The notes beneath the pieces were generated by a model. The model was not told the origin of the DNA, did not search any database, and saw only the letters and a list, made by a program, of their open reading frames with translations. From the NCBI GenBank assembly GCA_000004985.1, contig GG738855.1: a stretch of 64,000 nt of DNA; one strand, 5' to 3'. Source of the DNA: Naegleria gruberi. Taxonomy: Eukaryota. How positions within the stretch are numbered: position 1 is the first letter of the stretch; each line of letters begins with the position of its first letter. Below are positions 1 through 64,000 of this stretch, piece after piece. The position numbers and the translations under genes are program-made.

Positions 1-290
1 AAGCAGCATCACCACGTGATACCTTTCCTTCTCTTTCCTTTTTCAATTCGGCCAATCCATTCCAATTTCCTTCATAAACAAGGTCGAAAACCTTCTTGGC
101 ATCTTGTTGTTTGAAAGAACTGGATCCAATTTTATATTCGTCTTCGCCGAATGGTGTAATAGAAAGAGATCTTGTTGTGGTGTGGAAAGAGTGTGATGAG
201 AGGAAGACTCTTGAAGGAAGAACGGAAGAAGACTTCTTTGTACAAGCCTTGCAGATGTTGATGAGGGTGGATTTTTGGGCTGGCATTTTT
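1..290 (-). CDS. Hypothetical protein, N-terminal 96 codons only (gene runs off the window start)
   Basis: ATG at 288-290 (minus) in an A-rich context (tttaaaaaaaATGcca). The frame stays open to position 1 with no stop, so it is absent from the ORF track. Codon usage matches neighbouring genes. The N-terminus is S/T/K/R-rich and presequence-like. No family recognised. Confidence 0.35.
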
Positions 291-370
291 TTTAAATTTA
301 TTTTTTAAAAATAAAATGGAATTGCATTTGAATGGCATACATTAATTTTCAATTTCATACCTTATTGAAA

Positions 371-2459
371 TTAGAATAGGTTTTTGAGTTGCTTATTTTC
401 TTCTCTTAATGATCTCACTTCCTCGGTTAAATTTTCTACTTGTTTTGAAAGTTGTTCAATTAGAGAGAATGTCTGCTCTTGTTGAATACAGAATTGACGT
501 AAAACATCTACATGAATGTTGGTGAGATCTTGGTGAATTGAACTCTGAAGATTGAAAATGGATTCTTGAAGTACATCCTTCATCACATCTTTCATTCTTT
601 CCTCAGAAATACTATTTGACACAACTGGGGACCCAGTCGAGAGAGTTTGTTTCTGTTGTTGCTGTTGTCTAGATAGATGTGGTGATGAACTAGTTGCTAT
701 TATTGAGGATGGAAGGGATTCGTCATCGATCATTTCATTGTGTTTTTGATTGTCTTCAAAAGATAACTCATCAACATTTTCGAGTGAGGGAGGAGTTTGG
801 GGATGATAGTTAGAGGGTGGGAGAATATTCTCATTATTGGTGTCATCGACAGTGGGAGAGTTAAATTTAGGCTTTTTGGTTGGTCCTGAGGGAGAAAATA
901 CAGACCTATCATCCTGAGTTGGTTTTAGGGATTTGTATATGGATAATCGATTATTTGTAGAATTTTCTAACATCTGACTGCTATTCAGATCAAGACTTTT
1001 GAAAGTGGTTGGTTTAAAAGGGTTTTCCAGGGAGAGTTTTGTGTTAATTTTGGAACTCAAGTGTTCCATTTGAGCTTGTTTTTTGATGTCCTCCAGTGTT
1101 GGAAATTGTGTAGATCCAATCTCAATACTTTTACCTGTTTTAACAGGAGAGAAAACATCCATACCATGATTTCTGTCTATGTTAAGTGTAGGTGGTTTAA
1201 CTTGTCTTTCTTGAGGAATGGAAGGAGGGGTTGATGGCTTTTTGAGAGATGAATAGGATTCAATGGTTGGGGATTCTCGTGGTCTTTGTACTTCAGATTG
1301 AGCTGTCTGCTGTTTAGCAGTGGATTTCTTAGATTTAGATTGAAAGGTTAGTGTTCTAATATATCCCATATCGACAGTAAGTTCAGTAATTGGACTCGTT
1401 GTTGATTTTTTCAAATCATAAAGGAAAACACTTCCATTAGATGTTCCTACAGCCATTATTGATCCATTATCCAAGTATGAAAATGAAGATATTGGTTGAG
1501 AAACTCGAATATTTTCCACAATCCTAATTTTAAAATTATATGATTATTCTACTAAACTATATGAAAATGCTTACTTTTTTTCCTTAATATCATAAAAGTA
1601 AATGTTCTTATCCAATCCTGCTGAAGCAAGGAGAGCAACATTTTGCTTTGAAAAATGTACTGCTACACATGGAGCTTGATGTTGATTAGGAAATGAGCAA
1701 TATGGCTTTCCAGAGATGGTATCCCATATTGTTACACTTCCATCATCACTGGCACTTGCCAATAGGGTTTTGTAAAAAGGTGAATATTCCAAAAATTTGA
1801 TTGATTGTTGTGTATTCGAAAGGGTGCATGAGAGAGTATTCGATACAATATTATGAATCAGAATTGTACCACTGGCATCACCACTCGCAACATGTTGATC
1901 ACCCTCGCTGAATGTGACACACGTGATAATTTCCTTATGTCCCTTAAATGTATTGATGACTTCCTTCTTTTTCAGATCCCAAATTTTTACGATACATGAG
2001 CTGCCTCCCGAACAAAGTTTGAGAGATGATTCTCCTATAGAAATTGATTGTACTTGTTCTTCAATATTTAATTTTCCAAATATTTCACCTTCAGGTGTTC
2101 CCATAATTACACTTCCATCATCACTACACGAAATGAGTACCTTATCTTGTTTTCACTCATTGGTTACAAATATTTTAATTGAAATACATACTATTGTGAT
2201 TCCATTTGGTGTCATTAATTGTTCGGTTTGGGAAATTTAACGAATTATAAGGACTCAATTTTCCATCCAATGTATTCAATTCTAATATCGATATTTGTTC
2301 GGATCCCACTATGGCCAATTTGTACAATGTTGTGGCAGATGTTGTGTTCGCATCTGATGATGAAGATGTCTTTGCATTTGTCCTATTACTGTTAGAAGCA
2401 ACACTTCTGGAACCTATTGGTGCAAAAGTTGAAGATGAAGGGTATTGTTTTGGATTCAT
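371..2459 (-). CDS. NEDD1: NEDD1-like WD40 protein (gamma-tubulin ring complex targeting factor); 3 exons complement(join(371..1523,1575..2145,2192..2459))
   Basis: Three track ORFs (2175..2459, 1571..2104, 371..1519) join in frame through introns 2146..2191 (GTATGT..AG) and 1524..1574 (GTAAGC..TTAG). The WD40 block aligns with NEDD1 (KIWDL, KGHKEIITCV, ASGDASGTILIH, YSPFYKTLLASASDDGSVTIWD, GLDKNIYFYD, GSVFLYDL). The C-terminus is S/P-rich followed by a terminal coiled coil, as in NEDD1. Confidence 0.7.
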
Positions 2460-2709
2460 TTTTTTTGATACTATTTTGGCGGGAATAGTTAAAAGCCTTC
2501 ACTTTCATACAAAAACGAACTGCCACTATTATCTGACTGCTAGGTTAAGAGCAAGTTTTTGATCCAATTCATTCTTTTCATTAACATCGGTTGGTCTCCA
2601 TTAATATTATTAGAAAAAGAAGAATCACAGAGTCGGATGAAGGAAATGCGTGGTCTGTGTCCATTCCTCCTCAATTAATAAGAAGAAAAAAACGCCACAA
2701 CAATAATCA

Positions 2710-4554
2710 ATGTCCTCCTACATTCCTCAACAGGAACCAACCATGTCGACAGCACTCATGCTGGCCGATTTGGACGACTTTCTACCAATGAATAGACAAG
2801 ATTGCATAAAACCCTTTCTCATGACCAATTCAAAGTCAGATTCAACAACATCTAGCAAAAACATCACATCGGAGAATGGTACTGCTGCAGTCAGTGTTTC
2901 TCTTGACAATGATGATTCTGTGGGAGGAGTTTCGATAAATAGAAATCCCACAAGAAGAATCGGAAGAAGCAATAATAGAGGAACCATTAATTTGAACAAT
3001 AGTCAACAAGCCGAACCAAAGAAAATTGCAAAAATTGAATTGGCTGATTGTTTGGCTTGTTCTGGTTGTGTTACTACTGCAGAAAGTGTTTTGGTAAATC
3101 AACAAAGTGTGGAACAATTCTTGACAAGCTTAAAGGAAATGAAATTATTTTCCCCATTTATTGAGAAAATTCAAGATAAGGTGAATGTTTCGGATTTGGA
3201 AGATGATCTTGATTCGATCCTATTGTCTGGATCGAAAAGAGTTGTGAAACCACAACCAAATTCTATATTTGTAATTACAATTTCTCAACAAAGTGCAGCC
3301 TCATTATCTTCCTATTATCAGTGCTCATCAGTGAGAGAGTGTCTCTCTCGGTTGTCATACCTGTTTAAGGTTAAGTTTGGAGCTGTTGCAGTTTTTGAGA
3401 CTTCAACCCTTGCAAGATTGGTTTCTCATTTGGAATTGTGTGAAGATTTTCTCAATCGATACAAGGAAGGCAAGGGACCTGTTTTTGCTAGTGCTTGCCC
3501 TGGGTGGATTTGTTATGCAGAAAAAACTCAACCTGAAATTATTCCATCCATTTCAACAGTTAAATCTCCCCAACAAATTATGGGTACTTTTGTCAAAAAG
3601 TTCATAACCAGCAACATGAAACAGTTATCCAATGAGATTTCACTTGAAAATTTGAAGGTTTACCATACTACTGTAATGCCTTGCTTTGATAAGAAATTAG
3701 AGGCTAGCAGACCAGACTTTACCAATGATCCTTTCGATAAAGTTGATATGGTATTGACTAGTAGCGAAATTACAGAACTCCTTCAGAAGGAACTTCAAAT
3801 AGAAACTCCTGAAGATTTCATTAGAAACACAGAAAATTTCATCAAAAACGAAAAGTATCAATTGGATAGCATTTTTGAAATTTTGTCTCAATCCACACAT
3901 CATTCCACCCAAGATATTAGTGAGGATGCCACTTTACTTGAATGGCTTGGATCTGAAAGTGATGCCACAGGATCTGGTGGTTATTGTGAGATTGTATTCA
4001 AATATGCTGCCAAGAAATTATTTGGAATTGACCTCAGAGATAAGACTCTTATATTTGAAAGCAAGAGAAATAGCGACTATAGAGAAACTGTACTAGTTGA
4101 TCCAACTGATTCTTCAAAGATTTTATTGAGATTTGTAATTGCAAATGGATTTAGAAATATTCAAAACTTGGTAAGAAGAATGAAACAAGCAGACAATTCT
4201 GAACCTTTCCATTTTGTTGAAGTTATGGCTTGTCCTATTGGATGCCTGAATGGAGGAGGTCAAGTGAAGGTCAAACAACCAAAGATCACATTGGATATCG
4301 ACTCACCTTCTTCTGTAACCATTACCCCAAAGCAGCATTTGGCCCAAACTGAAAAGCTTTATAGGGATGACATTTCTAACATCAAATCTCTTTGTGAAAA
4401 TAATTCGAATCTTGTCAAGGAAGGTTTGAATAATTTATATTACAATTGGATTAAGGGGTCTGTGGGTTCTGTACAAGCAAAATCAATCCTTCACACTCAA
4501 TATCATGCTGTTGAAAAGTTGAATATTGTTACGCCAACTGCCCTCAAATGGTAA
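2710..4554 (+). CDS. NARFL: Cytosolic Fe-S cluster assembly factor Nar1/NARFL (iron-only hydrogenase-like)
   Basis: N-terminal LADLDDFL...DCIKP. Cysteine motifs CLACSGCV, ASACPGWICYAEK, MPCFDKKLEA and MACPIGCLNGGGQ are diagnostic of Nar1/NARF hydrogenase-like proteins. Single ORF. The true start may be the internal Met at 2740. Confidence 0.85.
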   Translation: MSSYIPQQEPTMSTALMLADLDDFLPMNRQDCIKPFLMTNSKSDSTTSSKNITSENGTAAVSVSLDNDDSVGGVSINRNPTRRIGRSNNRGTINLNNSQQAEPKKIAKIELADCLACSGCVTTAESVLVNQQSVEQFLTSLKEMKLFSPFIEKIQDKVNVSDLEDDLDSILLSGSKRVVKPQPNSIFVITISQQSAASLSSYYQCSSVRECLSRLSYLFKVKFGAVAVFETSTLARLVSHLELCEDFLNRYKEGKGPVFASACPGWICYAEKTQPEIIPSISTVKSPQQIMGTFVKKFITSNMKQLSNEISLENLKVYHTTVMPCFDKKLEASRPDFTNDPFDKVDMVLTSSEITELLQKELQIETPEDFIRNTENFIKNEKYQLDSIFEILSQSTHHSTQDISEDATLLEWLGSESDATGSGGYCEIVFKYAAKKLFGIDLRDKTLIFESKRNSDYRETVLVDPTDSSKILLRFVIANGFRNIQNLVRRMKQADNSEPFHFVEVMACPIGCLNGGGQVKVKQPKITLDIDSPSSVTITPKQHLAQTEKLYRDDISNIKSLCENNSNLVKEGLNNLYYNWIKGSVGSVQAKSILHTQYHAVEKLNIVTPTALKW

Positions 4555-4577
4555 AATATACACTGTACCTGTTAACT

Positions 4578-5204
4578 CTAATACAATATGCAACCTCGAC
4601 TAACTTTTCCTTTGTATGTGAATGCCACACAATGTCCAGCATCACTGTGATACTTGAATGATTCTAAATGCCTCACTCTGAAAACAGTTTCATTACAAAC
4701 TTTACACAGGGCAGTTTCCTGATAATTTTCTCCAATTAGAGTAAAATTGATTGGGCACTTGTACACCCATTCACAATTCTCAATAAAATCATCATCAACA
4801 TGTAAGAAGTTGTTTTTTGGAAATTTTCGCAAATGTTTAATTCTTCTCTGAAGAACTGCTAAATAATTCTTTACATTAATTTCTGGATTGAATCTTGGAA
4901 AGTAGTGTATTAATAATCGCTTCCAAATAAATCTCTGAATGAGTGTGTAATCATCTAATTCTTGAGCTTTCTCAGTCGTTAAACCAAGATTAAACCAATT
5001 CTTCAACCCTTGAACAAGACCATTTTCATTCTTTAAATTCCTACAAAATATAAAATCAAACATGGCACTGTCACTCCTCGCCAACTCATTCAATTCCTGC
5101 ACACGTAAATATTGAGCTATTTGAAGCCAAATTTCAGCTGGAATTTTCACCCGATAGTGATCAAATGTAAATTGTCGTTGTTGGGTGATGGGCTCTGTTG
5201 ACAT
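4578..5204 (-). CDS. F-box-like protein with C-terminal Cys/His cluster
   Basis: N-terminal IPAEIWLQIAQYLRVQELNELARSDSAMFDFIF resembles an F-box. C-terminal CKVCNETV...H..H.DAGHC cluster. Intronless ORF with an A-rich start context. Confidence 0.4.
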   Translation of the reverse strand: MSTEPITQQRQFTFDHYRVKIPAEIWLQIAQYLRVQELNELARSDSAMFDFIFCRNLKNENGLVQGLKNWFNLGLTTEKAQELDDYTLIQRFIWKRLLIHYFPRFNPEINVKNYLAVLQRRIKHLRKFPKNNFLHVDDDFIENCEWVYKCPINFTLIGENYQETALCKVCNETVFRVRHLESFKYHSDAGHCVAFTYKGKVSRGCILY

Positions 5205-6139
5205 TTTTTTAAATTGGATTTTAAGAAAAAGTACTTTGAATTTTAAAATGGCAGAAAGCTATCCGTTATGACGTGTTTAGTTCATCAATTATGAAATTGT
5301 TACAAGCCCTACTGAGTTCTTAATTCTTCAAATCTTTAATCAACTTGGCGAACTAAAAATTGTAGTTTGGTTTTCTGTAAATCTGTCGGTATTCAAAAGG
5401 AGTTATTAGGACAGGATAACGTACGATAGGATAACATTCTAATACATAGTTAAACCATCTGTCGGTACCTCTTCAACTTTGACACCAAATACACTCTTTA
5501 ATACACAATTGTTTAATCCAATCTCATTGAGAATTTGAATGACCTGATTGCGAAATAAACTTTGCCATCAAAAGCATTAAAATTGATATTGTAAACTATT
5601 ACCAATGTAAACGAATACCCATCAAGCTTATTGAAATACAAATTAAAGCAACCACCATCCAAGCTTATTTGTAATTGACAAGGAATGAGGTACATAAAAG
5701 AGATGAATACATCACCATCCAACAAATCCTTTTAGCAAATTCGGTAGACGCAACGTACAAAAACACTGGACGCCCTCCTCACATGGTAACCAATAACAAC
5801 TCCTCCCTTCTGTCATGTTGTGACTCAGTTGCGTCCTCAGAACACGCCATCACAACATTAAAAAAATTTGCATCACCTATTGTTGTGGGAAGGTTTAACA
5901 CAAAACAACCAACCCAATCTAGAGTACCAATAATTTGTTGTTGGCAGTTAAATTCCGTTGTTGCGCGTTTCATTTTGTGTTGCCGGCAGTCTTGATTTAA
6001 ACAATCACGTGATAGTAACCAGCACGTTCTTAAACGATCTTGAAAAATTTCCGTCCCTATTGTTGAAATTTGTAGTGCAAATAGCTATACAACAACAATA
6101 TATATTACGCAATTATAGTTTAAAATTTAAATAGTTTGT

Positions 6140-6968
6140 GTGAATAGAATCCCTACTTATATTAAAATGTCAGAGAGTGGTGAAACAAAGAAAAAGTACA
6201 ACACTGGAGGATCTTCTAAAAAGTATTTACCTTCCTTCTTTTCCGAAGCAGACTGCATTGTTGGTTTGCATAATTATGATCCCTTTGATCAACAACCCTT
6301 GCTCACACCTGATGAAGTTGTCATCTCAACAAAGAATTTGGTTTTTGAAAAGTACAATGGAGAGAATCACTTGTTGAGCTCACTCAAGTATACATTGCGT
6401 GTGTGCACTGTGAATTGTGGCTTACCCAATCTATGGGTAAAAATTGAATTAGTATGTGGCAATACCAATACTCCAATTTTTTGTGTTAAAAAGGAAAGAA
6501 AAGGCAAGAGAGGTATTAAAGGTAGATGTTATCAAGAATTTGACGTTTCAAAGGTAAGCTAAACTGAGGTGCATTCCATGTTTAATTAACTCTTCATTTT
6601 CATGATTTCTTTTATTGGATTTTGTTCAACCTGTCAACTTTCTTTATACCATTACAATTTTTTAATACAATGAATTACAGCACGGATACAACAAAGCCAA
6701 GCTGGAGTTTAGGTTCAGAGAAACAAGCAGTGACAATGTAACAGACAAGTTCAGACTCAATGTAAATATTTATAATGACACAACACTTCTCCTCACCTTC
6801 CAGTCACCACGGTTCAGAACTGTTGTACGTTCTCCACAGAGAGGTAAATTCAAGTTACTGAGAGAGCAATTAAACAGTAACAATATTGTTGTACCATATG
6901 AAAAGGCTGATGATGAAGAAGATAATCCAGTGGAGGAAAAGAAAAGGAAAAGAAGTACTAAAAATTAA
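6140..6968 (+). CDS. Hypothetical basic protein, 2 exons join(6140..6553,6681..6968)
   Basis: Exon 1 ends at AAG|GTAAGC (6554). The 127-nt intron ends ttacAG at 6680. Exon 2 stays in phase 0 and ends with a K/R-rich tail (EEKKRKRSTKN*). No family recognised; the basic tail suggests a nuclear or nucleolar protein. Confidence 0.45.
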
Positions 6969-7080
6969 TGTAAATACATAAGAGCTGCAATTGTTTTTCA
7001 AGTGTTAAACCAGCAACAATCATTTTATTTAGACTTAATTGCCATTGATTTAATATGACAATTATTTTTAATTAATGAAT

Positions 7081-7199
7081 GGTTACGGCCATATCACGAT
7101 GAATGCACCTCATCCCGTCCGATTTGAGAAGTTAAGCATCGTCGAGCCACATCAGTACTGAGGTTGGAGACAACTTGGGAACCTCTGGTGCTGTAGTCT
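7081..7199 (+). rRNA. 5S ribosomal RNA gene (intact, about 119 nt) followed by a T6 Pol III terminator
   Basis: GGTTACGGCCATATCACGATGAATGCACCTCATCCCGTCCGATTTGAGAAGTTAAGC...TGGTTGGAGACAACTTGGGAACCTCTGGTGCTGTAGTC followed by TTTTTT. Canonical 5S features are present: GGCCATA 5' region, CCCGTCCGAT, the AGTACT/GGGAGACC-type box C region and a GGTGCTGTAG 3' end. Confidence 0.9.
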
Positions 7200-7238
7200 T
7201 TTTTAAACAGAACAATAATGATTTAGAATATAATGAAA

Positions 7239-7685
7239 TTAATTTAAAGTTTTAATAAAGTGATGACAACCTAAAATATATCCATTATTCAAATAAACCT
7301 TATGAGCTGCATTTCTTTGATATCCAGAATCCAAATGAACTTGTTTACATCCATTCTCCTTTGCAAAATTATCCACAAAATGTAACAATTGACTTCCCAA
7401 TCCTTTTCCTCTATGAGATTCCTTACAAACCAAATCATCAATATACACAATTTTACCCCATGCAGTTGTTGTCATAATTCTATATCCAACGAGTGCAACA
7501 ATTTCATCACCGATCGAAATTGCATTCAATCTAAAACCATCTTGTTTTTGTTGATGTTCAATTTGCAAAACGAATTGTTGTTCATCTATCAGGTGTGGAC
7601 GTAATTCTTGATACGTTGCCAGACAAGAAGCAATTTGTGATGGTGTGGAAATGCAGAGAATAGTGTGGGAAGATGGTGATGACAT
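7239..7685 (-). CDS. GNAT-family N-acetyltransferase
   Basis: Single 148-aa ORF. Motif A-like RGKGLGSQLLHFV and C-terminal HLDSGYQRNAAHKVYLNNGY are typical of GNAT acetyltransferases. Confidence 0.65.
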   Translation of the reverse strand: MSSPSSHTILCISTPSQIASCLATYQELRPHLIDEQQFVLQIEHQQKQDGFRLNAISIGDEIVALVGYRIMTTTAWGKIVYIDDLVCKESHRGKGLGSQLLHFVDNFAKENGCKQVHLDSGYQRNAAHKVYLNNGYILGCHHFIKTLN

Positions 7686-7854
7686 TTTTTTTTGGAGCGG
7701 GCTTATTCAATCTGCAATTTGGAAAATAAATAGTATGTGAAATACTGTGGTCAACTACTGTTGATTCCGTAAAATTGATTATACTCTTCTATTATTAATT
7801 ATATTTATGTAAATATTATAAAATTGTTTACAATAAATTGTAAACCACAAAAAA

Positions 7855-7900
7855 ATGAGAGAAATTATTTCTATTCACGTAGGCAATGCTGGAATCTCTT
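7855..7900 (+). pseudogene. Tubulin N-terminal fragment (MREIISIHVGNAGI), not followed by tubulin sequence
   Basis: ATG AGA GAA ATT ATT TCT ATT CAC GTA GGC AAT GCT GGA encodes the near-universal tubulin N-terminus (compare alpha-tubulin [14 protein letters not shown] at 27206). The downstream 90 codons show no tubulin similarity. Likely a relic, or a 5' micro-exon of unknown fate. Confidence 0.3.
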
Positions 7901-8291
7901 TCCAAGAAGTTTTAACAAGTAACTCTATATTTTGCTTTAAAACAAAATTATTTCGCCCAGTTCAATTTGAAGAAATTTCCAAATTTTCTGATTTGATCGT
8001 TTTAGCTTCGGATGATGGAAATTGTAATCAAAATGATGATTTGCAAAGTAAAAGAGGAAAACAAGAGAAGAGACTGAAGGAAAATGAATTTAGAAATAGG
8101 GGATTTTCTCAAGTTGTTATTGATGTTCACAATAGGAAATTTAAATTTATTTATGAAAATAGAAAATGAAATTTTATTGGAAATATTTCTAGTCAACTAG
8201 ACAATCAATTTTCACAAGATGAATAAGCACAACAGCAAAATCTTCTTCCATGGTTGTGTGAATATTTTGAAAGAAACTTTCAGTAAATTTA

Positions 8292-11012
8292 CTAGTTTAG
8301 GAAAATTTTTACCTTGGATTCAATCTTTCCTCGACATGTTGGACAATTGACTTGATTGGAAATACAATCCAAACAAAATAAGTGTCCACACGGAACACTC
8401 ACATGATCTACCTTATTATCCATACAAATAATACATTCAAATAGTTCTTGTTGATGTAAATGTTCATGATTATTGACTTTGGGTTCTTGTGATTCTAAAT
8501 CTTCATAATATTTAGCAAGTTTTCCAATCAAATCTTGATTTTCCTTTTCCTTCTCCTCCAAGTCACATAAAAATTGATGAGTTTGAGTTTCCAATTGAGT
8601 ACATTCCCTATTAAGTTTTAAAACTTGTTGTTCGAGATTAGTGTTGGAGAGTCGAAGATTTTGAATGATATTCGATTGTTCTACAGTCTTTTTCTTGAGA
8701 TTTTCCTTTTCCAAATCTAATTGCTTGTTAGATTGGGTCATTTCATTAAGTTTAGTTTCTAATTGTTGAACTTTCTTTTCCACTTGTTGACTTTTCTTTG
8801 AATCAATTTCCTTAACTTTCCTTTCGAATTGTCTATTTTCATTTTCCAATCGTGATTTTTCTTGGTGTAAAATTTCCATTCTCTTTTCATACTTTAAATT
8901 GGATGTGATCAACTCTTTGGATATATTTTCTAAATTGAACTTGGATCGATTGAGTTCAAGTGTCAAATCCTTTACTGAAATCTCCAAATTCTGAACTTGA
9001 AATTCTCTGTCTGAAAGAGTTTTCTTCAAATTATCCATTTCAGAGACTTGGTCGATGAGCTGGTGCATTGTATTTGTTTTTCTTTTCAATGCAAATTGTA
9101 ACAATTCCACTTGTTCTCTTAATTCCACTTCTCTTAATGATTCACTTGATGATTCTTTAATTTCTTTCATTGATTGTTCAGGAATTTTCTGTTGTGGAAT
9201 ATCTTTAACAGGTTCTGGATGTTTTTTGCTATAATTTTCCTCACATTTACCAGAGCAACATGAAAACTTTCCACATTTGGTCTTTTGTGTTGTGTATTTT
9301 TGACATTCCACACATTGCCAATCATACAATTCCAAATTATCCTTCAAATTTCTAAAGTGATATCTCAAATCAAAGCAATAAATCTTGTTGCTTAATTTTT
9401 TCAATCTATCCATTCCTCCATAAACATACAATCTCATTTTTGAAACATGATTACAATATCCAGTTAATGCTTCCATATTCTTTGAAGTAGTCAGAACCTT
9501 TTCCCAATTGAATGTATTCAAGTCGAGTGACCAAATTTCATTACTTGCCACTCCATTCATTCCTGTACCCCCATAAAACACTAAAGCCCTGTCCTTTCCA
9601 TTGATTTTCACTTTAGACCAACCACAGTGAGTCATTGGAGGTGGTTTAGTCTTGGAAATGTTAGAAATTTCAATCCATTCGAGAGAAGAACAATCAAATA
9701 GCCACATATCGTTCAAAGAATCCAATCTTGATCCATCTCCACCATATAAAATCAAATATTTTCCATTGCAAATACTAGTCATGCAAGATTTTGATTTGTC
9801 TGAAGGACAAGGTTTGGAAATGTTCAATTTTTGAAGCTTTTCATTCTTGATATCATATCTGAAAAAGGTTCCAACATTTTTACATAATTCACCTGAATAC
9901 TGTCTACCTCCATAAATGTAAATAAATCCAGGAACACTTGCTGCACATGAAAGAACCAAATTAAACTTGAATTTTAACTTTTTCCATTCGAATGTCTTTA
10001 AACAGAGTCGAAAGGATCCATCATTAACTCCATCATCTCCTCCACCAATTAAATAAGCATACTTTTCCTCAAAATCAGAAATGAAAACATGTCCATTTCT
10101 TCTTCCAGCTTCAGGAATTTCTCCACTAACCACTGGAGTAATAAGTATATTCGAGTAAGTATCCAACATGATTAATTCACCAAAAGTTTCACTCATTTGT
10201 CGAGAAATCAAATCCTTTTCTGTATGAGAAATACCTCCCCAATAGAAAATTGAAGAATCATTGTAAATAAATCCAGAATGTAAAACTCTTTCTGTCATTA
10301 CATAATCTGTTACAATAATTTTCCATTTTGGAGGTTCAGTCAACTCTTCTACTTTTTGTTTGTGAGATTCTTTCAGTTGTGAAATAATTTTCTGATCATC
10401 CACAAAAAACAATTCATTAGGATTGTCAATTCTCAATCCTGGCCATTCATCCGAATAGATTTTGTAATATGGATTCTTAATAATGACATATCTACCAACT
10501 CTAAACTCTTCAGATATATTAACTTTTCCATAATTGTAAATAGCTAATTGAACAATATTAGTATTTAAATCAGTCAACCCATTTTCTACAATAGTCATCA
10601 CTGATGTCATTCTAAACACTGGTTGACAAATTCTAGCAAATAAATATTTCCCTCTATTTGGATGATTTGGTGAATTATTTGGTGAGAGTTTCAATTGTTC
10701 AATCTGAATCAATTCCATTCCCTTTACAATTTCCAAATCTTTCACAACCTGACCTTTCCACACTTGTCCTCTATCCTTCCATGCACAAACATCCCCTTCC
10801 GATGGTCGATATTTAATCAATGCTGTTGAATGATGTTTGAGAATGGCTGCTCGTGTAAATCTTTCCTTGGAAACTTGATTTGTAGTTGGAGGTTGAAAGG
10901 CAGTGGCTTGTTCTGTGTAGTTGTGTAGACCGTGATCACCCATTTCGTTTCGCATTTCTGTCATGAGAGCATGATAAACCTCGGGTGAGAGATTGGAGAG
11001 CAAGTCATCCAT
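8292..11012 (-). CDS. Kelch-repeat / coiled-coil / C-terminal C3HC4 RING protein (putative E3 ubiquitin ligase)
   Basis: Likely start is the Met at 11012 (MDDLLSNL...); the ORF-track start at 11135 is upstream. Six Kelch-like blades (WGGISH, IYIYGGRQ, LILYGGDG, LVFYGGTG, LYVYGGMD). A B-box-like CVECQKYTTQKTKCGKFSCCSGKC. About 200 aa of heptad coiled coil. Terminal RING CIICMDNKVDHVSVPCGHLFCLDCISNQVNCPTCRG. Confidence 0.7.
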   Translation of the reverse strand: MDDLLSNLSPEVYHALMTEMRNEMGDHGLHNYTEQATAFQPPTTNQVSKERFTRAAILKHHSTALIKYRPSEGDVCAWKDRGQVWKGQVVKDLEIVKGMELIQIEQLKLSPNNSPNHPNRGKYLFARICQPVFRMTSVMTIVENGLTDLNTNIVQLAIYNYGKVNISEEFRVGRYVIIKNPYYKIYSDEWPGLRIDNPNELFFVDDQKIISQLKESHKQKVEELTEPPKWKIIVTDYVMTERVLHSGFIYNDSSIFYWGGISHTEKDLISRQMSETFGELIMLDTYSNILITPVVSGEIPEAGRRNGHVFISDFEEKYAYLIGGGDDGVNDGSFRLCLKTFEWKKLKFKFNLVLSCAASVPGFIYIYGGRQYSGELCKNVGTFFRYDIKNEKLQKLNISKPCPSDKSKSCMTSICNGKYLILYGGDGSRLDSLNDMWLFDCSSLEWIEISNISKTKPPPMTHCGWSKVKINGKDRALVFYGGTGMNGVASNEIWSLDLNTFNWEKVLTTSKNMEALTGYCNHVSKMRLYVYGGMDRLKKLSNKIYCFDLRYHFRNLKDNLELYDWQCVECQKYTTQKTKCGKFSCCSGKCEENYSKKHPEPVKDIPQQKIPEQSMKEIKESSSESLREVELREQVELLQFALKRKTNTMHQLIDQVSEMDNLKKTLSDREFQVQNLEISVKDLTLELNRSKFNLENISKELITSNLKYEKRMEILHQEKSRLENENRQFERKVKEIDSKKSQQVEKKVQQLETKLNEMTQSNKQLDLEKENLKKKTVEQSNIIQNLRLSNTNLEQQVLKLNRECTQLETQTHQFLCDLEEKEKENQDLIGKLAKYYEDLESQEPKVNNHEHLHQQELFECIICMDNKVDHVSVPCGHLFCLDCISNQVNCPTCRGKIESKVKIFLN

Positions 11013-11235
11013 TTTGTTTTGATATTTTTTTCGAAAAAGAAATGAAAGTAAAGAAATTGGTTTTTTGAAGAATTGGGAATTGTTAAAAATGCCTGAATGG
11101 AATAGTTTATCAAGAATTCCTTGCCATAAACACAATATATGAAAAAAGAATGTTTGAAAGAAGGTAGTACATTGAATACATTGATTTAATGAATTAGTGA
11201 AATAGCAACTACTAGTAAGAGAAAGGATTCTACCA

Positions 11236-11475
11236 TTGAATCAACTCCACCAACCAAACAATTCAATCTTGGAAGAATTCCTTCCCATATTGGATAATGT
11301 TAAACTCAACAAGTGTCCTCCAAGACCTTCATCCAATATTTCTCATGAATATGGTTTGAAATTGGCAAGGGCTTATCTTGAATATGTCCAAGAATTGTAT
11401 GATCATTTCCCAGATAAATTCAAGAATAATGAAAAGAGAATGGAAACTTGGCAGAAATTCAAAAATGCATGTTGA
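11236..11475 (+). CDS. Small hypothetical ORF (79 aa)
   Basis: ATG-started ORF with ordinary codon usage and a weak LYR-like motif (LARAYLEY). It could instead be the 5' exon of the downstream HNH-like ORF through a weak donor. Unresolved. Confidence 0.25.
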   Translation: MNQLHQPNNSILEEFLPILDNVKLNKCPPRPSSNISHEYGLKLARAYLEYVQELYDHFPDKFKNNEKRMETWQKFKNAC

Positions 11476-11537
11476 ACACATATAATTTTATTTGATGAAA
11501 AACAACATTTTAGGTCGTAACTTTTTTAAGTGAAGTA

Positions 11538-12188
11538 TTGGAGAAGGATGATTTGTCAATCAAGTGCAATAGATGTCGTATTGAAATGGAACATTTACAT
11601 GAGGTTAATGCATTCACTCTTCATCATGTCATGTATAAGGATCACGACTTTACAAAGACATTTAGGAGTACAACAAAATTCATTCCCGAGTTCAAAAAGT
11701 TTGGTGCTGATTGGTTCAAGAAGAATGAAAAGTTGGAAGTATTGTGTAGACCTTGTCATGGTTTGGAACATGCAAGGAATGTTGAAGGTGGTTCTAATTG
11801 GCAATATTGTCATGAAAAGATGATCAACCTGATGGGAGGAAAATGTCAGGAATGTGGTCTGTCTTTTGAATCCAATTCAGAATTGGGAAAGATCTTTCAT
11901 GTGCATCACAAGAATAGGGATGGTGTGAAGAAGAGAGCCCAAGCAACAGAAGATATTGATGATGAAGAGAGGGAAATAGCCAATAATGTTAATGAGTACA
12001 AGTTAATTCTTGCAATGACTGAAGAACAACAATTAGAAAAGTTGAAGGAATTTGAATTGCTCTGTGATGGATGCCATTATTTTGAGCACATGGAAAAGCA
12101 TGCAAGATCGGAAGTTATTGATTTAGGAATGAAGGAGAGAATGATGAACTTGTTGAGTTTTCAGAGAGTATTGTCTATGGAAAAATAA
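11538..12188 (+). CDS. Tandem HNH-nuclease-like zinc-finger protein (two CxxC...HH...N...LCxxCH..EH modules)
   Basis: Module 1: CNRC...HHVMYKDHD...NEKLEVLCRPCHGLEHA. Module 2: CQECG...HVHHKNRD...EFELLCDGCHYFEHM. Each has the beta-beta-alpha-Me/HNH signature plus a flanking CxxC zinc site. The track start is a TTG; the first ATG is at 11586 (MEHLHEV). The frame is open upstream to an AG at 11513, so it could be an internal exon. Confidence 0.5.
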   Translation: MEKDDLSIKCNRCRIEMEHLHEVNAFTLHHVMYKDHDFTKTFRSTTKFIPEFKKFGADWFKKNEKLEVLCRPCHGLEHARNVEGGSNWQYCHEKMINLMGGKCQECGLSFESNSELGKIFHVHHKNRDGVKKRAQATEDIDDEEREIANNVNEYKLILAMTEEQQLEKLKEFELLCDGCHYFEHMEKHARSEVIDLGMKERMMNLLSFQRVLSMEK

Positions 12189-12849
12189 GCAGCCAGGGTT
12201 TTGCACAACAAAGCACATTGTACAATTGCACACTGATTGGTTTTGCTAAATTAATTGCAGATATTTTTTGAAAATAATAAAATAAATTGGTTAATTAAAA
12301 AATATAATAAGCTTTTCTGTAAAATTTTTCAACCATTAATAGACTTTATAACCAAGCAAACGATTACTTTACAACAGTCAAATGAAAACATGAAAATGTG
12401 AAAATGAAAATTTTTGTTTGTTGAAAATGAATATTATCCATTTTGCAATCGAATTAGTAATTGCGGATCCGTAATTAGACCTCACTTGCCAGGTTTGCCT
12501 GTTGTGTCTTTAAGCAATGGAGTACACTACAATTTCCTTTTTGCTTTAAATTTTAATCTCAAAACGTGGCATCTTAAATATTTCGAATTTACAAGAATTT
12601 ACAAGAATTACACGTTTGGTACTGAATGACAACTTGAAAATTTTTAAAAAATCGGAATTAATTTCCGAAAAGAAAAATTCAAGCCAAAAACCTATCGACA
12701 CTTTAGAACAGCTCGTTCTCGATAACTACTTGGAGATGGAAGGTAATATTTCAGATATAGGTAGCACAGCATGTGAATGTGAAGATATAGAAAGTTGAAA
12801 GATCGAAAAAGTAAAAGGATGGTGAAAATAGCAAAAGATTAAAATTCAA

Positions 12850-12921
12850 ATGGCTATTGAGGGGATTGAACCCTCGACCTTCTCCTTACGAGAGAGAAGC
12901 TCTACCACTGAGCTAAACAGC
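12850..12921 (-). tRNA. tRNA-Thr (anticodon CGU), 72 nt, no intron
   Basis: Minus-strand GGCTGTTTAGCTCAGTGGTAGAGCTTCTCTCTCGTAAGGAGAAGGTCGAGGGTTCAATCCCCTCAATAGCCA. The 7-bp acceptor stem has one G-U pair. D arm GCTC/GAGC. Anticodon loop CTCGTAA reads anticodon CGT. T arm GAGGG-TTCAATC-CCCTC. Discriminator A. Box A (TAGCTCAGTGG) and box B (GGTTCAATCC) are present. Confidence 0.9.
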
Positions 12922-13393
12922 CTGTGGTGATTTATTAAAAAAATTGAATTTCACTTTACCTCATTGATAGGATGAAAAATATTGACTAATAAAATTATTT
13001 TCAAATTCTAGCTTGGAATAAAAATGTTTTTCCCACTCTAGTTTTTTATTACAATACGCTATACATGTTCGTATACGTGAAAATTCTCTAGACTTGTCGT
13101 CAGTTTTTTAATTTACTTTTGAAAACACTGTAGTGTAACTAGTCTTTTATTTGTTGGAGTGAATTAATGAAAATTGAAATTAAAGTACATTAATACACAA
13201 TTTATATTAACGTTTAATATCTTATAAAATTGAATTCTTCTAAATCCTAATATTAAAAATTACGTTGTGGGCAACAACAAAAGCACATTTCATTCTTTTT
13301 CATGAAAGTTGTAATCTAAAGCTCCATACTATTCAACATGACAACTCCGAAATATCAATAATATAATCATCATTTAAAAAATCAAAAAAAAAA

Positions 13394-14597
13394 ATGCTAC
13401 TCCATCCACGTACATTTATTCTCATCCTTGCCATTCTCTTTTGTGGATGTAATACATTGATTATCAACGGAGCCGAGCTCGGCTTCAAGTTGAAACACAA
13501 TATTAAATTATTAAAAACCAATGATCGTCCAATTATAGGAATTATTGCACAACCAACAGGACGTACATTGAGTAGATATGGTAACACCTATATTGCTGCA
13601 TCCTATGTTAAATATGTTGAATCTGGTGGTGCTCGTGTTGTTCCAATTCCATATAATTTACCTGAAAGTCAATTACGTACATTATTTGAATCTTTGAATG
13701 GTGTTGTTTTTCCAGGAGGTAAATATTAATAATTTGAAATTTCATGATGTGAATAATTGAATATTTATATTGATGATGATGATCAATGAAATTTATGAAT
13801 GAAATTTATATTGAATATTTAAATTGGAATTTAATATATGAAAATATATGAAATTCATAAATGAAAATACATGATTTGTATAATGAAAATATATAGGTGG
13901 TACCGATTTAACCAATAATGATGGTTCTTGGACTCCATATTTAAAAACTTTAGGATTATTTGTCAAGTGGTCAATGGAATCCTATGATAAAAATCAAGAT
14001 TCCTTCCCAATTTGGGGAACTTGTTTGGGAATGCAATCCTTGACAATTATCTTGTCTGGTGATTCTAACATTCTTGCTGGTGGATTTGATAGTTATAACA
14101 TTTCAATGCCATTGAATTTTACAAATTCAATTCCAGACACTAAAAAGATGAGTAGAATTTTCAATAATTGTCCAATTTCATACATGAATACTTTGGCAAC
14201 TCAACCTGTCACTCTTAATAATCATCATTATGGTGTTCCTATTCCATCTTGGATGACCAATCAAAAGCTCACTTCTGAAAATTTACTTTTAGCAATTAAT
14301 AAGGATAGAAATGGAAAGGGATTTATTTCACTTTATGAAAACAAGAGATATCCAATCTATGCCAGTCAATTCCATCCAGAAAAAATTGCCTTTGAATGGT
14401 GTCATGAAGATATCGATCATTCATTTGATAGTTTACAAGCTAACATGTACTTTTCTCAATTCTTTGTCAATGAAGCTAGAAAGAGTCAACACAAATTCCA
14501 AAATGAACAAAGTGAACTTGCCTCATTGATTTACAATTACAATCCAGTTTACACTTATCCAGTTGAACCAGATTTTGCTCAATGTTATTTCTTTTAA
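13394..14597 (+). CDS. GGH: Gamma-glutamyl hydrolase (folylpolyglutamate hydrolase), 2 exons join(13394..13718,13897..14597), secreted/lysosomal
   Basis: Signal-peptide-like N-terminus. Exon 1 ends G|GTAAAT (phase 1). The 178-nt AT-rich intron ends atatAG. The joined protein (...VVFPGGGTDL..., PIWGTCLGMQSL, QFHPEK, FFVNEARKSQHKF, YPVEPDFAQCYFF) aligns end to end with GGH, including the catalytic Cys (WGTCLG) and His (FHPEK). Confidence 0.9.
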
Positions 14598-14810
14598 ATT
14601 ATTTAATTGTATATATTATGAGTTTCATTTATAAAATTCAATAAAGAAATTGATAATTTTAACAAATACTTTATTGCACTCTCTGACATTTTCAGATGAT
14701 GAAAATGTAAAATTGAATAATGAAATGAAAATTCAATTGTTTGTCTCGAATGGTTGAATATTCGGAATTTACAGTTTTCAATATAATAGAAATTACTTTA
14801 CAATTTTTAT

Positions 14811-15341
14811 TTACACATTTTCGTTAGGTTTCTTTATTTCCTCAGTAATGAAATAGTCCAAAATCCATTCATACAAAATTTCAAACAGAAATTCATAAAT
14901 AGTTCTACCAAACAATGTAACAGCAATCACAATAGAACCTCTAGAAATCCATGAATTCTTTGGTTGTGTTATAACATCCAATGTAATTAGTCCTCCCATC
15001 ACAATTAATAAAAACAATGAATAAACAACACGTCCAATCTTTTTAGCCAATTCAATCTTTTTTGCTTTTGTGGTGAGTGGAGGTTTTGTTGGATGGTGGT
15101 GGTGATGATGATGGTGGTGTTGTTTTGGTGTTGATGCACCATCTACTAGTTCGGAATCTCCAAAATATTTTCTATTAGATAATGGAGTAGGAATTCCATT
15201 GATTTGCTGGTGCTGCTGTTCATCTAATGTTGTTGTTGTTGATAGTGATGACATTTTACCTCTGCTCATTGATGATGTTAATAAGGGTACCTGGCTCTTG
15301 GTTGTTAAAGATGATCTGTCCTCTAGTTCTTGTTCAAACAT
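14811..15341 (-). CDS. Small membrane protein with a His9 tract and two predicted TM helices
   Basis: A 176-aa ORF with an S/T-rich N-terminal half, HHHHHHHHH, then LFLLIVMGGLITLDVI and SIVIAVTLFGRTIYEFLF hydrophobic segments. No family recognised. Confidence 0.4.
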   Translation of the reverse strand: MFEQELEDRSSLTTKSQVPLLTSSMSRGKMSSLSTTTTLDEQQHQQINGIPTPLSNRKYFGDSELVDGASTPKQHHHHHHHHHPTKPPLTTKAKKIELAKKIGRVVYSLFLLIVMGGLITLDVITQPKNSWISRGSIVIAVTLFGRTIYEFLFEILYEWILDYFITEEIKKPNENV

Positions 15342-15453
15342 TTTTTTTTGAGAGTGGAAAATAGTTGAGGTTTTTTATTATCGTTTCCATAAAAGATACT
15401 TTAATAGTTGAGTGAACTATTTTAGATAAAATTAAAATTTCACTCTTGATTTT

Positions 15454-18400
15454 TTATTTCTTCTTGTTGAGTCTGGATAATTCCTTCTTGTAATTTTCAA
15501 CCTTGAGCTTTTCTTCATTGTAATTCTTTGTAATTTTGGCTTTGGAATCTTCAGCGAGGGCTAATTGCTTCTTTAACTTTTCAACTTCTGCCATTACTTG
15601 AGCTGCATTTCCACTCTTCAAAATGTTGAGCTGATCCATCAATTTGGAAATGTTTTCTCTCAAATCATTTACCTCAATATCTTTCTTGACAATTATTGTT
15701 TTCAATTCCTCAACTTCTTGAGATGATGTTTCCTTAACAATAATTGGTTCCACAACTGCCTTCTTAGATTCTTCCAGTTCAATATTCATCTTTTCCAAAA
15801 TTGAAACCTTAAGTGAGAGGTCTTGTACAACCTTCATTTGTTCATTGATTTCTTCCTTATCCTTTACAGATGAATTTTCGGCTGAGCTAACTTTGTCTGT
15901 CAAGTTCTTAATTGTTGCTTCCAAAGCATCAATCTTCTTCTTACTTTCAGTTCTTTCAGCATTTTGTTTTTCCTTAGCTTCCTTGAGAGCCTTTTCTTTG
16001 GCACTTTTCTCCTTGTCCAATTGTTGGTTGAGTGAGGATTGAGACTTTTCCAGAGATTCAATTCTTTTAGTAAATGAAGATACATCCTTTGAGTCTTTTG
16101 ATTTCGAGCAAACTAGATCGAAATCTGCTCTCAACTTTTCAAATTCTGATTGTCTCTTTGATAATTCGCTCATTAATTTTTCCACTCTATTATTCACTTC
16201 TGTCAATTCTGATGATTGTTTTTCTGCTTGTTGAGATTTTTGTTTGAGTTGATTTTCAATTTCTTCTCTTTCTGCCTGCATTTCCTTAATACGGGCTTCA
16301 AAAGATTCCTTGATTGAAGAAGTGTCTTGTTCGGACAATTGTTTTTCTAGAAGTTCAACCTTCGTTTGAGATTGTTCCCTTTCTGTTGCAGAAACTTCTT
16401 GCAACTCTTTAAGGGTTTGTTGAGCCTTTGTTAATTGCAATTGAATATCATCTCTTTCCTTTAAATTTTGTACAGTATCGGAAGCCTTTGATTGAATCAA
16501 TTCGAGTATCTTGGCGTCCTTTTCTTTTACAATCTTGGTTAATTCTTGATTGGAGTGTTTGAATTGCTCCATCATCTTTCTAACCTCATCAACTTCAGAC
16601 ATGGCAGTGTTCATAACAGTCTTCATTTGAGCCTGTTGTTCAGCCACCTTCTTGTGTTTTTCAATCTCTTCTTGGAAAGATTTGATTTGTTGTTTCAACT
16701 CAATATTCTCGGAAGCAACAACTTTGCTCTCGGAATCTTTGTTATCATCTTGTTTAAGAATTTCAATTTCTTCTTGGAGTGTTGTAATAGTGTTCTTGAG
16801 CTCTTGATTTTCAGTTGAAGCCTTCTCCGTTAATTCCTTTAATATGTTGCTTGTTTCTTGGAGAGAATGTTCTAATTTGGTGATCATCTCTGTAGATTTC
16901 TCCTTCTCCCTTGAAAGAGTGGTTAAGGTTTCATTCAACTTTTGCATTTCTCTATAATGTTCTTCTCCCTTTTCCTTGGCAGCAATCAATTCCTTTGTTA
17001 ATGTTGCAACAGTTTCACTTCCCAGAGCAACCTCTTTCTTTAATTTTTCAACTTCACTCATAGTGGAATTAAGAGCATCTTCCTTCTTTTTACGTTGATC
17101 ATTAATTGAAGAAATGGTTTCATCTCTTTTTTGTAAATCTGATTTGAGTGCTTCTACCGTTTGATTCAACTTTTGGATCTGTGATTCCTTTTCTTTGGTG
17201 GTTTTTTGAGTGGTTGTAAGTTTGTCAGTGCATTCTTTTAATTGCTTCTTTCCAGCATCAACATCTACTCTCATTTGATTAATTTCAAAGTTTCTTGTCT
17301 TGAGCTCTGACTTGAGCATTTTGATATTTTCAATATCGTTCTTGTGTTGCTCTCTTTCCTTTTGTAATGTTTCAATGACTTGCTCGTTGTTCTTCAACAC
17401 TTCATTACTTTCATAAATTATCCTTTCTTGTTCTTCCAATGTATTGGTTAATGACAACAATTGGTTCTTTAAACCTTCGGATTCTAAAACCAAACTTTCG
17501 ATAGCTTCTTCCTTTGCATGAATCAAATCCTTATTATCAGAAATTACCTTATCCTTACTCTCAGATTCCGTCTTTGTTTGTTGTAAAGCCTGAATGTTTT
17601 TAGCAATTATTTCCTCTTTTTCTGCAATCTCCTTTTCCAGTTCCTTGTTTCTTGTTTGGTTTGTTTCATCTTGGGAAGAAAGCTTGGTAACTTCAACAAG
17701 CAAGCATTCACTCTTTCTCTTTTCCTCATCCCTTTCATGCTTGATATGTTCAACCTCTTTGGAAATTTCCTTGAATTTGCGAGAGGTTTCTTCAATCTCC
17801 TTGTTCAAGTCGAGATTACAATTTCTGAGCAATTCATCTTTCTGTAACAACTCCTTCTTAGTGTCATCAAGTTGTTTCTTTAATTGTTCAACAACTTCAG
17901 TAGAAGGAGATGGAGAAGTAGCTGGAACAAATGATTGAATCTTTGCCAATAATTCTTCTTTTTCCTTCAAAAGTTTAGCAATTTCCTTGGCATCTCTTTG
18001 TTTGGCTTGAGTGAGTTTTTCAACTTCCTTAGTCTTCTCAAGAACGGATCTTTCCTTTGCGATAACGGTATCCTTCAATGTGGTAATTTCCTTAGTTTTA
18101 GAGGAGACTTGTTTTTCAAGGGAAGCAAATTTAGTCTCTGTTTCGGATTTGATATTTCTCAGCTTTTCAAGCTCCACCTTCATGTTTGATACTTCATTAA
18201 CAAACTGTTCTCTTTCTTCTTTGAGTTGTTTCTTGTCTTCCTTAATTATCTTTGATTCCTTCTTTTGGCTTGTAAGGGCATTGTTCAAATCAAGCTTTTC
18301 CTTCATCAAGGTAGCAATTCTGGAATCTTTCTCTGTTATTTCCTTTTGCAATGTTGCAATTTCTTCCTTTTGTTGATCTTTGATTTTCTCCATGTTGGAC

Positions 18401-18720
18401 AATTTAGATTGAATACTCTTGTTTTCCTTTTCCACAGCCTTTATGCGTTCTGCTTGTTCTTCAAGTTTTCTCTTTGAGGCTTCCTTTTCGGATTTCAGAC
18501 TGAAAACTACTCCCAAAAGAATAGCAATACAAGTAGTCAATATAATTGATTGGTATGAAAGACTACTACTAATAGTATCAAGCAGGAAATTACTACTTGG
18601 TGCACAATAGACCGAAGAAGAAAACAACATTGCTAGGGTCAATGATTTAAGACCCAAGTAGGAAGAATGGTTTACCAAGTTCATATTTTCTATATTGTTG
18701 TTGGTGTTTAAATTAAACAA
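15454..18720 (-). CDS. Giant coiled-coil protein (1088 aa) with N-terminal hydrophobic anchor (kinectin/golgin-like)
   Basis: One uninterrupted ORF. The N-terminus has hydrophobic stretches (LTLAMLFSSSVYC, IILTTCIAILLGVVF), followed by about 1000 aa of E/K/L/Q-rich heptad repeats. Many short antisense ORFs in the track are low-complexity artefacts of this gene. A palindromic TTTGGCGCCAAT element lies in its promoter (18831..18842). Confidence 0.7.
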   Translation of the reverse strand: MFNLNTNNNIENMNLVNHSSYLGLKSLTLAMLFSSSVYCAPSSNFLLDTISSSLSYQSIILTTCIAILLGVVFSLKSEKEASKRKLEEQAERIKAVEKENKSIQSKLSNMEKIKDQQKEEIATLQKEITEKDSRIATLMKEKLDLNNALTSQKKESKIIKEDKKQLKEEREQFVNEVSNMKVELEKLRNIKSETETKFASLEKQVSSKTKEITTLKDTVIAKERSVLEKTKEVEKLTQAKQRDAKEIAKLLKEKEELLAKIQSFVPATSPSPSTEVVEQLKKQLDDTKKELLQKDELLRNCNLDLNKEIEETSRKFKEISKEVEHIKHERDEEKRKSECLLVEVTKLSSQDETNQTRNKELEKEIAEKEEIIAKNIQALQQTKTESESKDKVISDNKDLIHAKEEAIESLVLESEGLKNQLLSLTNTLEEQERIIYESNEVLKNNEQVIETLQKEREQHKNDIENIKMLKSELKTRNFEINQMRVDVDAGKKQLKECTDKLTTTQKTTKEKESQIQKLNQTVEALKSDLQKRDETISSINDQRKKKEDALNSTMSEVEKLKKEVALGSETVATLTKELIAAKEKGEEHYREMQKLNETLTTLSREKEKSTEMITKLEHSLQETSNILKELTEKASTENQELKNTITTLQEEIEILKQDDNKDSESKVVASENIELKQQIKSFQEEIEKHKKVAEQQAQMKTVMNTAMSEVDEVRKMMEQFKHSNQELTKIVKEKDAKILELIQSKASDTVQNLKERDDIQLQLTKAQQTLKELQEVSATEREQSQTKVELLEKQLSEQDTSSIKESFEARIKEMQAEREEIENQLKQKSQQAEKQSSELTEVNNRVEKLMSELSKRQSEFEKLRADFDLVCSKSKDSKDVSSFTKRIESLEKSQSSLNQQLDKEKSAKEKALKEAKEKQNAERTESKKKIDALEATIKNLTDKVSSAENSSVKDKEEINEQMKVVQDLSLKVSILEKMNIELEESKKAVVEPIIVKETSSQEVEELKTIIVKKDIEVNDLRENISKLMDQLNILKSGNAAQVMAEVEKLKKQLALAEDSKAKITKNYNEEKLKVENYKKELSRLNKKK

Positions 18721-18830
18721 GGAATATTTTCAATTTGCTTTAGCAAGTGTTGCAATGTAAGGTTATTGTTGGTATGCTAATTTTTTTTGTTTGCAATTTC
18801 TGTGTGTTTTTATTGAGGAAGTAATTCAAA

Positions 18831-18842
18831 TTTGGCGCCAAT
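18831..18842. promoter_or_regulatory. Palindromic E2F-like element TTTGGCGCCAAT
   Basis: GC hexamer GGCGCC flanked by T3/A2 in an AT-rich intergenic region, 111 nt upstream of the coiled-coil gene start (18720, minus strand). Confidence 0.4.
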
Positions 18843-18850
18843 AGAACTCT

Positions 18851-20116
18851 TTATTGTCCATTGTTTGGGTGGTATGTAAACGACTTGTCATTCTCCAAAA
18901 GAAGATCTAAAAAGAGTGCATCCAATTCATCAGTGATAGCTTGGTCATGTTGAGCCCATCTATCTTTGGAATGTTTAACAAATAGTGAACTACAAACAGC
19001 ATTAACTCTATTCAATTCATAAACAATCCATGATTCAACTCGTTGTCCAAAATGTAATGAAGATAATGGAACATTTGGTACTTGTTGCCTTAACAAATAT
19101 AATTCCTCAATTTCTTTTTCAATTTCAATTGTTCTCAGTGCTTTAACAGTATCAAATAATCTTCTAAAATTCAAAATTATTATATTTTCTAATGGTTCAG
19201 CAACATCAGCGTGGTTAGTATTGATTAAATACTTCCATTCCAAAATATTTACACTCAATAGTGTTTGAATAATGAATAGAGTCTTTTTCACATCCAAAAC
19301 ATCTCGTTGTGATGTAGGTGGTTTGTCCTTGCTATCCAAAATATTGTGATAATTCTTTTTTGCAGTATTAAGTTTTGCATACGCCACTGTATAAGGACTT
19401 CCATGAATAATTTTAGCAGCTACATTCTTCAATCTGTCAATATTATTAGTTCGAGAAACGAGCACTCTTTCGGAGGCAAGCCATTCAAGAATTGAAGAAT
19501 TACCAGACCAAATGAATGAAAAAGATCTACGTAACTCCCATCCCAGTATATCAACGCATCGGATTGGATTCACATTACATTTAAAAATGTTTTGAATTGA
19601 TGTAGGAATTTTGCTCTTTTCTCCTCCTCTATAAGTTGCAAGCATATTCCTCAATTTTAAATAATCTCTCAATGATGATGAATACACAAAACGAATATCA
19701 AAATCGGAAAGTGATTCACAATGATATCCATATGAGTGACTTCCTGTCTCGACACAATATAAAATCTTTACATTGTTCTTTCTTTCATATTCTTGCAGTT
19801 TTTCTTGAATAGCCATTGGAATTTCCATAGGAACATAATTATAATATGAAGACATGGTAGATGGTAATTTTTCCAAACTTAAATTATTATTATTACTAAT
19901 GGGAGATGTATTATTTGTAATTGGGCTTGTATTCATAGTACTATTCGATGAAGATGATACTTGTTTTTTCGGATTATGAACAACTTTTCTTGAGTGTTGT
20001 TGTTGTTGTTGTTGTTGAGTAGAATGATGGTAAGCATATACTGGTAGAGTAGTCTTCATCATCATCATGGGATGAAGTGTCTTTCGGAAACGAAGAAGAT
20101 TACTCTGCATCATCAT
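18851..20116 (-). CDS. Pol-beta-superfamily nucleotidyltransferase-like protein (GS-x9-SDxD motif; possibly PF10127/RlaP-like)
   Basis: ILYCVETGSHSYGYHCESLSDFDIRFVY matches the hG[GS]x9-13Dh[DE]h minimal NTase fold motif. A helical C-terminal domain of about 250 aa follows. The N-terminus has poly-M/poly-Q (MMMM, QQQQQQQ) and an S/N-rich linker. The true start may be an internal Met. Confidence 0.55.
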   Translation of the reverse strand: MMMQSNLLRFRKTLHPMMMMKTTLPVYAYHHSTQQQQQQQHSRKVVHNPKKQVSSSSNSTMNTSPITNNTSPISNNNNLSLEKLPSTMSSYYNYVPMEIPMAIQEKLQEYERKNNVKILYCVETGSHSYGYHCESLSDFDIRFVYSSSLRDYLKLRNMLATYRGGEKSKIPTSIQNIFKCNVNPIRCVDILGWELRRSFSFIWSGNSSILEWLASERVLVSRTNNIDRLKNVAAKIIHGSPYTVAYAKLNTAKKNYHNILDSKDKPPTSQRDVLDVKKTLFIIQTLLSVNILEWKYLINTNHADVAEPLENIIILNFRRLFDTVKALRTIEIEKEIEELYLLRQQVPNVPLSSLHFGQRVESWIVYELNRVNAVCSSLFVKHSKDRWAQHDQAITDELDALFLDLLLENDKSFTYHPNNGQ

Positions 20117-20341
20117 CAGTCCTATGGATTTAAAATATTTTCTTTTTAATTTTTATTGCAATATTTAAAAAATTCATTTTCTAATTTTTTCAAGTGGCAT
20201 GAAATCAATTTTTCTTTTAATTTGCTTATTCTTCAATTATTTTGAAAAAGACTCACAGTAGAGAATCAAAGAATAATAAGCTTTTTATTTTGATAATGGA
20301 CTTGTGAAATATCTAGTCACTTTCGAATAACATATAAAAAA

Positions 20342-21232
20342 ATGACAACTCCTGCTACTCCTCGAACAGCAGTGAACCAACCACATTATCGTTCAACGTC
20401 ACGTCTTCGTCAGAAGGAAGCCACTCCGATAGAATTTTATCAAACTCTCGATCTGATCAATTCCTTTACTATTCAGACAATTTCTCTGCTCAACCATTTT
20501 TCTCTCCAATGTGAAACTAAACTAAACCGTGTGGAACATGATTTACATCGTGTTGAAATTACACTCTCCCTCTTGGAAAGTAAATTAAAATCTGTTGATG
20601 GAATGGAAAGCAAAATGAAAGAATTCGAATCTTCATCCACCACTGTCTCTAATCCAACAATAACAACAACAATGGAAACAACAACAACAAATTCATCAGG
20701 AGTTCCTCCTCCACCTTCATCAGCTTCTGGCTTTGTCCCTCCTCCACCTGGATCTTCTGGTTTTGTTCCTCCACCTCCAGGTTCGGCTGGTTTCGTCCCA
20801 CCTCCACCATCATCAGCTGGTTTTGTTCCTCCACCTCCTTCAATGTCTTCTTCAGGTAGTATGGGTATTCCACCTCCTCCAGTCATGATGATGAGTGGAA
20901 TGGTTCCTCCTCTCCCTCTAGCAACAACAAATAATTATTCGACAGCAACATCACCTGTAGAGAGTGAAGCTCATAATGATGATGCTGGTAATGTACTCGG
21001 AGAGAATATGTACACTTGTGAAACAGATCCAAGATTGGCCAGATATTTCAGATTATTCTACAAAGTGGGAGCTCCAAGACAACAACTTGAAATGGATATT
21101 AAGAGAGATTTAGGATTGACTGATTCCAGTTTTTTAGATACACCTACTGCTCCATCTCCATTAGGACCATATATTCCACCTCCAGCTGAAAGTGAGAGTG
21201 AAGAAGAGGAAGAAGAGGAAGAAGATAATTGA
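20342..21232 (+). CDS. CCDC53: WASH complex subunit 3 (CCDC53) homolog
   Basis: N-terminal coiled coil FYQTLDLINSFTIQTISLLNHFSLQCETKLNRVEHDLHRVEITLSLLESKLKSV parallels CCDC53 (FLNQFVVHTVQFLNRFSTVCEEKL...IETTLNILDAKLSS). Five tandem SGFVPPPPG repeats. C-terminal DPRLARYFRLFYKVGAPRQQLEMDIKRDLGLTDSSFLDTPTAP plus an acidic tail, as in CCDC53 (DPRYARYLKMVQVGVP...LLERPDAP). Confidence 0.8.
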   Translation: MTTPATPRTAVNQPHYRSTSRLRQKEATPIEFYQTLDLINSFTIQTISLLNHFSLQCETKLNRVEHDLHRVEITLSLLESKLKSVDGMESKMKEFESSSTTVSNPTITTTMETTTTNSSGVPPPPSSASGFVPPPPGSSGFVPPPPGSAGFVPPPPSSAGFVPPPPSMSSSGSMGIPPPPVMMMSGMVPPLPLATTNNYSTATSPVESEAHNDDAGNVLGENMYTCETDPRLARYFRLFYKVGAPRQQLEMDIKRDLGLTDSSFLDTPTAPSPLGPYIPPPAESESEEEEEEEEDN

Positions 21233-21299
21233 AATAATTGTAAATTTTGTAAATTTAAAGATAATTTTTGTAATGATTTAATAATATTTAATAAATAAT

Positions 21300-23309
21300 T
21301 TAGAGAGTCATTAATTGTTCTTCATTAATCTTGAATGAGTTAATGACAAATAATTTAGAATACAATTCTTCACAGACTTTTCCACATTCTTCTCCCATAG
21401 TCTTCTTAGCTTTGATGAGTTCTTGTTGGATTTGAGAAATCTTTTCATTAATAAAGCTCCAGAAATCCTTCTTGGTGACTTGTGCAGCTCTATTGAAAGA
21501 GGCAAGCATTTCAGTCAAATATTCATCAACAATGGTACAACTTTCAATCATCTTGTCACTATATTCAATATTGTCATCTGGAAGTTGGGATGGATATTCC
21601 TTTGATACAACTCTTGAATCTCTCAAAATGGTAGAGTTGGTCAAAATTTCCTTAATCAAGTTATGGAATGGAATGAGTTCCTTTTCAATAGAGATTAAAT
21701 CTTGTTCTTGTTCAACAGATTTAATGAGCCAAGTCTTAATGGAATGATAAATGGCTTCATTCAATGGGGTTAAACCTCTCAACATGAAAAAGTTAGTATC
21801 TCTCCAATCTGCGAAACTATTAACTGCCTTAGTTTGCTTCATCATGAGATTGATATGTTTCATGAGTGCCTTACTATCAGCCTTGACAAATTGAGCATCA
21901 TATGGTTCACCTCTGAATAAATGCAATTGTTCACTGCTTGTTATATTGGTAATGACTGGATTGTAGAATAATAAAAGTCCTCTGTCTTGAATTTCAGATT
22001 GTCTCTTACCATATAAAAAGTTATGGACAAGGATGGTACCAAAATTACCTTGTCCATTAATGTCTCTAGTGGCTTCAAAAGCTTTGATTGCTTCTCCTGA
22101 ACAGACATAGACAAGACCTGCAGAGATTTCTCTCAAAAGAGCAGATGTAACTTCAATATAATTGGAAATAATAGTTCTTGGGAATTCATGATCAGCTGGT
22201 CCCTTATGGAGGAGCATTAAATTCATTGGACGAACCTTCTTTGTTGGATTAGTTTGATTGAATAATTCCTTAAAATCACATTCCTCATAGAAGAGATAGG
22301 ATCTTGGGAATTGTCTAGTAGCCAACATGGATTCCTTATCACCATCAAATTCAGTAAATTCATATTGAGATTTGAGGAATTGTAAAATAGAGTCTTTGAG
22401 ATCTGAAACGAGGTGTGGAATTGTCAAACCCTTACGAATATATTCATTATTTTCATTCAGAATTTCTTCTTGTGTAGAGTCAGCAGTGATTCTAATTTGA
22501 ACCTTGTTATCTTCATCTTGTTGTCTTCCAATCTTATTGACACGAATAACATTAGCAATTCCATTCAATGAAGTTTCTGGTCTCTTCTTTGAAGGCAAAA
22601 ATCTCAATCTATTCACAACATATTCATCCATAACTTTGACTCTGTCAGCATTCAATGAAGTCTTCATTCCTAGAGACAATTCAAAGAATGATGGAAGATC
22701 TTGCTTACAACTATTTCTCCAAGAATCACCAAGAATTTTATCACACAATAAACCATTATATTCAGATGAGAGACAATTGAATTGAGCAACTTTGAGATTG
22801 ACAGCTTTGGATTCTCTTGTTGTGAGAAGAGTTTCATCTGGCAAATTAAAGTTCTTTCCATGTTTTGCTCTAACTTTTTCAATAGTATTAACAATTGAAT
22901 CAAGTAAACTCATTGCATATAAATTATATTCCCTAGCACAATAATCATTGGTATGGAAATAAACAAGTAAATCCATCTCTGACAAGACTTTGTGATAATA
23001 TGAGAGAGCATGATGATTCGGATCAATGAATATATTTTTCAATTCTTCTTCTTGATTTCCAGCAAGAGAAACAGCAGCAATTGAATCTTGTAATTGTATA
23101 AAACTACTATTTAAAGAGGAATCAATTTGAAAAACATCTCGGAGTGCAAAAGAGGGTGAAGTTTTGAATTGATTGTCATCGAGAGCATTTACTTGCAAAC
23201 AACAATAGGAAATTACAATCAAAAGTAAAAGTAATGATGATGCTGATGATTGTTTTATTCTCATCCATATGGATTTTGAAGAGGATGACTGCAATCGTTG
23301 TTGCAACAT
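21300..23309 (-). CDS. Secreted or lumenal hypothetical protein (669 aa) with N-terminal signal peptide
   Basis: MLQQRL...SSLLLLLIVISYCCLQVNA is a classic signal peptide. The mature region has scattered Cys and N-glycosylation sequons. No family confidently recognised. Confidence 0.55.
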   Translation of the reverse strand: MLQQRLQSSSSKSIWMRIKQSSASSLLLLLIVISYCCLQVNALDDNQFKTSPSFALRDVFQIDSSLNSSFIQLQDSIAAVSLAGNQEEELKNIFIDPNHHALSYYHKVLSEMDLLVYFHTNDYCAREYNLYAMSLLDSIVNTIEKVRAKHGKNFNLPDETLLTTRESKAVNLKVAQFNCLSSEYNGLLCDKILGDSWRNSCKQDLPSFFELSLGMKTSLNADRVKVMDEYVVNRLRFLPSKKRPETSLNGIANVIRVNKIGRQQDEDNKVQIRITADSTQEEILNENNEYIRKGLTIPHLVSDLKDSILQFLKSQYEFTEFDGDKESMLATRQFPRSYLFYEECDFKELFNQTNPTKKVRPMNLMLLHKGPADHEFPRTIISNYIEVTSALLREISAGLVYVCSGEAIKAFEATRDINGQGNFGTILVHNFLYGKRQSEIQDRGLLLFYNPVITNITSSEQLHLFRGEPYDAQFVKADSKALMKHINLMMKQTKAVNSFADWRDTNFFMLRGLTPLNEAIYHSIKTWLIKSVEQEQDLISIEKELIPFHNLIKEILTNSTILRDSRVVSKEYPSQLPDDNIEYSDKMIESCTIVDEYLTEMLASFNRAAQVTKKDFWSFINEKISQIQQELIKAKKTMGEECGKVCEELYSKLFVINSFKINEEQLMTL

Positions 23310-23491
23310 TTTTTCGGAATTTGTTTGAGTGTGGATAATTAGGAAACACGTTTTTTCATTCCTAAGATTCCGGAGATGAAGAACTCCGAAATATCCAATA
23401 GTTTAATATTATTAAAAATCATCATTACCCAATGCAATGCATAAGAGATTATAGATCATGTTTAAAAGATTAAAAACTTCAAATTCTATTA

Positions 23492-24993
23492 ATGCAAGAA
23501 TTATTTAATAAAAAAATGTTTAAACAATCATCGTTGAAATCCTTGTACATTTCATCTTGTTGGATGAAAATTCCGAAAGCCTTTGCAAATCACCATGCTC
23601 CAATAGTTACTTCAATCAATAACAATCGTGATTGTTTTACTACTAACGAATTTTCTCATCAATGGGAGAGAAGATTCTATGCAACCATCATGTAAGTCTT
23701 TTAATTTGGAATTTTCTCAAGTATTCATACAATTATTTAAATTATAATATTAATTGATATATTACTAATGTATGAAATTTCAATATAATTAGGAATAAGA
23801 GTGTTCAAGTGAGTAAACCAAAGGCAGAGGCCAAGAACAAATCAAACTTTGCCAAATCTCAAGAAAAAATCAAAAAACAAAAGGTACAACAAGTTCAACA
23901 AAGAAATGAAAAGGATTACATTTCGGATAAAACTCAATTGGAAAAAACACTCAAAATACAAGAATTAATTGGAAAATATGCTACTTTGAAAGGAAAGAGT
24001 GAATTATCGGAACAAGATGAAAAATTGCAAATTGAATTTTTAAGAAAAATAGTTCAATATCCTAATTTTATATTTATGAACATGTTGGAAGCTGGAAGCT
24101 CAATGGATCCTTCAATTTTAGGAAATGTAAATATATTCTCGAGTAAGCTTAAATATGATCAATATCTGGAAAGATTTGAGTCAAAATTACTCAAAAAGGA
24201 ATATGCAAGTGTAAAAGTGTCAAGTGCACCAAATATTGCTCAAATATTGGCTGCCACCTCATCCACATCAAGTATTGATGTCTTGACTGCCACCATTGAT
24301 GACACTATCAAGTTATCGCCACCGGAACTGAGAGAAATTATGGATTGGACTTCAATTGTTTGGTCAGAGCTGTTATATTCAGTACTGATAAAATCTATAA
24401 AGGAGCAAAATCAAACAGCTGGTGAGCTTAAAGATTTGGATATTCAATTGCAAAATGTTTCACATGATTTGAAACAAAATAAGGGCTCATACCTAGCCAT
24501 GCAAAATAAGTACCAAAAGCTCATTGATGAAAAAGTTAAACTCTTGCAATCTCAAGAATCTAAATCAGAGGGATACAAATCCAGACTCTATCTCACTGAA
24601 AAGATCTATGTTGCCCAGAGGGATAATGAAAGTTTGAGTGAGGTCGATAAATTTGCTGTCCCATCTCGAAAGGATCCATCTAAGAAGATTGTTCACATTT
24701 ATTCAGCTCCAGATGTAGCTGCATTGGAAATTCACAACTTTATGAAAACAGCCAAAGACAACTCTGTCAGTATTGCTGTTGTTTCTGGAAGTGAATTATT
24801 TGAATTTCTGGTGAGAAATAAGATTGATTTATTGAGGATTTCATTCTTGGGCAATTATGATGATCTTATCACTCATAAATTGAACTTGGAGGAAATTGAA
24901 GAAATTGCAGATATTGGTAGAAGGGAAGCACAAAAGAGACAAACAGATAATGAGAACAATCAACAAGAAGAAAAGGAACCAAAGCAAGAATAA
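23492..24993 (+). CDS. Hypothetical protein, 2 exons join(23492..23691,23793..24993); N-terminus resembles a mitochondrial presequence
   Basis: Exon 1 ends AT|GTAAGT (phase 2). The 101-nt intron ends aattAG. The downstream track ORF begins at a GTG and is in frame after splicing (…FYATIM-NKSVQVSKPKAEAK…). K/E-rich with coiled-coil segments. Confidence 0.5.
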
Positions 24994-24998
24994 AAAAA

Positions 24999-25781
24999 AT
25001 GATGAACAACCAAAACACTGACCCATCACTGCAACTTTGTGCAAACCATTTGTTTGACATGATAAATCGGAAGTTGAGTGAATTGAATGCATATGAAGAA
25101 AGATTAAAAAAGAAGGAATTGGAATTAGAAAGGAGAGAAAGGGATTTGGAAAAGTTAATATTATCAAACAATTCACAATCTTCTCCAATAATAAGCGAAA
25201 ATAATATTTTAAATAATTTATCATCATTGGATGCAACTATCACAACAAGGGTTTTTAATGTCACTGAATTTGATACGGAATATACTAGTAACAAATTGAA
25301 AGTACTAAATGACAATAGAACAGTTCAGAAAATTTATAATGATGATTGGCCATGTGCTTGTATGGGGCTGATTCCAGATCACATAATTGATTCTAATAAT
25401 TTTGACATTGTTAGATTTCAAACAAAATTCACCAATAATTGTTGGAATAATTTATTTGTTGGATATGCATTTAAGGATGATTTTTACTTGTCAGGAAAAA
25501 ACTATTCTGTCTGCTCCTATATGATCTGTTTGCATAAATTGGACAACGAAATCAAGATTTACAAATATTGGCCAGAAAATGAGTCGGGTTCTGAAATTGA
25601 AAATTACTATTTTGGAACTAACATTCAAACACTAGAAATGATTCATAACAAGGTAGAGGGTAAAATTTCGTTAATTATTAATGGTCAACCAAATACATTA
25701 TTCAAAGATGAATTGCTGAAATCAACTTTGCATCCTGCTTTTGAATTGAGTCAATATCAAGCTACTTGTGAGCTGATATAA
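24999..25781 (+). CDS. Coiled-coil + SPRY/B30.2-like domain protein
   Basis: N-terminal coiled coil (ERLKKKELELERRERDLEKL), then about 170 aa with an SPRY-like pattern (LNDNRTVQK..., WPCACMGLIP, NLFVGYAFKD, ISLIINGQP, FELSQY). Confidence 0.45.
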   Translation: MMNNQNTDPSLQLCANHLFDMINRKLSELNAYEERLKKKELELERRERDLEKLILSNNSQSSPIISENNILNNLSSLDATITTRVFNVTEFDTEYTSNKLKVLNDNRTVQKIYNDDWPCACMGLIPDHIIDSNNFDIVRFQTKFTNNCWNNLFVGYAFKDDFYLSGKNYSVCSYMICLHKLDNEIKIYKYWPENESGSEIENYYFGTNIQTLEMIHNKVEGKISLIINGQPNTLFKDELLKSTLHPAFELSQYQATCELI

Positions 25782-25844
25782 ATTTTTTCAGATTTGAGAA
25801 TAATCTTAATAATTTTTTGAAAAAGTCTCAATGGAGTAATTAAT

Positions 25845-27212
<1,368 letters not shown>

Positions 27213-27335
27213 TTATTAAGGATTGTATTTTGCAAGTTTCTCTATAATGGAGGACGAGCGATTTTTTTTAATTTTGTTTCTAAGAACAAGCAACCCTGTT
27301 ACGTTATTTAAACAAAACTACAACCTTTTGTAATA

Positions 27336-27350
27336 TTGTGGCGCCAAAAT
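27336..27350. promoter_or_regulatory. Palindromic E2F-like element TTGTGGCGCCAAAAT in alpha-tubulin promoter
   Basis: GGCGCC at 27340..27345 flanked by T-rich and A-rich runs, 134 nt upstream of the alpha-tubulin ATG. Two half-site variants follow: TTTGGCGGG (27363..27371) and TTTTGGCGG (27410..27418). Confidence 0.45.
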
Positions 27351-27362
27351 AAAATACAAAAA

Positions 27363-27371
27363 TTTGGCGGG
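27363..27371. promoter_or_regulatory. E2F-like half-palindrome TTTGGCGGG
   Basis: Matches the TTTSSCGC consensus in the same promoter as the 27336..27350 site. Confidence 0.3.
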
Positions 27372-27409
27372 TTCAGTACAATTCCTTATTAATAACATTT
27401 TTACAGTTA

Positions 27410-27418
27410 TTTTGGCGG
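27410..27418. promoter_or_regulatory. E2F-like element TTTTGGCGG
   Basis: Third TTTSSCG-type motif in the 27207..27500 intergenic region. Confidence 0.3.
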
Positions 27419-27501
27419 TAAAATATGTGAGTACTCATTTCTGTTGTAAACTTTAAAATTAATCCAAAAAATCTTTCCAATGTACTATTGTAATAAGTTA
27501 A

Positions 27502-29472
27502 CTATTTATTATTATTATTATTGTTATTGTTATTATTATTGGCATTATTCCTATTGTTTGGATTATTCATAAGGTTCATACCACCATTTACCATATACAT
27601 TGGTTGATTGAAAGGAAGATTTGGCATGTTTGGCATATTTGGCATGTTTGCCATGTTGAATGGCATAACAAAATTATATGGAAATGGCATTGGATTGGAC
27701 AAGATTAATCCTTGTGTATTTTGATAACCAGGTATTGTAGTTGGCACTGTTGGTGCTGTGGGAGGGTTCAAGTTTGGTGGTAATGCTTGAGATGGTTGTG
27801 GTTGTGTTGGTGGTGGCTTTTCTGAACATTTTTCAATCAGTTCAGTACCTATTGGGAATGATACAAAAACAGGTTCAGAGGCAATGGTGTTGGCGGTGAT
27901 GGTTTCCTGTTCCTTTGTTTTATCAAAGTATATCTTCAAGTATTGATAAGGGAATAGTAATAGGGATGACTTGTCATCAATTGGAGCAGTAATGAAATAT
28001 TTCTTCTTGGCCATATTGTTCAATAGAGTTGGAATTTTAGTTGCCTGGGTTGACGGTGTTAATTTCCATAAATGAACTTTCATATCCTTCTTTACAAGAT
28101 TTGCAATTATACTAGTTTTAAGGGACATGAGATTCTTGGTAATCTTGATATCTTTTGGCCATTTACTGGAATCAACAACAATTTCACTTTTAGCATAACC
28201 TTCCAAATGTCCAATAATAGAGTTAGGAGAATCAATACTGAATGTTAATTTGTGAATTTGTACATGGTTAGGACCAATTGTGTAGTCATTAATAGTTTTG
28301 GCAGCAGTACTAGATGTAGAATTTCCACTAGGTGTGCTTCCTGTAGAATTTGGAGTTGAAGTAGTTCCAGATGTGGTTGAATTGGTAGGAGTACTTCCAT
28401 TTGTTGGAGTTGTGGTAGTTGATTGATTGTTGGGAGTGGTTACAGTGGTTGGAGGTGTGGTTGAGGTATTATTGGTTGCTGAGCTAACTGTAGTTGGTGC
28501 AGTACTTGGAGCCAGAAAGCTTGGTGGTGGAGTTGTGACAGTTGTAATGACAGGAGGAATTACAACACCTTTAGCAACACTGGCTTTTGGTGGCAACTTT
28601 GGAGTAACATCCTTTTCTGTTTTGATATGGGTTGTGTTGGAGGCATTTGTGTTGATGCTACTATTGTTGGTATTAGCGCTGGCATTACTGTTTGAATCAT
28701 CATTCTTTTCATTCTTGTCATTCTTCTCCAAAGGTTGCAGTTTGAGTTTGTCTTTTTCAACTCCTCTCAAATCTATCAAAAGACCATATTCTGTATTGGG
28801 ATAATGTAAATTCATAGCATCTAGAATGAGTCTCGATAATCCTTCACTAATACTGAAAGGATCTGTAGAATTACTTGTGTTAGAGGTAACCATTGATTGT
28901 GGATCTAGCTTGCAAGCCTCTGTTATTTTTTTCCATTTTCTTGAAATGCTAGGGGAGAGTATTGAGATAATAAGACCCTTCTTGACCATATCTTTTACAA
29001 TTTCCATTGCATTCTTTCCAACATACATTCCATTCAAAATGCAAGGGTGCTCTGATGGAGTGGATGAACAAATCATCACATACTTTAAAGCATCCTTGTC
29101 CCATTCCAAATCAGTGATTGAAGTTGCAAGAGCTTCACTGACACAACTATGGGCAATACCACCAGCATAGAATTTTTCCTTCAATCCTTCCAAAATTTGG
29201 TAAAATGTGGAATAATCTTTAATGAAAGGAATTACCTTTACCAAAAAATCACCATTTGGTGGATAATTTTGAAATAAAACAGCAGAAAATTCCGTATTCT
29301 TATTTCTCAAATACAACATGTAGGGCACAATGACTCTGTTTAAAAAGTAGGCAAAATATGTCTTCATTCCTGTTGTTGTGTCGATTAAAATACATATTTG
29401 TTTAGGTTGATTATCAGATGGGCCATGTGCAGAAGATGATTTGGGAATTGAACCCGATCTATTACTTAGCAT
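27502..29472 (-). CDS. MED25: Mediator complex subunit 25-like (N-terminal vWA, central S/T/P-rich linker, ACID/PTOV-like domain, N-rich tail)
   Basis: N-terminal ICILIDTTTGM...YVMICSSTPSEHP...GLIISILSPSISRKW parallels the MED25 vWA domain (VCLLICNSPPY...GIHFSIVSPRKLP). A linker of about 150 aa is T/S/P/N-rich. A folded region follows (HVQIHKLTFS..., KVHLWKLTP, LLLFPYQYLKIYF). The protein ends in a proline-rich region and a run of 12 Asn. Confidence 0.6.
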   Translation of the reverse strand: MLSNRSGSIPKSSSAHGPSDNQPKQICILIDTTTGMKTYFAYFLNRVIVPYMLYLRNKNTEFSAVLFQNYPPNGDFLVKVIPFIKDYSTFYQILEGLKEKFYAGGIAHSCVSEALATSITDLEWDKDALKYVMICSSTPSEHPCILNGMYVGKNAMEIVKDMVKKGLIISILSPSISRKWKKITEACKLDPQSMVTSNTSNSTDPFSISEGLSRLILDAMNLHYPNTEYGLLIDLRGVEKDKLKLQPLEKNDKNEKNDDSNSNASANTNNSSINTNASNTTHIKTEKDVTPKLPPKASVAKGVVIPPVITTVTTPPPSFLAPSTAPTTVSSATNNTSTTPPTTVTTPNNQSTTTTPTNGSTPTNSTTSGTTSTPNSTGSTPSGNSTSSTAAKTINDYTIGPNHVQIHKLTFSIDSPNSIIGHLEGYAKSEIVVDSSKWPKDIKITKNLMSLKTSIIANLVKKDMKVHLWKLTPSTQATKIPTLLNNMAKKKYFITAPIDDKSSLLLFPYQYLKIYFDKTKEQETITANTIASEPVFVSFPIGTELIEKCSEKPPPTQPQPSQALPPNLNPPTAPTVPTTIPGYQNTQGLILSNPMPFPYNFVMPFNMANMPNMPNMPNLPFNQPMYMVNGGMNLMNNPNNRNNANNNNNNNNNNNK

Positions 29473-29598
29473 GTTATTGTGTTGTTATGATGAGAAGAAA
29501 AAATTATTCTTCTTTCTGCTCCGATTCGTGATTAAAAAAAATATCCAACAACAAGGATGTAATAATTTAAATTAGTTAATTTTTTTTGAATGTTATTT

Positions 29599-30378
29599 TT
29601 AATTTTGGTGCAAAACACTTGAGGCTTTGAGCAATTCATTCAACTTTTCTTCATCGTCCTCCTCTTCTTGTCTTCTTCGAGCTTGTTCTTCCTTCTTATT
29701 CTTTTGAGTTTCTTCCCAAACAGCTGCCCACATTTCCATACACTTACTGTGATAAAATAGTTGAGAATGAACAAACTCTTCAAATACTGTCCTCAAATCT
29801 CCAAGTCCTTCGTAGAGCTTTTTTTTCAATCCTCTATTTTCTCTAAGTTCTCTAATTTGATCATCTACAGATGTTGGCACCTTTCTTCTCTTTTTAATAT
29901 TCTTTTTTTGAGTTTTCACATATTCTGTATTGAAATCTCTTATGAGCTTCCATGTTTTTGAGAAACTCTCTATATCATTCGATTGTAATCTGTCAATTCG
30001 TTCTTGAAGAATAACATTTTGATTATTTGTATAAATGAATCCTTGGTGAAGAATAGCAAGAAATGTTTGTAAATCCTTATGATCCTTAACGTCAAGAGTT
30101 GATATTTTTTCATCGAGTGGGAGAAGAGACTTGTTGACAGTTTGTAAGCTCTTCTCATATTCTCTCAACTGAAATTTAAAAAAGTCAGCAAAGTCTAGCA
30201 CCTTCGTTCCTCTCTCCAGAGACTGTGAGGCGTAAAAGAGCATTGAATCGGAAGAGTTGGGATTAAGTGATGTTCCTAACGATTGTTGAAGTTGTTTTAG
30301 AGAATCATCAGAAGATCCTTGTGTTGGCATTCCACTAAGAGGAGATATTGGTGTTTTTGGTGTTGTTGTTCCTAACAT
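29599..30378 (-). CDS. Hypothetical helical/coiled-coil protein (259 aa)
   Basis: Intronless ORF with a K/E/R-rich C-terminal tail. Two palindromic TTGGCGCCAA elements lie 60-100 nt upstream of its ATG. No family recognised. Confidence 0.5.
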   Translation of the reverse strand: MLGTTTPKTPISPLSGMPTQGSSDDSLKQLQQSLGTSLNPNSSDSMLFYASQSLERGTKVLDFADFFKFQLREYEKSLQTVNKSLLPLDEKISTLDVKDHKDLQTFLAILHQGFIYTNNQNVILQERIDRLQSNDIESFSKTWKLIRDFNTEYVKTQKKNIKKRRKVPTSVDDQIRELRENRGLKKKLYEGLGDLRTVFEEFVHSQLFYHSKCMEMWAAVWEETQKNKKEEQARRRQEEEDDEEKLNELLKASSVLHQN

Positions 30379-30437
30379 TTTATGTACAATAAATAATAAT
30401 AAGGGAGTTGGTTCTTTTTTTTTAAAAAATGTAACAC

Positions 30438-30450
30438 TGTTGGCGCCAAT
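30438..30450. promoter_or_regulatory. Palindromic E2F-like element GTTGGCGCCAATA
   Basis: GGCGCC at 30442..30447, about 60 nt upstream of the ATG at 30378 (minus-strand gene). Confidence 0.4.
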
Positions 30451-30462
30451 AATTATGTATAA

Positions 30463-30477
30463 TTTGGCGCCAAATTT
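30463..30477. promoter_or_regulatory. Palindromic E2F-like element TTTGGCGCCAAATTT
   Basis: Perfect 12-nt palindrome TTTGGCGCCAAA centred on GGCGCC (30466..30471). Second copy in the same promoter, 24 nt from the first. Confidence 0.45.
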
Positions 30478-30599
30478 ACATCTTATTTGAATAATAGAAA
30501 CGAGTGTTCACTACAACATTAACTCTGTTAATGTCAACAGTTAAATCAATAAGAATTGCATCTCAGTTGATTTGTAAATTTCAATTTAAGTTAAAGAAT

Positions 30600-30676
30600 G
30601 GCTACGGCCATATCACGATGAATGCACCTCATCCCGATTTGAGACAACTTGGGAACCTGTGGTGCTGTAGTCTTTT
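30600..30676 (+). pseudogene. Truncated 5S rRNA gene copy (about 77 nt; internal 45 nt missing)
   Basis: GGCTACGGCCATATCACGATGAATGCACCTCATCCCG|ATTTGAG|ACAACTTGGGAACCTGTGGTGCTGTAGTCTTTT. Apart from 2 substitutions, the 5' 37 nt and 3' 33 nt are identical to the 7081 gene. It lacks TCCG and AAGTTAAGCATCGTCGAGCCACATCAGTACTGAGGTTGGAG, which is the box C region of the internal Pol III promoter. It still ends in a T run. Confidence 0.75.
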
Positions 30677-30777
30677 ATCATAATCATCTCTAATATGACT
30701 GATTAAGGTCAACAGTAAGCTAAGTGCAATTCGTTTATTTTCCTATTAACATAGTGAAAGTCCTATTAGGTTGGATT

Positions 30778-32145
30778 TTAAAGACCAGTCGGATAGGTTT
30801 CTTCAAGTCGCTTTTTAGCCCATTGATGTTGCATATCTATTGGATGGACTGCAGTGGTGGTGTTGAAATGAATAAGGGCATCAAATTGCTTTGCGACCTT
30901 TGCTTCAAAGTAATGAGATTGTCTCTCAGTTTTCGGTCTGTAAATAACACCAATAGCTCTTTCTAGTCTCTCCTTTTCTAATTCCCTTCTCAAAGTTGCA
31001 TTAGTTTCAACACTTGGATCCTTGCTTTTAAATAATAGCATGTAGTCTTTGGTCTTTTGACCGATTGTTGCATCATGAAGCAATTCTTCAATTGAATCCT
31101 TCATACCAGGGTTGACACGTTTATATTCAGGATCTTGATTCCATTTATCAGCAGCTGTTACACTTCCATTAAATGTGGAAAACCCAACAATGTAGACATC
31201 ATCTGGAAAGTTTTCTCTGCACTTTCTTCCAATGTTAATTTCATGGCCCTTATCATAGATACTATCTGTTTGTGAGGCATCTCCAACATGAGAATTGTGA
31301 GCAAACACAATAACTTTGGCCTCTTTTCCATAGCTATTGGAGTAATATTTCATAATCTCAACCAGTGTCTCAAAGAAGTGCTCATCCCGAATATTCCAAC
31401 TTCCATCCACAAACATAACTCTATAATAATGCTCTGCATTCTTTACAACCATTGCATTTTGAATGGCATTGAAGAGATGGTCCTTTTCTTGTAATTCCTT
31501 TGTTTCTCTATTCTGCAAATCCAATAATACCTGCATTACCTTTTCTTGACATGATCCACCAATTACTTTTCTTATTGGCTCCTTCTTTTTGTAATTTTTC
31601 ATGCACTCATATTGCTCCCTCACATGTTTAGCACCTTCATGATCACCAATTGATTCGAAATATTCGAGAACGACCCTCATACTTCTGTCACTACTATACA
31701 AATCAAGACCGTACAATCCAACCATATCCTTCTCCTTATTGAATTGTGTATTATACTCCCTCAGCCACTCCACAAGATTGAGAGTGGGAACATTTCTCCA
31801 CATCCAAGTTGGGAATCGTTTAAATCCACTCAGTGAATCAACACCAGTGCAATCAATTTGGTGCTTGATAAATTCATTCACCCTAGAAGTATCGGGAAAG
31901 TCAGCCTCAAGGCAAATACAATTGAAACCCTTCTCTGATATTAGACGCTTTGTAATGGCTGCTCTGTGTTCGTAGAATTCATGTGTGCCATGAGATGCCT
32001 CCCCAATGAGTACTAATTTCGAATCACCAATGGCTTTCAAGAGTGAATCGTAGCAAGTCAAAGAAGATTCAGATTTGGAAAGATCTTTTGTGAGTGGAAT
32101 CCAATTTTCTCTAATGAGAGAAAGAAGGCCAGATTGTTTGTTCAT
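30778..32145 (-). CDS. Erythromycin-esterase-family (Ere/PF05139-like) protein
   Basis: Probable start is the Met at 32145 (aaaATGaacaaacaa); the track ORF starts 13 codons upstream. LVLIGEASHGTHEFYEHRAAITKRLISEKGFNCICLEADFPD matches the Ere family N-terminal signature (GExTHGT.EF...R..I...L.....F..v..Ead). Conserved His/Glu residues lie further on (FAHNSHVGD). Confidence 0.7.
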   Translation of the reverse strand: MNKQSGLLSLIRENWIPLTKDLSKSESSLTCYDSLLKAIGDSKLVLIGEASHGTHEFYEHRAAITKRLISEKGFNCICLEADFPDTSRVNEFIKHQIDCTGVDSLSGFKRFPTWMWRNVPTLNLVEWLREYNTQFNKEKDMVGLYGLDLYSSDRSMRVVLEYFESIGDHEGAKHVREQYECMKNYKKKEPIRKVIGGSCQEKVMQVLLDLQNRETKELQEKDHLFNAIQNAMVVKNAEHYYRVMFVDGSWNIRDEHFFETLVEIMKYYSNSYGKEAKVIVFAHNSHVGDASQTDSIYDKGHEINIGRKCRENFPDDVYIVGFSTFNGSVTAADKWNQDPEYKRVNPGMKDSIEELLHDATIGQKTKDYMLLFKSKDPSVETNATLRRELEKERLERAIGVIYRPKTERQSHYFEAKVAKQFDALIHFNTTTAVHPIDMQHQWAKKRLEETYPTGL

Positions 32146-32323
32146 TTTATTCTTGTTTTTGATTGTAAGTTTACAATAAAACAATGATGTGATTTTTTAG
32201 TTATTCACTTCTTTGTACAATTCCCTAAACCATTTTAAATTATCAACAAGCTAATTCATATATCCAAAATCTTGAGATATACCATCTGATAATTAGGTTG
32301 ATAAGTAACGTCCATTTACAATA

Positions 32324-32339
32324 TTTTGGCGCCATTTTT
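32324..32339. promoter_or_regulatory. E2F-like element TTTTGGCGCCATTTTT in divergent promoter
   Basis: GGCGCC at 32328..32333. It lies between the Ere-like gene (minus, start 32145) and the PP2A B'' gene (plus, start 32368), 35 nt upstream of the latter. Confidence 0.4.
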
Positions 32340-32367
32340 CATCTACAAAAAAGCAAATTAATAAAAA

Positions 32368-33783
32368 ATGCAATCACTCATAACAGACCTGAGAGGTTTC
32401 ATCAAGGAGAGAAAATCAACAGAGGTTCTTCCTGGTAAGTAAAACAACTGTTAGCTCTTATTGAGTATTTGAACAGATCCAACCGAAGTAGAATATGAAT
32501 CAATGATTAATATTGAACATGAAATTAATGAGCAAGTTGTACAACAAGATAAATCATACAAAATAATTCCAAGGTTCTTCTTTCCGAAGGGAGGTCCAAG
32601 TGACAAGGTCCAACAAGCCTTCTCTGAGGCCGTTAAGAGTCAATACCTCACCTTTTGTCAATCAAAACTTTTCACCTCTGAAGAATTGGATAAGGTGTGG
32701 GAGTTTCTATTGGAAAAAGATAAAACTCAAGAGGAAGGAAATGAAAAAATTAACTATACAGGATTTAAGGAAGTGAGAAATCAATTTCCTGAATTCAAAG
32801 CAAAAGAATATTTTAATCAGTCATTATTCTTAAGATTACCAAAAGATGATTTTGGAAGAATTAGTATACCAGTGTTATTTAATCATATATTGAGAAAAGC
32901 AGCACTAGTTCAAAATAGGATTGCATTGATGAAACACGACTCAGACAATGATGGATTTTTAACTGAAAAAGATTTGGAACGATATGTAGATAATTCAATA
33001 GATTATCTCACTGGTTTGCATACAAACCCAATTTTAAAAACAGATAAGAATTTCAGAAAGGTCTATATAGAAACAAGTGTGAGAAAGTTTTTATTTTTCC
33101 ATGCAAACAATAATGGAAAGATTTGCATTGAAGACTTTGTTGGAAGTAAAGAAATGGTTGAGTTTAATGAGCTACAAAATGATGATCTCTCCCAAGAAGA
33201 AGAAATGAACAATTGGTTTTCTATACCCTCTGTTAAGAGTGTCAATGATGCTTTTGTACAATTAGATTTTACAAGAAGTGGACTATTGAGTAAGAATGAG
33301 TTTTCCAAGTTTAACGCAAACTCCTTAACTTCTACTTTCATTAATAGAATGTTCCAAGAGTATGGTCTCAAGAATGGAAAACTTGATTACAAATCTTTTG
33401 TAGACTTCCTTTTAGCGTTTGAAAATAAGAAGACGATTCCGTCAATCAAGTACTTTTTCAAGATTTTAGATAATTCCAAGACTGGAATGATTACACCATT
33501 CGTAATTAATTATTATTTTAGAGATATGTTAAAGAAAATTCGTCAAAATGCAAAATCATCAACTCCTCAAAACTCTCTTGGAGGGGATGAGTTTGAAGAT
33601 CCAGTCAAGACAGCAGATATTGTTTTTGAAATATATTCAATGGTGAAACCAAGTAACAAGAAAGACATATTCCTTGATGATCTCATTAAGAGCTTGGAAG
33701 TTGGCTCCACAGTAATTGGTGTTCTTATAGATGTTCATGAATTTTGGAAATATGAGCAGAGAGAAGAGCAAGGAGGAAGTTAA
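32368..33783 (+). CDS. PPP2R3C: PP2A regulatory subunit B'' (PPP2R3C/G5PR/TON2-like, EF-hand), 2 exons join(32368..32434,32477..33783)
   Basis: Exon 1 (MQSLITDLRGFIKERKSTEVLP) ends G|GTAAGT. The 42-nt intron ends gaacAG. The protein aligns throughout with G5PR/TON2: IIPRFFFP, FGRISIPVLFNHILRKAALVQNRIAL, SVRKFLFFHANNNGKICIEDF, NWFSIPSV, DYKSFVDFLLAFENKKT, IKYFFKILD, VFEIYSMVKP and VIGVLIDVHEFWKYEQRE. Confidence 0.88.
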
Positions 33784-34024
33784 AATGCAACTTGAGACAA
33801 TATTCAAACTGAAAATTTGCTCAACAACAACAAACCTAAGAAAAATCTAGAGTGTAAATATTCGCTTTATAAATAGTGAAAATAAAAACCAAATTCTCTT
33901 CTGAAATTTTCTGTTGTAATCAATGGCATTTGATAGTTTGTTTCTTGTAATAAAATGTAATAAAATCAAATTTTGTGAATGCCTTCCATGTTTGGAACTA
34001 CGACATCAACAAAAAAATCGCTTC

Positions 34025-36594
34025 ATGTCCTCTCAACAAACCTCTTCACATGGAGATGCAACAACAACCGATGATCCTAACGTTTGGCCCATAGCCTGTG
34101 TCTCTTGTAATCGTATCCACAAAAAGGTTAGTTATTTGATTATATGATTTTTAACAACAGTCATAAAAGTGTGGTATGTAGTCAACACAACAAGTAATTA
34201 ATTAATTAAAATTTAGATAAAAAGCTCCCAAGTTGTTCCCGATGTGCACAAAAAGGGATAGTTTGTGAATACAAGGAGCCAGTCTTTAAGAGAAAGACAC
34301 AAATAGTTTCATCATCTGCCGATCCCTTCCTAAGTTTAAATTATCAACAACAACAACAAACTAATAGACCTATCATTTCAATATTCAACTCTCAACAAGA
34401 ATTGGACGAGAGTGCTACACAAATCATTCATTCAATCAAACACAATACAATAGAAGCATACTGTTTAATTGTTTGCAATGGCTCTCCACCTTTCAGACCG
34501 GAGGATTTGTCGAAACTCTTAACTAATGGACAGGAAATTTTAAAAAGAAAGGATATTCTGGCACTAATGATTTCAATTCAAGGTTGTGTGGAATTGATTT
34601 TTGGTATGTACAAATCCTTGAAAATAGTTTTGTAATTTACAAAAATCAATATTAAAGGATTTTCGGATTTGGCAGAAGAATCTTTCAACAAGGCAAGAAA
34701 TTTAATCATGCATTATTTTGATGATTTTGAAAATCCACTTGCTGCCTGTACATATACACATATTGCTCTTTTTAATGCAACTATTGGTAAAACATGCAAA
34801 GCAAGAGGATATCTTCATTTATGTGAACAATATTTAGTGAACTGGAAACAAAGAAATCCAAATGCTGTCATGACAACTGATCAACCATTTGTTGAAAATG
34901 CAGGAGGATATGGGATTACAATGAATATTCCAAATCTGAGAGTTCAGAACATGGTTGTTGAATTAATTTCTTGTGAAACTCATCCCGTTCCAGACATTAA
35001 AACTTTGGAGAGAATATCTATGGATATCCTTGGCTGTAGTCTGCCCGATCAGTTGAAAGATTTTTTCAAAACTCACCAATTTACAACCAGTAACCTAAAC
35101 CCATCTAATATTGACGAAACTTTACGAGCATTTGAAGTATTTGTAGGGTTGCTCCATTACTCAGTTAGACCAACATTTAGATCAGAGTTTTCAGTCAAGA
35201 TCCACCACATGAATTTTCTGGTTTTGGTGAATGGGTTACGAATTTTATATCTTTTAATTTCTGGTTGTGATATTTCCACAGCATATAATACAATGAATGC
35301 GGAAAATATTGAACAAGTACAATTATTGGAATATGCTGCTCTCACTATTAGCAAACTGACAGAGGATGAATTATTTGTATTCATTTGTCCATATCTTATT
35401 TCATTCTTATTGGTTGCTGTGAGAACAAACTTGGAAATATGTAAGTTATGAATTAATAGTTTATAATATTCATTTAAAATAGGTAAAATGATTGAGAGAG
35501 GTGAAAGAGAAAATTTAAAACCTATACCACCTAAAAAGGAGAGAATCAGTCTACCAAATGTGATAAAACACTACGAAGAAAATGAGCTCGTTGATTACTA
35601 CTCTGTTGTGGAAAAGGATCTGAGAGCTCTACAAGTAATGAGTAAGAGATATAGATACATTGCTCCATACACAAAGGAACTTGAGGAATTTTTGGGAAGT
35701 CTATCTGAAAGACAAAACAAAATCAATCAACAGCAACAATTTTGGTCAATTATGGGACAACAACCATTTATTGAAGAACCATCCTACATGATTAATGGAA
35801 ATGGTGAAATTATTTATATTCCAAATCAACAGCTTCAGAGGCAAGGTACTGAAACAAACAAAATGAATCGGGTGGGCTCATTTTACAATGCAATGAAAGA
35901 CTTTTTGCTGAAATTCAATAATAGAATAGAAGATGCTTTTGAAAATAAGAGTAGTCAATCACCAACTCTTTCAATGACCAGCTCAAACTCCTCCTCATCT
36001 GGGTCATCACAAGGCAATTTTAAGCACTATCTGGAGACTAAACTTAACGAAATTAATGTGCAATCTCTTTCAGACTTGGAGCTATTACTCTCTCACATAT
36101 CAGCCCAACATCAACAGCCAATTCTCTCCAATAACACACCAAACATGGCACCACCAACCTCTTCAAACAACAACATTAATAGTAACATCAATAGCAACAA
36201 TACTATGACAAATAACCTCCATACCAATATTCAACCTCAAAATATTCCATCCATGACCAATAATTCCAATACCCTTCCAATCCAAACCACACCTCATAAT
36301 CCTGTTCTCAATTCTATGCAATACCCAAATAATATGATTTTTGCCAATAATCAAATGGTGCATCAACCAAATAATTATCATCACAACATGCCAAACAATT
36401 CTCTTTCAAACCATTCCACCATTCCTCATCAGCAACAACAACATTTCCAAATGAATCCTTCCCATCATCAACCTCAATTACAATACTTTGACCCACTCAT
36501 GGTTCACCAAGATGGATTTGATGTTTTGGAACTTTATTTGAGACAGCAACAAGATGAAGCTACAATACAACAACAATCCAATCTGAGATTTTAA
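34025..36594 (+). CDS. GAL4-type Zn2Cys6 transcription factor with fungal-type middle-homology region and long N/Q/S-rich C-terminus; about 4 exons join(34025..34126,34225..34603,34657..35440,35483..36594)
   Basis: CVSCNRIHKK|LPSCSRCAQKGIVCEY matches CxxCx6[C]x5CxxCx6C, except that the third Cys falls at the exon junction and reads Leu under both candidate splices. Introns are GTTAGT..AG, G|GTATGT..aaAG and T|GTAAGT..atAG. Four track ORFs (33923.., 34402.., 34669.., 35488..) join in frame; TTG 'starts' in the track confirm that they are internal. Confidence 0.55.
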
Positions 36595-36763
36595 ATTCAA
36601 ACACCAATTCCTCCTCATCACCACCACATCAGTACCCTACATTGCCAATCAGCAAGGTTAAATACGCATATGTGAAACCTTCAACAATAATAAATTTATT
36701 GTAAACTTGATGCTATTTCAAAGCTTTATTCGGGCTTGATGCAGATTAATAAAATAGAAAAAA

Positions 36764-37729
36764 ATGCTCTCACACACCAATAAGAAAACTCTCATCTCCG
36801 TCTCTCAACATGTCGTCAGAAACATGTCCAGTAGTACCACTACTCATACACTCCCAACCAAATTTTCCGTGATTGGTGCTGGTCAAATGGGTACTGGTAT
36901 TGCTGTTGTTGCAGCCATGAATGCCAAGGTTCCATCTGTAAATATTCACGATGTCTTTCCATCAAGTATTGAAAAATCAAAGAAATTTATTGAATCACTC
37001 TTGGATAAATATGTTCAAAAGGGAACATTGACTCAACAAGAAAAGGAAATTATTCTTGGAGAACGTTTGTCATTCTCATCAGGAACTGATCTTTCTCCTA
37101 TGGCTGATAGTCAATTTGTTGTTGAAGCTGCCACTGAAAATACTGACTTGAAATTGGGTTTGTTCAAGGATCTTTCCGAACTTGTTCACTCCAAGCCATC
37201 ATCATCTCCAACAATTCTTGCTACTAATACTTCATCTATTTCTATCACAAAGATTGCTGCTGTTGCTAAGGATCCAACAACTATTATTGGTATGCACTTT
37301 ATGAATCCTGTTCCAGTTATGAAACTTGTTGAATTGATTAGAGGTTTGCAAACATCAGATGCTACCTATGAACGTACTGTTCAATTGGCAGAAGCAATGC
37401 AAAAGACTTGCACTCTTTCTATCAAGGATTCTCCTGGCTTTATTGCTAATCGTATTTTGATGCCTTATATTAATGAAGCTGTCAATGTTTTGCATGAAGG
37501 AATTGCCACTAAGGAAGATATTGATAAGACTATGAAATTGGGTACTAATGTTCCAATGGGTCCATTGACTTTGGCTGATTTTATTGGATTGGATACTTGT
37601 TTGGCTATCATGAGAGTTTTGTACACTGAATTTGCTGATTCTAAATACAGACCTTCTCCATTGTTGGTCAAGATGGTTGAAGCTGGTTGGTTAGGTAAGA
37701 AGACTGGTAGAGGTTTCTACACTTATTAA
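36764..37729 (+). CDS. HADH: 3-hydroxyacyl-CoA dehydrogenase (short-chain, mitochondrial, HADH/HBD type)
   Basis: Presequence-like N-terminus. NAD-binding VIGAGQMGTGIA. Full-length similarity to the 3HCDH N and C domains (FMNPVPVMKLVELIRG, SPGFIANRILMPYINEA, GPLTLADFIGLDT). Confidence 0.9.
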   Translation: MLSHTNKKTLISVSQHVVRNMSSSTTTHTLPTKFSVIGAGQMGTGIAVVAAMNAKVPSVNIHDVFPSSIEKSKKFIESLLDKYVQKGTLTQQEKEIILGERLSFSSGTDLSPMADSQFVVEAATENTDLKLGLFKDLSELVHSKPSSSPTILATNTSSISITKIAAVAKDPTTIIGMHFMNPVPVMKLVELIRGLQTSDATYERTVQLAEAMQKTCTLSIKDSPGFIANRILMPYINEAVNVLHEGIATKEDIDKTMKLGTNVPMGPLTLADFIGLDTCLAIMRVLYTEFADSKYRPSPLLVKMVEAGWLGKKTGRGFYTY

Positions 37730-37921
37730 TGGGTTATTTTCAGTAATTAAATTTTGTTTGAGTTTATTCTAAACTGTTGCTTGTAGTTTCTTCTTCTGGT
37801 TGTCATGTTGAACAATCTTCTCTGAATTATCAATATTTCAAACTATTCCATCTACAATGAATTTATCATCATTAAAATAGGCTGGTAAATATTCTCATTA
37901 TTATTTACCACTCCATACTAT

Positions 37922-38737
37922 TTATCCATCATTATGATATAAATCCATTTCAAACTCGTTGCCAATATCTGTAATTTTTGATTCTTTTGAAAGTGACTCA
38001 TTTAAGTCATCTTCATCAGATTCAGATGAAGAATCTATTGATGTTGAAACTGATAATTTCCTCTTCTTTGGATTAAATGAAAAGATATCACAATCCTTCA
38101 ATGGTTCAATAATAGCCTTTCTATTTGACAATATCAATGATTGATATTTAACATGATATTCATCATCCTCTCCTTCCTCCAATAAAGCATCATGCTCATG
38201 AATAGTATTGTCATCTCGCAAAAGAGTAAAATCCCACTTTAATTTGTTTTCAATATTATTAACATTCCAATCTGTTGGTCTTATAGGAAGTAGATAGGGA
38301 TCAACTAATTTTGGTTGTTTGGGAATGTCAATCCTAGAAATATTTCTCATTTGAGGTTTTAAATATTGTGATGAAATCAAATTCAATTCATCCAATAAAT
38401 CACTATAAAATTCATCCAATACCGAATAATATTGTAACAGAAATTTATACTCATCGTGTGATTGTTTTTTCAATAATCTAAAATACTGAAATATTTCCTT
38501 CATTCTTTCTTTAATGACAATTATAAAATGTCTCGTTTCAATCGAATTATTTCGATGAGCCATAAATATTTTGTAAATTTCCTTATTTCTCTTTGAAAGC
38601 CAAGGTTTTTGAATACATAAATCAATGGCAAATTGTTCTCCAATCCCACATTTGACTATCAAACATACCCGTCCACGACACAATCGACAAAGTGGGCAAA
38701 TATGTGTTAGATGCAATCTTTCCAATCCATAACTCAT
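37922..38737 (-). CDS. Hypothetical protein with N-terminal Cys cluster and acidic/Ser-rich C-terminus
   Basis: A 271-aa ORF. CPLCRLCRGRVCLIVKCG...C near the N-terminus. C-terminal SSSESDEDD. No family recognised. Confidence 0.4.
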   Translation of the reverse strand: MSYGLERLHLTHICPLCRLCRGRVCLIVKCGIGEQFAIDLCIQKPWLSKRNKEIYKIFMAHRNNSIETRHFIIVIKERMKEIFQYFRLLKKQSHDEYKFLLQYYSVLDEFYSDLLDELNLISSQYLKPQMRNISRIDIPKQPKLVDPYLLPIRPTDWNVNNIENKLKWDFTLLRDDNTIHEHDALLEEGEDDEYHVKYQSLILSNRKAIIEPLKDCDIFSFNPKKRKLSVSTSIDSSSESDEDDLNESLSKESKITDIGNEFEMDLYHNDG

Positions 38738-38944
38738 TTTTTTTTAAATATAATATTTTACAATCATAAATAGTGTGCTATCTTGAGTAAATAGTATTAA
38801 TATAATGTTTCTCTTCATTAAAACCTGAACACAAAGATGTTTGTATTCTCAATCCGATGATCATCTAGGCACAATTTACCAACTAGGTTGAACAATAAAA
38901 ATAAATTTTAAAAAAAACAATCAAAAAAATTCTCTCCATCAAAA

Positions 38945-41900
38945 ATGAGTGATAACACAAGCACAGCCGTCATTGATATTCCCACTGCGGACGGCTATGA
39001 TGTTGCTGTCGATTTGATGAATGATGAGTACGATGATATTAAAAATTTACTTGTTGATGAAAAGGTGCCTTTGGAATATTATTTAAAAACAGCTATATTG
39101 TATCACAACATTGACAAGACGGATCATTTTAACAAGCTTTTAAATCTTGTTATTGAAGATTCTGAAGTAGAAGATAAATATTATCAGGATAATCCAAAGC
39201 CTTTGCTTGATGCTAGAACAGATGCCCTAAATATTCTTGTTGGTCATCTGATCGAACAATACAACAAGGTTAGAATTCATCAATTTGATAATGAAAGACA
39301 AGCTATGGAGGATATTTGTGATAACAAAAGGGAAGAACTCTTGAATGACATTAACAAATTGTTAGGTAAAGCCGAACAATTTAATCCTTCCAAATTGTCA
39401 AATTTCTATTCTCGTGGTGTCCTTCACCTTAATCTAGGAGCTTTGGACAAGGCAGAAAGTTCATTTGACTATATTATCACTGTAGATAAGGATAACATAT
39501 TATCAAAACTAGGAATGGCTTGCATCAAATATCACAAAAAACAATATAAGGAGGCTTTGAGTGAATTTGAACAGTGTTTATTGATGAACCCTCAAGGACC
39601 TGCAGATATTAGACTTGGTATGGGTCTTTGTCACTATCAATTGGATAATTTTGAAAGAGCAAAACAATGTTTTGAACGTGTTTTGCAGCTAGATCCTAAC
39701 AATGTGTCAGCACTCATTTACTTGGCAATTATTGACTTGAATTCTAGGGATGAGGAACTCTTACAAAATGCTGTCAAAAATTATTTGAAGAGAGCCTACT
39801 CATTAGATCCTGGTAATTCTCAAGTTTTGAATCTGTTAGGTAATCACTTTTTCTTTAGAAGAGAAGTTGACAAGACAGAAGAGCTTGTATTTGCAGCTTT
39901 CCATAATACTAAATCTCCTAAAATCAAAGCCGAAAGTTGTTATAATATGGCTAGAGCATATCATCATAAGAAGGATTATGACTCTGCATTCAAGTATTAT
40001 TATCGTATTGTCTCAAGGTTATGGCCAGAATATACTTTGGCAAGATATGGTTTGGGTCAATTGTACATTCAAAGAAACGAAATCGATAAGGCTGTCGAAG
40101 AATTCGAGCAAATTTTAAAGGTTGATCCTGAAAATTTGGAAACAAATTTAGCATTAGGAAATTTATATGCTAGAAAGAGAGATTCCAAGAAGAGTCTTGC
40201 ATACTTGAAGAAGGTCTTGAAGAAGGATCCAGAAAATATTAATGCATTGCTCCGAATTGGAGAACATGAAAGACATCAAATTCAACTTGCTTTGGATAGT
40301 TTGAAAGAAGCTCTTACCATCATTGAAGAGGGAGAAACAGAGCTTGTAGTAACACATGAATTATACAATAATATTGCTGTACATTATTACAAATTGGGAA
40401 AGAACACTGAATCTGAGGAGTATTTTAAGAAAGCTCTCTCGTTAGCTGAATGTAATGTTATGGACAATCTTGACGACTTGCATCAAGCCATTGAAGTTAA
40501 ACATTTATCATTGGTCTATAACTTTGCTCGTTTCAAAGAAGTATCCAAATCATTGGACGATGCCCAAAAGTTATACTTGAAGATTGTAGCTCAACATCCA
40601 AGTTATATCAATGCATATCTCAGACTGGGAAAGATTCAACAAAAGAATGGTAATCATGAAAAGGCTATTCATTTCTGCAAGTTGGCAACCTCTCTGGAAC
40701 CAAATAATGCTGCTACTTGGGCATTCCTAGGTCAAACTTATCTTGAGCAAAATAACTATACAGAAGCTCAAAAGGCATTTGAATATATCACTCAAAATAT
40801 TGACAAGAATGACATTTACGCATTATTGGGAATGGGTAATGTCTATTTCAAATCTCTCAGAACTGCAAAGCCGAATCCAGACGAAAAGGAACAAGAAAGA
40901 ATTGAAAAGCATTTGGATTATGCTCTTTTATTCTTTGAAAAGACTCTTAAACTTGACAATAGTAACATGTATGCAGCACTCAACAGTGGTTGTGTTTTGT
41001 GTGAAAATGGTTACACAGAAGAAGGTAAAGCTTTAATCTCGAGAGTAAGAGAAATTTGCGTTGGAGATGACATGAAGGATACTCCTGAGACATACATCAA
41101 CTTGGGACATTTGGCCATGATTCAAAAACAATTTTCTCAGGCTGAAAAGCTCTATTCTACTTGTTCTAAACGTTTCTTCAATGATGAAAATCCTATGGTG
41201 TTGGCCTATTTGGCCAAATCCTTGTTTGATAACAACAAACACGAAGAGTCACTCAATATCCTCAAGAAAATTCAAGAACAAGATGCTACCAATCTTACAA
41301 TCAAGTATAACATTGCCTTGGCCTTCTATGAAAAACTAGTTGCAACCTTGAATGATTCCAACAAGGATTTGACAAAGGTACAAATTTTAGAAGATCAAAA
41401 CCAAACTATAATTAATTTATTCTCTGAAATTGCAGAAAATACCAACTCAAAGAAGAATAGTTGTGAATTCTCTCTCGATGAAAAAATTGTTGTTCACAAG
41501 GCTAAGGACTTTATAACTGTGCTCGAAACAAAGATTAAAGAAAAGATTGAGAAATATAGAGAAAAGGCAGAAAAGGAAGAATTGGCCAGACATGAACTCA
41601 AGAAGAAACAAGAAGATGCCTTCAAGATTATTGAAGAACAAACCAAGAAACAACTGGAAGATCAAGAAGAATTGAGAAGAGTTAAGGAAGAAAAACTCAG
41701 AGAAACATTCGGTAGACTCGAATCTATCAAGGCCAATCTGAAAACAACTGCTTTCGAAGAGGATGAAGATGAAGAAAAGAAAACTAAGAAGAGAAAGAAG
41801 ACTCAAGACTACGATGACGATTTACAAGCAGAAAACAATGAAAATACAGAGCAACAAGAAGCTCCAGCCAAGAAGAAGAGAAAACCAAAAGAACCTAAGA

Positions 41901-42139
41901 AGAATAAGGAAAAGAAAGACAAGAAGGAAACCAAGAAAAATTCACGTCTCAAAAAGAATGCAAAGGCAACTGAAGAAGAGGAAAGAGATGAATTCGATGT
42001 TGATGACGTTCCACAATCATCATCTGCCAGAGTTATCAATGACGAAAATGAAAATGATAATGAAGAAGATGAATACAATGAGGAAGGCCCATCTCGTGCC
42101 ACTGATGAAGGTGAAGAAGAATTTGCATTCGATGAGTAA
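38945..42139 (+). CDS. CTR9: CTR9 (Paf1 complex TPR subunit)
   Basis: A 1064-aa single ORF. The TPR array is collinear with CTR9 (PADIRLGMGLCHYQL, NSQVLNLLGNHFFF, AESCYNMARAYHHKKDYDSAFKYYY, ARYGLGQLYIQRNE). The C-terminal third is K/E/R-rich, which is typical. Confidence 0.93.
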   Translation: MSDNTSTAVIDIPTADGYDVAVDLMNDEYDDIKNLLVDEKVPLEYYLKTAILYHNIDKTDHFNKLLNLVIEDSEVEDKYYQDNPKPLLDARTDALNILVGHLIEQYNKVRIHQFDNERQAMEDICDNKREELLNDINKLLGKAEQFNPSKLSNFYSRGVLHLNLGALDKAESSFDYIITVDKDNILSKLGMACIKYHKKQYKEALSEFEQCLLMNPQGPADIRLGMGLCHYQLDNFERAKQCFERVLQLDPNNVSALIYLAIIDLNSRDEELLQNAVKNYLKRAYSLDPGNSQVLNLLGNHFFFRREVDKTEELVFAAFHNTKSPKIKAESCYNMARAYHHKKDYDSAFKYYYRIVSRLWPEYTLARYGLGQLYIQRNEIDKAVEEFEQILKVDPENLETNLALGNLYARKRDSKKSLAYLKKVLKKDPENINALLRIGEHERHQIQLALDSLKEALTIIEEGETELVVTHELYNNIAVHYYKLGKNTESEEYFKKALSLAECNVMDNLDDLHQAIEVKHLSLVYNFARFKEVSKSLDDAQKLYLKIVAQHPSYINAYLRLGKIQQKNGNHEKAIHFCKLATSLEPNNAATWAFLGQTYLEQNNYTEAQKAFEYITQNIDKNDIYALLGMGNVYFKSLRTAKPNPDEKEQERIEKHLDYALLFFEKTLKLDNSNMYAALNSGCVLCENGYTEEGKALISRVREICVGDDMKDTPETYINLGHLAMIQKQFSQAEKLYSTCSKRFFNDENPMVLAYLAKSLFDNNKHEESLNILKKIQEQDATNLTIKYNIALAFYEKLVATLNDSNKDLTKVQILEDQNQTIINLFSEIAENTNSKKNSCEFSLDEKIVVHKAKDFITVLETKIKEKIEKYREKAEKEELARHELKKKQEDAFKIIEEQTKKQLEDQEELRRVKEEKLRETFGRLESIKANLKTTAFEEDEDEEKKTKKRKKTQDYDDDLQAENNENTEQQEAPAKKKRKPKEPKKNKEKKDKKETKKNSRLKKNAKATEEEERDEFDVDDVPQSSSARVINDENENDNEEDEYNEEGPSRATDEGEEEFAFDE

Positions 42140-42146
42140 ATCTTTA

Positions 42147-42998
42147 TTAATTTTCTTTTTTTGGTTTCTTGATTCTGCCAGCCCTTTCCAAAGAACCATC
42201 CATTAAATAGAAAGCTGGAAGAAATGCATCATCTGGTTGTCTCAAAGCTTCATTTCTCAGAGTATCATTAACACTACCAAGTGAAGTGTAACCCAAATCG
42301 TACAATGAACAATATGGTATCGATAGGTCAAGAATAAAATTCCACACATCCTGATAATCCCAGTCCAATATTGGTGATACTCTCATCATCTCAGGCCAAC
42401 CAGCAGATGTCTTTTCAAAAACACCAATAAATTGTCCATCGGGATCTATTTTTCTTGTACCCATAAAAACAGCATCAAGTTTAGTGGGTGATGTTTCGAT
42501 TAAAACTTCTAATCCTCTCTTGAATCCCAGAGTGGCATCTATTAACTTCAAGTCCACTTCGTACTGTTTGCTTGATTCTTCCAAGAATGTGTCCATCTCG
42601 GGAAATTGGTGTGGTATTGTAAAGTGGAAGAAGAGACAATGTTTGTTTAGAGTCTGAATTAAATGTGTGCTATTGGCAGCTGTTGATTGTCTCGAAATTA
42701 ATGCAATCAATACTAAATTTACAATAACAATAGAATCCTTTCCTCCATTAAATCCTAAAGCAATTGGTGTTGTATATTCATCCAAAGTTTTCAAAATGAC
42801 TTCTACAGATAGTTTAACTTTTTCCAACAATTCTGGATGTTTCTCTGAAAGTGTTGTTGTGTAATAGGTAATAGGATCTTCTCTTTCAAACCAAATCTTT
42901 GGTTTTTCTCCTTCCGAAGATGATGATGACATTCCTATCATATTAATGTACAAGTATTTTAATTCAATTTTTTTTGGTTTTTTTATTAAAATCTCCAT
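42147..42998 (-). CDS. FAD1: FAD synthase / FMN adenylyltransferase (Fad1, PAPS-reductase-like)
   Basis: PIALGFNGGKDS PP-loop, MRVSPILDWDYQDVWNFIL and C-terminal FYLMDGSLERAGRIKK (compare yeast Fad1 GWYLVDDTLERAGRIKN). The start may be the internal Met (MIGMSSSS). Confidence 0.85.
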   Translation of the reverse strand: MEILIKKPKKIELKYLYINMIGMSSSSSEGEKPKIWFEREDPITYYTTTLSEKHPELLEKVKLSVEVILKTLDEYTTPIALGFNGGKDSIVIVNLVLIALISRQSTAANSTHLIQTLNKHCLFFHFTIPHQFPEMDTFLEESSKQYEVDLKLIDATLGFKRGLEVLIETSPTKLDAVFMGTRKIDPDGQFIGVFEKTSAGWPEMMRVSPILDWDYQDVWNFILDLSIPYCSLYDLGYTSLGSVNDTLRNEALRQPDDAFLPAFYLMDGSLERAGRIKKPKKEN

Positions 42999-43109
42999 CC
43001 GAACGTACCACCTCCGCGCAGGTAGTGCTAGCTCTATTCAATTGTTCAACATTACTGTTTAGCTGATATACAGCTTAATAAGTGGCATTCAAAGTTTAGG
43101 AGAATTTGT

Positions 43110-46100
43110 TCAACCTGTTATGGTATTATATGTGGAATTATTATTGGCTATTAGTTTGGTTGTTGGTTTGATCTTGTTTCGTCTTTCATTGAGTGATTGT
43201 TTGAAATTAATCATTTGAGAGATGAGATCCTTCTTTTGAACAACAGCTGTATGTAGTTTACGGTTCTCAAACAGATAATCTTTAACAAGTTCTCTAATTG
43301 ATTGTTCCATTTCTTTGGGTGTTTTCTGGGTACTGTCTGGGTCCATTATCTTGTGAATGATTGATTTTGAGAGTGAATACTTTAGCGATACTTCTCGTTG
43401 CATCAAATGTGCCTCTTTTGTTATGCCATCAAGCCTATTAATGGCAGAATTATTTGTAAAAAGTAGTGAGAAAACGATAACGAGTATAATAATGGTAAAG
43501 ACAACGTCTCTCATATCCCACGAAAGTTTGATACCTGGTTCAACAACTTCCTTAACAAGATACGATAAAATAGTGGAGATATAACCCATGGCTTGTTCCA
43601 TAACCATCATTAGGAAGCCCCATAATGCTGATAATAGAGGTCCTGGACTTGTTAATTGTCTTGGACGTTCATCAGTAATAGTGAGCGATGAATGAGAGGC
43701 CCCAATAACCTCTTCCGTGGTTACTGTCTCAATATTGGTTGTGAGAGGAGAAGGTGTTACTGTCTTCTTACTGGATTTGGTTTTTGGATCAAAGGTAGGA
43801 GACATATCGAGACTATTACTACTCAATGAATGAACTGGAGGAGTGATAGTTAAATGAGAAGTAGATGATTGTCCAACAGTCTTAACTCTCTTGCTCACAG
43901 GTTCATCACTTCCAACCATTGAAATTGTAGATCCATAAGTTAAGTCATCATCAGAGCTGTCAGAGAATTCATCAGAAAGTTTTCTAGGTGTTGGAGGAGG
44001 AGATGAATCTAAACACTGAGGTGGAGGTAGTAAACTGTCAAGAGGAGGCATATCCTTTGGAAAACCTCCATCCAATGACACCATTGTTGACATTACAGTT
44101 GCTTCCCATGCTTTTGACTGTTGGTCAACCCGAGTATTTCTCTTTTCTTCAACTATTGCACGAATTTGCTCTTCCATAAGATTAAGAATGAGCAAAAGTC
44201 TGTTTTTCACAGCCTTGAGCACGCTCGATTCAGTAGATTTACTTCTCCAGAAAAAAGTTCCTCCCTTGCATTGTGCAGTTCCACTGATTTGAATTTCACA
44301 TTCTTTTCTGAGGAGAAGATTGGAAGGTTTTACATCCTTGACAACATACTTGACATCGAATTGGAACATTTGGTTATTAGGTAAATCTTGGGTAGCACCA
44401 GACGTGAATAAAATGAAATATGACATTGGTATTTCATCGGCTTTCATCGTTTTGGATTGTTGTAATTTTGGAGGATTTTCCATCACTACTATCCTTTGAG
44501 TTTCTAAAATTCTTGAAGCATTCTGGGTAAAGGCACTGAAATAGTTAGGATATGAGCCTCCAACCTTGTAAGTTATACCTCTCACGGATGGAGTTCCTAT
44601 TTGGAAATCAACCCAGTCATATATTTCAATTTCTTGATCTCCAACCTTTTCATGTGCTTGTCTCAAAAAGTTTGAGTTGCTAGCAAAGAATAATTGGAAT
44701 ACCTCTGCAGCAGAAATGCCTACAAGAGGTTTAGTAACAAGGGTCTTCATTTTAGGATTCTTCTTGTCAGTTGGTTTGAAAATATCATTCACCTCAACTT
44801 GGGTATGGTTTGTGAAATTGTGTACAATCTCATCAACCATACAATCGAATTGCTCATCAAACGCTTGGGATGGAGGTTCAATAGAAAGAGTTGGAATGGC
44901 TGACTTGTCCTTCTTTTTGGATCTTCTCTTTTTTGGTTCAGTCTCATCGGCTGAATGTTCTGAGAGTGATGTTGAACCATGTCCACCATGGTCAGAAATG
45001 AATGTACGTCTTTCTTCATAATCTGACAGGTCACTATGTCCATTAGAGAAATGTTTGGAATTATCATGGTTTACAGGAGAGCTGAGGGAAATTGAACGTC
45101 TGTGTTTTGAATCAGCAGCATTGGATTTGCTTGATGGTGGAGTGAAGATTTTTCTCTCAATCAAATTATTAGCTAGGGCCTCTTCTAAAGGAGAGAGGAA
45201 TTTTTTAGAAGTGCTTGTAGAAGAATCAGAGTTTGACTGCTGATCCACAGAAACTCTCTTCTTTGAAAGGTAACTCTTTTTAAGGGTTGAAAGGGCATCT
45301 TTGGATTTGACATGTTGCAAATGATTTGTAACCTTGCCATTGGCAGTTTCCAATCTTACAACATTGAGCATATCATTAAATGTTTTGAAAGCTCTCTGGA
45401 ATGTATAGGTACTATCAAATGCAAAGAATTCATACTTCTTAATGAGTCGTATTGGAGGAGGAGAGTACTCTCCATTTCCAGTATCACTCTTCTCTGTAAC
45501 TGTCATGCACATGTTTTTCTCTGGGTTCTTTTCGATAATCTCAATGTTTGCCAGTTGAACCTCAATCATTTTTGGTAATGCCTGTCCATTAGTTGGGTAC
45601 TGATTCAAGCTCATATCAACATCAATGAGAAAGACAATTCTATTGGAAGTAAGTAGAACTGTTCCAATCAGATCCAATGCGACATCTCTTTCTTCCCTAT
45701 TACTGTCATTTGAAATTGTTACAACAATACATTTACAACCAATATTTCTACAATCCATGCAGAGAGTCTCATTAGATTTCATTATTGAAACATAATCACT
45801 CTCATCCATTACGGAATTAACATTGTTATTATTATAATTGTGCTCGCTTTTTGCTAGAAGATCATCCTTCATTGATGGATACTTTTTCATTATTGGCACT
45901 CCAACTTTTGATGATTTGGGTGGAGAAAAAGATTGTGAAAATACTACATGGTGATCATGAGAAAGATTACTATTTGGGAGAGGGCAGGAATGATGACTAA
46001 GGGAGGAAGAATATGAGGAGAGATCCTGAGAACAATTACTTTTAGATCTTGTGTGTGGTTGCTGTTGTGGCATTTGTTCTGTTGATGCTGATAATAATGA

Positions 46101-46841
46101 TTGTTGCTGTTGTTGATTGTTGTTACTGAGGAGAGAAGATATGGAATTGATACTCATAGTTCTAGGCTTTGCCTGTTGTTCAATGACCTCTATTGAGGGG
46201 GTTGTTTCAGAATTATTGCAAGAGAGTGCACGTACTCGTGTTGGACTGTTACCAATACTAGTAGTACTATCACTATTATTACTATCAATAACAATGTTTG
46301 TTATTGGTTCGATGAGTAATGTCGGATGAGAGTGTTGATGATCAAGATTCAAACACCCAACACTAGCAGAAGAGTGGAGTAGGGGTGAATGATCCTTTTT
46401 CTTTGTACTTGGATTGTGTAATTCTGTTGTTGAGGGTTTCGCATTGCGAACAGTTGTTTGTTCGCCATTCAAACCTTCCAATTCTTTGGAGGACAAGTTT
46501 GTCGGTTTCGAATGTATTGTTGCTGATTGGTTTTTTGGGTTGAGTAGTTGGGTTACATCAATATTACTTGATTCAGAATGGTGATGAGAAGGTTTTGGAG
46601 GGGTAGGAAGAGGAATTAATCTCGATGAGTTTCTTCGTGGTTTTACTCCTTGTTCAGCTTCTTGTTTTTGATTAGAGGTATTGACTGATAGAGTTGTATT
46701 AAGACCACTACTACTATTATCAGAAGAGGATTGGAGGGGTATTGATTGTGTCTCGGAGATGATGATGTTTTGTTGCTGCTCTGTCACAATAGGTGAAGGA
46801 GATGGTTGACTCATTTTTTGTTGTTTGATACTATCACCCAT
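43110..46841 (-). CDS. Large membrane-anchored protein with GRAM-like and VASt-like regions (GRAMD1/Lam sterol-transfer family candidate), C-terminal TM
   Basis: Likely start is the Met at 46841 (MGDSIKQQKMSQ); the track ORF starts upstream. Long S/N/Q/H-rich low-complexity N-terminal half. A PH/GRAM-like block (LLTSNRIVFLIDVDMS...EFFAFDS). A VASt-like block (FDCMVDE...LFFASNSNFLRQAHEKVG...YKVGGS...). A C-terminal hydrophobic segment (VVFTIIILVIVFSLLF). Confidence 0.5.
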   Translation of the reverse strand: MGDSIKQQKMSQPSPSPIVTEQQQNIIISETQSIPLQSSSDNSSSGLNTTLSVNTSNQKQEAEQGVKPRRNSSRLIPLPTPPKPSHHHSESSNIDVTQLLNPKNQSATIHSKPTNLSSKELEGLNGEQTTVRNAKPSTTELHNPSTKKKDHSPLLHSSASVGCLNLDHQHSHPTLLIEPITNIVIDSNNSDSTTSIGNSPTRVRALSCNNSETTPSIEVIEQQAKPRTMSINSISSLLSNNNQQQQQSLLSASTEQMPQQQPHTRSKSNCSQDLSSYSSSLSHHSCPLPNSNLSHDHHVVFSQSFSPPKSSKVGVPIMKKYPSMKDDLLAKSEHNYNNNNVNSVMDESDYVSIMKSNETLCMDCRNIGCKCIVVTISNDSNREERDVALDLIGTVLLTSNRIVFLIDVDMSLNQYPTNGQALPKMIEVQLANIEIIEKNPEKNMCMTVTEKSDTGNGEYSPPPIRLIKKYEFFAFDSTYTFQRAFKTFNDMLNVVRLETANGKVTNHLQHVKSKDALSTLKKSYLSKKRVSVDQQSNSDSSTSTSKKFLSPLEEALANNLIERKIFTPPSSKSNAADSKHRRSISLSSPVNHDNSKHFSNGHSDLSDYEERRTFISDHGGHGSTSLSEHSADETEPKKRRSKKKDKSAIPTLSIEPPSQAFDEQFDCMVDEIVHNFTNHTQVEVNDIFKPTDKKNPKMKTLVTKPLVGISAAEVFQLFFASNSNFLRQAHEKVGDQEIEIYDWVDFQIGTPSVRGITYKVGGSYPNYFSAFTQNASRILETQRIVVMENPPKLQQSKTMKADEIPMSYFILFTSGATQDLPNNQMFQFDVKYVVKDVKPSNLLLRKECEIQISGTAQCKGGTFFWRSKSTESSVLKAVKNRLLLILNLMEEQIRAIVEEKRNTRVDQQSKAWEATVMSTMVSLDGGFPKDMPPLDSLLPPPQCLDSSPPPTPRKLSDEFSDSSDDDLTYGSTISMVGSDEPVSKRVKTVGQSSTSHLTITPPVHSLSSNSLDMSPTFDPKTKSSKKTVTPSPLTTNIETVTTEEVIGASHSSLTITDERPRQLTSPGPLLSALWGFLMMVMEQAMGYISTILSYLVKEVVEPGIKLSWDMRDVVFTIIILVIVFSLLFTNNSAINRLDGITKEAHLMQREVSLKYSLSKSIIHKIMDPDSTQKTPKEMEQSIRELVKDYLFENRKLHTAVVQKKDLISQMINFKQSLNERRNKIKPTTKLIANNNSTYNTITG

Positions 46842-46903
46842 CAAGATGATGAATATAATGAAGTACTTCAAATATATTTGAAGAGGATGTCCTACATGTT
46901 TAA

Positions 46904-48384
<1,481 letters not shown>

Positions 48385-48407
48385 TTTATTTGTAATATAC
48401 ACAGAGT

Positions 48408-48964
48408 TTAGAAACAACAGTCACAACTAATTCAAAATTTTGAATAAAAATATAATTGAAAAAAAACACTTACTCGAATGGACACAGGTCAGTATTTCCT
48501 CCTCTTCCAATTTTAAGCTCATCAGCTTGATAAACAATCAAACCATCAATTGTCTTTTTTCCTTGTCTCTTATTTTGACTTGCAAAATCTTCATTACTTT
48601 CGAAAAGGTCATCTGCTGAAGTACTAGATGAAGCAGCAGCTTGTTTGGCCTCTTCTTTCTTTTTCAATTTTTCAATTTTTCTATTCTCCTTAATTTCAGT
48701 CTTTACATTTTCAAAAATATCATCAATTTTCTCCACCTTTTTCTTTTCTACATTTTCCGATTTCTTTTCTACTTTCTTTTCTTGTTTTTCCGATACTTTC
48801 TTTGAATTGTTATTATTTGTTTTTTGAGTATTTATAGTCTCCTTCAATTTTTCCTTCTTCTTTTTATCGGTTGCATTTGCTGCAATCGGATTAGTTTGCA
48901 TCTTCTTTTGTTTTTCCACCTTTTTAATTTTATCCAATAGTCCACCTTTCTTGTTGTTAGCCAT
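48408..48964 (-). CDS. Lysine-rich DUF1764-like protein, 2 exons complement(join(48408..48426,48473..48964))
   Basis: The 5' exon ends ...GGNTDLCPF(D) with GA|GTAAGT. The 46-nt intron ends aattAG. The 19-nt terminal exon supplies ...DCDCCF*, giving the conserved C-terminal KIGRGGNTDLCPFDCDCCF. The rest is a K/E-rich low-complexity region. Confidence 0.6.
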
Positions 48965-49045
48965 TTTTTTTCAATTCAATTTTGAATGTTCGTTTTAGTA
49001 ATAATAATTGAAGTTGTTACAAGAAAACAATCAAACTTAAAAAAA

Positions 49046-49573
49046 ATGTCTGTTACACTGCAAACCAATCTCGGAAATATTAAAATTGAATTATTCTGTG
49101 AGCAGTGCCCAAAAACTTGTAAAAACTTTTTAGCATTGTGTGCTTCTGGATATTATAATAATTCAATTTTTCATCGTAATGTTCCGAAATTTATTATTCA
49201 AGGAGGTGATCCAGAAGGAACAGGAAAGGGAGGAAAATCAATTTATGGCAAATTCTTTGAAGATGAATTTAGTGAAGAATTAATACATGGAGATAGAGGA
49301 TTTGTAGGAATGGCCAACCGATCAAAGCCTAATACAAATTCTAGTCAATTTTATTTTACATACGAACCACAACCACAACTCAACAATCAGTGTACAGTTT
49401 TTGGGAAGATTATTGATGGACTAAAAGTTTTGGATAAGATGGAAGCTATTCCTGTGGATGGTAAATATAAACCTGTTCAGGAAATTAAAATTCTTGATGT
49501 ACATATTCATTCGAATCCGATTGCAGTTTTTAGTGATATTGTGGATAATGGAAAAGTCAATAATAACAAGTAA
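49046..49573 (+). CDS. PPIL3: Cyclophilin-type peptidyl-prolyl cis-trans isomerase (PPIL3-like)
   Basis: MSVTLQTNLGNIKIELFCEQCPKTCKNFLALCASGYYNNSIFHRNVPKFIIQGGDP...GFVGMANRSKPNTNSSQFYFTY matches PPIL3. Start is the internal Met at 49046 (aaaaaATGtct). Confidence 0.88.
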   Translation: MSVTLQTNLGNIKIELFCEQCPKTCKNFLALCASGYYNNSIFHRNVPKFIIQGGDPEGTGKGGKSIYGKFFEDEFSEELIHGDRGFVGMANRSKPNTNSSQFYFTYEPQPQLNNQCTVFGKIIDGLKVLDKMEAIPVDGKYKPVQEIKILDVHIHSNPIAVFSDIVDNGKVNNNK

Positions 49574-49684
49574 ATTATATTTGTGGAAATACTGTATTAT
49601 TCGATAACATGTAGACAACAAATAGATCTGTAAATAATTAACAGTGCTCTAGAAGAAAAACATCAAGTTTCCTAGGAAAATAAA

Positions 49685-50831
49685 TTATTCATCTTGTTGT
49701 TCTGCCAAGTATGAGTACATGTATTTGTAATTCTTATCTTCAGTGTAGGAGGCATATTGATTTTCCTTAGAAATCAAAGGTAGATCAACACTATGGTAGA
49801 GGACTGCAGAATTTTTAGTGTTATATCCAACATCAAAATTACTCCACAATAAGGCCTTTCGTTCTTCTTCACTTCTTCTAAAGTATTCTCTCACAGAATC
49901 TCTGATTACTGATTGTACATAGTTGAGTGGAGCCAACTTGTAATAGTCCTCCAAGTTAACCCATTTGCACCTACTGAGCTCTCTCTCATCCATTGTAATC
50001 TTTCTACTCTTGGCTTTCAATAAACACAAAAAGTAAAAATCAGATTTTCCAAATCTAAAGCCAAACATGTGACGGAAACCAAATATGCCAACAAACTCAG
50101 CCTTTACTCCAGTTTCTTCAAAAACTTCTCTGATAGCACCATCTCCGATATGTTCATCTGGATTATCAACACTTCCACCTGGTACTTTCCAATGATAATC
50201 ATCTGTAGCTCCTTTTGGCTTTCTCATTTGGTGTCTTTCACAACAGAGCAAAATTTGATTTTTGGCAAAGTCAATAACAATACCTCCTGAGATTATTTTC
50301 AACATTAAAATTTCAATAATAAATGATTTAAATAATGAATATATGAAGAAATGAAAACATACCTGCACCAACATAGTGTTGACAATATCTTGGAATTTTG
50401 TTTGTGTCAACTGGGTTGTATACATCAGGCAACCATCTTGTCAACATGAGCAAGTCTCCATCAGTGTGATGAAGTTTAAATTCGAATTTTTTCAATAATA
50501 TTGGAATATATTCGGAATAATCTGTATGAACATAAACCCAAACACCTCTTCTCTTCTTATGAATCCAATATTGAATTGAATTTTTCATCAACTCTTCAAA
50601 ATTATCAATTACCGCATCAAGTGTAACATTCACTCCTGAATATCTATCCCAATTACCATTCACTATTTCTAGAGATTGTTCATTGTTTTCTTCTTTAATT
50701 TTGACAGTTTCAATTCGGAAGGAAAATTTAGGTCTATTATCACCTTCACCACATGTTGTTGCTATTGTAATAGAGGTGCTATTGTTAATTTCACTGTGGG
50801 AAGCAGTGGTAGGGTTATTGTTTGCAATCAT
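49685..50831 (-). CDS. Nudix hydrolase with N-terminal accessory domain (NUDT6-like), 2 exons complement(join(49685..50286,50363..50831))
   Basis: The 5' exon ends ...HYVGAG with G|GTATGT. The 76-nt intron ends tctcAG. The 3' exon carries the Nudix box GDGAIREVFEETGV (GX5EX7REUXEEXGU). Confidence 0.8.
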
Positions 50832-51102
50832 TTTTTTGATCTTATTGCTTCTAGAATAATAATAGATGGCAACACCTAAAGACTCAGTTCAGAATTGAAT
50901 TATTCTTCACATTCCCAGAGAGAATGAGAAGAAAATAGAATTTTGAACAAGAGTGAAAAATTGTTCATTTGAGAAATGAGAAAATCAGAGAATCCAATTT
51001 CGCAATACGAAAGTAGAATACATAGAATAAAACTGTAGATGATTAATTACAATTACAATGAAGATTTAAGACAATATTATTATTAAAATTATTTAAAGAA
51101 AA

Positions 51103-52617
51103 ATGAACAATATCACATCATCATCAACCTATTCGGGAAGACGATTAGTTGGATTAATTTCAATCCTCAAGACAACAAGGTTTTTCCGATCATCATCAAC
51201 ACCATTATCATCCTCCAAAACAATAATAGGAATAAATCAAAATTATCATACATTTGAATTTAAATTAAATACGACCTATGGCCAACAACAACAATATAAT
51301 TATCATACCTCTGTAATTCATAATTTGACCAATGATGCCAATAGTATGAAACGATATTTGGCAAAGAAGAAGACAAGTGTGGAGGCCTTGATCGCATCTA
51401 GCAAAATAACAGACGCTCTGAAATTATTCTATGAATCATCATCACCAAAACGTAGAGATGCAGAGCGTTTGATACTTTCCGAAAGTTTATCCTTTGAAGA
51501 GATCTTGGCTGTCTATTATCATATTAAACAGAAATGTGGAATTGATGAGAAGATTATTGCTGCCATGTTAAGTGTCGGTAAAGACAGAAAGTATCCTGAG
51601 AGGGACAAAATTCTCGATGATATATATGATTATATCATGTCTCTCCCATTAGGAGAGAAGAATAGTATGAATGCATTCAAATGGAATACTATTCTTTTTC
51701 AATTTAGTGATGAATCTTCAATCTTCAATACTCAGAGAGCTTTGAATTTATTGAATAGATCGGATGAATTTGGAGCTACTCCATCAAAATATGTTATTGG
51801 ACGCTTACTTCTTGCTTGTACCAATAGTGAAATGTACAAGTCAGTTATTGATATATTTTCCAAATTGGAAAAGTATCACATTAAGCCAGATATTATTCAT
51901 TACCATTATTATATCAAAGCATTGGCCAAGATGAAATATGTAAGCCTTGCCTTGGATACTGTTAAAAAGATGGAATCTCTAAACCTCAAACCAGATGGTT
52001 TTATTTACTCTACTCTCATATCAATGTGTGGAGAGATGAAACAAATAGATATCGGAAAGCAACTTCACAAAACTGTAAAGGAGAAGGGATTGTCTAATAT
52101 TTACATCAACACCTCACTCATACACATGTATTGTGGATTTGGTATGCTTGATGAAGCTTCTGAAATATTTTACAATCTGGAGAAGAAGGATCTTGCAGCT
52201 TGGAATGCCATTATTCATGGCTATGGAACAAATAATCAACCTCAGAGATCCCTTGAGCTCTTCCAAGAAATGCAAGAGCTCAAAGTTGCACCAGACAATC
52301 AAACATTTGTTTGTCTCTTGGATGCATGTAGTGTTGGAGGACTTTTAGTTGAAGGTTTCCAAATGTTTAGATCTATGGAAAGAGAATACCATATTATACC
52401 CGACATTAGACATTATGGTTGCATGATAAAACTACTGCTACATGAAAATGAGTATCATTTGTGCTTGCAACTTTTCAAAGAAATGAAGAGTAAAAAGATT
52501 GAGACCGATCAAACCATTCAAAAGTTAGTTTTAAAGAAGATGCAAGATGATCCAGAAGCCGAAGAATTGCTTGCTTTTATGGATTCTGCAGAAAATTTTC
52601 ACAAGGGAGAAGCATAG
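51103..52617 (+). CDS. Pentatricopeptide-repeat protein with plant-like PLS/E-type C-terminal repeats, probably mitochondrial
   Basis: Presequence-like N-terminus, then P-type PPRs, then ...NTSLIHMYCGFGMLDEASEIFYNLEKKDLAAWNAIIHGYGTNNQPQRSLELFQEMQELKVAPDNQTFVCLLDACSVGGLLVEGFQMFRSMEREYHIIPDIRHYGCMIKLL. This copies the plant PLS-class S2-L2 consensus (WNAMISGY...ALELFKEM...PD..TFVSVL.ACS..GLVEEG..YF.SM...Y.I.P...HYGCMVDLL). No DYW domain. Confidence 0.75.
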   Translation: MNNITSSSTYSGRRLVGLISILKTTRFFRSSSTPLSSSKTIIGINQNYHTFEFKLNTTYGQQQQYNYHTSVIHNLTNDANSMKRYLAKKKTSVEALIASSKITDALKLFYESSSPKRRDAERLILSESLSFEEILAVYYHIKQKCGIDEKIIAAMLSVGKDRKYPERDKILDDIYDYIMSLPLGEKNSMNAFKWNTILFQFSDESSIFNTQRALNLLNRSDEFGATPSKYVIGRLLLACTNSEMYKSVIDIFSKLEKYHIKPDIIHYHYYIKALAKMKYVSLALDTVKKMESLNLKPDGFIYSTLISMCGEMKQIDIGKQLHKTVKEKGLSNIYINTSLIHMYCGFGMLDEASEIFYNLEKKDLAAWNAIIHGYGTNNQPQRSLELFQEMQELKVAPDNQTFVCLLDACSVGGLLVEGFQMFRSMEREYHIIPDIRHYGCMIKLLLHENEYHLCLQLFKEMKSKKIETDQTIQKLVLKKMQDDPEAEELLAFMDSAENFHKGEA

Positions 52618-52698
52618 GGTGTATTTAAATTTATTAAGGCGAAGCTGTAATAATCCCGATTACAGTTGTTATTAATTATATAAATAATACAAGAAAAA

Positions 52699-55320
52699 AT
52701 GTCCTCAAAACCTATATTACTCACCATCAAGGTTCTTGGAGGAGAGTCTGTAAAAAAGATTGCCATCAACCCTGATGAAACTGTACAACAATTATTTGAC
52801 AAACTTTGCGAAAAGTTAAATATTACTGAAACGAAGTATTTTGGAATTTGCGAACAAATCTTTGATGATCTTAACGCACCTCTTGGTAAGTGTTTGATTT
52901 GATGGATCTAAAGACTGTACTAACACAACATTAGATCGTTTCTTGGACTTTGAAAAGACTGTGGAGGCTGAAGGAGTAACTGAATTATCAGAGCTTAAAT
53001 TTCAGGTTAAACATATCAAAAGACCTAAAGCATTCTCAGATCCTATTGCTGAGGAGTTATTCTTCAAGCAAATTCAATCTAATATTGTAAATGAAGTATA
53101 TCCATGCCCTGAAAAACTTGCAGTACTTCTTGCATCACTCACTGTACAAATACTATTCGGTAATCATAATGCTAGTAAGCACCGAGTTGGTTACTTGAAG
53201 TAAGTACCTTTTTATTTAATTGGATCTTCTAATTTTAGTATAGTAAGGTGGGATTGAACGTTTTTCTCCCTAGAACAGTCTCAAGGCATGATTATGCTTA
53301 CTGGCAAGAACGTTTATTCAACTTGCACACATTACATGACGGTCTCACAAAGAGAGAAGCCATGAGAAAATATATTGACACAGCCTCAACAATACCTTAT
53401 TTCGGAATGTCCTTCTTTGAAGTTAAGGATGATGGAAGTACAGAATTACTTCTTGGAGTGTCTGAGGATGGAGTCTTTTTCTTCAATTCACAAAATTTAA
53501 AGCTTGTACACTCAGTCCCATTCGAAATTATCTCTTCCTGGCAAATAACTGATGATGGAGTTGATGTATCTTTTGAAGAAAAAGAAGAAAGCCACACTAT
53601 TTCAATTGTAACAACACCACTCAAACAACAAATGATTCTTTCATTGATTGATGAATATTATGCACTCTTGCCAGAGAGTTATAAGAGCGATCAAAAGAAG
53701 CCAAACAATTCTAAGCCATTCTTGTTGAATGATTCTAAGATGTATTTAGATCCTGTACAAAGGGTTTTCCTAGGTAGATTTGGAAGTAGATTAGAGTATC
53801 TCAAGGGATATTATATGGAATGTTGTGCTTTGGGAAAGGAAGTTCCTGTCAGAAAATTCTGCCATGCCATTGACAAAATAATAGATCAAGAACAGGTTTA
53901 CAAAGATGTTGATCTCTCCAAGTCAAGTATTACTGATAGTAATGTCACCATTTTTACAAAGTCATTCCTAAAGGCTTTAGAATACAAGCCAGAAAAGAGT
54001 TTCCCATGGAAAGAGAATGTTGATATTGAAACAATCAATATGGAAGGAAACAATATTAAGAATGGTCTTTCATGTGTTTTAGACTTGTTGAGACAATTAA
54101 AGAAACTCAAGAGTTTTAACCTTTCTGGATCCCCAATTGGGGATGATGGAACTGTTGATCTCTCACAATCTTTAACAGTTGCTTCCGATATTAGATCTCT
54201 TAGTTTAAATGATTGCCGTATTGGAAATAAGGGTTTACAATCATTATTTGAAACCCTCAAGTGGAAAAAGAATCTTACTGTCCTAGATATTGGAAGAAAT
54301 GATTTCAATGGGCAACACATGTTAGATTTTGGAAAGTTTTTGGAAGGCAATTTATCTATTGTTGAATTGAATCTTTCCAACAATGCCAGTATTGATCAAA
54401 AAGGTCTCGAAACCTTATTAAAGTCTTTGGAAAATAACAAGAGATTGCAAATTTTGGATTTGAGTGGTATCAATATTGGACCAAAGGGAGGAGTCAAAGT
54501 AGCAGGACTTTTAGAGGTTAATCATAATATTAAATCTCTCACGCTAAGAGATACTAAGATTGGAACAGATGCCTTCTTGAAAATTGGAAGAGCCTGTAGA
54601 ACAAATTTTATAATTGAAAGCCTCGATCTAGGAAACAATCAAATTGGTAAAGGGGCAGACAAACCAACTGCTAAGGAAGCTTGTTTATTCTTAACTCAAC
54701 CAAATACTGGTATTAAGAAATTAATTCTTGATGACAATCAATTAGACTATGGATTTGGTGAGATGATTTCAGAGTGTTTGATAAACAACAAGACGCTTGA
54801 ATATCTCAATATTTCAGGAAATAACATTACTAAGAATGGATCCATTCATGAAAACTGGGGAGAGTCTATTAGAAAGTGTCAAATTAAGCACCTCAATTTT
54901 TCAAGATGCTCCCTCAAATCTGCAGCATATTTGGATATTCTTTCATCAGCTTCTTATAATCAAGGTGTTCAAGAGTTGATTTTATCTGAAAATGAGCCTA
55001 GGGAAGGTCTAAAAGGTGTGGAAGCCTTCTTGGCTAAATCACAAGTCAAACTTCTCGATTTGAGAAAAGTCAAAATGAATGATAATGTTTTCAACAAGAT
55101 TGGACTTGCACTTCAGGGTAATTCCTGTTTAGAAACTTTGGATGTCTCTGAGAATGAAATTACCAAAGATGGAGCATTGGATTTCCTCAATAACTTCTCC
55201 AACAAGAATTCTACACTTAAAACTCTAGTATTGAAATTTAATCCAATCCCAGAATCTGAAAGAGCCAATGTTGCTAAAGCCATTCTCGATCAAACTTGTA
55301 TTGAAAATGTTACCTTGTAA
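52699..55320 (+). CDS. FERM-domain + ribonuclease-inhibitor-like LRR protein, 3 exons join(52699..52885,52935..53199,53244..55320)
   Basis: Exon 1 is the ubiquitin-like F1 lobe. Exon 2 is the F2 lobe (FKQIQSNIVNEVYPCPEKLAVLLASLTVQILFGNH). Exon 3 is the PH-like F3 lobe (PYFGMSFFEVKDDGS...LLGVSEDGV.FF), followed by at least 12 RNI-type LRRs (LxxLxLsxNxIgdxG). Introns are G|GTAAGT..ttAG and AA|GTAAGT..tatAG. Confidence 0.7.
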
Positions 55321-55487
55321 CTTGTTAAATAAAAACTTAAGCGAACTGGCGTTTTCCACCACCAAATTAATAACAAACCAACGACGCACCGCCTCTATTT
55401 TAAAAAATTCAAAAAAATCTATTAAAAATACCTCATCACCAAAACTTCGTCATCATCAAGTAAATTAATTGCAGAATTTTATTAGCA

Positions 55488-58400
55488 ATGAAGTTTGGCA
55501 AAAGGTTACGTGATGAACAATGTCCCGAGTGGAGATTGTCCTATATGGACTACAAGGGATCTAAAAAATTAATTAAAAGAATTCAAACTAAATTGGAGGA
55601 GAGATATCATATTGACTTGCAAATGATTTTAAACGAAGTACCTCCGAGTGAAATTGGTGTACCCACCGATTACTTGGACAAGGAATTAACATCATTTGCC
55701 GATGAAATGTTTTATGCTGCTACTGGTTCCAATGTAGAGGAAAAGTCAGAAAATAATTTTATTAATTATTTGGAGGAGCACGGATTGGGAGGAATGTATT
55801 TACAAATTGTGCCAAAAGAAACTTGCCAATTTTTCAACAAACTTGAAAAGGAATTAGATAAGGTAAACAAATTTTATCTTCAAACTGAAAGAAAATTTTG
55901 TGTTAGACATGCCGAATTAATGATGCAATTGAGTGTGGGTTTAACAGAACCATTATCCAAAAATGACAAACAAAAAGTAAGAAGTGCATTCCAAGAGCAT
56001 TATAGAGCCCTTCTTTTATTAATGAATTTTAGAACTCTTAATTTTCAAGGCTTTTCCAACATTTTGAAAAAGGTAAGCTTTGTTTCAATTGTTTCAATTC
56101 TTGACATAAAACTAGTTGGACAAGTACACTAAAAGTAAGACTAAGACTAAATTGATGAAGAGAGTTAGAGATTCATATTTCTACTCATCCAAAGTTTTGG
56201 ATTATATGATGTCACAAATCGAGTATAAGTGTTCTGTATATATGTTTAAAGGAGATAGAAAGAAAGCTAAAGACTTTTTAAGACTTCCTCAAACTTTAGA
56301 AAAGCAAACATCACCATTTCGTTCAGGTATTTCTGTTGGAGCTGGTATTGTTTTATCAATAGCATTTGTTTTGACCTATGTGTTTTTATATCCTAGAAAT
56401 GATCCTCCCTCTTTTTCTGATGCCACCATGTATGTGTATAGATTAACTCTAGTGCCTATCATTTTAGCAGTATTGGTTGGTGTGAACCTTCAAATTTGGC
56501 AAAAAGCCCGTATTAATTATGTTTTCATTTTTAGATTCGACCCAAGAGATCACTTGAGTGTTTCTCAATATATTGAAGTAAGTTTTTACTTTCGTTGATT
56601 CTCACCACTTTAAAAGATGACTATGTTTATGTATAATATTACCATGGGAAGCTTACTAATTTACATGTACTCCATTATTACAAACACCTTTTATGAGTAT
56701 GCCTATCTTCACCCAATATTTTTATTTATTTTCCTGTTTATTTATATTTGCTTCCCATACAAATGGTTTTATGGCCATAGTAGATTGTGGCTTTTCAGAA
56801 TTATACTGAGGTTGTTAATGGCTCCATTCAGAAAAGTAGAATTTGCAGACTTTTGGTTTGCGGATCAATTGACTTCCCTTTCAGATTTTCTTTTTGAAAT
56901 TCAATTCGTTTATTGCGTTTATCCATCACTTTTTGTTGACAAGATTGATAGTTTTTGTTCAGATACTAGATCTTTAGGTATTCCAATTTTGAACATTTTA
57001 CCAAACTATATTCGTTTAATGCAATGTTTGAGACGTTACAGAGACAGCAAAAAACCTCACCCACACATTACCAATGCATTCAAATATTTATCGAGTATTA
57101 TTGCTACCATTATTGCCTTTTTAGATAAGAATATTGTTGCACGTACGTTTTTAATTTTCAACATTTTTATTCATTTTAATTGAACAATAGCAACACTACC
57201 TGGAAGTGATTGGAATTATATGAGAACTACATGGATTGTTGCTAATCTTATTAGCTCATTCTTCAAATTGATTTGGGATTTGAAAATGGATTGGTCCTTA
57301 CTACAATTCGAAAAGGACTCTGAACATAAGCTTTTGAGAAAGGAGCTTTTCTTCAGCCCATATTTCTACTATTTTTCAATTGTTACAAATATTTTAGCCA
57401 GATTCTTTTGGATTGTTGTTCTTTTATTGAAACAATTCTATAGCAAATATCTTGGAGATCAGTGGATAGGTTTTTGTTTTGGTCTAGTAGAAATTTTGAG
57501 AAGATTCCAGTGGAATTGTATCAGATTGGAGAATGAACATTTGAACAATGTTGGAGAATTTCGTGCTACTAATGTATGTTTTTTTAATAGTTTTGAAATA
57601 TTTAATATTTTAATAGGAAATTCCTTTACCATTCGAAATTTCCAGAATGATCAAGGCAAAGGAAAAGGAAATAACTAATGTAGACAGTATGTACAATTTT
57701 TTGAACATTCTTTTTCTAACTCTAATAGAATTGTTGCACTATATTTTCTTCTTCTGTAACCCTAGATCTGACGAAGACACTATCGATAAGGATATTAAGA
57801 AACTAAAGAGATTAAATCCAAGAAATTTACTCAAGACCAGTCTTTCACATGTTTCTTCCATGTTGGGAGGTGGCTTTGCAGCACTTTCAAAAGACAACCA
57901 TGACACTTCAATAGAACTGCAACCGATCAAGACCCCTATAACTATTCCATCACAGCAACCAATCCAAACACCATCTCAACAAAAACAACCAACCTTGAAA
58001 AGTACCTATTCTGTCGATAGTATTCACTCTGAAGGAGATGAAATAAGAAAGTCCAATAGCGAGTTTTACAAAAATCCAAAACCTGCCTCAACCTTTGTTA
58101 TTGATATTGAGGAAGAGAATTCATCCGATCAAATAGATTTAGCAAGAAGAAAGAATTCCATCCTAATAAGTGGTAATCCTATCAATATCACCTCACCAGT
58201 AACTCGCATACCTCAATTAGCTTCTCCATCCACTACTGACACGATTAATACTTCAAACGTGACTTCTACATCTTCTGCAAAGGAAGCTGCATCCAAACCA
58301 AAACTTTCCATCAGTACTGATTCGCCACGAAAGAGAGAAACTGTTCTTGTGAAAACCAAATCATTCAGAGCAAAAGAAACAGCTTCTTCTCAATCAGCAC

Positions 58401-58534
58401 CAAAAACTAGAATTACCATTGAGGATGATGAAGTTCCACAAACACCTCATTTAACCACAATTCTTGGTCAAATCTTTTCAAATCCTGGTAGTGGAGGTGA
58501 AGAAGATAACTTGGAAACAGACAACCAGGTATAA
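55488..58534 (+). CDS. XPR1: SPX-EXS domain protein (XPR1/PHO1/SYG1-type phosphate exporter), 5 exons join(55488..56072,56116..56577,56617..57142,57191..57573,57617..58534)
   Basis: N-terminal SPX (MKFGKRLRDEQCPEWRLSYMDYKGSKKLIK...). TM core and EXS motifs (FADFWFADQLTS, RLMQCLRRYRD, WNCIRLENEHLNNVGEFRA then IPLPF in the next exon). Introns are GTAAGC/GTAAGT/GTACGT/GTATGT..AG of 39-48 nt, all in frame. Long S/T-rich C-terminal tail. Confidence 0.82.
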
Positions 58535-58587
58535 TTCAATAAAATTGTTCCTATCCTCAAGTGAATTTTTTAAAAATTAAATAAAAA

Positions 58588-60114
58588 ATGGCTGATCCGA
58601 TAGTGGTGGAACAACAAACGCAACAACAGGACAAACAAGTTGTTTTACACAATGTCCCACCATTTTCGAGAGACATCAGACTTATATTGAACAAATACAT
58701 TGATTTGAATACAGTATCACTGAGGGATTTTAAAATTTTATGGAAGTCTCTCAAGTTTTCCTACATTCATGAAGGTAGACCCGATGAAGTAAATTATGAA
58801 ACTTATATACAGGAAGTTTTTACAACATGTATAGGATATTTAATATTTAATCAAGAGACAAAATTATCACAGAAGGAAATTGAAGATCTCAACCTTTCGG
58901 ATCAAGATGCAGATTATTATCCTTTAAATTTTAGAATTAGAGTTGGAGTTATTTATTTATTATATTTCCTGTATTGTACACAACCAAAAACTATTCAATC
59001 AGCATCTCACAAACAAAAACCAGTACAAATCAAAATATCAATTGATGCTTTTAAAGAACTTGTAAATATGATGGAACAATTTATCGAGAAGGATTTGACA
59101 GAGCCTTATATTGTGTTGAGCAGACTGAGAAGTCTTTCTGCTTTCGAATATTGTGCAATGACCTATGTTGATCCAGTAATGAGCTCTCTCAAAGATCCTA
59201 ATGATAATTTGGAAGAAGAGTTGGTATCTGATGAAGTTGCCAAAATTGCCACCACAAGTCACATACCTAAATTGGCTATGGAAGAATTGAAACAAGTTGC
59301 TGTTGACTATCAAACAGTTAAAGAAGATATTGTAAAAGGAATTGAACGATCAAGTGATAATATTACTCATCAACATACAGTTATAGGACAAATATCTGTT
59401 GCTAAAAGTTTAGGGTTATGTAAATCTGAATTTGTGGACGAATTAAAAAGTCAAAGTAATAGCTTGGTAGTAACAGATGAACTAAAGATCACTCAATTTT
59501 TGGATAAGTGGGAGAATGACCCTTCAGGAAGTTCACTTATTAAAAAGAAGAGAAGGAAAAAGAGAGTTAAGAAAAAAGATGATGATACTCCAAAGGTGGT
59601 CAACCAAACAACCAAAAAACCTCCATCAAAAGTTTCCATCGAGGTCAGTAAGGCTGTCAATGATTATATTGCTACATCATTCCAACCTGGAGAAGAGGAA
59701 CCTACTAAAAAGAAAAAGAAGGCTGCCCCAAAAAGAAAAAAGGATCAAGATGAAGAAAATGAGGAACCAAAGAAGAAGAAATCAAAAAAGAAGGAATCTA
59801 CCGAATCATCTGAAAAAAAGACCAAGAAGAAATCAAAGAAGAAAGATGATCAAATTGTCGAGGAAGAAGCTGGAGAACCCAAGAAAAAGAAATCAAAGAA
59901 GAGGGATAATGAAGAGGAACCAAAGAAAAAGAAATCAAAAAAGAAAGCAGAAAGTGAAGACGAATCTGACCAAAAGACTAAAAAGAAAAAGTCAAAAAAG
60001 AAAGAATCTGAAAAAAAGACCAAGTCTTCTTCAAAAAAGAAGGATACAAGCAAAAAGAAGAAATCTAAAGATACTGAAGAAAATGAAGAAGCAAAAGAAA
60101 CTGGTTTGGAATAA
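58588..60114 (+). CDS. SNAPC1: snRNA-activating protein complex subunit 1 (SNAP43) homolog with K/E-rich tail
   Basis: N-terminal domain LRDFKILWKSLKFSYIH...YPLNFRIRVGVIYLLYFLYCTQP parallels SNAPC1 (FTELWRNMKFGTIF...FQIRVGALYLLYGLYNTQ). The C-terminal 150 aa are KKKSKKK/EE repeats. Confidence 0.8.
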   Translation: MADPIVVEQQTQQQDKQVVLHNVPPFSRDIRLILNKYIDLNTVSLRDFKILWKSLKFSYIHEGRPDEVNYETYIQEVFTTCIGYLIFNQETKLSQKEIEDLNLSDQDADYYPLNFRIRVGVIYLLYFLYCTQPKTIQSASHKQKPVQIKISIDAFKELVNMMEQFIEKDLTEPYIVLSRLRSLSAFEYCAMTYVDPVMSSLKDPNDNLEEELVSDEVAKIATTSHIPKLAMEELKQVAVDYQTVKEDIVKGIERSSDNITHQHTVIGQISVAKSLGLCKSEFVDELKSQSNSLVVTDELKITQFLDKWENDPSGSSLIKKKRRKKRVKKKDDDTPKVVNQTTKKPPSKVSIEVSKAVNDYIATSFQPGEEEPTKKKKKAAPKRKKDQDEENEEPKKKKSKKKESTESSEKKTKKKSKKKDDQIVEEEAGEPKKKKSKKRDNEEEPKKKKSKKKAESEDESDQKTKKKKSKKKESEKKTKSSSKKKDTSKKKKSKDTEENEEAKETGLE

Positions 60115-60115
60115 T

Positions 60116-62488
60116 TTATTGATCAGCACTAAGTGATAATCTCAACTCTTCCAGTGCTTTTGAATACCTCATATTAGGAATGTCAGTAACTTGTTCTTTC
60201 ACCACTTCTTCTAATTTAATGCAATCACGAAGAATTTGATCTTGAATAGAAGAGGTCTTGTTTGTACTACCCTTATTCTTTCTAAGTCTATCCAGAGATT
60301 GTTGGGTCTTTTTGTAATCTTCAACAATTTTAATACAATCCTGTTTGAATTTACTACATGTATCAAAAAGAACCTGTTCCAATATTTCATTCACAAGATC
60401 TTCTCTCATAGATTTTCCTTCATTTGTTTTGAATTGAGCCAAAGGCTTGAATACTTCAGTAATAAATGATGAAACTGTTGTTTTGGCACTAGCACTTGTC
60501 CAATTATAGCTAGCCTTAGAAAGACTACCAATGCACTTGTCTCTCAACAATGATTTGATCTTATCTATGAGAATTAAGAAAACTGGTGAAGCTTCCTTCT
60601 TATGGTCGAGTAATGTAATTCTGCTTTGATATGAATGTTTCACAAGTCTCAAAACTTCCTCCTGTTTTGTAAGGAAAATGGATCCATCAATGTTTGTAAT
60701 TGTTGTTTCCAAATCAACTAGCTTTGAGATGAGTGAACATAAGTAACCTGGTGTGGCGCTTCCATCCTGTGATAAATTTTTACAGACTGTCAAAAGTTGA
60801 GGGATATATTGCTCCAATAACCATTTTTGGAATCTTGAAGTTGTCTGGATGTAAAGAGTTAAGAAATCTTGGGTGAGTTCAGGAAGAAAGGTTGATGAAG
60901 GGTTGAAAAGACTATTCTTCACCAAGTCTATCATCTTGTCCATAACACCCTTCAACCTAAGATCACATGCATTCTCCAGAGAGACTTCTTGTTGATTGGA
61001 TTGAACTTGTTGAGAGAGGGCTGCCTCAAATTCCTTAACCGCCTGCTGTTTAACAAGTGCAAAGTAAATCTTTGTTTGCCACTTGGTTTTGATTACAGTA
61101 TGTAGTGTGTAAGTGAAAAGATCCATCTCATGTCTTGAAACAAATCGTTTACAAAAGTCGTCGGTAAATTGTTTCTGTGTTAAAAACATGGTGTGAAATG
61201 TTTTGGTATTTCTGTATTCGAATAGGAATTTGCATTGATCAGAATGTAACTTGGAAATTACTGGCTGAAGTACACTGTTATTGATAAAGTTGTAACGCTT
61301 AATAAAGGTATGGAGATGATTGTCATCCTGTGATATCATGTAATCAGCCATAATGGTTGTAGTAAATGGGCTTGATCCCTCTCCAATATTATTAATTTCA
61401 AGAATAGGATCCATCACTAGTGCCAACTTGGTATTAATGGTATCGTATAGTAATGTTTTTACATTGATTTCTGGATTGTTTTTACATTGGGTAATGCACT
61501 CTTTTGTGAATATAGAGTCCAACAGTGGATTTACAATGGAAATAGCAAGTCGGTCCTCGATCAAACCAACATTTCCGAACAAGTACAGAGATTCCATACA
61601 GTCCAATATCTTTAACAATCCTACATGATATAATTCTTCTTGTTTTCCTGTTTGTCCATTTAATTTAAGGAAATACAGGAAAGATGAAGAGAGTTGACCC
61701 AAATATAAATTCTCAGCATCTTTCAATAATGCATCTACCTTTTCGTAAAATTCGAATAAAACAACCATATGTTGCTTTTCCATATTGGTATGAGTAGAAA
61801 TATTCTCCTCCGATAATTCTAAAAGAGTTCCTTCTATTTGCTTGAGAGTGTTTGTACAAAATTTAAGATGATCAGCAATACTGCTGAATATGCAATCCTC
61901 GGAGCCGAAATCTGTGCTGTTGGAATCAACTTTTTCCTTCTCGCTGTTCAACTTTAGAAATATATTAAACTTCACCAATTGATAAATTTCTAATAATTTC
62001 TTTGAAATATATTCCTTTTGTGTTGCTCTTCTCTTTACAAGTAATTCCTTTTCACATTTACTCATTAAATTATGAATAAAACTTTCAAACTCCTTCATTT
62101 GTTGAATGAGTGATGGCATTGATGTAGTCACTTGATCCACAGTAATAGTATTCAACTTGCTAGAAAATTCAATAAAGGAAGAATATTCCTTGTGAATAAT
62201 AGATATTGTTTCTTCCTTTAAATAATCTTTAAATTCCTGCAACTCTTCCAGTAGTGTATCCAATGAATCAACTCTCGATCTATACTCATTAACAAAATCA
62301 ACAGCAGAAAATGATTGTTGTTTTAGAGCACTAGTTGGTGTTGTCAATGAAAAATCAACAGAATCAAACTCCTTGATAGGAGTTGTTGCCGATGACAATC
62401 TATGATGATCACCACTCACAAGAAATACATCCAACGGAAATGTATACTTGTTTTGCTTACTCTTTGTCATCCATAAGAAATCACTCAT
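60116..62488 (-). CDS. COG2: Conserved oligomeric Golgi complex subunit 2 (COG2)
   Basis: N-terminal FDSVDFSLT...FSAVDFVNEYRSRVDSLDTLLEELQEFKDYLKEETISIIHKEYSSFIEFSSKL matches the COG2_N consensus (FDKDEFMKEDFDVDHFVSDCRKRVQLEELRDDL...LINKDYADFVNLSTNL). The C-terminus (FITEVFKPLAQFKT...SLDRLRKNK) parallels the human COG2 C-terminus. Its stop codon sits 1 nt from the SNAPC1 stop. Confidence 0.75.
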   Translation of the reverse strand: MSDFLWMTKSKQNKYTFPLDVFLVSGDHHRLSSATTPIKEFDSVDFSLTTPTSALKQQSFSAVDFVNEYRSRVDSLDTLLEELQEFKDYLKEETISIIHKEYSSFIEFSSKLNTITVDQVTTSMPSLIQQMKEFESFIHNLMSKCEKELLVKRRATQKEYISKKLLEIYQLVKFNIFLKLNSEKEKVDSNSTDFGSEDCIFSSIADHLKFCTNTLKQIEGTLLELSEENISTHTNMEKQHMVVLFEFYEKVDALLKDAENLYLGQLSSSFLYFLKLNGQTGKQEELYHVGLLKILDCMESLYLFGNVGLIEDRLAISIVNPLLDSIFTKECITQCKNNPEINVKTLLYDTINTKLALVMDPILEINNIGEGSSPFTTTIMADYMISQDDNHLHTFIKRYNFINNSVLQPVISKLHSDQCKFLFEYRNTKTFHTMFLTQKQFTDDFCKRFVSRHEMDLFTYTLHTVIKTKWQTKIYFALVKQQAVKEFEAALSQQVQSNQQEVSLENACDLRLKGVMDKMIDLVKNSLFNPSSTFLPELTQDFLTLYIQTTSRFQKWLLEQYIPQLLTVCKNLSQDGSATPGYLCSLISKLVDLETTITNIDGSIFLTKQEEVLRLVKHSYQSRITLLDHKKEASPVFLILIDKIKSLLRDKCIGSLSKASYNWTSASAKTTVSSFITEVFKPLAQFKTNEGKSMREDLVNEILEQVLFDTCSKFKQDCIKIVEDYKKTQQSLDRLRKNKGSTNKTSSIQDQILRDCIKLEEVVKEQVTDIPNMRYSKALEELRLSLSADQ

Positions 62489-62671
62489 TTTCCACTCTTC
62501 TATTTACTAGATGATCAATTTTCCGCCTTCAATAATAAATCCACAACAAAAACAAGACTTCGTGTTCAATAATCAGTCTGATGCTGTTGCTACAATGATG
62601 GTGAGGTACAATAAAACACTCTGTAAAAAAACAAGACTTTTTTTTAAATATTTTTTAATTTTAAAAAAAAT

Positions 62672-64000
62672 TTGATGATGAATAATTCTGCCACCTCTTC
62701 ATCCAACCAACAAACATCTTCGACGAGTGCTTCGTCATCGGCAGGTACTGCTAATAGTGGAGGAGGACAGTCGGGTGGTTCTGCTGCTTCTGGTGGTTTG
62801 AATCCAACAATGATCGTGAATAATTCTGGAAATACAATTGCTTGTGGAGATTTGTTCTATGCATTCTTTAATCAACCACATCATCAACAAAATGTCAAGT
62901 CTGGATCTTCCTCAGCTTCTATGAAGCAACAACAACAATATATTCAACAATTACTTCAGGAAGATGTTGATGATTTCCAAAATCCTAGTTCCAAAATGTT
63001 CAAGAGGTTTTTATATCAAATGGTCGTAAAGTATGTATTCATAGTATTTGTGTGATTAATATTAATTATTGATGGAATTAGCCAATTAAAACATGATGGA
63101 TTCCAAGGAGCAGCAAATGCTGTCTCTGAAGCTCTTTTCTTGGAACAGGACAATCAACTCTTTGAAAAGGAACCACAACGATTGAGTGAATTACTTCTTC
63201 TTGGTATGGAAAAGGAAAAGGAATTGAAATACGATATCTTTGTAGAACCATCATCCAAAAAGAATACTAAGAAGAGAAAGTCTGATTTTGCTTCACAACA
63301 AAATCATGTCATTACACTCGGAGAAAACATTCACAAGAGTGTTCCAACAACAACATCATCATCATCTTCACAAGCACAAAAGGAAGGATTATCTGCTGAT
63401 GGTTTGGCTCTCAAGCATTGTAATTTTACAACCAAGTTTATTACAACTCACAAAGGAGCTGCTAGATGTGCCAAGTTTTCAAATGATGGAAGATATGTTG
63501 TCACAGGATCTTCTGACTGTTCACTCAAGTTATTGGATGTTTCTAAAATGAACTATCACCATCAAACAAAGGCAGAAGTTGAAGATTATTCAAATGCTCG
63601 ACCTGTCATTAGAACTTTTTATGATCACATCATGCCAATTAATGATGTTGAATTCCACCCATATTTACCAGTTATTGTTTCAGCTGCTAAGGATAATTCC
63701 ATTAAATTTTTCGACATTACAAAGCCAACTGTAAAGAAAGCTTTTCACACTATTGAGGAGTCTCATAATGTTAGAACTATTTCTATCCATCCATCTGGAA
63801 ATTATTTACTTGTAGGAACAGATGATACAGTCATTAGAACTTATGATTTGACAAATAATTACAAATGTTATACATCTTCGAATACATACGACAATCACTT
63901 TAAATCACTAAATCAGGTTAGATATTCACCAGACGGTAAAATGTTTATCAGTGCAGGAAAGGATGGTGCTATCAAGATTTGGGATGGTGTAACTGGCAGA
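62672..64000 (+). CDS. CSTF1: Cleavage stimulation factor 50 kDa subunit (CstF-50/CSTF1), 3'-partial; exons join(62672..63030,63082..>64000)
   Basis: Exon 1 has a poly-S/Q N-terminus and ends AA|GTATGT. The 51-nt intron ends aattAG. Exon 2 has the dimerisation helix (FLYQMVVKNQLKHDGFQGAANAVSEAL; compare LIISQLLYDGYISIANGL) and WD40 repeats collinear with CSTF1 (RPVIRTFYDH, KFFDITKPTVKKAFHTIEESHNVRTISIHPSGNYLLVGTDD, ISAGKDGAIKIWDGVTGR). The frame is open to the window end. Confidence 0.85.

What the first reader, a model, noticed from the sequence alone, without database searches (positions are those of the whole stretch)
11538..12188. Tandem double-HNH zinc-finger nuclease-like ORF next to a tRNA gene
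Two consecutive modules each carry CxxC ... HH ... N ... LCxxCH..EH, the beta-beta-alpha-Me signature of HNH endonucleases. These are typical of phage or homing nucleases, McrA and colicins. The gene sits 660 nt from a tRNA-Thr gene in an otherwise housekeeping eukaryotic neighbourhood. Its first in-frame codon in the track is TTG, and the frame is open upstream to an acceptor-like AG, so its gene model is unresolved. This could be a domesticated mobile-element or viral nuclease, or a horizontally acquired gene.
Basis: partly seen in the sequence, partly recalled or inferred. Interest (0 to 1): 0.5.

Follow-up and report, generated by a model that had tools for sequence, protein, structure and literature searches.

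The report
Decayed tRNA-linked tandem HNH nuclease gene
The ORF is a real two-domain HNH nuclease sequence, but it is a broken copy of a longer multi-copy gene of Naegleria amoebae, and relatives of that gene lie beside tRNA genes far more often than chance allows, which suggests a previously undescribed selfish or mobile gene.

Summary
The window is Naegleria gruberi DNA. The ORF at 11538-12188 is real. It carries two homologous CxxC...HH...CxxCHxxxH modules, and HNH identity is supported by profile hits and by fold. It is not an intact gene. Compared with a 456-aa N. gruberi paralog (95% identical), this copy has an N-terminal frameshift, a stop at 11473 and a deletion of about 120 aa that removes two zinc ribbons. 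The GenBank model starts at an internal ATG and so loses the first zinc knuckle.

The family has at least 4 near-identical N. gruberi copies. It also has diverged, non-syntenic and mostly defective copies in N. fowleri, N. lovaniensis and protist metagenome contigs. In 7 of 9 independent loci a tRNA gene lies within 800 nt (Poisson P about 4e-11), with varying tRNA identity, distance and orientation. The best two-module structural matches are HNH endonucleases of amoeba giant viruses.

My best reading (confidence about 0.55) is a selfish, once mobile nuclease gene that settles next to Pol III-transcribed genes, with a dead copy in this window. Mobility itself is inferred. No element ends, insertion polymorphism or enzyme activity could be tested. 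I found no description of this family in the literature I could search.

The parts
11211..11267 (+). Remnant of the K/S/T-rich N-terminal region (matches paralog P0002 aa 46-64). It is in a different frame from the next piece, so there is a frameshifting deletion.
   Evidence: tblastn of P0002 against the window; direct reading of the sequence
11233..11475 (+). Remnant of the conserved N-terminal helical domain (matches P0002 aa 59-114, 86% identity). It ends in an in-frame TGA at 11473-11475.
   Evidence: homologous segments in L001 and L007
11473..11519 (+). Deletion junction. About 120 aa of the full-length protein (P0002 aa ~115-234, two CxxC...CxxC zinc ribbons) are missing here.
   Evidence: no match to P0002 aa 115-234 anywhere in the window
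11514..12188 (+). Open frame encoding the tandem HNH region (224 codons plus stop). The first in-frame ATG is at 11586, which is the start of the GenBank model XP_002679965 (200 aa). That start lies after the first CxxC.
11565..11771 (+). HNH module 1: CNRC ... HH ... helical insert ... CRPCHGLEH.
   Evidence: AF2 strands 34-38 and 74-78 plus helix 79-88; family invariants
11844..12089 (+). HNH module 2: CQEC ... HVHH ... NEY ... CDGCHYFEH.
   Evidence: AF2 strands 128-132 and 180-184 plus helix 185-192; family invariants
12851..12922 (-). tRNA-Thr(CGT) gene. Its 3' end faces the 3' end of the HNH remnant, 662 nt away. It is one instance of the family-wide tRNA adjacency.
11021..11206 (.). Left arm of a weak direct similarity that brackets the remnant. 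The partner is 12260-12464. Inconclusive.
   Evidence: Smith-Waterman score 29 against shuffles of 19-21 (sd 3.3). None of 85 other window chunks reach it. blastn does not find it at E<=1.
12260..12464 (.). Right arm of the same weak direct similarity. Inconclusive.

Best explanation
The ORF is the still-open 3' part of a dead copy of a selfish, multi-copy gene found in Naegleria and related protists.

The full-length gene encodes a protein of about 450-550 aa. It has a K/R/S-rich N-terminus that looks like a nuclear-localisation signal, a conserved helical domain, two zinc ribbons and two tandem Zn-stabilised HNH nuclease domains. Each domain keeps the catalytic HH and the CxxCHxxxH metal-site residues.

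Inferred mechanism:
- The protein enters the nucleus.
- It binds DNA through the N-terminal and zinc-ribbon parts.
- The two HNH active sites cut the two strands in the flanks of Pol III-transcribed tRNA genes.
- Recognition probably depends on a generic feature of tRNA loci rather than on a sequence, because the neighbouring tRNAs differ.
- Repair of the break copies or captures the nuclease gene there.
- Copies therefore accumulate next to tRNA genes, which are 'safe' sites in a compact genome, and then decay.

Shown: tandem HNH fold and motifs; truncation of this copy; multi-copy, non-syntenic and mostly defective family members; strong tRNA adjacency.

Inferred: nuclease activity, targeting, and the copying step, that is, mobility itself.
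For: HNH identity
- An AF2 model built on a 20-sequence alignment has pLDDT 78 and pTM 0.68. It shows beta-beta-alpha units at both modules.
- Foldseek against BFVD gives giant-virus HNH endonucleases over about 200 aligned columns, E 2e-5 to 8e-4.
- PHROG HNH families hit the window ORF at E 2e-3 to 7e-3 and the family member P0006 at E 1.7e-8.
- HMMER links the ORF to bacterial or phage HNH proteins at E 1e-4 to 2e-5. One of these, P0011, is a strong PHROG HNH at E 1e-36.
- The catalytic His and Cys residues are near-invariant in the family.

Truncated copy
- P0002 (456 aa, same species) matches the window in three pieces in different frames, and its aa ~115-234 are absent.

Selfish or multi-copy behaviour
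- Four N. gruberi proteins fall in one 90% cluster. Two of them are on 2-4 kb contigs.
- The N. fowleri and N. lovaniensis homologs sit among different neighbours.
- Frameshifts, stops or truncations occur in the window, L003, L004, L005, L008 and L013. L001 and L007 have frame breaks.
- GC3 of the ORF is 0.366, at the top of the range for host ORFs in the window (0.287 +/- 0.036).

tRNA link
- A tRNA gene lies within 800 nt in 7 of 9 independent loci.
- Only one other tRNA is found in the remaining 130 kb or so. Poisson P is about 4e-11, and still 1e-5 if tRNA density were 1 per 20 kb.
- In L005 a 155-nt, 79%-identical direct repeat (E 3e-32) starts 7 nt after the tRNA and recurs just past the truncated gene, bracketing it.
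Against: - No element termini were found. There are no TIRs, and only a weak direct repeat flanks the window copy.
- No transposase, integrase or reverse transcriptase belongs to the unit.
- Distance to the tRNA (22-760 nt) and relative orientation vary (three convergent, three tandem, one divergent). Known precise tRNA-targeting elements do not behave like this.
- The one clearly intact metagenomic copy (L002) has no tRNA within 6 kb upstream or 1.1 kb downstream.
- DNA of the other N. gruberi copies could not be obtained. Copy boundaries, target-site duplications and insertion polymorphism are therefore untested.
- Pfam HNH is below threshold everywhere. Foldseek against PDB has no significant hit.
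- The open 224-codon frame is not evidence of selection. At about 5% amino-acid divergence from P0002, a neutral copy would have roughly an even chance of still having no stop (my estimate).
Confidence: 0.55

Rival explanations
1. The HNH gene is a passenger or accessory gene, not an autonomous element. It is moved in trans by, or is part of, a larger element such as a retroelement. Alternatively, copies are retroposed or captured at breaks that are frequent near tRNA genes.
For: - DIRS-like RT/methyltransferase remnants lie 2-3 kb from the HNH copy in both the N. fowleri and N. lovaniensis loci, although these loci are not syntenic.
- Several copies are 5'- or internally truncated.
- The L005 copy is bracketed by a long duplication of the tRNA 3' flank.
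Against: - The RT remnants are on the opposite strand.
- They are absent from the window and from the other loci.
- There is no poly(A) tail after the window copy.
- The N-terminal domain, zinc ribbons and HNH domains travel together as one conserved ORF.
Confidence: 0.17
2. It is a genuine host gene family, domesticated or ancestral, that encodes a nuclear tandem-HNH nuclease with a cellular role. The window locus is simply a pseudogenised paralog, and the tRNA adjacency is incidental to genome organisation.
For: - The family is present in three Naegleria species and in other protist-like contigs at 30-40% identity, so it is old.
- Catalytic residues are conserved in both modules.
- Intact-looking members exist: P0002, and P0007 in L002, which has no tRNA nearby.
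Against: - Most sampled copies are defective.
- There is no synteny between species.
- Near-identical multiple copies include two on tiny unplaced contigs.
- The tRNA adjacency is far beyond chance, and eukaryotic gene function does not normally explain such adjacency.
Confidence: 0.15
3. The copies are fragments of endogenised giant-virus (Nucleocytoviricota) DNA, each acquired by a separate viral integration.
For: - The best two-module structural matches are HNH endonucleases of Clandestinovirus, Medusavirus, Barrevirus, Pithovirus-like and Marseillevirus-like viruses.
- GC3 of the ORF is slightly atypical for the window.
Against: - The flanking genes are ordinary host genes directly abutting the 1-kb remnant.
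- No other viral genes appear in any locus.
- Identity to the viral proteins is only 14-19%.
- The near-identical N. gruberi paralogs indicate amplification within the genome.
- A viral origin of the founder copy remains possible and is compatible with the best explanation.
Confidence: 0.08
4. It is not a nuclease-related sequence at all, only a chance ORF with generic Cys/His zinc ribbons.
For: - Pfam HNH is below the gathering score (14.1 against 21.4 bits).
- PDB sequence searches are insignificant.
- Foldseek against PDB has E > 0.7.
Against: - There are 12 HMMER homologs with conserved motifs.
- 0 of 200,000 shuffles reproduce the motif.
- PHROG HNH families are hit.
Confidence: 0.02

Closest known systems
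HNH endonucleases of amoeba-infecting giant viruses (Clandestinovirus A0A8F8PKE7 and A0A8F8KPY6, Medusavirus A0A3T1CX78 and A0A7S8BDF0, Barrevirus A0A3G4ZSP3)
   Same: These are the best structural matches, spanning about 200 of 224 residues and so both HNH modules (Foldseek E 2e-5 to 8e-4, TM about 0.40-0.45). HNH endonucleases are counted among the common mobile-element genes in giant-virus genomic islands (PMC13620141).
   Different: Sequence identity is only 14-19%. The Naegleria genes sit in nuclear chromosomes between host genes. They carry a family-specific N-terminal domain plus zinc ribbons, and they are linked to tRNA genes. I could not retrieve the viral sequences to test homology directly.
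Free-standing phage HNH homing endonuclease genes (for example T4 mobE), and the GIY-YIG endonuclease SegB in the T4 tRNA gene cluster
   Same: They are small stand-alone nuclease genes wedged between unrelated genes. A T7-like phage contig has a single-module relative between the primase-helicase and DNA polymerase genes (L009). SegB shows that a homing nuclease gene can live in, and drive inheritance of, a tRNA gene region (PMC2330249). mobE is a free-standing HNH homing endonuclease (PMC2790892).
   Different: Those are phage genes that spread by homing between co-infecting genomes at one specific site. Here the gene is in a eukaryotic nucleus, has two HNH modules plus extra domains, and lies next to different tRNA genes at variable distance. 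tblastn against 50,697 phage records found nothing at E<=0.01.
tRNA-gene-targeting retrotransposons (Dictyostelium TRE5/TRE3 and DGLT-A, yeast Ty1/Ty3) - from my own knowledge
   Same: Copies accumulate within a few hundred bp of Pol III-transcribed tRNA genes in a compact genome, regardless of tRNA identity.
   Different: Those elements encode reverse transcriptase and integrase or an AP endonuclease, and they insert at characteristic distances and orientations. This unit has no RT or IN, and its distances and orientations vary (22-760 nt).
KolobokP DNA transposons carrying a His-Me finger nuclease (PMC9587614)
   Same: This is a eukaryotic nuclear mobile element that carries a His-Me/HNH-superfamily homing-type nuclease gene.
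   Different: In KolobokP the nuclease is an accessory gene beside a DDD/E transposase, inside long terminal direct repeats with TTAA target-site duplications, and it is of the I-PpoI/I-HmuI type. No transposase or such termini are present here.
Bacterial or phage-type two-module HNH protein P0011 (229 aa, metagenomic)
   Same: It has two CxxC...HH...CxxCH modules in one chain. It is detectable by HMMER from the window ORF (E 1.9e-5) and is a strong PHROG HNH (E 1e-36).
   Different: It lies in a prokaryote-like gene array next to RtcB, lacks the N-terminal domain and zinc ribbons, and is only about 28% identical over parts.

Membership tests
HNH / His-Me finger nuclease superfamily | beta-beta-alpha-metal fold | tested here: met
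HNH / His-Me finger nuclease superfamily | Catalytic His at the end of strand 1 and a metal-ligand His in the helix, conserved across homologs | tested here: met
   HH and CxxCH are invariant or at least 90% conserved in both modules. The final His of CH...H is invariant in module 2 and is lost only in one decayed member in module 1.
HNH / His-Me finger nuclease superfamily | Central Asn of the H-N-H motif, a few residues before the second CxxC | tested here: not met
   Module 1 has an invariant Glu at -6 instead. The invariant Asn of module 2 (NEY) is about 24 residues upstream, in an inserted helical segment. Variants without this Asn are known in the superfamily (my knowledge).
HNH / His-Me finger nuclease superfamily | Pfam PF01844 match at or above the gathering score | tested here: not met
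   14.1 bits against a cut-off of 21.4 for the window ORF. All family members scanned are sub-threshold. PHROG HNH profiles do hit.
HNH / His-Me finger nuclease superfamily | Metal-dependent DNA cleavage | not testable with these tools
   Needs a biochemical assay.
Free-standing homing endonuclease gene | Site-specific cleavage of an empty allele, and presence/absence polymorphism at that site | not tested
   No second N. gruberi genome or paralog DNA was obtainable. The synteny route failed.
Free-standing homing endonuclease gene | Stand-alone nuclease ORF, sporadic non-syntenic distribution, frequent degeneration | tested here: met
tRNA-gene-targeting transposable elements | Significant enrichment next to tRNA genes irrespective of tRNA identity | tested here: met
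   7 of 9 loci lie within 800 nt of a tRNA. The tRNAs are Thr-CGT x2, Leu-CAG x2, Leu-TAA, Val-CAC and Arg-CCT. P is about 4e-11.
tRNA-gene-targeting transposable elements | Encodes RT/integrase or a transposase | tested here: not met
   No such domains occur in the family proteins. The RT remnants seen in L003 and L004 are separate, on the opposite strand, and absent elsewhere.
tRNA-gene-targeting transposable elements | Characteristic insertion distance and orientation relative to the tRNA | tested here: not met
   Gaps are 22, 174, 274, about 470, about 520, 662 and 762 nt. Convergent, tandem and divergent arrangements all occur.
Cut-and-paste DNA transposon | Terminal inverted repeats and target-site duplication | tested here: not met
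   No inverted-repeat signal flanks any copy. Only L005 has a clear flanking direct repeat.
Endogenous giant-virus insertion | Neighbouring viral hallmark genes or a virus-like gene context | tested here: not met
   Host-type genes flank the copies.

The most novel reading that the evidence does not exclude
This family may be a new class of eukaryotic nuclear mobile element. It would be a single-gene unit of about 1.5 kb whose only enzyme is a tandem-HNH nuclease, possibly descended from giant-virus or phage homing endonucleases. It would propagate by cutting and copying itself into the flanks of Pol III-transcribed tRNA genes in heterolobosean amoebae, without a transposase, integrase or reverse transcriptase.
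Probability: 0.35. Interest if true: 0.8.

Novelty: new variant of a known kind. Interest (0 to 1): 0.6.

Why it matters
All well-studied tRNA-targeting elements of eukaryotes are retrotransposons, and HNH homing endonuclease genes are known mainly from phages, organelles, introns and giant viruses. A nuclear, stand-alone tandem-HNH gene family that tracks tRNA genes would be a new route by which selfish nucleases colonise compact eukaryotic genomes. It would also be a possible trace of gene flow between giant viruses and Naegleria. A single-chain nuclease with two active sites and an unknown mode of Pol III-locus recognition could have practical interest. For annotation, XP_002679965 and its 200-aa paralogs are truncated models of pseudogene-like copies.

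Tried and rejected
- Single-sequence AF2 gave an unusable model (pLDDT 38).
- Word-indexed protein searches returned only the N. gruberi cluster and one N. lovaniensis protein.
- PDB sequence searches with the protein and with a profile were insignificant. NCBIfam gave nothing.
- Look-ups of the contigs encoding the N. gruberi paralogs P0001-P0003 failed. Element ends and copy boundaries in this species could therefore not be defined.
The broad alignment A1 was too divergent to scan with.
- Viral-contig scans gave only one T7-like phage single-HNH gene.
- The bacterial and archaeal genome scan gave one trivial 22-aa match.
- tblastn against 50,697 phage genomes gave no match.
- The afdb50 fold library was unavailable.
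- The synteny test failed. I tried to find the Kelch/RING ortholog in other Naegleria species in order to look for an empty site, but only the gene itself was returned.
- I tried splicing solutions that would join the upstream ORF to the HNH frame. The obvious GT/AG pairs are out of frame, and comparison with the paralog shows a deletion instead.
- The search for TIRs and flanking repeats found no inverted repeats anywhere. Direct repeats were convincing only in L005 and weak in the window.
- Literature searches for Naegleria TEs near tRNA genes, HNH with tRNA genes in eukaryotic transposons, tandem HNH, and the locus tags found no description of this family.
- A sub-threshold Pfam hit of the L008 N-terminus to 'Anticodon nuclease activator' (20.4 bits against 25, a 26-residue model) was dismissed as chance.
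Full report
**1. What is at the coordinates**

The window is Naegleria gruberi nuclear DNA. The ORF product is 100% identical to XP_002679965 / NAEGRDRAFT_64726, a 200-aa 'predicted protein'.

The ORF 11538-12188 exists as described, and the frame is open back to 11514.

Two modules carry CxxC ... HH ... CxxCHxxxH:
- Module 1 spans 11565-11771.
- Module 2 spans 11844-12089.
- The composite motif never appeared in 200,000 shuffles of the same residues.
- Profiles of the two modules align with each other (hhalign probability 92%, E 7e-7), so this is a true tandem duplication.

tRNA-Thr(CGT) is at 12851-12922 on the minus strand, 662 nt downstream. The neighbours are a Kelch/RING gene and a Peptidase_C26/GATase gene.

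**2. Is it HNH?**

Curated sequence models give only weak support:
- Pfam HNH scores 14.1 bits against a cut-off of 21.4, and every relative scanned is also below threshold.
- PDB sequence searches are empty.

Other evidence agrees on HNH:
- An exhaustive HMMER search found 12 proteins. These include bacterial or phage-type HNH proteins at E 1e-4 to 2e-5. One of them, P0011, is a strong PHROG HNH (E 1e-36).
- PHROG HNH families hit the window ORF at E 2e-3 to 7e-3, and the family member P0006 at E 1.7e-8.
- With a 20-sequence alignment, AlphaFold gave a usable model (pLDDT 78, pTM 0.68). Both modules show strand-strand-helix units, separated by helical inserts.
- Foldseek against viral models gives giant-virus HNH endonucleases aligned over both modules (E 2e-5 to 8e-4).
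- Foldseek against PDB is not significant, although its list is again dominated by HNH proteins.

The four Cys, the HH dyad and the CH...H His residues are invariant or nearly so. The canonical central Asn is not present. Module 1 has an invariant Glu, and module 2 has an invariant Asn far upstream.

My conclusion is that this is a tandem Zn-stabilised HNH fold, of a divergent subfamily with a long insert between the two strands.

**3. It is a broken copy, not an unresolved gene model**

The same 90% cluster holds three more N. gruberi proteins:
- P0002 (456 aa), on a 401-kb scaffold.
- P0003 and P0004 (200 aa each), on 3.9-kb and 2.3-kb contigs.

tblastn of P0002 on the window gives three pieces:

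| P0002 residues | Window coordinates | Frame | Identity |
|---|---|---|---|
| 46-64 | 11211-11267 | one frame | 74% |
| 59-109 | 11233-11385 | a second frame | 86% |
| 235-456 | 11520-12185 | same as the first piece | 95% |

- The second piece runs on to a TGA at 11473.
- Residues ~115-234, which hold two CxxC...CxxC zinc ribbons, are absent from the whole window.
- The 'acceptor-like AG' is therefore part of the stop codon TAG at 11511-11513, at a deletion junction.
- The first in-frame ATG (11586) lies after the first CxxC. The annotated 200-aa protein would therefore have a crippled module 1.
- The open 224 codons do not show selection. At about 5% amino-acid divergence, a neutral copy would still have roughly an even chance of lacking a stop (my estimate).

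**4. The family**

Homologs at 27-42% identity come from several sources:
- N. fowleri (P0008, locus L003).
- N. lovaniensis (P0010, L004).
- A Logan run assembly (P0005, L001).
- Environmental assemblies (P0006/L007, P0007/L002, P0009/L005 and L006, P0023/L008, P0014/L013).

Translations of these loci show a shared full-length architecture:
- a K/R/S/T-rich N-terminus, starting MKKR...;
- a conserved helical domain;
- two zinc ribbons;
- two HNH modules.

None of the N-terminal parts matches a Pfam family.

The Naegleria loci are not syntenic with the window or with each other.

Most copies are defective:

| Locus | State |
|---|---|
| L003 | Keeps only the N-terminal low-complexity part, the end of module 1 and module 2 |
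| L004 | Stops after the first CxxC of module 2; the rest is frameshifted |
| L005 | Truncated after the HH of module 2 |
| L008 | Frameshifted, with a decayed module 2 |
| L013 | A frameshift inside module 1 and a stop inside module 2 |
| L001, L007 | Frame breaks between the N-terminal part and the HNH part (could be introns) |
| L002 (P0007) | Uninterrupted |

P0002 is the only other member that looks intact. Its DNA could not be retrieved.

**5. The tRNA link**

It is in fact general for the family.

| Locus | tRNA | Position relative to the gene | Gap (nt) | Arrangement |
|---|---|---|---|---|
| Window | Thr-CGT | 3' of the gene | 662 | convergent |
| L003 | Leu-TAA | 3' of the gene | 22 | convergent |
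| L007 | Arg-CCT | 3' of the gene | 274 | convergent |
| L004 | Leu-CAG | 5' of the gene | 174 | divergent |
| L001 | Leu-CAG | 5' of the gene | about 520 | tandem |
| L005 | Val-CAC | 5' of the gene | about 470 | tandem |
| L008 | Thr-CGT, with an intron | 5' of the gene | 762 | tandem |

- ARAGORN called the L008 tRNA Cys-ACA. Alignment shows it is Thr-CGT with an intron.
- L002 has no tRNA.
- L013 has none upstream, and its contig ends about 320 nt downstream of the gene.
- L006 is the same locus as L005, with too little upstream sequence to be informative.

Across 145 kb of these loci there are 8 tRNA genes. Seven lie within 800 nt of the family gene. Poisson P is about 4e-11, and it is still 1e-5 if tRNA density were 1 per 20 kb.

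Six of the seven copies lie in the 3' flank of the tRNA.

**6. Traces of insertion structure**

- In L005 a direct repeat begins 7 nt after the tRNA-Val gene and recurs just after the truncated HNH remnant, so it brackets the remnant. The repeat is 155 nt at 79% identity, blastn E 3e-32, at 886-1064 and 2086-2254.
- In the window a much weaker direct similarity brackets the remnant (11021-11206 against 12260-12464). It exceeds shuffles and all 85 control chunks, but blastn does not detect it. I treat it as inconclusive.
- No inverted repeats flank any copy.
- L003 and L004 both carry remnants of a DIRS-like retroelement 2-3 kb away on the opposite strand (RVT_1 at E 3e-18, plus a Dam-like methyltransferase segment). 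These are absent from the window and the other loci. I read this as tRNA neighbourhoods collecting mobile DNA in Naegleria, not as one composite element.

**7. Interpretation**

The combination best fits a selfish nuclease gene that is, or was, mobile and that settles next to Pol III-transcribed genes. The elements of that combination are:
- a stand-alone ORF with two nuclease domains;
- near-identical multiple copies in one species;
- scattered, non-syntenic and mostly decayed copies in others;
- codon usage at the edge of the host range (GC3 0.366 against 0.287 +/- 0.036);
- strong adjacency to different tRNA genes.

A plausible mechanism is as follows. The protein is imported into the nucleus. 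It binds DNA through the N-terminal and zinc-ribbon parts. Each HNH site cuts one strand in a tRNA flank. Repair then copies or captures the gene.

Only the anatomy and the distribution are shown. Activity, targeting and the copying step are inferred.

Points against a precise transposon:
- There are no defined termini.
- There is no recombinase.
- Distances and orientations are variable.
- One intact copy has no tRNA nearby.

I put the rival explanations at these confidences:
- trans-mobilised passenger gene, 0.17;
- host gene family with a pseudogene here, 0.15;
- repeated giant-virus endogenisation, 0.08;
- no nuclease at all, 0.02.

**8. Comparison with known systems, and novelty**

In fold, this is an HNH/His-Me finger protein. 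The closest two-module structures are giant-virus HNH endonucleases.

In lifestyle it resembles three known things:
- free-standing phage homing endonuclease genes, including SegB in the T4 tRNA cluster (PMC2330249) and mobE (PMC2790892);
- tRNA-targeting retrotransposons of Dictyostelium and yeast (my knowledge);
- KolobokP, which shows that a His-Me nuclease can ride in a eukaryotic transposon (PMC9587614).

It fails defining features of each of the mobile-element classes. It has no RT or IN, no transposase or TIRs, and no fixed insertion geometry. A homing site was not tested.

I found no paper that describes this family or its locus tags.

I rate it a new variant of a known kind. The window copy itself is an ordinary pseudogene-like remnant.

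Noticed in passing
L003 3771-7334 (minus strand) and L004 6013-6928 (minus strand): Frameshifted remnants of the same DIRS-like retroelement (RVT_1 E 3e-18, plus a Dam-like methyltransferase segment) lie 2-3 kb from the HNH copy and its tRNA in both N. fowleri and N. lovaniensis. The two loci are not syntenic. This suggests that tRNA neighbourhoods collect mobile DNA in Naegleria.
   Followed up: partly
L005 886-1064 and 2086-2254: A 155-nt direct repeat (79% identity, blastn E 3e-32) starts 7 nt after tRNA-Val and recurs right after the truncated HNH remnant, so it brackets the remnant. It could be a long target duplication or terminal repeats.
   Followed up: partly
window 11021-11206 and 12260-12464: A weak direct similarity of about 190 nt flanks the HNH remnant. 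The left arm starts 6 nt upstream of the Kelch/RING start codon. It exceeds shuffles and 85 control chunks but is not detected by blastn.
   Followed up: partly
L008 104-188: ARAGORN calls this tRNA-Cys(ACA). Alignment shows it is a tRNA-Thr(CGT) with an intron of about 11 nt after the anticodon, very similar to the window's tRNA-Thr. Thr-CGT and Leu-CAG each occur twice among the seven tRNA neighbours.
   Followed up: partly
window 11586-12188 (GenBank model XP_002679965) and paralog P0002: There are annotation problems. The 200-aa models start at an internal ATG inside module 1. The P0002 model splices out a 69-nt GT...AG segment (VQELYDHFPDKFKNNEKRMETWQ in the window copy) that is conserved as coding sequence in L001, so that intron is doubtful.
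   Followed up: partly
L010 4533-6690, L011, L012: The prokaryote-type two-module HNH protein P0011 sits directly downstream of an RtcB RNA ligase gene in three metagenomic contigs, among DnaJ, peptide deformylase and helicase genes. The genome could be a large phage or an uncultured bacterium.
   Followed up: no
window 11419-11436 and 11715-11732: An 18-nt near-identical direct repeat (TTCAAGAAKAATGAAAAG) encodes FKNNEK in the N-terminal remnant and FKKNEK just before the module 1 CxxCH. It is probably chance, or an internal echo.
   Followed up: no
L007 about 480-1000 and L013 about 9900-10000: Low-complexity tandem peptide repeats (EQGSDEG...-type in L007, KDMQ/EKD-type in L013) are inserted between conserved domains of the family protein. 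This is consistent with relaxed constraint.
   Followed up: no
window 11514-12185: GC3 of the HNH frame (0.366) is at the upper extreme of the 24 long ORFs in the window (mean 0.287, sd 0.036, maximum 0.365).
   Followed up: partly
window 13394-14597: The gamma-glutamyl-hydrolase-like gene (Peptidase_C26/GATase) is split into at least two ORFs (13394-13729 and 13974-14597), presumably by an intron.
   Followed up: no

Follow-up and report, generated by a model that had tools for sequence, protein, structure and literature searches.

The DNA analysed here is a 64,000-nt window of the Naegleria gruberi genome, in which nine E2F-type sites, five palindromic (TTGGCGCCAA) and four asymmetric ((T)TCCCGCCAAA-type), lie in six promoter regions, all of them 15–214 nt upstream of start codons, with distances measured from the ATG of each gene rather than from the transcription start. 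The first site, TTTTGGCGGGAA at 2473..2484 (gene-sense TTCCCGCCAAAA; 0 mismatches to TTCCCGCCAAA), stands 15–26 nt upstream of the ATG of a three-exon gene on the minus strand (371..2458), within the intergenic region that this gene shares with a divergent NARF-like gene. Its product, which carries a WD40 propeller at the N-terminus and a coiled coil at the C-terminus, is an orthologue of the gamma-tubulin ring complex targeting factor NEDD1, matched by phmmer at E = 1.8e-56 (Xenopus) and 4.4e-56 (human NEDD1 chains), with other WD40 proteins far behind. The palindromic site TTTGGCGCCAAT at 18831..18842 directly adjoins the stop of an RlaP-domain gene and is located 147–158 nt upstream of the ATG of a minus-strand gene (15454..18684) encoding a 1076-aa protein that has a hydrophobic stretch at its N-terminus and a long coiled coil, and for which no Pfam family was matched. 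A CHR-like TTTGAA comes after this site.

Three sites precede the intronless alpha-tubulin gene (25845..27206, minus strand), whose product is identical to the flagellar isoform TBA1_NAEGR (alpha-1/2/3). The site TGTGGCGCCAAA at 27337..27348 lies 131–142 nt upstream of the ATG and is followed by a conserved ATTACAA box, the half-site AATTTGGCGGGT (gene-sense ACCCGCCAAATT) is found 24 bp away at 27361..27372, and a second half-site, ATTTTGGCGGTA (gene-sense TACCGCCAAAAT), follows after another 48 bp at 27409..27420. The two half-sites that an earlier note on this DNA had placed at 27363 and 27410 are present, as TTTGGCGGG and TTTGGCGGT. A tandem pair 24 bp apart, comprising the palindromic site GTTGGCGCCAAT at 30439..30450 and the perfect palindrome TTTGGCGCCAAA at 30463..30474, is positioned 61–72 and 85–96 nt upstream of the ATG of NAEGRDRAFT_64736 (29599..30378, minus strand). 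This gene encodes an all-helical protein of 259 aa that is confined to Naegleria at the sequence level and is weakly similar to the CIBAR/FAM92 BAR-domain proteins of the ciliary base (Pfam FAM92 E = 0.0011 for one of four orthologues; profile match to CIBAR1 8ceg_A at E = 0.018; AF2 model of low confidence). It may possibly be a CIBAR-like protein, a weak assignment at E = 0.001–0.02.

The site TTTGGCGCCATT at 32325..32336 lies 32–43 nt upstream of the ATG of a plus-strand gene for a 457-aa PP2A regulatory subunit B'' (32368..33783; exon 1 32368–32434, an intron, exon 2 32477–33783) and 180–191 nt from the ATG of a divergent Ere-like gene. The B'' subunit is tentatively regarded as PPP2R3C-like, solely on the basis that the gamma subunit is its nearest named animal relative. 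Finally, the canonical E2F site TTTCCCGCCCAA at 46965..46976 occupies the intergenic region common to gamma-tubulin and a divergent VASt-domain gene, 33–44 nt upstream of the ATG of gamma-tubulin (47009..48384, plus strand; exon 1 47009–47073, an intron, exon 2 47121–48384), which is 97% identical to N. gruberi Q4VHC1.

The window contains exactly five copies of the hexamer GGCGCC (18834, 27340, 30442, 30466, and 32328), whereas 0.35 are expected; among 100 dinucleotide-preserving shuffles of the window, the maximum was two and none reached five. The earlier description of the hexamer as rare, present in at least five copies and absent from coding sequence, is therefore correct, although its five copies mark four intergenic regions and not the five promoters that had been proposed, and the accompanying list lacked two canonical E2F sites, at 2473–2484 and 46965–46976, that do not contain GGCGCC. 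Each of the five sites contains the 8-bp palindrome TGGCGCCA around its hexamer and differs from TTTGGCGCCAAA by 0–2 mismatches. Related words are similarly over-represented: TTGGCGS was found 12 times against 1.5 expected and TTTSSCGC had six exact matches against 1.2 expected, counts that 0 of 100 shuffles reached in either case, and TTCCCGCCAAA with 0–1 mismatch occurs at 2475, 27411, and 46966. When k-mers were scanned without bias across the 13.4 kb of non-coding DNA, the top words other than trinucleotide repeats were GGCGCCA, GGCGCCAA, and TGGCGCCA. Non-coding DNA, defined as lying outside open reading frames of at least 110 aa, makes up 21% of the window yet contains every GGCGCC site, a placement with a chance probability of 0.209^4 = 0.002 when the tandem pair is counted once. 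One TTGGCGG, at 27890, is coding and lies inside Med25, but GGCGCC itself has no coding occurrence. When 100-nt windows around all five GGCGCC sites were aligned, no shared flanks emerged, and a dispersed repeat or transposon end was rejected for these sites, as the similarity stops at the flanks; the sites are thus independent of one another and do not form a repeat family.

Orthologous promoters from N. fowleri, N. lovaniensis, Willaertia magna, and a Naegleria sp. contain E2F-like sites at comparable positions. The sequence compared, 64 kb for N. gruberi plus about 90 kb for its relatives, yields local rather than genome-wide counts. Within 250 nt of the ATG, TTSSCGS was present in 7 of 9 orthologous target promoters and in 2 of 28 controls (Fisher p = 1.1e-4); when the looser core SSCGCS was added, these numbers rose to 9/9 and 3/28. 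One of the two control promoters with TTSSCGS belongs to a CEP295NL-like centriole gene. The promoters of NAEGRDRAFT_64736 orthologues contain TTGCGCCAAAA and GTTGGCGCCAAC in Naegleria sp., GTTGGCGGGAT in N. lovaniensis, and TTTCCCGC in N. fowleri, and those of gamma-tubulin contain TATGGCGCCCAG in N. fowleri and TGCCGCCCAAAA in W. magna, each at about −55, with T-runs that match the consensus only loosely in these two sites. N. fowleri, N. lovaniensis, and another Naegleria contig have CCCGCCAA(A) beside ATTACAA in their alpha-tubulin promoters, while a second alpha-tubulin copy (L002; 182 upstream bases covered) shows CCCTCCAAA in place of the CG-core site. PP2A B'' orthologues carry ACCGCCAAAA, TAGCGCCAAAAA, and TTTTCCCGCCGAA at −25 to −55 next to a different upstream neighbour gene; the site of the common promoter stays with PP2A B'' in other species and not with the Ere-like gene, with which the earlier note took the site at 32328 to be shared. 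The target promoters are otherwise unalignable between species, and the E2F-like sites that persist in them have been maintained by selection.

The factors that would be expected to read such sites are encoded in N. gruberi outside the window. NgruE2F, NgruDP, the E2F7/8-like NgruDEL, and NgruRB are listed in the source data of Medina et al. 2016 (PMC4862756), from which their sequences were taken. Pfam domains E2F_TDP and E2F_CC-MB were detected in NgruE2F, and E2F_TDP and DP in NgruDP. The RRxYD DNA-contact helix is intact in the N. gruberi factors, and the recognition helix of NgruE2F, whose closest similarity is to E2F4/5, is identical to that of human E2F4 in the E2F4–DP2–DNA structure 1CF7.

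The Naegleria sequence is identical to the consensus of animal and plant E2F/DP sites (TTTSSCGC; TTTGGCGCCAAA; Arabidopsis TTTCCCGCC / TTTGGCGGG) and to the E2F1 HT-SELEX motif, the palindrome TTTGGCGCCAAA (PMC5449588). As in animals and plants, the sites fall into palindromic and asymmetric classes, are promoter-proximal and sometimes tandem, and coexist with E2F, DP, E2F7/8-like, and Rb proteins with a conserved DNA-reading helix. A second parallel is Cryptosporidium parvum, another protist with an AT-rich compact genome, in which the same two classes of E2F-like motif, TGGCGCCA / DTTGSCGCCH and TTTGGCGGGAAV, are over-represented in short upstream regions, and in which sites were likewise inferred from sequence and E2F/DP genes are present (PMC3734150). 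However, the C. parvum motif is very widespread (161 expression clusters, including ribosomal and glycolytic genes), whereas the Naegleria sites mark about 6 of the 43 window genes, with a cytoskeletal theme, and Naegleria, unlike C. parvum, has kept an Rb homologue. The initial designation as an E2F-type element is borne out by the HT-SELEX palindrome, the placement 15–214 nt from start codons, the recurrence at orthologues in three to four further heteroloboseans, and the encoded E2F, DP, E2F7/8-like, and Rb proteins. The sites are well supported, from their sequence, as members of this known E2F/DP class; they differ from the animal and plant sites in the microtubule and flagellar character of the putative targets and in their host, a heterolobosean (Discoba), a group in which E2F targets have not previously been described.

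A site is found at each of the three clear microtubule genes in the window, as opposed to 3 of 40 other genes (p = 0.0016), and no site-bearing replication or mitotic gene was found among the window genes. The nine sites are probably functional cis-regulatory sites, predicted for E2F–DP and/or the E2F7/8-like DEL, that would serve mainly microtubule-organising, basal-body, and flagellar genes, namely those for NEDD1, gamma-tubulin, flagellar alpha-tubulin, the PPP2R3C/TON2-like PP2A B'', the possible CIBAR-like protein, and the coiled-coil protein. The target set looks like such genes, and not like S-phase or mitotic genes, but this functional theme is drawn from few genes, of which two (CIBAR-like and PPP2R3C) are weak assignments; PPP2R3C is a distal centriole protein. 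Mechanistically, E2F–DP probably docks on the GCGC core via its RRxYD helices, and NgruRB, a pocket protein attached to the C-terminal motif of E2F, would hold the promoters off in growing amoebae; upon growth stop and flagellate differentiation, the complex would be released or exchanged, permitting a burst of transcription. Binding itself, the sign of the regulation (repression or activation), and when it takes place are predictions of this reading.

The same E2F/DP sites might instead serve a classical proliferation-linked regulon of G1/S or mitotic genes, as the earlier note proposed in describing the associated genes as cytoskeletal or mitosis-related and consistent with a cell-cycle regulon. 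Cell-cycle genes are the classical carriers of E2F sites, E2F, DP, and Rb are all present in N. gruberi, and gamma-tubulin, NEDD1, and PP2A B'' are linked to the cell cycle in animals. The site at 18831 also resembles the CDE/CHR (DREAM) arrangement of G2/M promoters, in that CAAA and then the CHR-like TTTGAA come after its GGCGCC core, in the manner of a CDE with a 4-nt spacer before the CHR, although this arrangement occurs at one site only and TTTGAA is common in AT-rich DNA. In contrast, the alpha-tubulin here is the flagellar isoform, and in published expression data, which cover two of the six genes, flagellate tubulins are induced as cells differentiate and show no differential expression in mitosis. 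Transcripts of gamma-tubulin are likewise induced, early in differentiation, and the protein has been reported to be absent from dividing amoebae. Naegleria mitosis, moreover, uses separate tubulins and proceeds without centrioles. Unlike the E2F targets of animals and plants, the Naegleria genes are microtubule-organising and flagellar rather than replicative, and at least two are switched on at differentiation and not in the division cycle. Because about 40% of Naegleria genes (6,389) change in differentiation, the label "differentiation-regulated" has a high base rate. A cell-cycle regulon is considered unlikely, and the earlier functional label finds no support in these genes.

If the sites do serve microtubule-organising and flagellar genes, a tentative possibility, short of an expectation, is that an E2F4/5-like E2F–DP (or the E2F7/8-like DEL) acts with Rb to switch on the de novo basal-body and flagellum programme at the amoeba-to-flagellate change. 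In vertebrate multiciliated cells, the genes for centriole biogenesis and cilia are driven, outside the cell-division cycle, by the E2F4/5–MCIDAS/GEMC1 programme. Naegleria is similar in that NgruE2F is nearest E2F4/5 and has among its putative targets the centriole and MTOC genes needed to assemble basal bodies de novo. The Naegleria link comes from motif placement alone, so the logic is alike but homology of the circuit is not implied, and we know of no geminin-family co-activator in Naegleria. Were such a switch real, the coupling of E2F to centriole biogenesis would be an ancient eukaryotic link and not a vertebrate invention. Naegleria is without RFX, FOXJ1, and XAP5, and the regulators of its cilia genes are explicitly described as unknown (PMC12183034); the sites offer a testable lead as to which factor drives these genes.

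It is also unlikely, though conceivable, that a real conserved cis-element is read here by a protein other than E2F/DP, such as a lineage-specific factor, NF-Y at overlapping CCAAT, or an NFI-like factor at TTGGC/GCCAA. CCAAT does occur inside the 18831, 30439, and gamma-tubulin sites and the N. fowleri alpha-tubulin site, and some orthologous promoters contain the CG-less related word TTTGGAGGG/CCCTCCAAA, to which classical E2F binding is not expected. The invariant part of the sites, however, is TGGCGCCA/CCGCCAA rather than CCAAT, animals, plants, and Cryptosporidium have exactly the same pair of E2F classes, palindromic and TTCCCGCCAAA-type, and the E2F recognition helix is unchanged in N. 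gruberi. An NF-Y CCAAT box was rejected, as CCAAT is found in three of the nine window sites and the others have CCAAA, CCACA, or CCATT. An NFI/CTF site consists of TTGGC and GCCAA half-sites with a 5-nt spacer, and was rejected because in 5/5 palindromes the two halves directly adjoin, leaving a spacer of 0 nt. Chance clustering is very unlikely as the origin of the sites, and so is a by-product without function, for instance the remains of a repeat or an oddity of intergenic base composition: although the sample, one 64-kb window, is small, no shuffle attains the observed counts, the site flanks are unrelated, and the sites persist in unalignable orthologous promoters while being rare in control promoters.

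The hexamer GGCGCC, which the earlier note had counted at least five times, all outside coding sequence, and had read as an E2F-type element, occurs exactly five times in the window (at 18834, 27340, 30442, 30466, and 32328), against a mean of 0.35 and a maximum of 2 in dinucleotide-preserving shuffles of the same sequence. All five occurrences fall in the 21% of the window outside open reading frames (ORFs), the coding share being defined by ORFs of at least 110 aa (79%), so that both the recurrence and the placement are borne out. The motif was also correctly identified: each of the five contains the palindromic octamer TGGCGCCA and differs from TTTGGCGCCAAA, a SELEX-type E2F1 motif, at zero to two positions. 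When k-mers were ranked without a preset motif over the 13.4 kb of non-coding sequence, GGCGCCA, GGCGCCAA, and TGGCGCCA were the top-ranked words, exceeded only by trinucleotide repeats from unmasked exons.

The classical consensus TTTSSCGC is found 6 times in the window versus 1.2 expected, and the half-site TTGGCGS 12 times versus 1.5 expected; TTCCCGCCAAA relaxed to two mismatches was uninformative (13 versus 11.7 expected in the window), and TTGGAGGG, taken as an extra window motif, was not enriched (3 versus 1.2 expected, all three coding). The consensus and half-site searches add two promoters that had escaped mention, with an E2F-type site, TTTTGGCGGGAA, at 2473–2484 (gene-sense TTCCCGCCAAAA), 15–26 nt upstream of the NEDD1 ATG, and another, TTTCCCGCCCAA, at 46965–46976, 33–44 nt upstream of the gamma-tubulin ATG. 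The alpha-tubulin promoter carries two TTTGGCGG half-sites besides its GGCGCC site, bringing the window to nine sites in six promoter regions, each located 15–214 nt upstream of an ATG. The sites of the alpha-tubulin array start at 27337, 27361, and 27409 (spacings of 24 and 48 bp), and those of the tandem pair beside NAEGRDRAFT_64736 (hereafter 64736) start at 30439 and 30463 (24 bp; about 23 bp in the counterpart pair of a related Naegleria sp., L008). The exact 24-bp tandem spacing in both arrays may reflect cooperative binding. Only the site at 18831 reads GGCGCC-AAA-TTTGAA (18834–18851), an arrangement resembling the tandem CDE and CHR elements in G2/M promoters of animals.

The genes downstream of these sites are largely concerned with microtubules. 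The alpha-tubulin ORF, beside a GGCGCC site, is identical to the flagellar TBA1_NAEGR (alpha-1/2/3) and neighbors Med25 (NAEGRDRAFT_78876); the gamma-tubulin shows 97% identity to N. gruberi Q4VHC1, and further ORFs of the window are exact N. gruberi proteins. Exact-protein look-ups returned metagenome copies only, one identical (L001) and one representing a second alpha-tubulin copy (L002). The gene at the 2473–2484 site has three exons and encodes WD40 repeats followed by a coiled coil; phmmer matched it to Xenopus and human NEDD1 (E = 2e-56), with other WD40 proteins far behind, and by sequence it is a NEDD1 orthologue. NEDD1 is a gamma-TuRC targeting factor. The two-exon PP2A B'' subunit gene, divergent from an erythromycin-esterase-like (Ere-like) gene across a common intergenic region, has the gamma subunit PPP2R3C as its nearest named animal relative, a weak assignment; PPP2R3C is a distal-centriole protein with CEP350 and FOP as partners (PMC11014585). 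The 64736 protein, beside the tandem GGCGCC pair, weakly matches the CIBAR/FAM92 family (Pfam E = 0.0011, one orthologue) and, independently, CIBAR1 in the PDB (profile E = 0.018, co-linear in helix 3), two weak profile matches that hint at a relationship with this ciliary-base BAR family. An AlphaFold model of 64736 built from four sequences was set aside for its low confidence (pLDDT 55), and its Foldseek matches, generic helical bundles, were disregarded. In N. fowleri (L005:6781–8000) and N. lovaniensis (L007:6857–8000), the 64736 orthologue and a divergent gene for the flagellar protein enkurin have a common E2F-site promoter of approximately 230–300 bp. The remaining gene, next to the 18831 site, codes for a protein of 1076 aa that is hydrophobic at its N-terminus and contains a long coiled coil; a Pfam search assigned it to no family. 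Each of the window's three unambiguous microtubule genes has a site, compared with 3 of about 40 others (Fisher p = 0.0016).

The earlier note had taken these genes for a mitotic, cell-cycle regulon, a label that is probably wrong, as the literature on two of them, flagellar alpha-tubulin and gamma-tubulin, points to differentiation. The flagellate tubulins are rapidly induced as cells differentiate and show no differential expression at mitosis (PMC10802493), and the mRNA of the single gamma-tubulin gene is induced early in differentiation, the protein being reported absent from amoebae (PMC4819266). As approximately 40% of Naegleria genes change in differentiation (PMC10802493), overlap with induced genes is not strong evidence alone. 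Tubulin expression, NEDD1, PPP2R3C, the CIBAR hints, and the enkurin neighbor together define a theme of microtubule organization, basal body, and flagellum. This programme is switched on as Naegleria leaves the growth cycle. A classical proliferation-linked role may nevertheless apply to NEDD1, PP2A B'', and the genes of no assigned function. The site-bearing genes are best described as a candidate MTOC, basal-body, and flagellar regulon, sampled over 64 kb and including two weak functional assignments.

Conservation was assessed for 64736, gamma-tubulin, PP2A B'', and alpha-tubulin in N. fowleri, N. lovaniensis, Willaertia magna, and Naegleria metagenome contigs, whose orthologous promoters are otherwise unalignable and yet carry E2F-like sites at comparable distances from the ATG. 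Upstream of 64736, these are TTGCGCCAAAA and GTTGGCGCCAAC in the related Naegleria sp. (78% aa identity; spacing of 23 bp versus 24 bp in N. gruberi), GTTGGCGGGAT in N. lovaniensis, and TTTCCCGC in N. fowleri. Gamma-tubulin has TATGGCGCCCAG in N. fowleri and TGCCGCCCAAAA in W. magna, both at about −55, and PP2A B'' has ACCGCCAAAA in N. lovaniensis (about −40), TAGCGCCAAAAA in an N. fowleri-like contig (about −25), and TTTTCCCGCCGAA in W. magna (about −50). Three other alpha-tubulin promoters contain CCCGCCAA(A) adjoining ATTACAA, where N. gruberi has GGCGCCACAATATTACAA. Overall, TTSSCGS is present in the 250 nt preceding the ATG in 7 of 9 orthologous target promoters versus 2 of 28 control promoters from the same loci (Fisher p = 1.1e-4). 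One of the two control matches belongs to a CEP295NL-like centriole gene of W. magna (L013:3021–3103), where TTCCCGC precedes the ATG by 25–31 nt, and itself fits the centriole theme. The site attributed to both PP2A B'' and the Ere-like gene is kept upstream of PP2A B'' in other species, in which the upstream neighbor differs; it is therefore an element of PP2A B'' rather than of the Ere-like gene. For NEDD1, the metagenome scan yielded only distant WD40 proteins (27–45% identity).

The second alpha-tubulin copy (L002) has CCCTCCAAA and no CG-core site in the 182 upstream bases covered. This CG-less relative, TTTGGAGGG, occurs four times in loci from outside N. gruberi (L002:4–24, L005:7865–7872, and L010:3964–3971), always in promoters orthologous to E2F-site promoters: twice in the second alpha-tubulin copy and once each at 64736/enkurin of N. 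fowleri and gamma-tubulin of W. magna. It shows no enrichment in the N. gruberi window (3 versus 1.2 expected, all coding), and it could be either a degenerate site or the site of a second factor. In four Naegleria alpha-tubulin promoters (window 27207–27348; L003:2841–2870; L014:2790–2820; L015:2760–2785), the E2F-type site is followed within 2–5 nt by ATTACAA, and a strongly conserved core consisting of an A-run, GC, and TTCTTCATTATAGAGAA, TATA/initiator-like, lies approximately 35–60 nt upstream of the ATG.

The E2F reading agrees with the regulators encoded by this organism, as E2F, DP, an E2F7/8-type DEL, and Rb of N. gruberi are present in the source data of Medina et al. 2016 (PMC4862756). 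Pfam identified E2F_TDP with E2F_CC-MB, and E2F_TDP with DP, in these factors, and the DNA-binding domain of NgruE2F matches E2F4 of the E2F4–DP2–DNA crystal structure 1CF7 (E = 7e-25), the 23-residue recognition helix being identical. NgruE2F ends in GEGVSDLFL, which we take to resemble the pocket-protein-binding motif of E2F1–5. Cryptosporidium upstream motifs and Arabidopsis have the same two site classes, palindromic TTGGCGCC and TTTGGCGGGAA. The 100-nt windows around the five GGCGCC sites are dissimilar in alignment and the sites are therefore independent, which rejects a repeat element; NF-Y and NFI were rejected on sequence grounds. Conserved, promoter-restricted E2F-consensus sites thus coexist with an E2F/DP/DEL/Rb set whose DNA-reading helix is unchanged, and at this level the element is a real, conserved E2F-type cis-element in a lineage without an earlier description; a literature search found no account of E2F sites in Naegleria. 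E2F–DP (or DEL) would bind the predicted sites and, with Rb, hold the promoters off in growing amoebae, to release or activate them at differentiation.

Through a burst of transcription, Naegleria assembles its centrioles and flagella de novo in less than an hour's time. According to a 2025 review, Naegleria has none of the transcription factors with a known role in driving cilia genes in other organisms, and the corresponding factors are unknown because RFX, FOXJ1, and XAP5 are missing (PMC12183034). A short, conserved, experimentally tractable element in the promoters of gamma-tubulin, NEDD1, flagellar alpha-tubulin, and a putatively centriolar PP2A subunit, together with a named candidate factor, an E2F with the DNA-reading helix of human E2F4, provides a concrete, testable hypothesis, and sequence-level evidence for E2F target sites now reaches Discoba.

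The 64736–Med25 adjacency is kept across species, and alpha-tubulin follows Med25 in N. gruberi only. In N. fowleri, a long intergenic stretch 3' of Med25 (L005:11584–13463), with an 85-aa gene call only, contains TTGGCG[CG] at 11599, 12562, and 13194 and may harbor an unannotated gene or a regulatory region; its N. lovaniensis counterpart holds an RWP-RK gene.

An Rfam gathering scan of the window returned nothing at the E2F-type sites; its only two hits, both among protein-coding genes, were an intact, dispersed 5S rRNA gene at 7081–7199 (+; 98.8 bits) and a tRNA-Thr(CGU) at 12851–12922 (−). A 5S copy with an internal deletion, which the scan did not report, lies at 30600–30676 (+), flanked by the Ere-like gene and the tandem E2F pair. 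It matches the 7081–7199 gene almost exactly over its first 36 and last 38 nt, lacks approximately 45 nt in between, at the position expected for the internal control region, and terminates in a T-run. The related Naegleria sp. (L008) does not have this copy in the corresponding spacer. The full-length erythromycin-esterase family gene (30778–32145, −; Pfam E = 6e-110) also stands beside 64736 in that species, and its presence in a eukaryote may reflect an old bacterial acquisition.
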